Assembly (NCBI GenBank): GCA_002269645.1
Contig: NIVC01000033.1
Location: 547,335-611,334 of the forward strand
DNA from: Macrostomum lignano
Lineage: Eukaryota
Direction: 5' to 3'
DNA: 64,000 nt
In this document: in pieces, positions 1 to 64,000 of the stretch
Layout of the letters: each line of letters starts with the position of its first letter
Numbering within the stretch: position 1 is the first letter of the stretch
The notes under the pieces: model-generated
Databases searched by the model: none
What the model saw: only the letters and a program-made list of their open reading frames with translations
What the model was told of the DNA's origin: nothing
Program-made: the position numbers and the translations under genes

Positions 1-601
1 TGGCCTGCCAGGTTTTGGCAGTCTAAAAATGGAATTTCTCAATACAAACTCAGGCGCTGAGTACAACTTCGGCCCTGCCGCTTACCGCGCTGTTCGCCCT
101 CCCTGTGTTCTGCCTGTCTGTCCGTCTCTGTCTGTCTCTAAGCCAGTGGAGGCAGTCGCTTCCACCTATCGCGCGATTTCCTTCACACTGTTTGCCCTCA
201 GAGCCGCTCCGCCGGGCCAATCGCCCCCCCCCCCCCCCGGACTCGGATTCTCTGCTGAGCCTCTCTGCTCAGGCGGGCGAAGACAAAAACCAAGCGGCAG
301 CAGCTCAGAGCTGCTCAGCCTGACCCGCCACCGTCATTCTCCCTAGTAGTCTCTCTCTGCCTGCTTAGCAGCCGCGCGGCACGCCACCACAGGCGCCCAG
401 TCATCACCAGCTCTCCTACCGAGGCGTCAACCACCGAAGGAGCTGAACGACTCATAAATTTCAGCAGCAGCGGAAAAATCAGCATCTGAACTCCTGCTTA
501 GAATTCCTGAGTAAAATTATTAAAGGCACGCTACCAAAATTCGCGTACTTTAGCATTCAACACGCCCTACAAGTGTTTATTCACTATTCCGCCTCATTAG
601 C

Positions 602-3600
602 ATGGCTGACCTGCGATTCTCCACTTTCAACGGTAGCTCGGCAGCCGCCAGTCCCGGCTACGCCAACAGAGTGTAAGTTGATTTTCCCTGCAAATTTTCA
701 ACAGGAAATGAGCCACCCGTTTTGCTATAAATATAACGCTTAGAGTGGCAACTATGACTGTTAGCTATGATCAAATTCCACGACAGCTATCTGACCACGG
801 AGCGGTCGCCGCACTCCGTTGACATGTCCTACCAAGGCGGCGGCGAGGCTGGCGGCGGCGTGCAGTACTCGCGCGAGTACAGGACGGAGGTGCGCACCAT
901 CGAGTCTGCGCAGCCGGCTAAAGTCAGTGTCGACTTGTCCTCGCCCTACTCGCTGGCCAATCCGTCTTTCGACGTCGATGTTGGCTACGGCTACTCTGGG
1001 GCGGTGGGGCCGCGAAGTCCTGGGTGAGTTTTTGGATCAATGTTTTACCAATGAACGGCTTGTTGTTTCTCCCTGGATTATCAGTTTTCATAGCTCTGCA
1101 GTCCGATGGACGAACAAACTGACACAACACACAGACTGAAATCTACACAAACAAACTGACACAACACACAGACTGAAATCTACACAAACAAACTGACACA
1201 ACACAAACAAACTGACACAACACACAGACTGACATCTACACAAACAAACTGAAATCTACACAAACAAACTGACATCTACACAAACAAACTGACACAACAC
1301 ACAGACTGACATCTACACAAACAAACTGACACAACACACAGACTGACATCTACACAAACAAACTGACACAACACACAGACTGACATCTACACAAACAAAC
1401 TGACACAACACAAACAAACTGACACAACACACAGACTGACATCTACACAAACAAACTGACACAACACAAACAAACTGACACAACACAAACAAACTGACAC
1501 AACACAAACAAACTGACACAACACAAACAAACTGACACAACACAAACAAACTGACACAACACAAACAAACTGACATCTACACAAACAAACTGACACAACA
1601 CACAGACTGACATCTACACAAACAAACTGACACAACACACAGACTGACATCTACACAAACAAACTGACACAACACAAACAAACTGACACAACACAAACAA
1701 ACTGACACAACACAAACAAACTGACACAACACAAACAAACTGACACAACACAAACAAACTGACACAACACAAACAAACTGACACAACACACAGACTGACA
1801 TCTACACAAACAAACTGACACAACACAAACAAACTGACACAACACAAACAAACTGACACAACACAAACAAACTGACACAACACAAACAAACTGACACAAC
1901 ACAAACAAACTGACACAACACAAACAAACTGACACAACACAAACAAACTGACACAACACAAACAAACTGACACAACACAAACAAACTGACACAACACACA
2001 GACTGACATCTACACAAACAAACTGACACAACACAAACAAACTGACACAACACAAACAAACTGACACAACACAAACAAACTGACACAACACAAACAAACT
2101 GACACAACACAAACAAACTGACACAACACAAACAAACTGACACAACACAAACAAACTGACACAACACAAACAAACTGACACAACACACAGACTGACATCT
2201 ACACAAACAAACTGACACAACACAAACAAACTGACACAACACACAGACTGACATCTACACAAACAAACTGACACAACACAAACAAACTGACACAACACAC
2301 AAACAAACTGACACAACACAAACAAACTGACACAACACAAACAAACTGACACAACACACAGACTGACATCTACACAAACAAACTGACACAACACACAGAC
2401 TGACATCTACACAAACCAACTGACACAACACAAGCAAACTGACATCTACACAAACAAACTGACACAACACAAACAAACTGACACAACACACAGACTGACA
2501 TCTACATAAACAAACTGACACCACACAAACAGACTGACACAACACAACACAAACAAACTGACACCACACAAACAGTCTGACACAACACAACACAAACAAA
2601 CTGACACAACACACAAACAAACTGACACAGCACAAACAAACTGACACAGCACAAACAAACTGACACAGCACAAACAAACTGACACAACACAAACTGACTG
2701 ACAGCTACAGCAACGAATGCCTTGTGCTCTGATAGACCGCCACGTTTCAGCCTTTGATTGCTTTTATAGGTCAATATTTTACACTTACGCTCGTACCTCC
2801 CAGGTACTTTGATTGACCGACACGTGTACTTCCCAGGTGTTTTGATTGACCGACACGTGTACTTCCCAGGTGTTTTGATTGACCGACACGTGTACTTCCC
2901 AGGTGTTTTGATTGACCGACACGTGTACTTCCCAGGTGTTTTAATTAACCGACGCGTGTACTTCCCAGGTGTTTTGATTGACCGACGCGTGTACTTCCCA
3001 GGTGTTTTGATTGACCGACACGTGTACTTCTCAGGTGTTTTGATTGACCGACACGTGTACTTCCCAGGTGTTTTAATTAACCGACGCGTGTACTTCCCAG
3101 GTGTTTTGATTGACCGACGCGTGTACTTCCCAGGTGTTTTGATTGACCGACACGTGTACTTCCCAGGTGTTTTGATTGACCGACACGTGTACTTCCCAGG
3201 TGTTTTGATTGACCGACACGTGTACTTCCCAGGTGTTTTGATTGACCCGACACGTGTACTTCCCAGGTGTTTTGATTGACCGACACGTGTACTTCCCAGG
3301 TGTTTTGATTGACCGACACCTGGGAATTGACTTCCCATGTAGAATTCGATAGACTGTTTATCGATAGCTTTGCGTATAGCTTCGTATCCAAAAACATCAA
3401 ACAAGGTCATCAGCTCATAAACAATGTTCTACTGTCTGATTCAAAACAAACATGCAGGGGGTGGGCAGAGTCACTTTGCTGACTCACCTGTGGCAGAGGG
3501 CAAAACGCACTCCCATTGGTTGGTCATAAATGACTAGTTAATTAAGATTGCCTGCTATTGCATTGCACAGCCGCAGTCGTTTTGCCATAAACTTCAGGCC

Positions 3601-6600
3601 GCTACTCCCTCCAATGCTAAACACGCTCGAGTGTCATGCAGGGCCACTGCTCTGGCTCTGCGGTTCTCACATTCTCCAGCCATTGTGCATGCGGCTTCCT
3701 TTGACTGGCAAAGCATCAGCGCCATTCTCCCTCTCTCTCCTCTCTCTCTCTTTATTTTCTCTCTCTCACTCTTTCCCTCTCTCTCTCTCAGACCCGAAAG
3801 AATTTTACCTGAATTGTTACTACTGACAGTTTGCTCAGCCTGAGCTGTCTGGGCTCTCCGTACACTGGCGCCACTGCCTGAGGCGGTGCTGGGCGGCCCA
3901 ACGCGTCATTTGAATAAAATTTTATGCGAGATGGACCAGGTGGGAGGGCACATGACTGCGAATTCCAGGCTTGCGGCAAGTGCAAGCCTGGGTAGCTGCG
4001 GGGTCAACAGCGACTTGAACTGGAAGGAAAGCTTCTCTGCTGCTGCCTGAGTAGCAACTCATTGTTGCCAATTAACTGAGCTGACAGCCAGTTTGCGTGT
4101 CAGCAACTTGTTTCGCCTCAAAAATTTTTTTAATACTTTCTGAGTTTGCTGTTGTTCTCATTTTCATCACCATGAGCTCACTAACCTGTGTATGGAAGAT
4201 TTTTCCGGTGTTTACACAATGCTATGGTATTGTGTTTAAAGTGAGACTGAATCTCTCCCTAATCATTTGAAAAAATTCAACAACCCACAAAGTCCCTATC
4301 AGCGAGCAAAACAATTGCAAATAACCTTAAGGCTCATTCGGTCTTGCGTGACCTTGAAATTGACCTCAAATAACCCCGGAACGGTTGAGTTTCCGATTGA
4401 TCAAGGAAGTGACCTTTTCCATGTTCGCCAAAAACCTTCAGCGCCGCCAGCTCTGACAGTCGCCGCCTCGCCGGCCAGCTGGAGTACCGCCAGCAGCAGC
4501 GCCAGCCGCCACCGCCCCCGCCGGATCTCGACGACTACGCGAACCTGCCGCCGCAGCAGCACCGCTACGAATTCTCTACCTCGACTTCCAGCCGACAGGT
4601 GGGCGGCGGCGGCGGCGGCGACGTCCGACTCGGCTCGACCTCCAACATCAGCGGGCCGCGGTCGCCGCAGTACGTCAACGGAATTGTCGGCGGCGGCGCA
4701 GGCGGCGGTGTCGGTTACGACTACACGGTGACTGTGGAGACCACCAGGCAGGGGTCGCGGCCTTCAGCCGGCAGCCTGCACGCTTCGCAGGCCTCGGGCC
4801 TGGACTGGGCGGGCAGGCAGCAGCCGGTTTTGGTAGACCAGCAGAACCAGTACGTGAACTACCGGGAACTGCGCGACGAGTCTGGTGGTGGCGGCGGTGG
4901 AATCACCTTGTCGAGATCTGACAAGTTCGGGTCACTGGGATGTAAGACCCACCTTGCCTACCCTAGCTTGCCTACCCACCTTGCCTACCCTACTTGTCAA
5001 ACCCCAGTCCACAAATCTTTACCTTAACTTGCCCGCACTTAACCTTTGACGAGCCTCAAAACAGTTTTATGTACGAGCATTCAAATGCTCTGCGCACCAT
5101 TTCATAATCTTCAATCAAAATCTCCGGATTAAAATCCCCACAGCTCTCTCCGGCGGCAACGCTCGCGTCAACGCCGGCGGAAGCGCCTCAATGACGCTGC
5201 GCTCTCAGGGCAGCGCCGGCGGAGGAGGCGGCGGCAGCAGCGGCGGCGGCGGCGGAGTCGGAGTCGGCTACGGACTCTCAGTCCGCGACATTGACCTGCA
5301 GGAGCAGTCGGCCGTTGCCATGACAGCAATGCGCCAGGAGACCCAGCAGGAGACCAGGATGGAGCGCTCGATGACGCAGCAGCAAAGCCGTCAGGTCGAG
5401 ATGGTCGACGGAGGCGCCGCGGCATTCCGCGACCCCACCATGGCGGACCTCGTTGCTTACCTGCGCTCCGACAACGACAAGACCGTGCTGAACGCCACCG
5501 CCTTCATTCAGCACGTCACATTCGCCGACAACTTCGCCAAGGTGGAGTTTTTCAGGCTGGGCGGACTGCCGCAGCTGGTGGTGCTGCTGCAGGCGGCTGT
5601 CGGCGGCGGTCGCGGCCAGGGCTTCGACCTGCTGCGGAACCTGCTGGGCATCGTGCGCAACGTCACCTTTAGGTGGGCCTTAGGATTTCCGCCTGAAATT
5701 CCTGTAGACTTTCACGGTTCATTAATTGGAATTTTCTCTTGGAATTCCATCCACTAGGATTCCCTACCTAGGATTCCCTACCTAGGATTCCCTACCTAGG
5801 ATTCCCTACCTAGGATTCCCTACCTAGGATTCCCTACCTAGGATTCCCTACCTAGGATTCCCTACCTAGGATTCCCTACCTAGGATTCCCTACCTAGGAT
5901 TCCCTACCTAGGATTCCCTACCTAGGATTCCCTACCTAGGATTCCCTACCTAGGATTCCCTACCTAGGATTCCCTACCTAGGATTCCCTACCTAGGATGC
6001 CCTCCCTAGGAAGACGGAGGCTCTTGCTCATCTGATGCACCTCCACCTCAATTTCGTCGTCTAGAGCAGCCTCGGCCTCCGGAAGGTAAGCTCTTGAAAG
6101 CATATCGGCAATCAGCATTTTGGATCAAGGTGCCCAGGATACATGCAGATTATATCTTTTGAGTTGGTACAGCATTCGAGCAATGCGTGGCGGAACATGA
6201 AGCAGGTCACGCTTAAAAATGACCTCCAGGGGCTTGTGGTCTGTAGTCACTCGTACTACTGGAAGGCCATTATATGTAGTCATCGAATTTCTTGCAGGCA
6301 ATAACAACGGCCAGAGTCTCCTTCTCAATCTGAGCATAGTTCTTTTGTGTGTTGGTCAGCGCAGCCGATCCATACGCCATAGGCTGTCCATTCTGCAGCA
6401 AAACGCAACCAACTCTGACCGATGAACTGTCAACTTGAAGCTCAACTTCCATATCGGCGTCAAACAACCTTAGCACAGGAGCGTTCGTCAGAACATCTTT
6501 TAGCTTCTCAAAAGCTTGCTGCTGCTTCTCTTGCCAGTCAAAAAGCACCTCCTTCTTGATCAGGGCACTAAGAGGTTCAGTGATGTCCGACGCATTCGGA

Positions 6601-9600
6601 ATAAACTTGCCCAGGTAGGTTGTCATGCCAAGCAGCCGCATCACTGCCTGCTTATCACCTGGAACCGGAAGCTCTTGAATGGCTTTTACTTTAGCAGGAT
6701 CTGGACGAACGCCATCAGATGAGATCACGTGACCGACATAGTTTACTGAAGAAACACCAACTTTCAATTTCTTGCGATTTAGCTTTAAATTCAACTGACG
6801 GGCCTCACTGAGCACATTGAGTAGCTTCTGATCGTGCTCTTCGCGGGTCCGTCCCCAGACAAGCATATCATCAACAATTACCTCCAGCCCAGCTGCTAAA
6901 AATTTGCTTAGCTCACGTTGGTAGACTTCCGGTGCATCAATAGTTCCTGGGGGCAGGCGAACAAACTTGTATCTGCCCCACGGAGTGTTGAAAGTGCAGA
7001 GCTGTGTACTTTCTTCGTCAAGTCTTATCTGCCAAAAACCAGTCTTTGCATCCAGCACGGTAAAGTACTTGGCACCTGGAATGCGCGCAAAAACTTGCTC
7101 AACTATTGTCATCGGGTAGTGAGCGCGCTTGATAGCTTTGTTGAGATGTGTCGGATTGATACACAGTCGCAGGCTGCCATCTGGCTCGTGCACAGTAACC
7201 AAAGAGTTTACCCAATCCGTTGGCTCAGAAACTTTAACGATGACTCCGAGGGCCTCCATGCGCTTTAACTCCTCCTGAACTTTGCCTTGGAGCGCAAAGG
7301 GAATCTTTCTCGGAGCATTGACGACAGGAACAGCATGTTCATCGAGAGTAAACGAGTGCACGTAAGGCAAACAGCCAAGCTTGTCGTCAAACAGGTCACT
7401 GAATTCCTCTAGCACCAACTTTTCGTCAATCACCGGTGGCTGTCTAACGCTTTCAACTCGTCGAATTAGGTCCAGATCCTTCAGCGCTGGTAAACCAAGG
7501 ATTGCTTGTTGCACCTCTGAAACCATAAACTCGATCTCGCACGGCCGACCCTGCACCTTGACCTTCAAACGACACTTTCCAACGACAGGAATGCGAGCTC
7601 CTCCAAAGACCCTGAGCACAGTGTGAGTTTTTAGCAACTGCTCACCGACTGGGAAATAATCTGCTGGCAGCACGCTCACCTCTGCTCCGGTGTCTAGCTT
7701 GCATTGCAGCTTTTTACCATCTGGAAGCTGAACTTCTGCTAACCAACTGGAACCGTTATCAGTCTGCAGCGTTCCGATAAAATACACCTCTTCACCAGCA
7801 CTAGCATCCTCACCTTCAGCTGCTGTTACAGTCATAACCCTCCGGTTATTGTTGCTTCGGCATTGACTGCGAAAGTGGTTCAGACGGCCACAGGACAGAC
7901 ACCGCTTACCAAAAGCCGGACACTTGCCATCACGATGACTGTAACCGCAGTTGTGACAGCGACTTTCTCCGGGAAGGCGTCCCTGAAGTTGACTCGGGTT
8001 CGAACTTTGGCCAGGTTGGCCCTGCGCCGTCGACTGGGCCGCTGTACTCGACACTGGGCGCCCTGAGTTGCGGATTTGTTGCTGCCGAGGCGCTGACGGA
8101 GCAGGTGACAACCTTACGACGTTTAGGCCTTTCTCGACTTCCTTTAGCAGATGTCGCGCGGACTCTGCAGCTCTGCACATGTCAATTGCCGTTCTCAGGT
8201 CCAAGTCCGGTTCTCGAAGTAGCCGCTCTCGCATTTGTGAGTCGTTGCACCCCAGGACAATCTTGTCTCGAATCATTTTCTCTTTTTGTGTTTCGAAATT
8301 GCACGTTCCAGCCAGACGTTTCAAATCAGTCACAAACAGGTCGACTGGCTCAGACTCCTTCTGGTCGCGTTCCCAGAACTTAAAACGCTCGAAGACTTCG
8401 CTCGTACGCGGACTGAAGTGCTCGTCGAATAGCTCCAGCAACTCGTCAAAAGCTATTGGTCGCCTTGCCGTTGCACCCTCCGCTGTTTCCTCTTCTATTT
8501 CTGTCTCCAGGGTGTTATAAATGTCAAGGCCATTGTCACCGATCAGGTGCAAAAACAAGTTTATTCGACGCTCTTCTCCAACAATGCCAGTAGCCTTGAG
8601 GTATATCAAAAATCTTTGTCGCCAGCGTTTCCAAGACTCGTTGGAGTCCGTTTCCAACTCTTCGGGTGGCTTCAGGTCCATGCACTGAGGCTAGCTAGCT
8701 TGCGACGCCATGTAATGAGCGTGCAACCGAGAGAAACGTGTATTATTTATTTAAGAGTGTCAAAAAGCATATTATATAGAGGGGGCGAGATGGACTGAGC
8801 AATCGATAGCAACGTACATGATTGGGGGACGGGCGGCTGGGGCGCAGATGAGCGTACAATAAAGTATATAGTTACAAGTGCATCACTGACACCTAGGATT
8901 CCTTACCTAGGATTCCCTACCTAGGATGCCCTCCCTAGGATGCCCTCCCTAGGATTCCCTAACTAGGATTCCCTACCTAGTTTTCCATCCCTAGGATTGC
9001 TTCCCTAGAATTCTCTCCATAAGATTCCTTCCGTAGGATTCCCTCCCTAGGATTCTCTTCATAAGATTACTTCCGTAGAATTCCCTCCCTAGGATTCCTT
9101 TAGTAGGATTCCCTAACTAAGATTTCCTACCTAGGATGCTTCCCTAGGATTCCCTACTTAGGATTCCCTAACTAGGATTCCCTACCTAGGATTCCCTCTC
9201 TTGAATTCCCTCCCTAGTATTCCCTCTATAGGCTCTCCTTCCCTAGGATTCCCTACTAAGAGAAATGATTATGAAATCAATTTCATCAATTCGTCGCAGA
9301 TCAAACCAGGACGAAAATATAAACAAGAAGCGCGAGCAGGTGTCCGACCAGAAACTGGACGAACTCAAGTTCGAGTTGTGCCGCCTTGGGGTGCTCAAGC
9401 TGCTCAGCGAGGTCATCGCCACCAGCAGAGACGAGGAGTCGCGCGAGATCGCTTGCGCCGCGGTGTGGAACATCAGCTCGACGTCCACGCTCAAGCCCGA
9501 CGTGATTGAAACCTGCGCTCAGACACTGGTGAGCAGAGCTCTCCAGAGTAGATTGGATTGGGAGGTGGTAGATTGGATAAGTACGGGGTAGATTAGATAG

Positions 9601-11410
9601 AGAAGGTGTAGCTTGGATGGGGAAGAGATAGATTGGATGGGGAAGAGTAAATTGGATGGGGAAGAGATAGATTGGATGGGGAAGAGTAGATTGGATGGGG
9701 AATAAGTAGCTTGGATGGGGAAGAGATAGATTGGATGGGGAAGAGTAGATTAGATGGGGAAGAGTAAATTGGATGGGGAATAAGTAGCTTGGATGGGGAA
9801 GAGATAGATTGGATGGGGAAGAGTAAATTGGATGGGGAAGAGATAGATTGGATGGGGAAGAGTAGATTGGATGGGGAATAAGTAGCTTGGATGGGGAAGA
9901 GATAGATTGGATGGGGAAGAGTAGATTGGATGGGGAAGAGATAGATTGGATGGGGAATAAGTAGCTTGGATGGGGAAGAGATAGATTGGATGGGGAAGAG
10001 TAGATTGGATGGGGAAGAGTAGATTGGATGGGGAAGAGATAGATTGGATGGGGAATGAGTAGCTTGGATGGGGAAGAGATAGATTGGATGGGGAAGAGTA
10101 GCTTGGATGGGGAAGAGATAGATTGGATGGGGAAGAGTAGATTGGATGGGGAAGAGATAGATTGGATAAGGAAGAGTAGCTTGGATGGGGAAGGGATAGA
10201 TTGGATGGGGAAGAGTAGATTGGATGGGGAAGAGTAAATTGGATGGGGAATAAGTGGCTTGGATGGGGAAGAGATAGATTGGATGGGGAAGAGTAGATTG
10301 GATGGGGAAGAGTAAATTGGATGGGGAATAAGTGGCTTGGATGGGGAAGAGATAGATTGGATGGGGAAGAGTAGATTGGATGGGGAAGAGATAGATTGGA
10401 TGGGGAAGAGTAGATTGGATGGGGAATAAGTAGCTCGGATGGGGAAGAGATAGATTGGATGGGGAAGAGTAGATTGGATGGGGAAGAGATAGATTGGATA
10501 AGGAAGAGTAGCTTGAATGGAGAATTAGTAGATTGGATAAAGGAAGTAAGTCTCTAAAATAAAAAGGTAACTTTCGATACATATCGGTGAACAGATACAG
10601 ACTGTGCTGCTGCCGCACGCCGGCTTGGAGCTGCGCGGGGAGGCCTACGTGAGCGCGCACCAGCCGATGCACGGCACCTTCCTGTTCTACCTGGCCTCCG
10701 GTGTCCTGCGCTCCGTGTCCTCCACGCCCGGCGAGCAGTGGCGGGACCGCCTGCGGCGTGTCGACGGGCTGCCCGACAGCCTGGTCTGGCCGCTACTGTC
10801 CGCCCAGGCGGCGCAGCTGGAGGTGAATCAGCCGGGCCTGGAGAACTGCCTGTGCGCTGTGCGCAACCTCGCCTTCGCCTGCCAGGAGGTGGCCGACCCC
10901 GGCTACCTACGCCGTCAGGAGGAGGCCAAAGCGGCGGCTGCCGACGGCGCCACCAAGAAGTCGCCGCTGGCCTGCTGCGGTTCCGGACAGTCGAAGGACA
11001 AGCAGCAGCCGGCGGGGCAAAAGAAGCCGCAGCAGAAGCAGCCGGCTGGCGGCAAAGGCAAGGCGGCCACCGAGCAGGCGCCGATCATCCAGCGTCGGAT
11101 GCCGAACCCGGTGCACGGCATGGACCGGATCTGGTGCCCCGCCGACATGGCACCGCTGCTGCTGCACATGCTGGACGCCTGCCAGCGGCCGCACATGTTT
11201 GAGGCCGCGGCCGGCACCGTGCAGAACCTGGCCGCTTGCTCCTGGCAGCCAGCTGTGGACTTCCGGAAGCAGTTCCGGGCGGCCAAGGGGCACCACCTGC
11301 TGTGCCAGCTTGTGGCCGAGGCCCCGCCGCCGCTCTGGTCTGCCGTGGTGACCCTGGCGACCGCCTACCGCAACGTGCTGCAGGACTCGGTGCCCAAGGA
11401 GGTACGTTTT

Positions 11411-11452
<42 letters not shown>

Positions 11453-13393
11453 TAATTAATCAATTGATCAATCAATCAATCAACAGTCAGTCAGTCAATC
11501 AATCAATCAATCAATCAATAAATAAATAAATAAATAAATAAATCAATAAATCAATGAATCAAGCAATCATTCAATTAATCAATCAATCGATTAATCAATC
11601 AATTAATCAATCTACAATCAATCAATCAATCAATCATTCAGGTGACAGCTCAGCAGGTGCAGTTTCTGGCTTCAATTCTGCCGCCAGCCCAGGCGTCGTC
11701 GCAGGCCGGAGGCTCGAAGGAGAAGCCGCTGCCCCCGGGCGCCCGGCGCCCAGCCGACCAGCAGGCCGCCATCATCGCCGCCCTGTTCGCCGCTCTGCGC
11801 CGCGAGCCCGGCGTCGTCACCGAGGAGCTGTTCCGCTGCGGCGCCGTGGCCAGCCTGGTGCACATCAGCGTCAACCCGGCCGGCAACACGGAGACTGTCG
11901 TCCGGTATGCTGATGCGCTGCTCGCCTTCCTTGCCTCGAGCGGTGAGGGAGCCACAAACAGGTGAGGATGGGGACTCAAAGCTGCGTACTGATTGCTTAC
12001 TGAGCGCTATTTGCTTTCCAAGTCCCAATCTACCAATTTTTTTTATGTAGCCGATTTACCTCCAATTCCGCGATTTAGCTTCCAGTCGATCTATCTACCT
12101 TCCAATCTGTCAATCTACCTTCCAATCTGTCAATCTACCTTCCAATCTGTCAATCTACCTTCCAATCTGTCAATCTACCTTCCAGTCGATCTATTTACCT
12201 TCCAATCTGTCAATCTACCTTCCAATCTGTCAATCTACCTTTTAATCTGTCAATCTACCTTCCAATCTGTCAATCTACCTTCCAATCTGTCAATCTACCT
12301 TCCAGTCGATCTATTTACCTTCCAATCTGTCAATCTACCTTCCAATCTGTCAATCTACCTTCCAATCTGTCAATCTACCTTCCAATCTGTCAATCTACCT
12401 TCCAATCTGTCAATCTACCTTCCAATCTGTCAATCTACCTTCCAGTCGATCTATTTACCTTCCAATCTGTCAATCTACCTTCCAATCTGTCAATCTACCT
12501 TCCAATCTGTCAATCTACCTTCCAATCTGTCAATCTACCTTCCAATCTGTCAATCTACCTTCCAATCTGTCAATCTACCTTCCAATCTGTCAATCTACCT
12601 TCCATTCTGTCAATCTACCTTCCAATCTGTCTATATGCCTTTCTCCTTTTTACCTTTCTGCCTACTTACGAGTACTAATCTACCGTTATACCTCCAAATC
12701 TGCCTACCTACGTTTCAATCTACCGATCTACCTACCTAATAATCTACCTAAAAATGACTCCCATCAACTCACAATTTCACCCTCTCCCCCCATACCTGCT
12801 CAGGAACCGTCTGCGCGACGAGTTCGGCTGGAGCGGGCCGCACAAGTCCAGCCAGCAGCAGCTGCTGCGGAAGCAAAAGCCAAAGAGCGGCGCGGCAGCG
12901 GCCCCGTCCGGGTCGGTCTCCGCCTCGACCACCGTGCAGAAGAAGACCGTCCAGGAGCAGCACATGCACGGCTCGTCCGCCTCGGCCGGTGCTGGCAGCG
13001 GCGTGAATATCGCATACGACAATGCGGGCTTCCAGGTGGGCGGGGTTGCGACCTTAGCATTGCAGTACATTGATTGAGTCAACACTGATCGCCACACAGA
13101 TTTGCCACACAGATCACACACGTAGCTCATATCACACATCACACGCACGTCGCAAACACATCATTTCCAGCATCGCACCTGTCCTCTTAAAGCCAAACTC
13201 TTTTCCCCCCATCCTCCTTTCCAAGCCCACCACCCTGGAGCTGCGCGCCACCTCTTCCGAGCCGCAATACGCGCAGATCAACAGAGGCGAGAGGGGCTAC
13301 GGCTACAGCGCCACCACCACGACAAAGACCACCACGGTAGTGCAGAGCCAACAGGAGCAGGAGCAGCAGCAGGTGGCTGACAGCTGGGTTTGA
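602..13393 (+). CDS. CTNND2: p120/delta-catenin family armadillo-repeat protein (delta-catenin/p0071/ARVCF-like), 9 coding exons, about 1028 aa
   Basis: Exons 602-672, 787-1023, 4442-4941, 5144-5672, 9300-9528, 10601-11401, 11642-11961, 12804-13035 and 13226-13393 have GT/AG ends and matching phases; total 3087 nt, divisible by 3. ARM motifs typical of the p120 family: AVWNISS, VLLPHAG, SGVLRSVSS, ENCLCAVRNLAF, EAAAGTVQNLAA. C-terminus is DSWV. The symbol is family-level, not strict orthology. Confidence 0.9.
1113..2697. repeat. AC-rich minisatellite, about 19-bp unit ACAAACAAACTGACACAAC with variants (intron 2 of catenin gene)
   Basis: Tandem units read directly; they produce the spurious CCVSLFVLCQFV ORFs. 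Confidence 0.95.
2800..3322. repeat. 33-bp minisatellite GATTGACCGACACGTGTACTTCCCAGGTGTTTT, about 15-16 copies
   Basis: Near-perfect tandem copies without spacers; each unit contains ACACGTGT or ACGCGTGT. Confidence 0.95.
5752..6010. repeat. 14-bp minisatellite TAGGATTCCCTACC (left part of an array interrupted by the gypsy element)
   Basis: Near-perfect tandem units containing the CCTAGG palindrome. Confidence 0.95.
6270..8681 (-). pseudogene. gag-pol polyprotein of the gypsy element, disrupted in RNase H
   Basis: A 1-nt insertion near 6270 (ATA TAA TGG instead of ATA TAT GGC) and an in-frame TGA near 6125 after WAP; the frame then continues KMLIADMLSRAYLP. Confidence 0.85.
8711..8891 (-). 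repeat. 5' LTR (181 bp) of the gypsy element
   Basis: Starts TGTCAGTG and ends CATTACA on the minus strand, contains AATAAA, and is immediately followed by a TGGCG PBS and the gag ATG at 8681. Confidence 0.85.
8892..9260. repeat. Right part of the CCTAGG-containing 14-bp minisatellite, degenerate
   Basis: Same TAGGATTCCCTACC-type units as 5752-6010, decaying toward exon 5. Confidence 0.9.
9560..10530. repeat. G-rich 19/20-bp minisatellite GATTGGATGGGGAAGAG(A)TA (intron 5)
   Basis: Tandem units read directly. Confidence 0.95.
11410..11640. repeat. (TCAA)n/(TAAA)n microsatellite filling intron 6
   Basis: Direct observation; it runs up to the CAG acceptor at 11639-11641. Confidence 0.95.
12075..12640. 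repeat. 20-bp minisatellite CCTTCCAATCTGTCAATCTA (intron 7)
   Basis: Tandem units read directly. Confidence 0.95.
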
Positions 13394-13552
13394 GGCCGAA
13401 ATTAATAAAAAATTACTACAATTTCCTGAATAACCACCAGTTCATCGCGGATGTGCTGTTTATTTGCATAAATTATTGTTTCATGTTGGCTTCTGCTTTT
13501 GCGAATGACAATGTGGGAATTGCTATTAAATAGTGGATTCGTTCTGGACACT

Positions 13553-14520
13553 GCTCTCTTCTTGTCTCTTCCCTCTCTTCTTGTCTCTTCCCTCTCCTCT
13601 TGTCTCTCCCCTCTCTTCTTGTCTCTCCCCTCTCTTCTTGTCTCTCCCCTCTCTTCTTGTCTCTCCCCTCTCTTCTTGTCTCTTCCCTCTCTTCTTGTCT
13701 CTCCCCTCTCTTCTTGTCTCTCCCCTCTCTTCTTGTCTCTCCCCTCTCTTCTTGTCTCTTCCCTCTCTTCTTGTCTCTCCCCTCTCTTCTTGTCTCTCCC
13801 TCTCTTCTTGTCTCTTCCCTCTTCTTGTCTCTTCCCTCTCTTCTTGTCTCTTCCCTCTCTTCTTGTCTCTTCCCTCTCTTCTTGTCTCTCCCCTCTCTTC
13901 TTGTCTCTCCCCTCTCTTCTTGTCTCTCCCCTCTCTTCTTGTCTCTCCCCTCTCTTCTTGTCTCTTCCCTCTCTTCTTGTCTCTCCCCTCTCTTCTTGTC
14001 TCTTCCCTCTCTTCTTGTCTCTCCCCTCTCTTCTTGTCTCTTCCCTCTCTTCTTGTCTCTTCCCTCTCTTCTTGTCTCTTCCCTCTCTTCTTGTCTCTTC
14101 CCTCTCTTCTTGTCTCTCCCCTCTCTTCTTGTCTCTTCCCTCTCTTCTTGTCTCTCCCCTCTCTTCTTGTCTCTCCCTCTCTTCTTGTCTCTTCCCTCTT
14201 CTTGTCTCTTCCCTCTCTTCTTGTCTCTTCCCTCTCTTCTTGTCTCTTCCCTCTCTTCTTGTCTCTCCCCTCTCTTCTTGTCTCTCCCCTCTCTTCTTGT
14301 CTCTCCCCTCTCTTCTTGTCTCTCCCCTCTCTTCTTGTCTCTCCCCTCTCTTCTTGTCTCTTCCCTCTCTTCTTGTCTCTTCCCTCTCTTCTTGTCTTTC
14401 CCCTCTCTTCTTGTCTCTCCCTCTCTTCTTGTCTCTCCCCTCTCCATTTGTCTCTGCCCTCTCTTCTTGTCTCTCCCCTCTCTTCTTGTCTCTCCCCTCT
14501 TCTCTTGTCTCTCTCCTCTC
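13553..14520. repeat. Pyrimidine-rich 19-bp minisatellite CTCTCTTCTTGTCTC(T/C)CC
   Basis: Tandem units just downstream of the catenin stop codon; source of the REEREETR/LSLPSLL ORFs. Confidence 0.95.
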
Positions 14521-15414
14521 TTTTTGTCCCTAACTCTCTCCCATCAGATCAGTAAAATGATTGATAATCTAATATTTAAATCTATACAAATTACAAAACA
14601 CCCTTGTTTATTTGCGCGCTTTTACTGACCGTTAAAAGCTGACTTTTAAGCTGCATAAACTTTACTTTTTTGCTGTCAATTTTTTCTTGAAACAAATCGA
14701 ACGATGAGTTTACGCTGTGTAATTTTTTCAATGCTAACCTTCGCTGACCTGTCAATCACCCGGCAGACGGCAGTGGAAGGCGTGCGCCAGCCGGTCAGCC
14801 AGTCTCTGACTCACCTGAGCTCACCTGCATCTCTAACCAATTCTCATTGTGCTGTGATTTCCCACCTAACAATAAAACCACCCAAACCCGTGTACGGACA
14901 TTGTACCCGTTTAGCGACCTTGAACTTCTTTTTAGACTGATGATGCAGTGCCCCAAATTCGCGCTCATTTAAATTTAACTGCAAGCTAACAGTTTAAAAA
15001 ATTTATTCATCTTGTAAGGAAAGCATGTAGCGTTTTATGAGTGACTCAAAAACAAAAGACAGCTGCTTTTATTTGTGTGCTTGCTGGAACACCCGCGGAG
15101 CCGGTCTCTTAATACGAGTATGCTTCCATGATTAACCTGCTAGCGCATCAAAGTATAGATATATGCATAGCATCTGTAAAATACACCTGATCCTCAGATC
15201 CTCCAATGTCATATTCAACACATTTTTGTTACTATGAAACTATCAAAAGGGATTGTTAGATTCTGTGCGTATTTTACTGCTGCAAGTAGTATACCTGTTA
15301 AGTAAAACAATTTTTTAGTTGAAATAAACGGCACAGCGACTTGCTTCATCCGATTTTGGTTGGCTTAGAAGAACTTTTGGTCTTGCGTGTGGCTGCCTCT
15401 GTAGTGGTGCGTAC

Positions 15415-15880
15415 TTTCTGATCTGATAACCTGCTTCCCAATCTGATAACCTGTTTCCCAATCTGATAACCTGCTTCCCAATCTGATAACCTGCTTCCCA
15501 ATCTGATAACCTGCTTCCCAATCTGATAACCTGCTTCCCAATCTGATAACCTGCTTCCCAATCTGATAACCTGCTTCCCAATCTGCTAAACTGATTCCCA
15601 ATCTGAGAATCTGCTTCCCAATCTGCTAAACTGATTCCCAATCTGAGAATCTGCTTCCCAATCTGAAAATCTGCTTCCCAATCTGAGAATCTGCTTCCCA
15701 ATCTGAGAATCTGCTTCCCATTTTGCTAAACTGATTACCAATCTGAGAATCTGCTTCCCAATCTGAGAATCTGCTTCCCATTTTGCTAAACTGATTACCA
15801 ATCTGAGAATCTGCTTCCCTATTTGAGAAGCTGCTTCCCAAACGGAGAATCTGCTTCTCAGTCCAAAAATCTGCTTCCCT
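15415..15880. repeat. 20-bp minisatellite CCCAATCTGATAACCTGCTT and variants
   Basis: Tandem units read directly. Confidence 0.93.
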
Positions 15881-16124
15881 ATCTGAAAACAGCTTTAAAA
15901 AGTAAAATCTGATTCCCTATGTAAAAATTCCTTTCAAAAATGTAGAATCTGCATACTGAAGTGAATCTCAGCTCGTATTGCATAAAAAGCGATACAAGCG
16001 AAATAGAGAGGAATTCAGAAGGACACAAAGGACGTCTGCTATTATGCATTTTAATCATATTGTGACGAGATTAAATCGTAGTAGGCGACGTTATTGGCGC
16101 TTCTGACGCTCAAAGCATATCACT

Positions 16125-16742
16125 CCTGACACACAAAGCATGTCTCTCCTGACACTCCAAGTATGTCACTCCTGACACTTAAAGCATGTCACTCCTGACA
16201 CTCCAAGTATGTCACTCCTGACACTCCAAGTATGTCACTCCTGACACTCAAAGCATGTCACTCCTGACAATTAAAGTATGTCACTCATGACAATCGAAGT
16301 ATGTCAACACCTGACACGCCAAGCATGTCACTCCTGATACTTAAAGCATGCCACTCCTGACACTCCAAGCATGTCACTCCTGACATTTAAAGCATGTCAC
16401 TCCTGACAACTCAAAGCATGTCACTCCTGACAACTCAAAGCATGTCACTCCTGACATTTAAAGCATGTCACTCCTGACAACTCAGAGCATGTCACTCCTG
16501 ACAACTCAAAGCATGTCACTCCTGACATTTAAAGCATGTCACTCCTGACAACTCAAAGCATGTCACTCCTGACAACTCAAAGCATGTCACTCCTGACAAC
16601 TCAAAGCATGTCACTCCTGACATTTAAAGCATGTCACTCCTGACAACTCAAAGCATGTCACTCCTGACAACTCAAAGCATGTCACTCCTGACAACTCAAA
16701 GCATGTCACTCCTGACAACTCAAAGCATGTCACTCCTGACAT
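16125..16742. repeat. 23/24-bp minisatellite AAAGCATGTCACTCCTGACAACTC (copy 1)
   Basis: Tandem units with an internal TGTCA-CTCC-TGACA hairpin and no unique spacers. Confidence 0.93.
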
Positions 16743-17624
16743 ATTTTGTCTACTTTTATTATTATGAGTCTTGCATGCGTCACAGAGAGTGACAGCGAAA
16801 AATATCTATTGCAGTACTTCAGCCAGGTGCTTTATAATATAGGATTAAAATAACGGAATAATAGACGGCGCGGAGCGGCAGGGAGACAGACACCCACCTA
16901 GCTAAAAAAAAGTTGTTTACAAAGTCGCATGCAGAGCGGCCTGACTTGAACCCCCAAAACCCATTGTGCGACTGACTGTCTCGAGCAGAGAGTAAACAGC
17001 CTGCCTGCCATAATTTACCTGCTGCACTGCGCTGCTCAACTGCTCTCTGCATCTCCGCGGGCGGGCTGAGCCGTACATTTAGTTAGTAATAATCTGGACA
17101 GAGCATGCACATTGTTGTTGCATTGGGAATTGGGGGCTGCACAGGGACCGAGAGAGAGGTAGAGGGAGACAGGAGGGCAGGCAAGCGAGTACAGGCTACA
17201 GTGCGTAGTTAGTTTACAGTATCCTAGCAACCAGAAGAGAGCTGTGAGGGTGGAGAGCTGGCGAAGGGGATGGGTGCAGTCACTCACAGCACCCCTGATC
17301 ATTCTTTCTCGCTAAGCCCGTCATGGCGCATAAAAAAAGCAACACGCATTGAGTCGCAGAAGCCTTAGCAGCGATAAGAACTTTTTATTGGTGTCTCTGC
17401 ACTATAGTAGATCATTTTCTGGGAGAGAAACATAAAGTACACTGGGATTCGTGTAAGTTCAAAGCTTTCAATAAGTTCTTATTAAATGCCTAATCGCACG
17501 GCTTGTACATGTTTTTGCGATGCTATGCATATTTTACGCGGCTAATTTTATTATCAAGCCTAAAGACACTAAGTTTATTACCAACTATGGGGCCATACAT
17601 GTAGATACGAATCAAGTACTATAG

Positions 17625-19269
<1,645 letters not shown>

Positions 19270-19296
<27 letters not shown>

Positions 19297-19763
19297 AGTA
19301 TGTCACTCATGACAATCGAAGTATGTCAACACCTGACACGCCAAGCATGTCACTCCTGATACTTAAAGCATGCCACTCCTGACACTCCAAGCATGTCACT
19401 CCTGACATTTAAAGCATGTCACTCCTGACAACTCAAAGCATGTCACTCCTGACAACTCAAAGCATGTCACTCCTGACATTTAAAGCATGTCACTCCTGAC
19501 AACTCAGAGCATGTCACTCCTGACAACTCAAAGCATGTCACTCCTGACATTTAAAGCATGTCACTCCTGACAACTCAAAGCATGTCACTCCTGACAACTC
19601 AAAGCATGTCACTCCTGACAACTCAAAGCATGTCACTCCTGACATTTAAAGCATGTCACTCCTGACAACTCAAAGCATGTCACTCCTGACAACTCAAAGC
19701 ATGTCACTCCTGACAACTCAAAGCATGTCACTCCTGACAACTCAAAGCATGTCACTCCTGACA
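19270..19763. repeat. 23/24-bp TGTCACTCCTGACA minisatellite (copy 2)
   Basis: Duplicate of 16248-16742. Confidence 0.93.
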
Positions 19764-20646
19764 TATTTTGTCTACTTTTATTATTATGAGTCTTGCATGC
19801 GTCACAGAGAGTGACAGCGAAAAATATCTATTGCAGTACTTCAGCCAGGTGCTTTATAATATAGGATTAAAATAACGGAATAATAGACGGCGCGGAGCGG
19901 CAGGGAGACAGACACCCACCTAGCTAAAAAAAAGTTGTTTACAAAGTCGCATGCAGAGCGGCCTGACTTGAACCCCCAAAACCCATTGTGCGACTGACTG
20001 TCTCGAGCAGAGAGTAAACAGCCTGCCTGCCATAATTTACCTGCTGCACTGCGCTGCTCAACTGCTCTCTGCATCTCCGCGGGCGGGCTGAGCCGTACAT
20101 TTAGTTAGTAATAATCTGGACAGAGCATGCACATTGTTGTTGCATTGGGAATTGGGGGCTGCACAGGGACCGAGAGAGAGGTAGAGGGAGACAGGAGGGC
20201 AGGCAAGCGAGTACAGGCTACAGTGCGTAGTTAGTTTACAGTATCCTAGCAACCAGAAGAGAGCTGTGAGGGTGGAGAGCTGGCGAAGGGGATGGGTGCA
20301 GTCACTCACAGCACCCCTGATCATTCTTTCTCGCTAAGCCCGTCATGGCGCATAAAAAAAGCAACACGCATTGAGTCGCAGAAGCCTTAGCAGCGATAAG
20401 AACTTTTTATTGGTGTCTCTGCACTATAGTAGATCATTTTCTGGGAGAGAAACATAAAGTACACTGGGATTCGTGTAAGTTCAAAGCTTTCAATAAGTTC
20501 TTATTAAATGCCTAATCGCACGGCTTGTACATGTTTTTGCGATGCTATGCATATTTTACGCGGCTAATTTTATTATCAAGCCTAAAGACACTAAGTTTAT
20601 TACCAACTATGGGGCCATACATGTAGATACGAATCAAGTACTATAG

Positions 20647-23573
<2,927 letters not shown>

Positions 23574-25777
23574 TATCGATTCACGCAAAACATTTTTTGT
23601 TATCAGATACAGGTATGAATAGATATACTCGTATTATGTTCAGAGAAAAGTACAATTTTACGATTTATGGTACACTTTTATTTGACTTGTTACCCTGAAG
23701 TTCAAACTCTTGCAAGAATTTGGCGAGTGTTTATTATACACAAAAATATTTTCAAAACCATGGCCGTAGGTTCGGAGAGATTATTTAAAACTTCGAACTG
23801 CTGCCTGGATGTTTACAGACCAATATCTAAATGACGAGGCATTTGGCCGTCTAAAATAACAAAGCTATTTTAGCACTAGCTGTTTAACCCACAGCGCTAC
23901 ACACCATACGTCTAATCCAGTTTTCAAGTGCTATTGCGTGATGTGAGTATTAAAAGAGTAAATATTGTTTATCCCAGTAAGTGTGCTTTATACTAGAAAA
24001 TTTAAAATGCTACAGGTGCAAAACTGTGAGCAGCAGGTAGCATGTTTAATATAAAGCTTGAGCCTAGGCCTATCACTATCAACAAAAATATTTTATACAT
24101 GTAAATGAACTTTTGACCTCGCCTGTGTTATTAACTATTTTGTAATGAACACATGTAGCTAGTGCACAAAGTGCACCTCAAGCAACCCCTTTTTACAAAT
24201 TTATGACAGCAATGAAGCATCTGTGATAGCAGCGACAAAAATGGGAATTTATCAGATTCCCTATTGAATTTTCCCTATTGAGTTTTCTATTCCGTCTTTT
24301 TGCGCTCCAACAGATTTTTTTCATTGATTTTCTTAAATTATTTACTTAGCTTCTTTGCGAGTTCTGATAGAAATACTCGTACCTCGTACATAGCTATAGA
24401 TACCATAGTTTATTGTGTACAGAGACAGCTTAGAATTATACGAGCTAGTTGTTTCCTACGACTAACTTTATAGCCACAGTACGCAATTTCAAGTTTCAAT
24501 CCTGCCGCTATAAAAAAACTAAAAAAGATTTGTCTTCCTCTTCAGAGTTTGCCCTGTTTCTGACTGAACAATAGATCGTATGCTTGCTCTTTTTTTACAA
24601 ACAATGACGCAGCGTAAGTTATTATTAAACCCAGAAATTTTCATTTTTATTGCAAGTTTCACCCCCCCAATCTGTTAGCATGTACATTTGTGGCTACATG
24701 TATAATTATTTTGTTAATTTTAAAATTACGAGCTACTTATCTTCTTAAAATTCATGCTAATAAAACCTCAGATGCAAACGAATTTAACTAAACCTGAAGC
24801 CGTTTTAGTTAAACTTGAAGGATTTTTTCCTGATGGGCATTACTGAGTGCATTCAATTTTATTTATACATTTATTTATACACAAATATTTATATTATACC
24901 GACAGACCATTTTCAGTATTAGGATATAGCCAGCCTAATTGACAACCACTGCAGGTTTGCTCGCAGTTGACCGGCCCAAGGAAGCGGTGATATTGGTGAC
25001 CTGGCAACCACCCTAGAAAAATTCACGGCAGGAGTGCCGCTTTGAATCGTTGCTCATAGGGGCCATTGCTCAAAATTTTAGTTCAAAGCAATGACCTTCA
25101 TGCAATGGCCGGCAACTCTTTTGAATCAGTATTTATTATGCAAGTAGCATTTCTTTATGACTCCGAAACGAATAAAACAGTCAATTTTCCACGGTTTTGC
25201 TTGCTTGAGAACTTCGTTCCTTCATCACCGCTGGCGAGTGGCCGTGGGTGTCCATCTGAGTCGGTGTGCAGCTGCAGGCAGGTCCTCTCCTTCATGAATT
25301 GAAGGATCGCTGGCAAGCTAAGGAGAGCGATTGCAGACTTGGCTTGCTTAAAGAAGCGCTGAGCCGAGCCCTCTCTGTCGCGAGGTCTTTTTGCCATAGA
25401 CGAAAAAGTAAAAATCCATAGACAATTCGTCTTAATATAGAGAACTGGAGCACGGCCGTTGCCTTGAACTCTCCTCAGTTGCGAGGCCTTTCTGCCATAG
25501 ACGAAAAAGTAAAATTCATCGACCAATGAAAATTAAGAGTAAATGAAGCTCATTGAAAGTCAGAGTTCATGGCAGTTGGAACTCTGACATTCAATGGACC
25601 CCCACTGTCTGATGGTTGATTACCGAACAGAAATCGCCCAATAAGCATAATGATAATAAACCAAAAAAGCAACTATACTGCGTTGCGCCTGCTACTTGCT
25701 ATTCCAAGAAAACCCAGAATTAACAAATCTGGATCTAAAAGGCTAAAAGCAAAAAAACACAGATGACGGTGCCACAG

Positions 25778-26756
25778 GGCGCGCGTCATGGTCTGCTCAA
25801 GGGTCGCACCGCCGAAAAAGAATCCCTAGTTACGGTGCAACGGGAGGGCTAAATAAGCGCGCGTAACATAACCGCGAATGTGACGAAAAAGACGAAAAAG
25901 TAAATTTTTGGCAAGTGTGGAAATAAGCGCGCACAGGCCCAAGCGCGCAAAAACCACAGTGACTTTACAGCGCAGGCAATTTCTACGGCTGAAGCATAAG
26001 CGCGGAGTCAATTTCTACGGCTGAGACATAAGCGCGGAGGCAATTTCTACGGCTGAAGCATAAGCGCGGAGGCAGTTTTTACGACTATCCGGCACAAAGT
26101 TACGAAGCTGATGGTCCGGCACAAAGTCAGGAAGCTTAATTTTTTGACTACATCACCATTTGGGACGACCACACGTCCTTGGAGCAGCATATTGACGCTG
26201 TCAATGCTTTGGAAACTTTCCGGAGCATCGAGAAAGGCATTGTAAGTGACGTCGGCGTCCTCAGGTAGCGGCGGAATGATTCTGCGACGCTGTCGATACA
26301 TTGTGCTTTCGACGACTTCCGCAAAGCCGATCCCAGTCGCCACGGAAGCAGCTGTGCACTCTGCGTCGCCCCACCCACTCACTCAGCGAGAACTGCACTG
26401 ACTTGATGGGAGAGCTGAATACGCCAGTGTCTTATTATTCTAATAACTTCAAACTGCTGAATTCAAATTGATGCGTCTAAAATGTGCGCTTGTGCCAGAC
26501 TCATGCATTTAAGACGCGCGCTTGTGCCAGACTCATGCGTTATAAATGTGCGCTTGTGCCAGACTCATGCATTTAAGACGCTTCAACAGGTGGCACTTGT
26601 GCCAGTGTGCGCTTGTGTCACAGAGCATTTAAAAAATGCGCGCTCATGTCATGCGTCCCGGTGCAACAGGTCGTTTGGACTGGCCTGGTCAGGAGTGATG
26701 TTGCGTGGACGCAATTTTGCCAAGTTTAAAGCCGGGACGCAGCAGGCCAGCGCGCC
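25778..26756 (-). mobile_element. Probable non-autonomous Mutator-like (MULE) remnant
   Basis: Imperfect terminal inverted match (GGCGCGC...TGG(T/C)CTGCT), short tandem sub-terminal repeats at both ends, and an internal frame with STMYRQRRRIIPPLP resembling the segment upstream of the DDE core in MULE transposases. No TSD found. Confidence 0.45.
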
Positions 26757-28214
26757 TGAGAGTCGAGCAATTAACGTTAATCTGCTGCTTAGTTAATCTG
26801 CTGCTGAGTTCAAGTCTCGTTGTGTCGGATAAATATACGCGGCTGAACTATAGCTGGATACTCGATCCAGCTAGATTTAAGCAACCCCAGAGAACACTTA
26901 CATCTTCTTATCGGTAAGATATACAGTTTCTGGGCCAAGTGTTTTCGAAGCTTGAGGCGTCTCGATTTACTGTATATTTTAAGTTAAATATGCGAGTTAA
27001 GCCTATATCACTTAACAAGAACATGATTCATTAAACTCCAAGAGTCCTCACTGGCCATCGACTCGGGCATGCAGTGCTGCCTGCATTTGTTCAGGCTGCC
27101 GAAGCTGTTGCCAGCCAGCCAGCGTAAGGAAAAAATTCTGCCTTTTTATCGAAGCTGTCTAAAATTCTACTGTCTGAAACATATATTGTTATGATTGGCT
27201 GGTACTAGTGCACGAAATTCCCACCCCACATCCAATGTTGCGAGCAAATTCAAATAAAAGAACTGACGAAGTAGACATCTTCAGCGGCAAATTTACAATT
27301 CGAATCAGCCCAAGAATGGCGGTAATGCCAACAGTTGAAAAACAATGCCAACATTTTCTCCACCAAGAGTTAGCCAACATTTTGTCAATCCAGCCAACCA
27401 TTCTAATCAAAGTTGGTCAGTCATCTGAAACGTTGGAATTTTGGTCAAATTGACCAACTTCTCACCAAATCAATGGACCAAATGAAGTCAACGGGCTGAT
27501 CAATCCCGAAGGTAAACCAGTAAGGTAGATACATATTTTTTTCTGTAATATCCTGTGCGCTTTGGAGCTTCGAACCGTGACGTATCGTCTCTTATCTGGG
27601 ATTCTTGCTACAGTGACTCTGTCTATAATTTCTATTGCGAGTATTAGAGCCAAATAACTAAGGCGGCGGGCGTAAGGCGGCAGATTCAACTGACTTTTAC
27701 TGACGATGCAATCACAGGGTGATCTAGGTACAGTCGGATGTAATTTGGCTCTTAATCACAGTGATTTTGATGGAACAAAAGAAAGTATAACACAGGAGAA
27801 CACACTTCAAGTAAAAAGTTTCCGATTATTTCGGTTCGCTCTAAGTTCCTGTTGTCAGGGCCAACCAAATAGTTTGATATGGTATATGGAGGGGAGGGGA
27901 GTAGTTCTGAAATTGTCTATTCAGGTCGGAAATTACTTAACGCAAGCGTGAGAGAACGCGACAGTGAGCGATGGCGAGAGGGTGAAGCGAGAAAGCTTCT
28001 TGCTTGGTTTACAGGGGTTTGTACAGCATTACAAGTATTCAGGCTTTCGGTTTGGGAGATGTTTCCATGGTGCATTACTGCTTGCTATTGGCTTGAGACT
28101 TGAGTCGTATGATCAACTTTTGCTTGCTTGAGCGTTTTCAGTGGGTTGGTAATGCATTCAAAGCCGGATAGAAACTTTAGGGCAGAAAATAGTTTACTTC
28201 AGTATCAGGGATCC

Positions 28215-30986
28215 TCAAACCCAACTAGACCGGTCGCACTGAACGCTCTTCCAGGCGGGGCCCTCATCCTGGTTGCGGCAGAAGCTCAGTGGCACCTGGC
28301 GATCGCCAATTCGACAAGACGGCGTCATGACCCGCAGACCCAGAGCTCTGCTGCAGTTTCCAGGCACCCAGTGCAGAGTGGACTGTCCAAGCGGGTCGCA
28401 GTTGTCCCTGTAGCTGCAGCTCTGCAGCATATCCGAAGCAAAATCCTCGGTGAGCTGATCCATGCAGGTCCTGGTGGGCAGCAACTCGTTGAAGACGCTC
28501 ATGCAGATAATTTCCCTGGTCTGATAGCTCTCGTTGGAGCTGTGGTCGCACGTGCACTGTGAGATCGGGTAAAGTATTGACAAAAGTTAATCTCAGTGAT
28601 TTTGATGACTTTATGAAAATAATATCACCCAGCAGCCCATACCTCCGACCATGGAGTGTAGGTCAATCTGGAAAAGGTGTCAGAATCGTTGATAGTCAGG
28701 TAGGGATAATCAACCTGGTCTGGCTCTCCCGTAACTGAAAGAAAAAACCGGACAATGAATTTTTGGAGCCGACGAATAGAAAAAACAGAGCAAAATGACT
28801 GACTCACTTGTGATATCTTGAAATTTCTGCAAATTAAGTTACAAAACGATAATAAAACGAAGTCAAATCGATTTACCTAAGGTAATAACTACGAGTTTCA
28901 GCTAAACCTAGCAGTAACTATGCAATCTTGAGACTGAGCTCAATGCGCAAACTTGTGTGGCAACTCCTTGAAGATCCTGTCTGTGCGATAGTTTCAAGAC
29001 CACATATGTACATGCGTCCGAGTTGTACCCGTACGTTGCCAGTGCAAACTCTTAGTACGACTCTTCTGCTTACCTCCACTCCTCACTCCGCTCTCCTTCT
29101 GTCCGTTTGCCTTTGGGCCTCTTCTCTCTCTCTTCTCTCTCTCTCCTTTCTTATGATTTGCTGCTTCTTCTCACCTCTACCATTGCCTGCTTCTAATATC
29201 TCCCACATTTGTGCTTTTACCCTTAGCTTTTGGAAGCATAGCTCGAATATCGAAAGAAACGCGCCAGATCTGGGCTTCCTTTTGATTCAGAAAATCACCT
29301 CTGCCTCGTTAGCCATTAAGCAGTTTCCAGGCACCCAGTGCAGAGTGGACTGTCCAAGCGGGTCGCAGTTGTCCCTGTAGCTGCAGCTCTGCAGCATATC
29401 CGAAGTAAAATCCTCGGTGAGCTGATCCATGCAGGTCTTGGTGGGCAGCAACTCGTTGAAGACGCTCACGCAAATGATCTGTCTGGTCTGATAGCTCTCG
29501 TTGGAGCTGTGGTCGCACATGCACTGGGGGATCGGGTGATGTATTGATAAAAGTCAATCTCAGTGGTTTTGAATTCATGACAATAATATCACCTAGCAGC
29601 CCATACCTCCGACCATGGAGTGTAGGTCAATCTGGAAAATCTGTCAGAATCGTTAATAGTCAGGTAGGGATAATCAACCTGGTCTGGCTCTCCCGTAACT
29701 CCCGTAACTGAAAAAAAATCGGACAAAGATAATTCTCAAAAGAGAAAAATAGAAACAACAGATGTTACCGACTCACTTGTTTCATGAACGTTCTGCAATA
29801 AAAAAAGACAACAGTAAAATCTCAACAATTCACAAAACAGTCAAAGCCTTAATTAAAAACAACTACTTGCCCCGAAATCGATTTCCGGCATGAAAATATA
29901 TTCTCTAGTGGGAGTGGGCTGCGACACTGCAATTTTTATCGAAGTCCTTAAATAAACTTCTCAGATGAAAATAAGACAGCCGTACTTCACTTAAAATTAA
30001 AAATAGTATACCAGAAACAGTAAACTTTGTCACTAAATCCGACTTTTCAGTAACGCCCACAATATCAAGGTTCGAACTTCGAGAAAACGATGCCAATGTT
30101 GAAGTTGTTGATGATAAGGTCGAGCGAGCGGCGCTTGTCACTTCCGGTTCCACAGTGGAAACAGTAGACGCAAACGCAGTGATCGCAGTCTCGGCCTCGC
30201 TACTGGGCGTCGCGCCACTAACGGTCGAGCTCTCAACTGTCTGTGTCGACTCCGTGCTCAATGTCGGGCCTGTCGCTTCTGGTACACTCACGCTCGGCGT
30301 CTCGACACTGGCGGCGCTTGTGGCTTCCGGTTCCGCAGTGCTCGCAGTCTCGGCCACGCCGCTACTCACGGTTGAGATCTCAACTGTCTGTAGGAGATTA
30401 GGAGCCCAACAAATATTTATGAGTGGTTAGAAGCGGTGAGAAGTTCTGAAAGCACACCTTTGCCAGAAGTGATTAAGCTTCAGATGCATATCGGACCACC
30501 CAGGTATCTCCTCAATCCTCAGAGACCGGTAACGCGCATGAAAGAGAGGAGTCGGACTTTCAGGGGAAGAACAGCTCTTATTGCGCGACAGAATTCACAC
30601 AACTATTACCACTACCTGTACATGTACGTATATATGTACTCTATACTTCTAAAATCTAATTGTAATGCAGGCCCTATTTCGCCGCAGGCTGACTACGTCA
30701 ACGGCCTGGCACATATCTCACGTACATGCTTGGGACAGCCGCTGTGGTTGCAGACCCGGGTGCGGCCAGTTTCAGTCGCAGAATTTGCCGTGTGAGATTG
30801 TTTTGGCCGGACAAAATTTTCAATTTTTTTGCCAGCCTCGACGGCATTGGCGAGCGGCTGTCGCGGCAGCAAGTCGGTCGAGTGGACGTTGTTCGTCTTG
30901 TCGGCTCTGTGAGGCTTTGCTGCACAGACCCCTAGAAGAAGCAGCAGCGACAGCAGCATAATTGGAGCTCTGAGCAACGACTCCAT
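28215..30986 (-). CDS. Secreted Ser/Thr-rich protein with ADAMTS-type thrombospondin-1-like repeats, about 471 aa in the fullest model
   Basis: Signal peptide (MLLSLLLLLGVCAA). Exons 30986-30726, 30387-30012, 29707-29607, 29523-29299, 28826-28808, 28734-28643 and 28556-28215 join in frame (1416 nt). Spliced motif is TPWSEC(M/T)CD...QTRxIIC...C...C...C, followed by HWVPGNCS...C...C...C. Use of the 29299 donor and of the microexon is uncertain. Confidence 0.65.
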
Positions 30987-31569
30987 GACACCGGCGCTGT
31001 ATAAAAGAAGTTCAGCTTAACTAAGAACTAAATACATGTATAAGCCTTGGTAAACTTGCAAAGTTTATAGACTGCATATGACTGTTAGCAGATTACACGC
31101 AAGATCAGTTTTATCAGCTTCTTCGTTAGCACCCAGCAAGATACTTTGGCGTTAGTGTGGTCGTCAGAACGACATAAAGCAACAAAAGCACACACGAACG
31201 TATTTGCAAAACTCGTACGTGCTATTCGAATTCGAATACGTGCAATCACACATTTTAACACGATGTTTACCGTAAACGCGAATAAATGTTTAAAAAACCG
31301 GATGAAGGGTGCGGCTCTTCTATTGAACAGAAACCCTCGATATTGTCAAGTAGTCGTCTTTTCCACAGCACGCGAGTACATGTACTGGCCCAGCAACATG
31401 ACGGACGGCCTAAGATTTTTGTCGAAACTGAGGTTTCGAAACTGAGTCAACATCGGGCAAGGGCATAGAAGTCGTTACTTTTCCTCGATGATTCTTGAAA
31501 AGCGAAAATAGGACAAGAAAATTGGCTTCAATAGTGAATATTAGTACGAGTAACTGGAAAAGGTGCGAT

Positions 31570-32472
31570 TCTTATAAAATAGGCTTTAGTACCGATCTAG
31601 GAACTTGAGCAGTTAAATTCCTTGAAAAATAGGCTTCGGTACTGATTCCTAGCAACTGGAGCAGTTGAATTTCTTGGAAATAGGCTTCAGTACTGATTCC
31701 TAGAAACTGAAGCAGTTGAATTCCTTGGAAAATAGGCTTCAGTACTGATTCCTAGAAACTGGAGCAGTTGAATTTCTTTGAAATAGGCTTCAGTACTGAT
31801 TCCTAGAAACTGGAGCAGTTGAATTTCTTTGAAATAGGCTTCAGTACTGATTCCTAGAACCTGAAGCAGTTGAACTTCAGTACTGATTCCTAGAAACTGA
31901 AGCAGTTGAATTTCTTGGAAATTAGGCTTCGGTACTGATTCCTAGAAACTGAAGCAGTTGAATTCCTTGGAAATTAGGTTTCAGTACTGATTCCTAGAAA
32001 CTGAAGCAGTTGAATTTCTTGGAATTTAGGCCTCAGTACTGATTCCTAGCAACTGGAGCAGTTGAATTTCTTTGAAATAGGCTTCAGTACTGATTCCTAG
32101 CAACTGGAGCAGTTGAATTTCTTGGAAAAAGGCTTCAGTACTGATTCCTAGAACCTGAAGCAGTTGAACTTCAGTACTGATTCCTAGAAACTGAAGCAGT
32201 TGAATTTCTTTGAAATAGGCTTCAGTACTGATTCCTAGAACCTGAAGCAGTTGAACTTCAGTACTGATTCCTAGAAACTGAAGCAGTTGAATTTCTTGGA
32301 AATTAGGCTTCAGTACTGATTCCTAGAAACTGAAGCAGTTGAATTTCTTTAAAATAGGCTTCAGTACTGATTCCTAGAAACTGAAGCAGTTGAATTTCTT
32401 TGAAATAGGCTTCAGTACTGATTCCTAGAAACTGGAGCAGTTGAATTTCTTTGAAATAGGCTTCAGTACTGA
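31570..32472. repeat. 51-bp minisatellite AGGCTTCAGTACTGATTCCTAGAAACTGAAGCAGTTGAATTTCTTTGAAAT
   Basis: Tandem units, some internally deleted; contains the TCAGTACTGA palindrome. Confidence 0.93.
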
Positions 32473-32759
32473 TTGAGGCTGTAAAGTGACTAAAGCAAAC
32501 CAAAAGTAAAAAAGTTCAATAGAACCGATGCGCCAATATTTCTGTTTTTCAATCCAAAAAGGCCCAACAATGGCCAAAAAGGTAGACAGCTTGTATTTTC
32601 TTACTATACTACTGACAACTCGCTAACAGTAGTAGTATATCTAACGAGTGAAATGCACTGAGAACAAGGCGAAGATTAAAAACGGATTGCAAAAAAAACT
32701 GAACCGGAGGGAGGACAGGAAAACCTTCGTCAGTGCGGAAACTTTTAAAACACGACTGG

Positions 32760-34944
32760 TCAGACCAAATCAGCTTTGAAGATCTTCACTGTGCAGTCGG
32801 CGCTGCCGGACACCACGTGGCCGGTCTCCGACCAGTCAACGCTGGTGACGATGCCGCTGTGGTCCCTCAGATCGTACAGCGGCGCTTTCGTGCAGCGCAG
32901 GTCCCACAGTTTAACGACGGTGTCGCAGCCGCAGCTGGCGAACAGCTGACTGCCGGGCTGGGGACACCAGCGCACCCCGCACACCCAGGTGTCGTGGGCG
33001 TTGAAGCACGCGATCAGGGTGTCCCCGGAGCTCCTGGGATCGTACAGTCGGGGCTGCGGACCTGCACAACCGGCTAGCAGGGCGCGGCCGTCCGGTCGGC
33101 TGTGCAGGCTCAGCACCGCGCTCGGCGCCCTGAGCATGGCGGACTCGGCGCCAACCTCCACGTCCCACAGACGGGCGCTGCAGTCGGCTCCGCCGGAGAA
33201 CAGCTGATTGGCACCGGCGTAGGCCACGGCGTGAACAGCGTCGCGATGCCCAGCCAGGGTGCGCAACGGCACCCGGCTGGGGACGGAGTGCTTGCTCTGG
33301 TGGCTGATGCCGCCTGGTCGGCGAGAGGAGAGCGACTGTTAGTGAGGGCTAATAATATCCCAGCAACTGCGGATCTGGGAGGCTGGCCCAGCAACTGAGG
33401 ATCTGGGAGGCTGGCCCAGCAACTGAGGATCTGGGAGGCTGGCCCAGCAACTGAGGATCTGGGAGGCTGGCCCAACAGCTGAGGTTTTGGGAGTATGACA
33501 GATGGCTCAGCAACTGAAGATCCGTGGGGCTACAGCAACTGGCATCAGATAATCCAGGTGGTGGGCAAACCTCAAAGCAACGAAGTTCACACAGCAGCGC
33601 ACCTGTCTCAGCCGCCGTGCCCTCGTCGCTGGAGCGCCAAAGTTTCACCTGGCCGTCGAAGCTGCCGGATGCGAAATGGCCGAACGCCGGGCCGGGACTG
33701 CCGGCCGCGCAGAGCACGGAGGAGGCGTGGCCCTTGCACACGGCCAGGCAGCGAGCAGCGCCGGCCTCCCAGCGCCAGATCCGGCAGTCCTGGTCGTGCC
33801 CGGCCGACACAAACTCGCAGCTGGTGTCGGCGTCGCCTTGACCATCGGTCGTCGTAGTCAGCCAATCGACGGCTTTCACTTCTTTCTCGTGAGCGTCGGG
33901 CAGCTTCAGGCTGAGCTCGGCGCCGCCGTCGATGTCGCCAATGGCTACGCTGTAGTCATAGCAACCGACTAGGAGGTGCCGGCCGCGGGCGCGCACGCAG
34001 CTGACCAAATTGCCCAGCGCCAGCTCGGCGTGCGGCGCCGGAGCAGAGCGCCGGGGGAAATATTCGGCGCGAAGAACTGCGTCCATGGCCAGGCCGCGGT
34101 CTTCGACCAGCTGGCGAAGACTGCCGACCAGCAGCTCGTCCTGCACCAGGAATTCGAACTCAGCTGGCGTCGGACCGGAGTTTGCGTCCTCGGAGGCTGC
34201 GAGATTCAAGAGGAAGGGGATCCGAGAGGATTACTGTTAGCAAATGGATGGGAACTGGATGGTTTTGATGGAGAATGACGACAGGAAACTGTTGATGAGG
34301 CATTGGGACTGGGAAGAATTTTGTGAGGGATAGAGATTGCGAAGTAGTTGATGAGGGACGGAGACTGGAAAGTGTTGATGAGGGATGGAGAGTGGAGGCT
34401 GGGGAGAAGTTGGTGAGGGACGGAGACTGGAAAGTGTTGATGAGGGTCGGAGACTGGAAAGTGTTGATGAGGGATGGAGACTGGGAAGTAGCTGATGAGG
34501 GATGGAGACTGGGAAGTAGTTGATGAGGGGCGGAGACTGGGAAGTAGTTGGAGGGACGGAGACTGGGAAGTAGTTGGGGGGACGGAGACTGGGTAGTTGG
34601 AGGGACGGAGACTGGGTAGTTGGAGGGACGGAGATTCGGAAGTTGTTGACGAGGGATGGAGACAGGAAATGCAGTAAAAACCACTGTGCAATCAGGACTC
34701 ACCATGATCTGAGGCCAGAAGACTCTTAACCATGTCACTGAGGTCCCCCCTGCCGCTGTCTAGTTGAACATAGATCGGATAGTTGCTAACAGAAAATCTA
34801 AAAGCATGTAAACAAGTAGCATTTCGACTCTGTTTTAGTACAGTACAGTTAGATTTATTTTCATGATAGACACCAGAATGAAACTCACTTAGAATCCTTA
34901 GTCACAAAGGAAACTTGCACTCTCTCTGTCTCTGCATCATCCAT
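32760..34944 (-). CDS. WDR12: Ribosome biogenesis protein WDR12/Ytm1, 4 exons, about 432 aa
   Basis: Exons 34944-34889, 34797-34703, 34196-33603 and 33313-32760 are phase-consistent (1299 nt). N-terminal ubiquitin-like/NLE region (VQVSFVTK...DLSDMVKSLL...EFEFLV...EYF..SAP), then WD40 repeats ending VKLWDLRCTKAPLYDLRDH...VDWS...VSGSADCTVKIF, characteristic of WDR12. Confidence 0.9.
33358..33480. repeat. 28-bp minisatellite GGCTGGCCCAGCAACTGAGGATCTGGGA in WDR12 intron 3
   Basis: About 4-5 tandem units. Confidence 0.85.
34330..34670. repeat. Degenerate G-rich minisatellite (GGGACGGAGACTGGGAAGTAGTTG-like) in WDR12 intron 2
   Basis: Tandem degenerate units. Confidence 0.8.
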
Positions 34945-35503
34945 GGTTGATGTTGAGCACTGGAATTCGATTTGTAAATATTAGTCAAATAAAAAGTAGT
35001 TTGAGCATGACAAGCTTGAAAATAGCTATTGAAAGCTAACTGGAAATAACCTATAGAAAACCAATAGATTTGTCAGAAAATTATATTAAGTAATAATATA
35101 ATAAGACATTGACATAACCTTTACTCTTTCTTATTAAATATTATTACCAGTTACAACTCAGCCAAAAGTAACTAAAACAGCATTTGGTAGACACAGTAAG
35201 TGACTCAGTTACTCAAAGCTGGTTCCAGAATGTTTAGACAGGGGATGAAGCTGTCTAGGACAGACCACAGCCCAGACAGCCTAGACTAAAAAGTTGGACA
35301 TATTTTTGAAGGTGCCACATGCCCATATTGGCTATATACCTGATAACCAGGCTCAAAAAAGATCTATTTCTCTATTAGATCATCATTTGCAATGATAAAT
35401 GGATTCTTGAATAAGATTAGACTTGATTAGACTTGATTAGGAGGTTCTGTCTTATTTTCTATATAATAGTAGGCCTACTAATATCTATCCAAAAAGCCTT
35501 TAG

Positions 35504-36248
35504 CCCTATTGGAATAAGTTGACAAAATGTGGACAACCGTCCGTCGCATTTTTGGATTCTCCTGGTGTCGCGTCGCGCAACAGTGGTGTCAAGTGGTGTG
35601 TCGCATCGCGCGACACTGTGGAAACCTGGTGTCGTCATGCGTCGTGTCGTGCGACACGACACAACGAGACGCGAAAGTGTGGCAACTTGGCGGCTGGTGT
35701 CGTCATGTGTCGCGTTGCGGCCTAGATCTGCAGCCAAAACCTCGCAAACTGTGTTTCATTGTAATAATATGTTCACGGTTGTTTCTTGGTATTTAAATGT
35801 TTCAAACATGTTTGATAAAAACTAATTCTTGAATTGTTCTTTTTTATTTTGACGGTAAAATAACTAATACTTCAAATATAATTTTTAGAAATGTTACTTG
35901 TTAGTTACAATGCATGCGCTGTTTTTCTAATTGTTGTACCTTTGTTGTTTTACTGTTTATTGTTTTTAAATTTCATTTCTTTTTCCGCAAAATTGAAAGG
36001 AATACTCTTGTCCCTCGCTCCATGGTCTTGGTGTCGGGAGTGAACGGCAGAACGAGAATTGTCAATTGCAACGTGGCTGCTGTGGCGTCCTTCCCCCCCC
36101 CCTGGTCATTTGGTCAACAGACATCGGTGTTGTGTCGCACGTTGCGCCCCCCAGTCAACAAAATTTGGTGTCGCATCGCACTTTTGAGGGCACAATCTTG
36201 GCACCTATGTTGCGCGTCCGCAGGTTTTTGAAACTTATTCCAATAGGG
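35504..36248. mobile_element. MITE family A copy 1 (TIR CCCTATTGGAATAAGTT, 8-bp TSD GCCTTTAG)
   Basis: Perfect TIRs; TSD at 35496-35503 and 36249-36256; homologous to 58682-59338 in the opposite orientation. Confidence 0.9.
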
Positions 36249-37276
36249 GCCTTTAGAATTTTTTATCTACCAATGCTAAGTTTGTCATCAAGAAATTTTT
36301 TATATTAAACAAACTAGTAGTAAACTAAGACTATGAGTTATAAAATACCACTAGCTTTTTACCTACTTAACATTCTTTGTTAAAAGAAAGGCCTTTTTAT
36401 ATATCTACAATTAGGCATACTAGCTAACCTTGCCAATCTAACTAGTATACATTATAGAAAACCAAAGGTAAATTGTAAAAATTGACAAATCTTTCAAAAA
36501 AATCATAAAATTTTATTTAAAAACTCTTCTTCTTTTGGTAAATTGCAAGAAGTTGCACTCTTAGTAAAAAATTGTATAACTATTAGTATAAATATATGAA
36601 AATTCTATAATTAGGCCTAGGCATCCAATAAAATGCAGAATCTACAGTAGAATTGGAATAGAATAGGCTAGGCCTAACATAGTAAAATGCAGAATCTACA
36701 GTGGAATTGGAATAGAATAGCACAATAAAATGTAGAATCTATAATAGAATAGGGCCTAGTAAATTGTAGAATGAGCTATGGATTCTACTAACTGTTAAAT
36801 AAAATGTGAATGTAGGGCAGCAGAAAAGTGCTATGAACTATACATGTAATCTTATAATTGTAAAACCAAAATATTAAACCAAACTGCTAGAGAAAGTTAA
36901 GATAATATTTATTCACTTATTAGCCATATTAGGCCCAAGCTATTTATAAGAGAAATAATATGCACTACACAGTGCAATGCACTAGGCTTACTAGGGCCTA
37001 TACAATAGTTGTTGTCTAACTTGTCTCATTGACTAGGCCCTATAGCTAGGGCAGGCCTAATAAAGGCCAAAGTTAAATATGGGGCCAAGCCAACCTATGG
37101 CTATATGCTAATCAAGCTATATGCATAATGCATTCTATTTAACCAAGTATTACTATCAAATAAAATTGACATAAAAGCAAATGAATAACATGAGTTCAGC
37201 CCTTAGCCCTAGGCCTACATCCATCCATGTCACTGCCACAACATTTGGTCCTAGATCATCTCAATACAATACTGAC

Positions 37277-37596
37277 CAGGGGCAGATTTAGGGGGAGGGG
37301 CAGCTGCCCCCCCCCAAATAGCTTGATAGAACATATTTGTGCCTCCCAAAAACCTAAGTTTGCGCCCCCTAAACTAGATTTTTCGCCCCAAACACCTTTT
37401 TTGCGCCCCTAAGCTTGACTTTTCGCCCCCTACACGCATTTTTGGCGCCCCTAAGCTTGATTTTTCGCCCCCCTATCTAAATCTATACGCAGTTTTTGAA
37501 CCCCCTAGCTTAAAAATTGGCGCCCTTTATACTCGTGTTGGCGCCCCAAACTTAGACCGCCCCCGCCCCCAAAATGAAACTCTAGATCCGCCACTG
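37277..37596. mobile_element. hAT-type MITE (CAG termini, 8-bp TSD ATACTGAC)
   Basis: TIRs CAGGGGCAGATTTAGG / CTCTAGATCCGCCACTG; TSD at 37269-37276 and 37597-37604; internal CGCCCCTAAGCTTGA repeats. Confidence 0.88.
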
Positions 37597-38045
37597 ATAC
37601 TGACAATAGGCCTACCGCCCTATGGCCTTATCAAGTTTTACTTTTACCGTCTGTCTATTTAACGTAAGAGTAGACTAGCTGTGTCGCCTGCGTTACAATA
37701 GGCCTGAAATCTAAAATTAGATAGATGGACTGAAAGCAAGACAAGGCCAATAAAAATTAAATAAGCTTAGGACAAAACTAGAAACTGAAATGAAGGACCG
37801 GTCACCGGACACATTCCATCATATACTTTCCTGGAAAATACGAATTGCACGATAGGAACTTTGAAAAGAGCTTGAGTTCACGTTAGAAGTAAATTTTTAA
37901 AACAAAAATTAAAAGGTTTTAAGGGTTTTAAATTTCAGTTTATGCATCGGTTATATTTTCCCTACATTTAGCAGGCGACACAGCTAAATTAATGATTGCT
38001 GTTCAAATGTGAAATAACTAGATTTAAGACATCTGCACACATCTG

Positions 38046-38843
38046 GGATAACAACAACAGCAATTGATACGCGGCCCTGCAAGCAGAGGTCACAGTTAGA
38101 GCAGGGCAGATGGCACGCCGCAGAGCCTGGGAGCGAACAAAGTCCTCTCCGTTGGCAGTACGGGCGCCCCAGCGTCGCACAGCAGGCAGTCCACGTATCG
38201 AAGGGTTCGGGCCTGACCCCGCCTGAACGGACCCTGTAAGGTGAGTAGCAGGACGTCCTGAGCAGGTTGGGGGCAGTAGCCCTCCGCCCGGATTATGTGG
38301 CCCGCCAGTTGAAGTCGCCGCCGGCGTAGGATGGTGGACGGGCGCGGCAGCTTGGCCCAATCGTACAGGGCCTCGGTCCCGACGCTCTCGTCAGCTCGAA
38401 AGGCCGCACGGAGCAGCCCTGAGTGCGCCGAGTCCAGCTGCCGCTCAAGCGTAGCCGTCAGCGCCCACGTCTCGGCGTTGTATAGCAGGACGGTTTCGAC
38501 CACCGCCTGCCACAGCTAGCCGAGCCCTCTCGCGGTCGGGTATGCGCTTCGGACTGGAGGACGGCTCGGGTCGAACGAAAGGCGGCCCAGGCAAGTCCTC
38601 TGCGCCGCCGGAGGTCCTCTTTCACGTTGGGCACCAGACCGCCAAAGTAGGTGAACCGCTGGAAGTTTGCGATCTTGGTCGTCTGCCCGTATGCGCCGCG
38701 GCACGTCCAGGTGTCCGCTGGGATGTCGGCCGGCACAGTCAGCACCTCGGTCTTTAGCTTGTTGACGATCAGACCAACGCTCGATGCCACCTCGACCAGC
38801 CTGCTGATCTGGCGCTGGGCGCCTTCAACGGACGAGGACAGGA
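38046..38843 (-). mobile_element. 5'-truncated non-LTR retrotransposon (RTE-like RT C-terminus), frameshifted
   Basis: Motifs GLIVNKLKTEVL, FTYFGG, RRRRGLAWAAF, VETVLLYNAETW; candidate 7-bp TSD ACATCTG at 38039-38045 and 38844-38850. Confidence 0.85.
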
Positions 38844-39889
38844 ACATCTGACATGATGATGTGTGACGAAGTAAATCTAGCGCTGCGTAGCAGGCCTTGG
38901 TACTCAAGAACGAACAGAACAGAATGCATGAAGTTCAAGAAAGCGATGCATTCAGCTTTACGCTCAATTGCTGAGTTGGCCAAGTTTTTCAGAGTAGCGA
39001 CGAAAAACGAGTTATTAATAATAGATCAAAACGTTATAAATTTTAGCAGCGACAGTTACGATTGGAAAGGACTACTAGGACTCCTAGTGGTCCTTGATGA
39101 TTGGTTGAAAGTTACGTGGACGCTGCATGGGCAACATTATTGATTGGCTGGAAATTTATCACTTGCCGACATATAAAAACCGATTCTACGCTCGTAGAAT
39201 ATACATGTACACAGAAGTTATACAAAATAGGATACATTTACGTAGTCTACTGACAGTAGAGACAAAAACATTTCACAAGTTAAATCAACCCCGCCAACAT
39301 GTATATATGTGTATATGTAATGAAGCTGGATCGCTGATGAGTGACAGCTAGGTTCGGTGAGAATTCGCAGGGTAGGCAGTAGCCATAAAATTAAGTTGCG
39401 CTTGTCTACAATATGGCTTGAAAGCTAGCTGGTCAGTTAAATTGGTGTTGCAGTAGCAAGGAAATGTGCATCAAATACACGCTCAATCTACGGCAACATA
39501 CTTACGAGCATTTTACACAGATTTTGTATTTTACAGCACCATATCGGTTCCAAGCAGAGAAAATTGTGCACACATGTGCATGTACTTAGTGTAAGCACAA
39601 AATTTTTTTTGTTTATGATATCATAAATTATGGTTAACATTATGAAGTTATTCAACAATATACTTTGAGCTATAACAATCAAACTCCATGAGCAATTTTG
39701 GATTAATCGGTACATGTAAATAAATCATTTAGGTATTACACAGATCAAGTTCCGCCAATATGACAATAAAATCAACCCATTTCAAATAGTGCATCTGTGC
39801 ATGCATCGGAATGGAATCTGATTTTCCAAATGGGCATGAAAATACACGTGCGGTCTACATGTATATAATTGCGTAGCTCAAATATTCAG

Positions 39890-42800
39890 CTACAGACTAT
39901 CGCGCTGAGAGTTGATAGTGTATTTTCCGCCAGGACTAGAGCAGGATGATATAGCGCCAGTATCTACAGCATCGGTGACGCGACTGCTATCCGAAAGGGT
40001 GCTGTATCTTGCGCTGCTAGGATTCGGTGCTAAATTTGCCACAGGATCGACAACAGACTCGCCGTAGTCGGCGCTAGCATCTGCGCCTGAATTGGTCTTA
40101 GCAATCTTGGCAGTGCCTGAAGTGTGGTAAATAATAAACACGGGACAGTCGCCAGTTTCGTCAGCCTCATAACGACCAACGAGCTCTCTGATCATCTCCA
40201 TCGAGAACAGCGACCGATTCTCCCTGTGCAGCTCTACACTGGTGCACAGCTGACAGTCGGCGCGTCCGAATCCGCCAAAGTAGGCCACGGAGCCGCCGCC
40301 GCTAAAATGCGGGCACTCCAGCACCTGAAGTTGGCCTCGTCTGTTTGCAAACAGCCAGACTGAGCCAAGCCATGGCACCGTGAAGCGACTGGGTACTAGT
40401 AGACTGAGGGAGTCCTCCTGGTCGGCTTAAAAATATTAGTAGGGTTAGACGCTTTTAGGATTCGGCACTTTAAACAGGTACATGTGTATATAGCAGCAAA
40501 TCGCATTTTGCATATAGCACAAAAAAGTTAGGGTTTGACATTGTCCAGAGTTAATGAGCAGAGTAAAGTGTCACAATAGCGTCCTTTTGAAGTACTTGTG
40601 CTTCTCAGGCTGCTCTAGCAGTGTTTTGGGCTCTCCGTCAGCTTTAAGCGGAAGCCTTCTTGAAACTACTGTACTTTGGACTGCGGAGGGAGCCAGAGCT
40701 TGTCATCGGACTATAGTTCCCATGACAAGGGGAAAAGGCCCACTAGTGACGTTGAGACGGGAAAACAGACAGTCCACTAACAAAGCACTGGTGACCGCCA
40801 CAGAGCGCGAACCAAGAGCAGGCTGGGCCAAGCTGCCCAGCACTGCAAACAGAGCACAGGGAAAACGGGGCGGGAGCAGGAACAGAGAGCAAAAGATGGG
40901 AACTGTGCCCCAGCGGCACGGGAACTGCTGACTAGAGTGAGACACCAAACAGTAATCCTAGTGAAGATTACTACACTTTTATAATTTAATTTTTTACATG
41001 CCGCTTAATCATTTTCAAATCTGCGATCTGCGATCATTTGTAAATCACCATCATCAAGTAATTTAAATTTAACTTACCAACGAAAAAACCCTGATCGATG
41101 GTGACATATCGAATCTTGACTCGGTGCTGCTGCGGCCCACCCTCGAACCAGATGATCTCGGCGCCAGAGTCCACGTAGCGCATTGGCGAGAAGTCCAGCC
41201 GCATCTCCGCCTGCAGCTGGAACGGCTCCTTGCTGTAGGCGTTCAGCACTACTCGGCGGGAGATGGTGTAGAATGAGCACAGCAGGATGCGCGTCTCACT
41301 GACCGATACCTGGGAGGTTTTTCGAACAAGTGAGTTTTAGATTTGATCTGCAATCTGCTTTAATAGTGTTTAAAGATTCCATATGGTCGAGTTGTACATA
41401 AATGTAGCTTTTTCTTAACTAAAGTGTGACAATTTTTAATCTCAATTGCAGCAACTTGAATTGGACTTAGTGAACATTTCGGATGAATTTCAGTCATTAT
41501 TATCAGTACATGCCTACTTAGCACATCCATGTACGAGGTGTGGCCAAAAAGTAACGAGAATTTAGCTACAAAAACTTTCTGAACAAATAAATGCAAATTC
41601 AGTCAACTGCACCCTTCAAAGTAATTGCCGCCACTTTCAACACATTGCCTCAATTGCTGGTGCCAGCTCCTGATGCAGCCCTGGAAGTCCTCCTTCATGA
41701 TGCCCCTCAGCACCCCTGTCACACTCTCCTTGATGGCATCCAAGTCTTCAAATCTGGATCCTTTGAGAACCTGCTTCACCTAGGGAAAGAGCCAGGAATC
41801 ACACGGCGCCATATCCGGTGAATAAGGTGGATGGCGCAACTCTGCGACCAGTCTTTTGGCCAAAAACTGTCTCAATGTCCCGATGACCAATCGCAGCTGC
41901 TTCTGATCGTCATTGAGGAACTTTGTCACCATCTTTGACGCTCTCCCGTCCATCCCCGGAATCGCTTGTGCCACTAATACACTCTTGCCTGAGACATAGC
42001 ATCATCTCTATGTTAAAGCACAAAGCAGCTGGAGGCATTCCGATGGCTTCTTGCCGAGTTTCACCTAAAACTTGATGTTGATTAGTTGCTCATTGTTTAT
42101 TTTTTGACACGGCAGTGTGACAGCTATAATGAAAAATAATTAAAAAATCATGAAAACCAAAACATTTCGACACAATACTGCTTTCTATAAAAGCTGAGAA
42201 GCTGAGCTTCAAGAAGACATCGATTAATTTTAGTAGAAGTTTGTATTTTCAGATTTAAGCAGCAATTCTCGTTACTTTTTGGCCACACCTCGTATACTCA
42301 GCAAAATCGAAAAGTCGCCATCACAAAAGATTCCGTCTGTGGTCCCCACTTTTGAGAGTGCAGGTGAAGTCTCTCATTCTTTGCGAGTGACGCAACTCAG
42401 GTACACCGCGGCAGACTTGAGTTGAGGAATGAAAGTCGGGGGAGCGGTGTGCAAGGGTTGGACGGATTAAAGCTACCCCTGAGTTTTCTCGTACCTTTTA
42501 CTTCATACTAGTCCAAGAGAAATTGCTCACTGGCGCATAGAGTGGCGACTTTTCAATGTTGCTGAGTGTAGTGATCCGCTAGTTGGTGTTAGGCGTCGCA
42601 CTTTGTCAGCAGTCGCCCTTGCCTTCGCCCTCGCCCTGGGTTGCTGTCTGCCGCTGGTCAGCTTCCCGCCTCCCTCCTTTTGTCTGTCTGTTGCTGCTCC
42701 CTTCCCTCGTTTTGCCCCTTCGTTTCCCAGCCCTCAGCTTCTCTCCTGTGGGCTGTCGCTGTTTCGTCAGTCTCGTTTTCCCCTGTCATGTGAGCCAGTC

Positions 42801-45057
42801 ACATGACAGATTTCTCGTTCTTGGAGTCTTAAAGTTTACTGCACTCGCTGGTCCTGTTTACTGGGAGAGTCACGTGCTTTCGGTCCCCTCCCTTCTCTAA
42901 GGAGAGGAGTGATTCATGTTGCTAAAAATAGCAACTGAGTCACAGCCGCGTGTACTTCTGCCCGGAGACCCCAAGTGACGTCAGTTCTAAAAATAGAACG
43001 AGTCACGAGGTCTTGAGCGCATTGGGACTGTGCCCGGAGGCCATGAGTGACGTCAGTTCTAAAAATAGAACGAGTCACAAGATCTTGTGCAATGGGACAG
43101 AGGTGAATCCCGCGCTATAAATAGGACCCCTCTCCCCCTTGTTTCCGTCAAGGAGTTTTCAGTTATCAGTATTTGTAGCCGAGTTCCTGAGATTCTGACT
43201 ATTCGTCTTCGGAATCTTCTTCTTGTCAAGTTTTCCAGACTTCGTTCAGTTGCCCATTTAAGCTATCACCAATTGGCCTGACTAAAACTTAGACGCCCAA
43301 GCCTAAGGGAGGCTAACACTGCCTTCCAGCCACCCCTGAGCCCGGCGGGGATCTGCTGACTAGGACGCCTTGTTCATTAATCTGCAAATCTGCACTCTGT
43401 GCTGAGTTCGTTGACTTGTTTATTTCGTTCCGACGCGAAGCTCACCTCACCGAAGGCCGAGACCTGAAGGAACTGGTGGCAGCACTACCTACGCTACTGA
43501 GAGAGTTAAGAAGGCTTCCGAGTGAGAAGACGGAGAGCCCAAATCACTGAGCGGGACAGCGAGACAGCCCCGAGACAACCATAAGTACTTCACTGAGTAT
43601 ATGCTACACAGTGAATTAGGGTGCATCAATGATGCCTATGGGGCTGTACACTTTGTGTGAGCGTGTGTACTGCGTGCCTGTGTACAGTATCGCGCAATTG
43701 TCGCCGTACACGCATGTGCTCATGAGCCATCGGAATTGAGCAAAATTGTCGCTGAAAGCGCTGCGCCAGGGTGCCTACAACTCTTTTGCGAGTGTAATAT
43801 TATGGTCTCTTGCAACAGATTTAGGTAAAGGTGCCCTGCCATTGCTGCCCTGATACCCAAGTGGCTAATCTTACTTAAGTTGGACGTGCGTCATGATACA
43901 TCCGCAATTGGCAGCCTTCCGAACCTTGTGCGTTTGCTTACTTCTGTTACGAACTTTATCCAATTGTCGGCGGCAAAGTTTTACGTGCTTCAAATTTGGT
44001 TTCAAACAAAGCAAACTCTGTCGTAAGAACAAATTAAATGCCATTGCAAATCAAAGTACTAACCTGAAAAGGCGACTTGGCCTCCTGCGGCACGTATCTC
44101 TCGCCAGCGTCGCTGCAATCTAGCATCGATACAAGCTGCAACTCCGGCACCGACAGACGCCGGATGCAGTTATCAGACTCGCTGGGCAAATAGAAAATTT
44201 TATCGGTATAGCAATAGCAGGGCAGGATGGTCAGGCCAAAGTGCAAAGTTCTCAGGAGCGTCAGCTGGGCGTCGAATACCAACAGGCCAGAGCGGAACGT
44301 GCCGCCAGCATTGAATCGGCAGTTGAGTAAGAAATGGCCGCAGTGCGACAGCCAGCTGTGCACGACGCCTTCAATTTAGGAGTACACGTAATTAATATCG
44401 ATTCGGTGAATGAGGATACGTTCTCAGTGCTTTTATACAAAAAGGTAATAAAATGGCAATGGTACTCTACACTTCAACAGCCAAGAAAAGAAGTTCAAAC
44501 TGGTCTATCTATTGGCCACCCGCAGAGCTGAACTCTCCCTTTCAGAGAGCACCATAGCTGCCGGCGACACTGGGGTACCTCCCTGGGCGGCGCCAACCCT
44601 TCGTCCATAACGACGCGTCGGCCGTTCAGGGATTAGCGGAATGGGCGTTTGCGCCTTCCCGCTGAGTCCCCTTCAGGGACAGCCCTGCAGCTAAGTCAAG
44701 TAAGTCAAGGTCTATCTAATAGCTTTTACAAGTTCTCGGCAGTGTTACACCTTGCTAGGACAAGCGTATAACTTCCGCATTATTTATACGTCAAAAAATA
44801 GCACACAACTCACTGGTAATTATTGCGTTCTCTATCTGCCTGATGTACACAAGCCGCACAGCTCGGAACTCATCCACCTGAACTCCTCCAGTAGGCACTG
44901 ACTGTTCAACGGCTACTCGGCAAAACTTTTTAACCACCAACTGGCGCTGCTCAACGAGGGCTGCGTAAACAACGCCGATGCGGTCGCTGGAGTCGGCTTC
45001 GTAGTCCCAGTCGAAGACGGAGACTCGAGGCGAGAAGGGCAATAATATTGAGGTCAT
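39890..45057 (-). CDS. Uncharacterised protein, 4 exons, about 438 aa
   Basis: Exons 45057-44814, 44368-44064, 41309-41078 and 40425-39890 have canonical GT/AG ends and matching phases 1, 0, 1 (1317 nt, open). No family recognised. Confidence 0.65.
41534..42292 (-). mobile_element. Internally deleted mariner (Tc1/mariner) element
   Basis: TIR CGAGGTGTGGCCAAAAAGTAACGAGAATT at both ends with TA TSD. Remnant HPPYSPDMAPCD...GNYFEG C-terminus is joined to an N-terminal piece; the catalytic core is deleted. Confidence 0.92.
42420..43483 (+). mobile_element. Gypsy-like LTR remnant (about 1 kb) with an upstream PPT and a downstream PBS
   Basis: Purine tract GAGGAATGAAAGTCGGGGGAGCGG is followed by TGTG at 42449. 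TATA-like CTATAAATA near 43115, duplicated TGACGTCA-containing blocks, and TGGTGGCAGC (tRNA-Leu-type PBS start) near 43474. The 3' end of the LTR lacks a clear CA. Confidence 0.55.
44512..44708 (+). mobile_element. Short retroposed insertion (LINE 3' end or SINE-like) with AAGTCAAG tail
   Basis: TSD GGTCTATCTA at 44502-44511 and 44709-44718; 3' block GGATTAGCGGAATGGGCG...GCCCTG..AAGTCAAG is shared with the LINE ending at 54686. Confidence 0.8.
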
Positions 45058-46154
45058 GTTATGTGTGAGCAGCAACTGTTTTGCTTTGCAGTACTGCGTT
45101 ATGTGAGTGCTGCATTAAGAATTTGGGAATGATGGCTAGCTGGTTAATCGCAGCTATATAAGTCTTAGTCGTGATTCGCCCCATAGACTAATTGGTCACA
45201 TAGATTTTTGGGAGAGATTGATTTACTTTGTCACTACGAGTATTTGAAGCGAACTTTATTAGCATTGTTAAGTTTATTCTTGTTGAAAATCATGCATAAA
45301 TAACTCCATGACTGAAGGTTCACATGTTAATTTAAATAACTATATTGATTAATATTGGAGACTGTGCATGTACAGCTTACACCGCCTATAAAAACTCTGT
45401 ATTTTGGAAACAAAAAACAATAAGACTTTGCCAATAAATCCACAGATAAAAAAATATCACACGTTAAGAGCAATACATGGTCTGAAGGTTTTTTATACTT
45501 ATAGATCTTGTTATAAAACATTTTATTTAGATGAATTTTGATTGTTTCCACGGGTATTTCAAGCGCAAGCACATCTTTAGATAGAACACTGAATCTATCT
45601 ACAGTGTATCTTAGATCAAATAATTTTTGTCAACTTATTGTCGGCTTATGGCAGTGAAATTGTTTTCTTGGCCTTTATCGTTCTGATGCCTTAAGGTGAA
45701 AAAGCTCGCCCTGTTCGTCACTCATGCGCCCTGACTCTCAGGAAATCTCGCCAGATGGGAATTGAAAATCTTATTGTTCACATTGCAGACAACCCTACCA
45801 AATGCAGTCATCAGAATTCATAAAAAGACGCACTTTTTTGATACTGTAATCACTTGTTTCTTTTAAAAGGCCTGTTTACGCTTGAAATATCAGCGGAAAA
45901 GCGTTGCAAACTTCAGCTTGAATGAGAATTAAACTTTTCATATGAAATCTAATTTGCATTAAAACGTGCTTGATTAAGCAAAATAAAGACGATTTTCGGA
46001 TTAGTGCACTAAATTATTCCCACAATCCAGCTGAAAAACCCAGAGCCAGCTGCTGACCTGCATAATAATATTATGCCAGTACTATTCTAATTTGAACTAC
46101 AAACGAGGCCAGCAAGTGGAAGCTAATCGGCAGCTTTTTTGTTACCAAAATTTT

Positions 46155-48216
46155 TTAAAGTACATGCACATGCATCAGTGTTGCATCAGCAGAATCGCTG
46201 CTCATTTCCTGCTCTCCTCTGTCAAACACCTGCAATGAATGGATGAGAATTTTATGAGGAAAATAACTTCTAGTTGAGTGAAGAAGCTTGGATTTTTCAC
46301 ACGAGTGTTTCAGTACCTTCAACCGCTGCGCCACCTCGTCAGCCAGACGTCTGGGAATTACGGTGAGAGCTGCCTGCAAATCGCGCCAGGGCTCGATCAG
46401 CAGCTTGGCTTCACGGTAGAAACTGGCACCCACGACTAACTCCTGGATGTCCGCACCAACTCTAAGGGCAACGGTGTTGACCCAGCGATGAGCATCCTCA
46501 TCTTGGGGCGTTAACTCCAATCGGAGACTGTGCAGGAAGGCGTCAAAGTTTACATAGTGATAAGTGACGTAGTTCTGCAACCGCAGCGGGAAGCAGTCGG
46601 ATAAAACTGCCGGCAGGAACTCAAGCTCAGGGCGCTGATCAAATTCAAAGCAGAATTTCCAGGCTGAGTCGTTGCTCCACAGGTAGTGCCACATCAAGTC
46701 CTTTGTAGCTTCAGCAGCGGACCTTTCAGACCGCCATGAGATGCCTTCGCTCACTATGTGCCCTCTGCAGTCTGCAAGCACCTTCAATGCTGCATCCCGG
46801 TCTCTGAACTTCAGAAACGCTAGTGCTTTAAGAGTTTCTCGAGCCGTGCGCGCACAATCTGGAAGCTGGCTAATGTGCTGCAAGAGCGACTGCTTGAGCT
46901 CTGGACTGCTGCAGTCACGCTGAGATAGGCGGACAAGCGACTCCCTCACGAAATCGTAAATTTCATGATATTCTACGGTGGCAGACATTCGAACTTTATT
47001 TGCTTTCATTCGAGGCAGAATTAGAAACGGATGGAAGTGAAATGTTCCGGTATTAGTAAGGGGCCTCAATGTATGGATAAATTTAATTAATAACTCCGGA
47101 AGTCTCTTCATAACGTATTGAAGCACTCTAGATATTTCTTGAGAACTGCTTTTGTCTGCACCTTTTAGATACAGAGCAGCATCGCACAGGAAGAAGTGGT
47201 TCATGATTTTGTCTTCTGGCTTAGTTGCAGCTTCATCTTCGCTGCAGCTGCTCTTGACGCTGCTTGATAAAATTTTCAATGAGCGTCTGATTTGACTTAC
47301 GAGATTTTCCGGCTTCCATTGGTCAGAAGGTGTCTCCTCCAGCATTCGAAACGTGATGGTTTTCACGTGATACGCCTTCACGCCTTGCACTCGACGGCAG
47401 ATGATTTTTTTAACCAGATACTTGAGCGTCACGAATAGCTGTCCCTGCAACGTGCTGAGACTTCGGAGTAGCCGCTTCTCAAGGAAGGTTGTGCTAACGC
47501 GAAGTTGCTTACCGGATTGCTTCGGAGGGGCAGCATGCACCACGTGACAAGGTGAGTTTGTCAATTCGCTCTCGACTGACTGCAGTATCGAGTGAGCAAT
47601 GTTGGAAGCTGATCGCCGGGACGGAAGAAGGGGCGCGATGGGAGGGTAGCAACAGAGACGGCAGGCTGCAACTATATCCACTGCCGGCTTCAGCGAGGAG
47701 CCCCGGAAGGGCTTGGCCGGGTTTGTGGCTGAAATTTAGATTTAGAAAAAGTAAAATATTAGCATCTTTTTCAAAAATCTATCTATCACAAAACTAGATA
47801 GATAAAAGATGTCATTTCGGTACAAGTATACTGGATCAATCGCATAGATTAAAACAAAATTTTCTTTACCAAATCCGGAGCAGAGAATGTGTCCATTTGT
47901 GTATTCAACTGGATGCAAATTCCTTTCTTTACAGCTGCAATGATGCTTGAGATGGTAGAGTCTGCCCCGAACCAATTCCATCACGTCAATGTCGGACTCG
48001 ATATCAGTTTTCCCATCAAGACTCGTCAGACTGTTACCCCATCCTTCGGAGAAGCTCCCAACCACAAAAATATCTTCGTACGCGATTCGCTTTCTTAGAA
48101 TCTCCTGAAGGACGTCAGCCGCAGCTGCCTGAAGGGCAGCTCTTGAGGCAACGAATCCGGCTCGACTGAGGGCGGCGTGCAACTGCTCGCCCAGCTCAGT
48201 TTCGGTCGAGGGGACC
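46155..48216 (-). CDS. Mab-21/cGAS-like nucleotidyltransferase domain plus C-terminal helical extension (exons 2-3 of the fusion gene)
   Basis: NTase motif VVGSFSEG...SDIDVM, third acidic strand AVDIV, Mab-21 motifs LRVSTTFLEKRL, LKYLVK, AYHVKTITF and NHFFL. Confidence 0.88.
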
Positions 48217-50997
48217 CTGAAATTCCAGAAAATGGTAGTTTTTTTCTCATTCGTTTCCTTAATATTTAATGAATCTAGCGGTTGCGCAACAAAGGAAAGA
48301 TTTTTTCTACTGAGAAATTCGGTTGGCTCATAAGCACTACATTGATACCACAATGGGACAATACTACTGAGAAATGTACTCAAAATACAGATTTAGGGAA
48401 CAGATTTGGCATTCGATGCGTACGATTCAGCATTTAAATTAAACTAAGGAGAACTTAAGTATTTGCACTTTTATAATAAAAAACTTGATCTGAGACACTC
48501 ACTCTTGATCAGTAGCATCCATCGCGCTGGATCCAGAGTCATCGTCCAGCTCTACTTCCGTCCAATAAAGCTCAAGTTCCTCGAAGTGATATTCAGCTAA
48601 AGTGAGCAGCGTCACCACTTGATGGTGCTTCAACAGAGACGCTGCCTTTAGTGGCGTCAGGCCGTCCATTCGCGGAATGCTGACGTCGGCTTGTGCTTGA
48701 ATAAGCGAATCCACAACTTTATGATGCCCATTTAACGATGCAGCAAATGTCGGCGTGCAACCTTCAATACAACGGCAGTTCAGGTCGGCTTGAGCCTTGA
48801 TTAGTAAATCCACCACCTGGTTGTGACCATTTTGTGCAGCAATGAAGACTGGTGTGCAGCCGTCACTTTTTACAATATTGACATCGGCCATCGCACGAAC
48901 CAGAAGGCTGACTACTTTGCTGTGACCTTGAAAGCATGCGGCAAACAGAGGAGTGCAGTTATCTGAACTGCTCAAGTCTACAACAGCTTGCGCCTTAATT
49001 AGCAAGTCAACTATTTGAATATGATCGCTCAAAGCTGCAATGTACAGGGGTGTCATTCCGTTTTCTCCTTGGCAGTCAATATCGGCCTTTGCTTTGATCA
49101 GTGTCTCAGCTATTTGGTAATGACCGTTTTGACTGGCAATGTATAGTGGCGTTGTACCGAAGACGTCTTCTCTAATGTTCACGTTCGCGTGAGCTTTGAT
49201 GAGCGACTTAACTACGGGCAGATGATTGTTCAGGGATGCAACGTATAGCGGCGACATTCCATCGTCGCATTGCGTATTGACGTGAGCTCCTGCTTTAATG
49301 AGTAAGCTCACGGCTGCATGGTGCCCGTCTTGTGAAGCGATGTATAACGGGGAAGCCCCAACGCTGTTTGGAAGATCTACGTCAGCCTCAGCCTTTAAAA
49401 GTGACCTGGCAACCTGATGATGTCCATTCTGACAGGCCAGATATAGCGGTGACGAGCCTGTTTCTCGCTGAAGATTAACGTCGGACTGAGCTTTGATAAG
49501 AAGTTGCACCACTTTGAAGTGATTTTGCTCTGATGCAATGCTCAGAGGTGAGCCGCCTGAGTTTGTTGAAAGATTGACGTCAGCTTGTGCTTTGATCAAC
49601 AAGCTCACCACTCTTTCGTGGCCGTTTTGTGATGCGTAATAGAGCGGCGATGCTCCATCTTTGTCTGTAGCGTCAACTTCGGCTTGAGCTCTGATAAGAA
49701 ATTTCACCACCAGATGGTGACCGTTTTGAGAAGCGATGTGAAGAGGTGTGCACTTATAATCGTCTGGCTGATTAACATCTATCTGTGCATTTACAAGCAT
49801 TTTAACTACGCGATCGTGACCGTACTGGGATGCAGCAAATAGTGCTGAGGTGCCTTTCGCTGCTTGGATATCGACGTTAGTTTTTGGGCATCGTAGCAGC
49901 CGTTGGACTACACGAAAATGACCTTGGATTGATGCAATACAAAGTGGTGACATTTTATCGTGCTTTTGTAAGTTGACATCTGCTTTAGCCTTAATGAGCC
50001 TGTCAACCACTTCGAAATGTCCGTTCTGGGCGGCAACATAGATAGCTGTTGCTCCATGATCATTCTGAAGATCGACTTTGGCATCTGCCTGGATTAGTGA
50101 GTCAGCCACTCTAACATGACCTGTCTCAGATGCAGCATGCAGAGCAGATGAGCCCTCTATGAGCTGAAGGTCGATAACAGCTCCTCCCTTAATTAGCGAG
50201 TCAACGACCTTATTGTGGCCTTGAAGCGCGGCAGCCATAAGTGATGATATCCCACTTCTTAGTTCATGATGGACGTCGGCCTGTGCCTTGATGAGAAAAT
50301 CGACCACTTTCGAATGACCTTGTCGGGAGGAGATGTACAGCGGTGAGCAGCCACTGATTTCAAGAATGTCAACATCCGCCTGCGCCCTGATTAGCGAGTC
50401 CACAACTTCATGCTCTCCAAACTGCGAGGCGATGTACAATGGTGTAGCTCCCTCGAAACTCTGAAGGTTCAAATCGGCTTGAGCTTCTATAAGCATCTTC
50501 ACAACTGGGTTATGACCATTCTGTGATGCAATATAGAGTGATGTGCATCCGTCGCACCCTTGAACATCAACGTCCGCACCCGCCTTAATCAGCGACCTCA
50601 CAACACGATGGTGGCCGTTCTCCGAAGCAGCGTACAGAGGCGTATTGCCATCGATTTCCGAAAGACCAACATTCGCGCGTGCTTTGATAAGGGCGTCCAC
50701 CAGGTTCTGGTCGCCACGCTGCGATGCGACGTACAGTGGCGTCTCCCCGGTACTTAATTGGCAATTCACGTCACATGCAGGCGTGTCGAAGAGCATTTGA
50801 GCTATTTGGTCGTTTCCCACCACGCAAGCCAGGTGCATTGGCGTCGCAAGTTCACCGTCATAAAGTATTGCTCGATCAACCCTCATACCTGCAGCAAGCG
50901 CTTGTTCTATTAGTTGGACATTTTCTGCTTCAATAGAAGCCATAAACTCATGCTCACTGATGTCAGAACCGTGAGAATTTTCTTTTTTTGCTGACAT
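46155..50997 (-). CDS. Ankyrin-repeat / Mab-21 (cGAS-like, cGLR) nucleotidyltransferase fusion protein, 3 exons, about 1471 aa
   Basis: Exon 1 50997-48503 (donor GA|GTGAGT, phase 2), exon 2 48216-47870 (acceptor TTTCAG|G, phase 2; donor G|GTAAAG, phase 1) and exon 3 47728-46155 (acceptor TTTCAG|CC, phase 1); total 4416 nt, open. Confidence 0.8.
48503..50997 (-). CDS. Ankyrin-repeat array, about 23 repeats (exon 1 of the fusion gene)
   Basis: Counted 23 TPL/SPL-type 33-aa repeats (G.TPLYIASQNGH..VV..LI.A.AD). Confidence 0.95.
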
Positions 50998-52725
50998 GAT
51001 TCAATGTACAAGTAATTTTTCGCACTATACAGAAACTTACTGTCGATTAGTCAATTATAGTTACGAGCTCCTACATTTTGTGCGTTGTCAATTCAGTTGT
51101 CGCTGGTTGGGCTTCCTTTTAGGTAGCAGGGCAGCCTAGTTATTATCTAAGAAGGCCAAACGCATGGCCCACGCGATACCGCGCAGAAGAAATTTTCTAA
51201 ACAGCAACACTGTCGGCAATTATTGTGCCTAAGTGCTTTTAGACTGGTGAGGGTAGACATAACGCGAATTTGGTGATAGTGTACACTCGTACCATTACCA
51301 TGTACAATAAAATGGAGTGCAGGGAGGCTCAAGTAAATGTGAAAAAAACGCTTGACAACACTTATAGCCTACTGTACTGGAGATCGTACACTACTCTGAA
51401 CCTGAATATGCTTTTGGACCAATATGTAACGTCGAATACGAATACATATTACGTACTGATATATGCATGCTTTTGCATGCCAAACTGTATTCAGTAGAAA
51501 ACCAATTGCCACCCTTCGACCGCATAAGCAGCAGAGGACATTGGTACATGTATATGCCTACTTTGTGCAGTCTATCATATCTAGCCTCCCAATTCCCTCC
51601 CCCCTGACTGTCTTCCTCCACCTCTTCTGTCGCAAGCTACAGACGTAAAGTACAATGTGTGTACACTCTAGCTAGCTAGCTGCCTCTTCCCTCTCTTGTG
51701 TCTAGTTCATTTCTGATTACTTCCTCATAGCAATTCCCGGGAAAAGTCTTTGACACCGCTTCGTGCAGTTGAATTGATAAATTTGGTTTGTTGTTTGAAC
51801 ACTCTCGACACTCTGAGCTGGAATTATCTGCTCCTAATTGTCCATGTCTGTTAGTTTAAAAAGATGATTTGTGTCAGTTGTTTTAATAATATCCCGAATA
51901 AAGCCATGTATACGAACTACCAATTAAACATTGTTCCATGCGAGATTTACGGGTAATTTTCATTTGCCGAGCTACATGTATCAGGCGAAAGGCAGCTCTC
52001 AAATCTCACATTCCGACGTTGTTTAATGTCGAAGTAGCATTGCAATTTGCTAGCAACGTCGTTAAAACATCGGCCAACTTCTGATTATGGCAGCACGGGC
52101 ACCGGTAGCATATACGATTGGAACACTACCATGAATTATGGCACGAATCACTAGAAATAAACTTGAATACACACGTACTGTACAGTTATTGTTAGCGGAA
52201 TAGCCGGAGGAGGAACAGAGAAAATTAGAGTGCATGCACAAGGACTACTAAACAACACATGACATTACTTGCAAATATTGGCAGAATTCTAAAAGGTCGC
52301 TTTGAATGTATGCCAATTAGTTAAAAAAATTAATAGAAATTATAAATGTCTAGTGAATAAAGCCTTTTATGTGCACTTTCGTATGTAGCCGTATTGTACC
52401 AACACGTCCGGTTTGTCCGGTTTGATGGCTATGTTTTTGGCGCTGAGAAAAATTCATTTCATTTTCGTCAAACTCCAATTCAAGTCGACAATCTGTTGAC
52501 GCAACTTCTATAAACTCTGATTCACTTTCGTCAAAGTACGTCCAAAATCGTCAATCGTGTGAAATTGAAGGTATAATGTTTTACAACGGTAACTTTTATA
52601 GTTGGTCCTTTGATGGTATTGCGAATAATAATTATTTTTTACATGCAACCAATTATAGGTAAGGAATAAAACAAAAATAGGCGAGCTAGAGAGCTAGAGG
52701 TCAAAGCCCCTTGTGAGACACAAAA

Positions 52726-54686
52726 GGAAGCCGTTCTAGGTAACGCTTTGCTGTCTTCCTCCTGTCTTCTTGGAGCCTTTGATAACGTTCTCTTCGAGGC
52801 TTTCGACAGAGCTTTACGTGCTAGAGGAACCCACTCGCACCTTACCCGGTGGATCTATGATCAGCCACCGTACTGCCACCGCGCACCTGTTGGGCCACCA
52901 ACGGACGGTAACCGTCTGCAAAGGCAGCCCCCAATGCAAGGCGGTGTTCTCTCTCCAGCTCTCTGGAACATGCCCGCTTGACAAAATAACGTGATTTTAC
53001 GTGAAAATTACGTGAAATTGTCAAGCGGGATGGTCATCGATGAGCTCTTTCAGGACAGCCATCTTGACTCCATCCTCAAGGTCGGTTATGCCGATGATGT
53101 CACAGCCGTGACATCCGGGCCATGACCTGAAACCCTATAATGGGATCTTTTACAAAACTTTATTTGCTCTGCTGAATTATGGGCGGACAGGTGTGGCATC
53201 AGGCTCTCCGAGATCAAAACTGTCGCGATCATGTTCACTAGCAGGGTTAAATGGCGTATTCGCCCACTAAAGCTTTACGGGGTGGAAATCCCATCCTGCA
53301 AGCAAACCAAGTGTCTCGGCGTTACGCTGGACCACAGGCTGAGCTGGTCCACCCACGTCCAGGCCAAAACCAAAAAAGCCCTCGCGATTCTTGCGCAGCT
53401 GCGCAGAGCCGTTGGCACTACATGGGGCCTCACCCCGAAGCGGCTCTGGTGGATCTATACCGCAATAGTCCGGCCGGCCGTTACTTACGCCGGCCTGCCC
53501 TGGACCTGCGCCTTGCAGATTAAAACCTGCCACAAAGCCCTAAAAAGGTGCAGGGACGTGTGTGTCGCATGGTCATGAAAGGCCCGCTCTCTGCTCCTTT
53601 TGACGGCCTCAACGCCTTCCTCTGCCTCCCACCCTTGCACATCTTCGTCCGTCGGGAGGCTGCTAAAACCACCCGCCGGCTCATCGAGGCTGGCGTTAGC
53701 TTCAAGCCGCAATTGAGCGATGACGAAGCGCAAGTTTCTGCCGCACTCTGATTTGTGCCTTAAAATTCTGAAGGAGAGCGGGAGTGCGGCTGTCCTTTCA
53801 GACGCTGAGCCGCGCTCCCTCAATCTCTACCAACGCTTCAAGGTCACTATCCCCTCCAGGGAGAACGCCGACGACAGCTGGGCCCCTCCAGGGGGTCCAC
53901 TGCTTCACTGACGGATCCTCCTAAAACGGCACATCCGGCTTTGGAGTTTGTTTCCTTAGCCGCCTTGCAGGCACTGTGTCATACCAATACCAACTCCCGA
54001 ACAGTTCACGGCTGTATTGGGCAGCTCAACAACCTGGGTCGGAGGAACACCGTCCGGCTTACCAGGGCCTAGGGCATGCCGGGTTCAGAGGTAGCGAGCT
54101 CGTGGACTCCCTCGCTAAGACGGGTAGGCTCCAGCTCGCTTCTTGGCCCCTCGCCTCTGGCCCCCATCCCCGCCACGGTCTTTAATCGCCAGATTAACGA
54201 CTGGGCGGATATCCTGCTCCTGCGCATGCAGATGGGATGGTATTTCCGACTGCCGTCAATCCCGGGCGGCAGTGCCCAACCCGTCCCTCAAGCTGCAGAT
54301 AATGCTTTTGAACCAAAATCGAAAAGATATCCGCGCGAAGCGAGCGAACTCCTGCCTCTTTCAACCTTGAAAATGAAGATGGCAACTATCACTTCATCTG
54401 CTACTGTCCGGCCTTCAAACGAGACCGGCTCCACTACCTCGGGTCCAACCCGTCCCTCGATGACGCTTGCCGGCCCGAGAACATCACACGACTCACCCCG
54501 GTTCCTCCTACCAAACGAGTCTGCCGTCTTCCCCACCGAAGACAACGCTGCAGACAGGACTGACAGACCTCCCTGACTGGCCCCCCGCCCTAGCCTATGC
54601 GGGCTCTTCAAGGATTAGCGGAATGGGCGACGCTCGCCTCCCCGCGTTTTCGGATCGCCCTGTAGCTATAAAGTCAAGAAAGTCAA
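52726..54686 (+). mobile_element. 5'-truncated, degraded non-LTR retrotransposon with RT and RNase H remnants (R1/LOA-like)
   Basis: Motifs QGGVLSPALWN, GYADD, KCLGVTLDHRLSW, WGLTPKRLWWIYTAIVRP, and an RNase H-like TDGS remnant. Tail AAGTCAAGAAAGTCAA; TSD GAGACACAAAA at 52715-52725 and 54687-54697. Many stops and frameshifts. Confidence 0.9.
52973..53029. mobile_element. 57-bp micro-MITE nested in the LINE RT
   Basis: 12-bp TIR CCCGCTTGACAA/TTGTCAAGCGGG; 3-bp TSD ATG; removal restores LWNMVIDEL. Confidence 0.85.
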
Positions 54687-56820
54687 GAGACACAAAACGC
54701 AGGTATATATTACATAATTAATTATATTATATATGTAAAGCCCCCTCTATAGCGGCGCACCTACCATGCATGCACCCAACATCGCAGCCAACAACCCCCT
54801 CCTTACAAAAGGCTCCTCGCAATTCAAAAAGCGACAGCAATTAGCAGCAAAACTATGGAAAATGAGCCGAGGTTTGAAAATGATTTTATGACTGATCGAT
54901 TTCTATGGCGATGAGAGAGCAAAGGATCGGAGCTTCTAAATTTTTAACTTTTCCTATAAATCCTATATACCGGTACATGTACATAAATACGTCGGCGCAC
55001 ATGTTCTGTGCATTATAGTAGTCCAGTGCACGCACAAATCATGTTACTTCTATGATGGATTTTAAAGACTGCAGTATATCTTCAGTTTTTCCAGTTTTTA
55101 GCATATTCATTAAACAGTATTTTGTTGCGACACGTGTATCACACTGCAGATACAGCTGACGTTATTTCGACAGAGGTCGACTAGGACAATGTACGTACTT
55201 CTGACGCTGAAGTAAGTATACTATAGCAAAAAAATAAATGACCAGGATAAAAAGAAAAATTCTTGCATATTATTTATATGCAGCTCATGCCGATTTTTTA
55301 CTAATTTAGATATTCTTTGTTAAAACAAGTGTCTTATTCAACGTCCATTGAATATTCTGTCCATTCATCACCTCTTGTTTTTTCAATTGCCATTAAGTCG
55401 TTACACGTTAAAAGTTGCTCGTCTTTTTTTCAGGCTTTCATATAACATACTTTTTACAATAATCGCCAAATATTTACATAAATTTCACGCAATTTTATTT
55501 ACTTGTCTTTTTTAATTCCTTACTTTTATTACTTCGTCAGTCGTTAAAGCTCGTTCAAAGTTTCGTTAATAACATTCACGCGCTCTTTCAAATACTATTT
55601 TGCAAAACACGTAACTTGAATTTCGTACTTAAATAACTCATGCATAAATATTGCCTTCTATTCTTGAATTATCCTTAAACACGCTGAAATATATTGGCCA
55701 AACAGGCTTCTTGCCTAAGCCAAGCTTACTTACTACTACTACTACTTACTCGTAAATTGGAAATTATCAGCGCTTCTTTAGTTTAGACAGGACAGGACAG
55801 GTTCTGAATCTTTAATTTTGTGACTCGGAGGTGTGGCAGCTGTCTGTAGTCACTAGTCAGAATCTTGTAGGCTACCGGCTAGACGACGAAGTACTCTTAA
55901 TCAGCTTTAATAAATAGGTCTACGTTGAATCTGGAGTCTAAAGCTAGTATTAGGCCTAGGATTAGGCCTAGTATCAATATCAACCAATATATAGGCCTAT
56001 ATCAAGATAATAGTTTCATTGCTCAGCCTTAGTCGATTATTTAGTCGACGACTCGACGTCCATCGTCGTCCATGTCTAGGCTCCTAACCTCTTCTAGCTA
56101 GATCTAGGTAAACCTAGCCCTAGGTATATCAAAGTTTAACAGACTTTTCCTACTTAATAATACAGTGATATTCAATTTAGGTCCATTTGGCGTGGCCTAT
56201 TTTAGATCTATTTTAAGTCTATCAAGGTCTGTTTAATTATTTTAGGTCTATATATCTAAAATTCAATATGCTAAAAATCTGGTCAAATAATTTGTTGGCT
56301 TAGGCTATTGCTTAGTAGTATGACGTAGCGAGTTCAAGATGTAGTTAGTGATTAATTAATTATTAGTTTTTTATTTATTAGTTAGCTAGTTCAATTATTA
56401 GTAGTGTTAACATGCAGGCTGCGCAGGGTACAAGACAAAATGCTGAGTTGAGAATACAAAAATGAGCACAAGGCAACAATTTAAATTGGTAGGGAAATCT
56501 GATTCATTTAAACCTAGGATGTCTATCAAAAAAGGTAATAATAACTTGGACTTAAATAAATAAAACCATAAGTACATTTTCTCTAAATAAATTACATTAA
56601 ATTAATAGCTGGGGAACCTGCAAATTAATCAACTAGGCCTACAATAATTTTAAGTAATAAAAACTTAGAAACTAAAAATTTAAGATGCTAACGATGTTGT
56701 CACAATAGGCCTTATTATTTGTTGTTATATTTAGTCTACCTACTGATAGAATCAATAAAAGTAGCCAATGTTAAAGTTTCAATATGATTTTATCTTTATG
56801 CAATTTTTACTTTAAATGAA

Positions 56821-57256
56821 GGCAGTGCTTAGGGGCCTATCCCCACGGTATCGTAGGAATAATTTCTGTCTTATTCCAATGGTACCGTGCGAATAATTTT
56901 CTGCTTATCCGCACGGCACACTGAGGAGATAGCTGCCCTATCTTCTACATATGCCGTGTGGGAAGTTTAGTACATACGATTTGAGTGCAGTATAACAACA
57001 TAACTTGGCTTGAACATTTGTTCTAAAGAAATAAAGATTTAACGACTTTTCTATGAGAAAGAATTTTTTTGTATAGTAACAAATAATTTAAATTGCGTGC
57101 CGTGCGGATAAGCAGAAAATTATTCGCACGGCATATATAGAAGATAGGGCAGCTATCTCGTCAGTGTGCCGTGCGGATAAGCAGAAAATTATTCGCACGG
57201 TACCGTTGGAATAAGACAGAAATTATTCCTATGGTACCGTGGGGATAAGCACTGCC
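56821..57256. mobile_element. Mutator-type foldback MITE (long TIRs of about 130 bp, 9-bp TSD TTAAATGAA)
   Basis: GGCAGTGCTTA.../...TAAGCACTGCC long inverted repeats; TSD at 56812-56820 and 57257-57265. Confidence 0.9.
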
Positions 57257-58681
57257 TTAAATGAATAATGTATAAGACAAAAAGATTTTAGATCAATATT
57301 CTCATAAGAATTTGGCTATCCTATAGAATCATTTATTAAATTCACTGTATGGCTATATGCATATTTTTAAGCTAGGCCCTAGCTTATTAACATGAAACTT
57401 TCCAAAAATGAATATTTTCATTATGCAAAAATTTTAGAAGTGTTTAAAAGTGTTTATTTTTGTTAGTTCAAGGGCTGGACAGACCTTTTAAGGTGGCACA
57501 ATCTATGTTAAGGCAGAAGGTCATCTGCTAGCCATTTTTAAGTGGAAAGCACTTTATTTGCAGTATTTTCAGTTTAGTAGTGCCCATCTCCTTAAAGCCT
57601 TAGAGTTCGTAACTAATTTTGGCCATAGAAATTTTTTTGCCAGTGACATCAGTGTACAAATTTAAAATTGCATAATTGTTATATAATAATTTTTTTAAAA
57701 ATCTAGAAAAACCTAGAAATTGCAATAAATGAGCATTGCAATAAATTGCAATAAATGAGCAATAAATGAGCATTTTTTGTTATGCTCATGTCTATTGTGC
57801 CATTCAAACTTGTTTTATAATATAATATTACATTAACATAATTCAATGCAAGAAACCAAAAGATTTCCAAATATTTGACTTTGTAACTACTCTCTATATC
57901 TTTAGCTTTTGTATATAAATAAGTGTTTTAAAAGTATAGACCCTATAAATGAAATATTCTTATTTTATATGCTTTTCTAGTTAATTTTTTTCTATTGTCT
58001 GGGCCTTATAATATACTCTACTATTTCATTGTAGCCAAGGTCTAAACCATAGTCTGGATCATGCTAGTTGCACACTCAAAAAAATTGAATAGTAGGCCCC
58101 TAACAAACATATGCCAAATTTTGAGTGCATGCCTACACTCAAATCTAGGCTAATATTGAAATAATAAATGAACCTTTTTGTATTGCAATAATAAATTGGT
58201 CATTCTACATTCTACAATAGGGTCTTATCATGTTTTTAACGTTTAAGCACTTTTAACTTTTGAACTATAATAGATAAAACAAAGCTACAAAAAGCAATCT
58301 GTGTCAAGCTTCTAGTTCCATATTTTTCACAGCTGCTAATGAATTCTAAAACAATTGAACACATAGCAAAGCATAAACTATGTTGATGGCTAATGATCAA
58401 ATCAAACAACTGGGGATCTATAAGGATCTACTATTTGTAACATTTTAGTATATTACTGGCATGCCTACCATATTTATATATCCAAGATTAATAATATTTT
58501 TTTCAATATAATATGGCCCTAGGCTAAATGTAGCCTTGGCTTATATTATAATTATAATTAATTGTTAGGCCTAGATTAGGTCTAGACCAGGGTCAGGTCT
58601 AATAATTAATATATAAAAAACTATATTAATTTAATACATACAAACATCTGTACATTTAAAAAGCATCTACTTTGTTTTGGC

Positions 58682-59338
58682 CCCTATTGGAATAAGTTTC
58701 AAAAACCTGCGGACGCGCGACACGGGTGCCAAAATTGTGCCCTCAAAAGCACGACACCAAATTTTGTTGACTGGGGGGCGGCGACGCGCAACGCAACACC
58801 GATGTCTGTTGACTGAATGACTGGGGGAGGGGGACGCCACAGCAGCCATGTTGCAATTGACAATTCCCATTCTGCTGTTCACTCCCGACACCAAAACCAT
58901 GGAGCGAAGGACAAGAGTATTCCTTTCAATTTCGCGGAAAAAGAAAAGAAATTTAAAAACAATAAACAGTAAAACAACAAAGGTACAACACTTAAAAAAA
59001 CAGTGCACGCATTGTAACTAACAAGTAACATTTCTAAAAATTAGTTACTTTACCATCAAAATAAAAAAGAACAATTCAAGAACTAGTTATTAGTTATTAT
59101 CAAACATGTTTGAAACATTTAAATACCAAGAAACAACCATAAACATATTACAATGAAACACAGTTTGCAAGGTTTTGGCTACAGGTCCAGGCCGCGACGC
59201 GATGCATGACAACACCAGGTTTCCAGTGTCACGCGACGCGACACACCACTTGACACCACTGTCGCGCGACGCAACACCAGGAGAATCTGAAAATGCGACA
59301 GACGGTTGTCCGCGTTTTGTCAACTTATTCCAATAGGG
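58682..59338. mobile_element. MITE family A copy 2 (TIR CCCTATTGGAATAAGTT, 8-bp TSD GTTTTGGC)
   Basis: TSD at 58674-58681 and 59339-59346; diverged, shorter, inverted relative of 35504-36248. Confidence 0.9.
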
Positions 59339-60707
59339 GTTTTGGCAAATGGTTTTAATATTGTATATAATTTATTATTTCTTTATAGCTACTTTGGATA
59401 GATGATTTTAATTAGTGTTCTTTTTGAACAAAAAAGTTCTTTTCTTTCTTTCTATTCTAAGCTTTCTAAAATTGTTTCAAATGGAATATAATTTTTACAA
59501 TTTTTAATACTAGGTCTAATCTTGGCAACAACAACATGTGTCATGCATATTTATATTGTGCTTCCTTTATTCTATGCATATTTTTTCATTTAAAGCATAC
59601 TTTGTCTGTTTCTTGCTTAACTAAAAAAAGGGGAAAAAGAGACTCATTCTACTATAAGTATTTGCTTATTGTCAGTTAACTTTTAATGTAAAGCCTAAAT
59701 ATGTCATTGCTTTCAATTGACATTGCAAATGCTTCTAATTGATGGTTACATTTGGAAAAAAATCTGCTTGAAGTGTGTCTGCACTAAAATCATAAAGGCC
59801 TGAATAATAAATAATTCTTTGTTGCAACATGGTATTTTTTCTTTTATCCTTGAGTCTTTAATGTCAATTATGTGTTAATATATATCTCTCATTTAAATGA
59901 AGCCCTAGGCACTTTAAATGACTTAAAAGTTTTGCTTAGCAACAAATTGGCTAAATGGTTCTTTAAGAAATCAATTATAAATGAATAGATAAACAAATAG
60001 CACAAAATTAGTCCATAGACTAGATTTTTAGTATTACTTTTATTACCAACTATAATATAATATAGTCATATGCACAGGTACACATTTATATATACATGCT
60101 CAATTGCCAACCAATCCAACCAATATGGCTAGCATAAATTATGGTAGACCAAGGTGCAAGTTGCTGCATAGACCATTTTTGATAGGAATTGACTAAAATT
60201 TAAAAAAAATTTTGGGTATGCACAGGAGAATACATTGGCTTATAGATTGGTTCTCAAAGGCAATAATTGAATTATTGCTTATTCTTTGAATTTACTCATT
60301 AAGAATGCAAGGCTAATTCTTGTGCATACTATGGGATGTGTCGAGCATGTTTCACATTCACTGCAAGTTTGAAGAAAAAAGAAATGCATGTTAATGCTCT
60401 TTTAAGCAATTTTTATTGTTGCTGAATGTTGTAAAAATAATCTGTACTGTAATTAGGACAACTAACAAGGTTTTTAATTATTTCGATAGAATTCAAAGGT
60501 ATTTTATTTTGTACCAAAATATTTTTCCATTACTTCTAAATTTGCATTTCTGGTAGTTGAGAAGCAAACTCCATCTTTGCTAAAAACAATTGAATTAAAT
60601 TTTACTGCCATCAAATATTTAGTTGCTGGGCGACCTCCCGGGGCGTTAGCGAATTCGTCCATCAGCCGCGACTCCCTTGGAGCAGCGGCTGGCCGGCCAT
60701 CGAGCTG

Positions 60708-62589
60708 ATGGACCAGCTCGACCTGTTCAACGAGGCTCTGTCGCAGGACTTCGGCAGCTCCGGCGCTGCAGGCCAGCAGCAGCCGAACGGCGCCAGCGAG
60801 ACCAACAATAACGACAAGGACAAGCCAAACAATGGAGCTCCGCATTCTGTTGCCAATGGCAACGGGCCTCAGCAGGCGGCGGTTGAAGAGTCTTTAGAGG
60901 ATTTGGACGATGACGAAATTGACAAGCTGATCATCAAGCCGGGTCAGCAACCTGTGACGTCAGCTCCTGTGCCATCAGTCCAGTCTCCGAATCCCATCAT
61001 CGTTCGTCATCAGTCGGTTTCTTCATCTAGCAACGGCATAGCAACCACCGCGCCGGCCCCCGCAGCCGCCGTGCCGCCTCAACATCGCTACCAGATTGTT
61101 CGCGGGACCTCCGTAGCTTCCGGCCTGCGCGCCCCGTCTGGCGCCGTCATACTGCAGGTGGCGCCAGGCGGAGGCGGCGCCGGCGCGGGGAGCCGCGGAC
61201 AGGCGGTGATCCGGCATCACGTGATCGTGTCGTCGTCCTCTTCTGCTGCGCTGCGATTCGCTTCGCCTGGCGCGCCGGCGCCTTCTTACGGCGGCGTCCG
61301 GCCGATTGTGCGTCTGGCACCGCCGCAGCTGCCACGGCAGGCGCCGCCGCCTCCGGCCGATAAGCCGACTGACCTGCTGGAACTGGCGCTGGCCGAGAGC
61401 GGCCTCGGCAGCTTGACCGGCGCGTCGCAGCAGCAGCCACCACAGCCGCCACCAGTCCAGGTGCCGTTCCAGGTGCGCTTGTCCACTCCGCAGAGTTTGC
61501 CACGCAGCAACCACCGCCAGTCTGGGCCTGTCGGCGCGCCTTTCTCGCCGTTGGTCTCCGTCGGTCAGCCGGGCTCGGGTTCGACGACGCCTCAATCGAC
61601 TCTGAAATCGGCGGCGTCCGCCCCGGCGCTGACTCAGCAGGAGCGCGAGCGGTTGGCTCGGGACCGACTGGCGCATCGAAATTTGGCGCTGCGCCGCCTG
61701 CGCGAGGAGGCCGCCGACGAGTTGGAGGACCAGCTGGAGGAGCTGGGAGCGGCGGAAACCTACAACGACTACAGGTGACCTCGAGTTTTGCATTTCAAGG
61801 CGGACTCGAGTTGTCAGTCTATGATAAATGAGTCAGGCATGATATGTCAGTCTATGCGAATGAGTCAGACATGATTTGTCAGTCTATGATAAATGAGTCA
61901 GGCATGATATGTCAGTCTATGCGAATGAGTCAGACATGATTTGTCAGTCTATCATAAATGGTCAGGCATGATTTGTCAGTCTATGTGAATGAGTCAGCTA
62001 TGTGAATGAGTCAGGCATGGTTTGTCTGTCTATGCGAATGAGTCAGGCATAATTTGTCAGTCTATACGAATGAGTCAGACATGATTTGTCAGTCTATACG
62101 AATGAGTCTGATATAATTTGTCAGTGAGTGAGGCCTGACTTGTCAGTTTGTATTGAATGAGTCAGACATAACTCTAAGTCAACGTCGACAATGAGTCAGG
62201 GCCTCATGCATTCTATCTCGCCCAGGCCGCAGAAGCTCCGCATCGGCAGCGCCCACCCGGATGTGGTGGTGGAGTCCAGCTCCCTCGCCGCTGTGGAGCC
62301 GCCGGACGTGCACTACGAGTTGCGCCTGCCAAGCGAAGTGATCGATGACGCGCTGCTGAGCAGTGCTCAGCTGGAGGCGGTGGTGTACGCCTGCCAGCGG
62401 CACGAGACCATCCTGCCTAGCGGCCAGCGGGCCGGCTACCTCCTTGGCGACGGGCCGGGCATGGGCAAAGGCCGCGTGTTGGCCGCCCTGTTGTACGAGA
62501 ATTACCTGCGCGGTAGGAAGCGCGCCCTGTGGCTGTCCGTGTCTAACGACCTGCGGGTAGACGCGGAGCGAGACCTGCGCGATCTGCTG
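60708..62589 (+). CDS. SBNO1: Strawberry notch homolog, 5' exons (gene continues beyond the window)
   Basis: Exons 60708-61774 and 62226-62589 join in phase 2: [11 protein letters not shown]|[20 protein letters not shown]...[13 protein letters not shown]...[14 protein letters not shown]...[23 protein letters not shown]. Start codon is tentative; the symbol is family-level (SBNO1/2). Confidence 0.92.
61810..62170. repeat. About 32-bp minisatellite GTCAGTCTATGCGAATGAGTCAGACATGATTT in an SBNO intron
   Basis: About 11 degenerate tandem units. Confidence 0.88.
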
Positions 62590-62699
62590 GTGCGTTGGTT
62601 GCGGGGACTGCCGAACAGTAGAACTGGGAGGGAGGTCGCAAGTTCGATTTTTGAGAGGGTTCCGTTTCCATATGCTGTCAGTATTGCTGGAATCTAGAT

Positions 62700-64000
62700 C
62701 TACAATCTAAATCCTATATGTAGAATCCAAATTCCACAGATCTAGAATCCAGATCCCACAGATCTAGAATCCAGATCCCACAGATCTAGAATCCAAATCC
62801 CACAGATCTAGAATCCAAATCCCACAGATCTAGAATCCAAATCCCACAGATCTAGAATCCAGATCCCACAGATCTAGAATCCAAATCCCACAGATCTAGA
62901 ATCTAAATCCCTCAGATCTAGAATCCAAATCCCACAGATCTAGAATCCAAATCCCACAGATCTAGAATCCAAATCCCACAGATCTAGAATCCAAATCCCA
63001 CAGATCTAGAATCCAAATCCCACAGATCTAGAATCCAAATCCCACAGATCTAGAATCCAAATCCCACAGATCTAGAATCCAAATCCCACAGATCTAGAAT
63101 CCAGATCCCACAGATCTAGAATCCAGATTCCACAGATCTAGAATCCAGATTCCACAGATCTAGAATCCAGATCCCACAGATCTAGAATCCAAATCCCACA
63201 GATCTAGAATCCAGATTCCACAGATCTAGAATCCAAATCCCACCGATCTAGAATCCAAATCCCACCGATCTAGAATCCAGATTCCACAGATCTAGAATCC
63301 AGATCCCACAGATCTAGAATCCAAATCTCACAGATCTAGAATCCAGATTCCACAGATCTAGAATCCAGATCCCACAGATCTAGAATCCAAATCCCACAGA
63401 TCTAGAATCCAGATCCCACAGATCTAGAATCCAGATTCCACAGATCTAGAATCCAAATCCCACAGATCTAGAATCCAAATCCCACAGATCTAGAATCCAA
63501 ATCCCACAGATCTAGAATCCAAACCTCACAGATCTAGAATCCAAATCCCACAGATCTAGAATCCAGATTCCACAGATCTAGAATCCAGATCCCACAGATC
63601 TAGAATCCAAATCCCACAGATCTAGAATCCAAATCCCACAGATCTAGAATCCAAATCCCACAGATCTAGAATCCAGATCCCACAGATCTAGAATCCAGAT
63701 TCCACAGATCTAGAATCCAAACCTCACAGATCTAGAATCCAGATTCCACAGATCTAGAATCCAAACCTCACAGATCTAGAATCCAGATCCCACAAAACAA
63801 AAATTTGAGTCCCGTATCTAGAATCCAGATCCTACAGTAAAGATCTAAAATCTAAATCCCATATCTACAATCCAGATCCCACAGATTTAAAATCCAGATC
63901 CCACAGATCTAAAATCTAAATCTCATATCTACAATCCAGATCCCATATTTAGAATCCAGATCCCACAGATCTAAAATCTAAATCCCATATCTACAATCCA
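62700..64000. repeat. 22-bp minisatellite GATCTAGAATCCAAATCCCACA in an SBNO intron
   Basis: Tandem units to the end of the window. Confidence 0.95.

Follow-up and report, generated by a model that had tools for sequence, protein, structure and literature searches.

Three open reading frames lie close together on the minus strand of a 64,000-nucleotide stretch of Macrostomum lignano DNA (the window), at 50997-48499 (832 aa), 48383-47742 and 47681-46155. An initial annotation had read them as a hidden gene in which an ankyrin-repeat (ANK) array is spliced to a Mab-21 nucleotidyltransferase (NTase). The locus raises the question whether the three frames encode one protein and, if so, whether this protein works as a cGAS-like receptor (cGLR). 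Our analysis shows that the window gene is a four-exon protein-coding gene with three modules: an ANK solenoid, a cGAS-like NTase and a C-terminal domain. We hold the gene structure and the fold-level family assignment with high confidence.

Gene structure and public copies of the locus

The three frames, spanning 50997-46155, belong to one gene, as had been proposed: the spliced frame is uninterrupted and known proteins cross the junctions (Table 1). The apparent TGA stop of the ANK frame overlaps a GTGAGT donor, and the predicted joins 48503/48216 (phase 2) and 47870/47728 (phase 1) proved to be exact and in frame. Immediately upstream of the exon 1 ATG there is an in-frame stop. The end of the gene needed correction. 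What the initial annotation had treated as a single third exon consists of two exons, separated by a third intron that is spliced out in the proteins P0001, P0002 and P0049. The three-exon model was thus too short by one exon, and the product, a protein of cytosolic type, has 1,442 aa rather than 1,471; retention of the third intron would add 29 aa.

Table 1. Features of the gene, with positions in the window; a slash marks an exon-intron boundary.
Feature	Position	Strand	Description
Exon 1	48503..50997	-	2,495 nt; ATG at 50997; N-terminal cap, 23 ANK repeats, acidic linker; supported by the ORF, Pfam Ank_2 and the junction in P0002 and P0049
ANK solenoid	48556..50844	-	23 repeats with a 33-aa period, aa 52-814
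Intron 1	48217..48502	-	286 nt; GTGAGT...TTTCAG/G; 34% GC; phase 2; homologous phase-2 intron in P0006
Exon 2	47870..48216	-	347 nt; N-terminal helix and first half of the NTase core
G885-S886	48059-48054	-	in exon 2
D907	47993-47991	-	in exon 2
D909	47987-47985	-	in exon 2
Intron 2	47729..47869	-	141 nt; G/GTAAAG...TTTCAG/CC; 25% GC; phase 1; junction crossed by P0001 and P0049; position kept in P0006
Exon 3	46317..47728	-	1,412 nt; third predicted catalytic Asp, Mab-21 C-lobe, most of the C-terminal extension
D965, third predicted catalytic Asp	47678-47676	-	in exon 3
Family-specific C-terminal domain	46317..47012	-	232 aa modelled; module runs on into exon 4
Intron 3	46230..46316	-	87 nt; GTACTG...TTGCAG; 36% GC; phase 0; in frame and stop-free
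Exon 4	46155..46229	-	75 nt including the TAA stop at 46157-46155; last 24 residues VFDRGEQEMSSDSADATLMHVHVL

The junctions are found in other M. lignano proteins. P0002 runs across intron 1 (...DATDQE/VPSTETELGEQ), P0001 across intron 2 (...GHILCSGF/ATNPAKPF), and P0001, P0002 and P0049 alike across intron 3 (AQRLK/VFDRGEQ). P0049 (PAA55030.1), which is 97% identical at the protein level over 1,094 aligned positions, crosses all three. In the paralogue P0006 (50% identical) the introns occupy homologous positions and phases, and exon 2 is likewise 347 nt long. The GC content of the introns is 25-36%, versus 46-47% in the 2-kb segments within which the gene lies. Because M. lignano proteins, paralogue introns and low intron GC agree, the splice joins are supported beyond chance.

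The public gene models of M. lignano stem from a genome-guided RNA-seq assembly (StringTie, TACO, TBONE and TransDecoder; PMC5730564). Contrary to the initial annotation, the gene is not hidden: a 97%-identical copy of the locus is already annotated from RNA-seq as a single ANK and Mab-21 gene, BOX15_Mlig008354g1 (PAA55030.1; UniProt A0A267E0G3), with the same three junctions and the same order of ANK, Mab-21 and C-terminal parts, alongside the partial models A0A1I8FWI9 and A0A1I8HZY0. Judged by sequence, the window gene is an intact copy of this locus of the Mlig_3_7 assembly; window and locus run colinear for 11.4 kb, with a nucleotide identity of 93.5-99.3%. The PAA55030.1 model differs in that its first NTase helix is 12 aa shorter and its start is an internal Met, aa 349 of the window protein, the latter because of a 1-nt frameshift near aa 259/260 in the Mlig_3_7 copy. 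The full 1,442-aa protein with 23 repeats was absent from the protein collection searched.

These comparisons bear on two other explanations of the locus. Translation of the ANK frame could stop at its TGA, with Mab-21 encoded by an mRNA of its own that starts downstream, for example by spliced-leader trans-splicing of a polycistronic transcript. Many polycistronic, trans-spliced transcription units exist in M. lignano (PMC5730564), and the public entries P0001 (598 aa) and P0050 (532 aa) contain Mab-21 only. However, both entries look like truncated models: P0001 lacks an initiator Met and starts one residue after the codon that exon 2 shares with exon 1 across the junction, while P0050 begins at the first Met downstream of the DxD motif and so lacks two of the predicted catalytic residues. 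In addition, exon 2 contains no ATG ahead of its GS and DxD motifs, the RNA-seq-derived P0049 is a single ORF over the junction, ANK repeats precede the NTase in at least 30 family members, and intron phase and position are kept in P0006. We consider two separate products very improbable.

More improbable still is that the window holds a decaying duplicate, i.e. a redundant nonfunctional copy in a partly polyploid genome. The Mlig_3_7 assembly includes 180 Mb of near-identical duplicated blocks (PMC5730564), and the frameshift in its ANK exon is either a sign that some copies decay or an error of the long-read assembly. The window copy, in contrast, has an open frame of 1,442 codons with intact splice sites and catalytic residues, and its substitutions relative to P0049 appear to be spread evenly between ANK and NTase (~2-3% each, as read from the alignment).

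The NTase core and its predicted fold

The fold was predicted with AlphaFold2 on P0001, which is 98% identical to the NTase and C-terminal part of the window protein and was used as a stand-in (pLDDT 81, pTM 0.82). Consistent with the initial assignment, the model adopts the bilobal cGAS/Mab-21 NTase fold. A Foldseek search of the PDB placed mouse and human cGAS at the top (E 1e-6, target-normalised TM ~0.5) and also returned oyster Cv-cGLR1 (8gjw, E 1e-5); all 44 matches with E <= 1e-3 were to cGAS or Cv-cGLR1. MB21D2 and MAB21L1 have the same fold but follow further down the list (E 1e-3). When the family profile was searched against PDB sequences (hmmsearch), only cGAS and cGLR1 stood out from the noise, with E values between 8e-5 and 2e-3; the other three matches had E values of at least 0.28. 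The sequence alignment to cGAS, with either hmmsearch or hhalign, spans the C-lobe only.

Of the two Pfam assignments suggested in the initial annotation, that to Ank was recovered strongly and places the protein among the ankyrin-repeat proteins (Ank_2, E 4.5e-174; Ank, E 2.2e-144). For Mab-21, PF03281 had no match in the window protein, and PF20266 (Mab-21_C) reached 23-24 bits, just short of its gathering cut-off (24.1). An orthologue of vertebrate cGAS, that is, cGAS proper, was considered and rejected: in an hhalign comparison the C-lobe segment of cGAS with the zinc thumb H(X5)CC(X6)C falls opposite a gap of the family profile, and an ANK array stands at the N-terminus. As a separate observation, the N-lobe carries a conserved set of residues, H920/C925/C927/H941/C973, which may form a different metal site.

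The active-site motifs named initially, G885-S886, S906-D-I-D909 and V964-D965-I-V, are all present. They occur in the order GS, D907-I-D909-V, 53 residues and V964-D965-I. This conforms to the active-site signature that Li et al. 2023 (Cell; bioRxiv 10.1101/2023.02.22.529553) give for cGLRs, [DE]h[DE]h X50-90 h[DE]h. Exon 3 adds the C-lobe motifs CHVVHAA, LRVSTTFLEKRLL and LKYLVKK...YHVKT. The three acids are putatively equated with those of the cGAS active site from the pattern of the motif, its placement on the strands and the similarity of the whole fold. Between GS and DxD there are 20 residues, more than in the Pol-beta NTase consensus, hG[GS]x9-13Dh[DE]h.

The protein could instead be a catalytically silent Mab-21-like scaffold, in which the Mab-21 fold has a binding or regulatory role as in MAB21L1/2, the ANK repeats serve protein assembly, no nucleotide signal is made and the role is perhaps non-immune. 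The unusually long GS-to-DxD loop, the missing match to the Pfam Mab-21 N-terminal model, the presence of MB21D2 and MAB21L1 among the fold matches and the degenerate DxD (N-D-I-N) of the family member P0102 all fit such a scaffold. So does the main text of Li et al. 2023, which treats 15 selected active enzymes in depth and names no M. lignano enzyme, including the five cGLRs of the same family that were cloned for the screen of that study (PAA86972, PAA45980, PAA57558, PAA93208 and PAA68676). Conservation points the other way. The paralogues retain D907 (26/26), D909 (26/27) and D965 (27/29) almost without exception, and GS is present in 24 of 27 rows spanning that motif, although overall identity is 30-55%; selection for catalysis would be expected to leave such a pattern. 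Moreover, cGAS and cGLR1 outrank MAB21L1 in both fold and sequence matches, and for the Mab21L1/2/3 genes no functional active site is predicted (Li et al. 2023), in contrast to the flatworm family, which retains the complete predicted motif. We regard a silent scaffold as rather unlikely.

ANK solenoid, C-terminal domain and gene family

The earlier estimate of about 23 ANK repeats agrees with our count of 23: the motif recurs at a spacing of 33/34 aa 21 times, and two more repeats fall within one 99-aa gap. At the other end of the protein lies a domain of ~250 aa that the initial annotation did not contain. It is predicted to be helical with a small beta sheet (AlphaFold2 pLDDT 89.5, pTM 0.89), and no significant match was found among solved structures (best Foldseek PDB E 0.56). 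The domain is conserved across the paralogues and has been found so far only in this flatworm family.

The search for paralogues revealed that the family has expanded greatly, and in Macrostomum only: grouping at 50% identity gives at least 85 clusters, and many members have ANK arrays of differing length. The relatives outside Macrostomum are bivalve cGLRs (E ~1e-15), which match the core only. One relative is fused to a caspase domain.

That the family belongs to the cGLRs agrees with Li et al. 2023, who treat its M. lignano members as such and tabulate ANK-cGLR fusions, PAA-prefixed accessions among them. The architecture, the novelty of which had been flagged for checking, is thus not new. 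Two entries of Table S2 in that survey, PAA67649 and PAA58690, we take from their accession block to be M. lignano proteins.

Proposed function and comparison with known systems

Overall, the best explanation is that the gene encodes an ANK-cGLR working as a cGAS-like receptor, to which we assign a probability of roughly 0.6. Whether the product is an active signalling enzyme in immunity we judge to be evenly balanced. According to the proposed mechanism, the ANK array and/or the C-terminal domain would keep the enzyme off or tethered in the resting state. Activation would follow when nucleic acid binds to the basic NTase core, or when a protein or other ligand occupies the ANK groove. The three-acid site would then make a cyclic di- or oligonucleotide, which would switch on a downstream receptor, namely STING if Macrostomum has one. 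Our literature search found no paper on Macrostomum STING.

It is possible, albeit doubtful, that the ANK array is the ligand sensor, and it could, speculatively, sense a protein ligand instead of nucleic acid. Just as tentative is the alternative that an active cGLR senses nucleic acid on its NTase core while the ANK repeats localise, oligomerise or auto-inhibit it, e.g. by masking the groove. The core is indeed basic (pI 9.2) and the ANK part acidic (aa 1-831, pI 5.4), and the identified ligands of active cGLRs are dsDNA or dsRNA, others responding to an unknown ligand; nucleic-acid-sensing cGLRs also have a higher pI (Li et al. 2023). However, there is no cGAS-type zinc thumb, and the large lineage-specific diversification, in which the number of ANK repeats varies, is more in keeping with diversified ligand recognition.

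Extending the preferred ANK-cGLR reading, Macrostomum may have its own ANK-cGLR arsenal, in which variable ANK solenoids, rather than nucleic-acid binding, would give ligand specificity and the private C-terminal domain would couple to a non-STING receptor or directly to effectors. If true, a cGLR system that senses proteins would operate apart from the canonical cGAS-STING axis, but taken in full we consider it improbable. The phylum has otherwise largely lost cGLR signalling: planarians have neither cGAS nor STING and, like them, most other flatworms surveyed have no immune-type cGLRs. M. lignano itself is a transgenic, RNAi-tractable flatworm. Owing to this tractability and to the position of the species in its phylum, the expanded ANK-cGLR family offers a practical system for the question left over from the 2023 survey, where accessory-domain cGLRs had no known ligand: how fusions with ANK, TPR or death domains affect sensing. 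The advance is incremental, given that architecture, family and species are already in the literature, and the functional reading is predicted. The window contributes an intact full-length model with 23 ANK repeats and a fourth exon, and it defines the C-terminal domain of unknown fold.

Compared with known systems, the window NTase shares its predicted fold and the GS and three-acid motif with vertebrate cGAS (PDB 4K97, 6CT9) and Cv-cGLR1 (8GJW), which also have C-lobe motifs equivalent to WRLSFS..E and SYHVKT, at a sequence identity of only 13-17%. Unlike cGAS, the flatworm protein carries the ANK repeats and an extra C-terminal domain and is devoid of a disordered basic N-terminus. The ANK/death-domain cGLRs of Stylophora pistillata described by Li et al. 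2023 follow the same logic, with a cGLR core fused to ankyrin repeats, and these authors propose that the repeats of such fusions act as ligand- or protein-interaction modules. Among the ANK-cGLRs of that survey, the flatworm clade is distinguished by its own C-terminal domain and its long GS-DxD loop.

One gene with three modules

The gene lies on the minus strand at 46155-50997, where three ORFs (50997-48499, 832 aa; 48383-47742; 47681-46155) had been proposed to be joined by two introns. The stop of the first, ankyrin (ANK) ORF reads CAA GAG TGA GT on the minus strand, which places a GTGAGT donor from 48502 onwards and makes 48503 the last base of exon 1, two bases into a codon. The first acceptor opens exon 2 at 48216, and a phase-1 donor (TTT G/GTAAAG, with splice sites marked by a slash) follows 47870 and leads to the acceptor of exon 3 at 47728. 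Joining the exons at 48503/48216 (phase 2) and 47870/47728 (phase 1) kept the frame open throughout, which confirmed the proposed connection of the three ORFs.

Both junctions are crossed by partial models among the M. lignano database proteins, the first by P0002 (...SSAMDATDQE/VPSTETELGEQ) and the second by P0001 (...GHILCSGF/ATNPAKPFRG). PAA55030.1 (BOX15_Mlig008354g1; 1,082 aa), a member of the P0001 cluster, aligns to the four-exon model over 1,094 positions with 97% identity and reads through all junctions. The BOX15 models were built from an RNA-seq transcriptome assembled under genome guidance (StringTie/TACO, boundary calling by TBONE, ORFs from TransDecoder; PMC5730564). PAA55030.1 therefore provides transcript-level support for the junctions, but from a near-identical copy. 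The 50% identical, full-length paralogue P0006 (locus L001) likewise has a phase-2 intron just upstream of the nucleotidyltransferase (NTase), a phase-1 intron at GHIFCPGY/AS and an exon 2 of 347 nt. The GC content of the three introns was 25-36%, compared to 46-47% in the 2-kb stretches holding the gene.

While the first two introns of the initial annotation were exact, a third one had been overlooked inside its last exon. P0001, P0002 and PAA55030.1 all read AQRLK/VFDRGEQ at a position where the window ORF has 29 additional residues. As the relatives splice out 87 nt with GTACTG...TTGCAG ends (46316-46230, minus strand), the gene has four exons and encodes 1,442 rather than 1,471 aa. This intron is in frame and stop-free, and judging from its sequence a transcript retaining it would remain coding. 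An in-frame stop precedes the start codon at 50997, and the N-terminal cap is similar, in a comparison by eye, to those of P0006 and P0010, two full-length paralogues.

The encoded protein comprises 23 ANK repeats at 33/34-aa spacing (residues 52-814) within an acidic region (aa 1-831, pI 5.4) followed by an acidic linker, a basic NTase core (residues 832 to ~1185, pI 9.2), and a C-terminal domain formed by the last ~250 residues (from ~aa 1186), which is conserved family-wide with the motifs FHPFLILP, LPDCA.SARE.L and DSAWKF. It is very improbable that the ANK and Mab-21 parts are two separate products, given that exon 2 offers no start codon ahead of the catalytic motifs and that the Mab-21-only public entries are evident truncations. 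The M. lignano spliced leader ends in ATG; by our own reasoning, this ATG, if trans-spliced at the phase-2 acceptor of exon 2, would be out of frame. The locus represents one gene with three modules.

Coordinates of the exons and protein features of the ANK-NTase gene
Feature	Position	Strand	Evidence
Exon 1	50997-48503	minus	ORF and GTGAGT donor
Exon 2	48216-47870	minus	TTTCAG/G acceptor, G/GTAAAG donor
Exon 3	47728-46317	minus	TTTCAG/CC acceptor, GTACTG donor
Exon 4	46229-46155	minus	TTGCAG acceptor; junction in P0001, P0002 and PAA55030.1
His/Cys set H920/C925/C927/H941/C973	~47900-47960 and 47650-47660	minus	paralogue conservation
C-terminal domain	47012-46317, on into exon 4 (46229-46155)	minus	conservation and AlphaFold2

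The public copy and the surrounding locus

Flanks and introns included, the genomic locus of PAA55030.1 was colinear with window positions 42199-53632, and nucleotide identity was 93.5-99.3%. This identifies the window sequence as the same locus, present either as an allele or as a homeologous duplicate. In the copy of assembly Mlig_3_7 (L003 ~3734, NIVC01002820.1), a 1-nt frameshift interrupts the ANK exon around aa 259/260, because of which the start of PAA55030.1 was annotated at Met349 (window aa numbering); the frameshift is either an assembly error or the mark of a decaying duplicate. Although this frameshift would fit a gene in decay, the copy in the window is fully intact, and we consider a decaying duplicate extremely improbable. 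Neither the exact 1,442-aa protein nor the 832-aa ANK ORF was present in a collection of 15 billion proteins, and there was no tandem paralogue within the 64-kb window.

Elsewhere in the window, an 803-aa ORF (6270-8681, minus strand) encodes a reverse transcriptase and RNase H (RVT_1, RT_RNaseH_2) and belongs to an LTR-type retrotransposon, which has 14-bp minisatellites on either side (5754-6011 and 8892-9254). Many long minisatellite arrays, made up of 10-80 copies of 19-33-bp units, occupy 1113-3319, 9545-10538, 12093-21732 and 62696-63987, and account for the strong strand skews and overlapping multi-frame ORFs in these regions; some units recur apart, e.g., a 23-bp unit at 17928-18696 and 20950-21724. 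Two ORFs at 32760-34209 (minus strand) contain WD40 beta-propeller repeats (WD40 E 1e-25 and 6e-10), are interrupted by 28-bp tandem repeats, and are probably exons of a single WD-repeat gene. A 115-aa ORF (53231-53578, plus strand) containing ...CLGVTLDHRLSWSTHV... had no Pfam match; we take it to resemble the C-terminal portion of a reverse transcriptase from a non-LTR retrotransposon. An exon at 62191-62697 (plus strand) specifies the N-terminal portion of a P-loop NTPase domain of the AAA_34 family (E 3e-48) and includes a ten-residue motif typical of Strawberry-notch-type helicases. A 356-aa low-complexity ORF upstream (60708-61778, plus strand) may belong to the same gene.

A lineage-restricted family

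The search for paralogues suggested in the initial annotation revealed a family expansion. When the C-terminal 640 aa were used as the query, 48 proteins were retrieved, every named one of which was from M. lignano, the rest being four metagenome/MetaClust entries. Searched exhaustively with a family profile, 1.84 billion representatives yielded 85 clusters at E<1e-30, and most of the longer ones spanned the NTase and the C-terminal domain. Ten representatives were traced to their source: six of the seven strong matches were from M. lignano and the seventh had no name, while the three weaker ones comprised one bivalve sequence (E ~1e-15, Mab-21 core only) and two ENA entries. By simple motif counts in the retrieved sequences, at least three upstream ANK motifs were present in 30 of the 58 members with NTase and C-terminal motifs, and DxD was kept in 92 of the 104 members having the GS motif. 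The gene sits within a lineage-restricted expansion. One transcript-derived protein, PAA93319.1 (2,111 aa; L002 2001-10307, NIVC01000031.1), combines ANK repeats, a cGAS-like receptor (cGLR)-like domain with a degenerate DxD (N-D-I-N), further ANK repeats and, at its C-terminus, a caspase domain (Peptidase_C14, E 3e-27). Either the family may be connected in this way to cell-death effectors, or the domain order may reflect a merged gene model.

In the searches run here, the C-terminal domain was confined to the Macrostomum family. Folded alone from the contiguous window fragment 47012-46317, it was predicted with high confidence (pLDDT 89.5, pTM 0.89), and Foldseek returned no significant relative in the PDB. 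The best matches, the N-terminal domain of TRIF (E 0.56) and assorted TPR-like helices, were given no meaning.

The fusion had also been described as hidden and possibly novel. However, in their survey of ~3,000 cGLRs, of which 87% stand alone, Li et al. 2023 (bioRxiv 10.1101/2023.02.22.529553, PMC9980059) reported TPR- or ankyrin-repeat fusions in some members. PAA-prefixed accessions bearing Ank_2 domains appear in Table S2 of that survey, and five M. lignano proteins of the same family were cloned as NTase-plus-C-terminal constructs (Table S3); these constructs retain at least the start of the C-terminal region. The main text, whose in-depth analysis covers 15 selected active enzymes, mentions no M. 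lignano enzyme by name (PMC9980059). As both a 97%-identical gene copy and the ANK-cGLR class, this species included, are already in public records, the description as hidden and possibly novel was not upheld. New are the intact full-length model with 23 repeats, the fourth exon, and the family-specific C-terminal domain with a confidently predicted fold and no structural relative. Literature searches on Macrostomum with cGAS/STING and on cGLR with flatworm gave nothing specific apart from Li et al. 2023. Both cGAS and STING went undetected in the planarian Schmidtea in a 2026 study (PMC13563047).

Putative catalytic core and comparison with cGAS

The active site of cGLRs is defined by [DE]h[DE]h X50-90 h[DE]h (Li et al. 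2023, PMC9980059). The NTase core matches this motif, with G885-S886, D907-I-D909-V and, 53 residues later, V964-D965-I. At an overall identity among paralogues of only 31-57%, D907 was conserved in 26/26, D909 in 26/27 and D965 in 27/29 sequences, and GS was retained in 24 of the 27 rows covering it. A catalytically silent Mab-21 scaffold is unlikely, as all catalytic residues are conserved. The protein is probably a cGLR that, once activated, would make a nucleotide second messenger; the ANK solenoid, the C-terminal domain or both would be its regulatory or sensing parts. The contrast between acidic ANK region and basic NTase would allow intramolecular masking of a nucleic-acid-binding groove or ANK-mediated ligand capture, both being compatible with the charge split.

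Pfam recovered the Ank repeats. On the joined NTase, Mab-21_C scored 23-24 bits, just short of the cut-off of 24.1, and PF03281, the family model named in the initial annotation, had no match; SLATT_3 and GAIN_A matches (E 0.25-1) were noise. The fold was modelled on P0001, a 98% identical stand-in for the NTase and C-terminal parts of the spliced window protein, with 31 family sequences (AlphaFold2, pLDDT 81.4, pTM 0.82). All 44 Foldseek matches in the PDB at E<=1e-3 were mouse or human cGAS or oyster Cv-cGLR1 (8GJW), followed in rank by MB21D2 and MAB21L1. A profile of the Mab-21 part only was searched against all PDB sequences, as an alignment including ANK columns returned mainly ankyrin proteins. 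The only matches above noise were cGAS and cGLR1, with E values from 8e-5 to 2e-3 over the C-lobe; the other three had E >=0.28. The architecture and family assignment of the initial annotation, an ANK array fused to a cGAS-like Mab-21 NTase, were thus right.

Aligned by hhalign to a human cGAS sequence entered by hand, the C-lobe segments CHVVHAA...LRVSTTFLEKRLL and LKYLVKK...YHVKT paired with FYLVPKH...WRLSFSHIEKEIL and MKYLLEQ...YHVKT, respectively. As this alignment was confined to the C-lobe, it does not pair the catalytic acids residue by residue with those of human cGAS; we infer that D907, D909 and D965 converge in space from the motif, their strand placement (DSSP of the P0001 model) and the whole-fold similarity. 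In the same alignment, the zinc-thumb segment of cGAS fell into a gap of the flatworm family profile. The flatworm protein has H920, C925, C927, H941 and C973 between the catalytic strands, conserved in 23-29 of 27-29 paralogues; they may form a structural metal site, at a position different from that of the cGAS zinc thumb. Together, the fold, profile and hhalign results indicate that the gene product has a predicted cGAS-type fold with a conserved catalytic triad; it shares the fold and motif of the cGAS/cGLR group but is not a cGAS orthologue.
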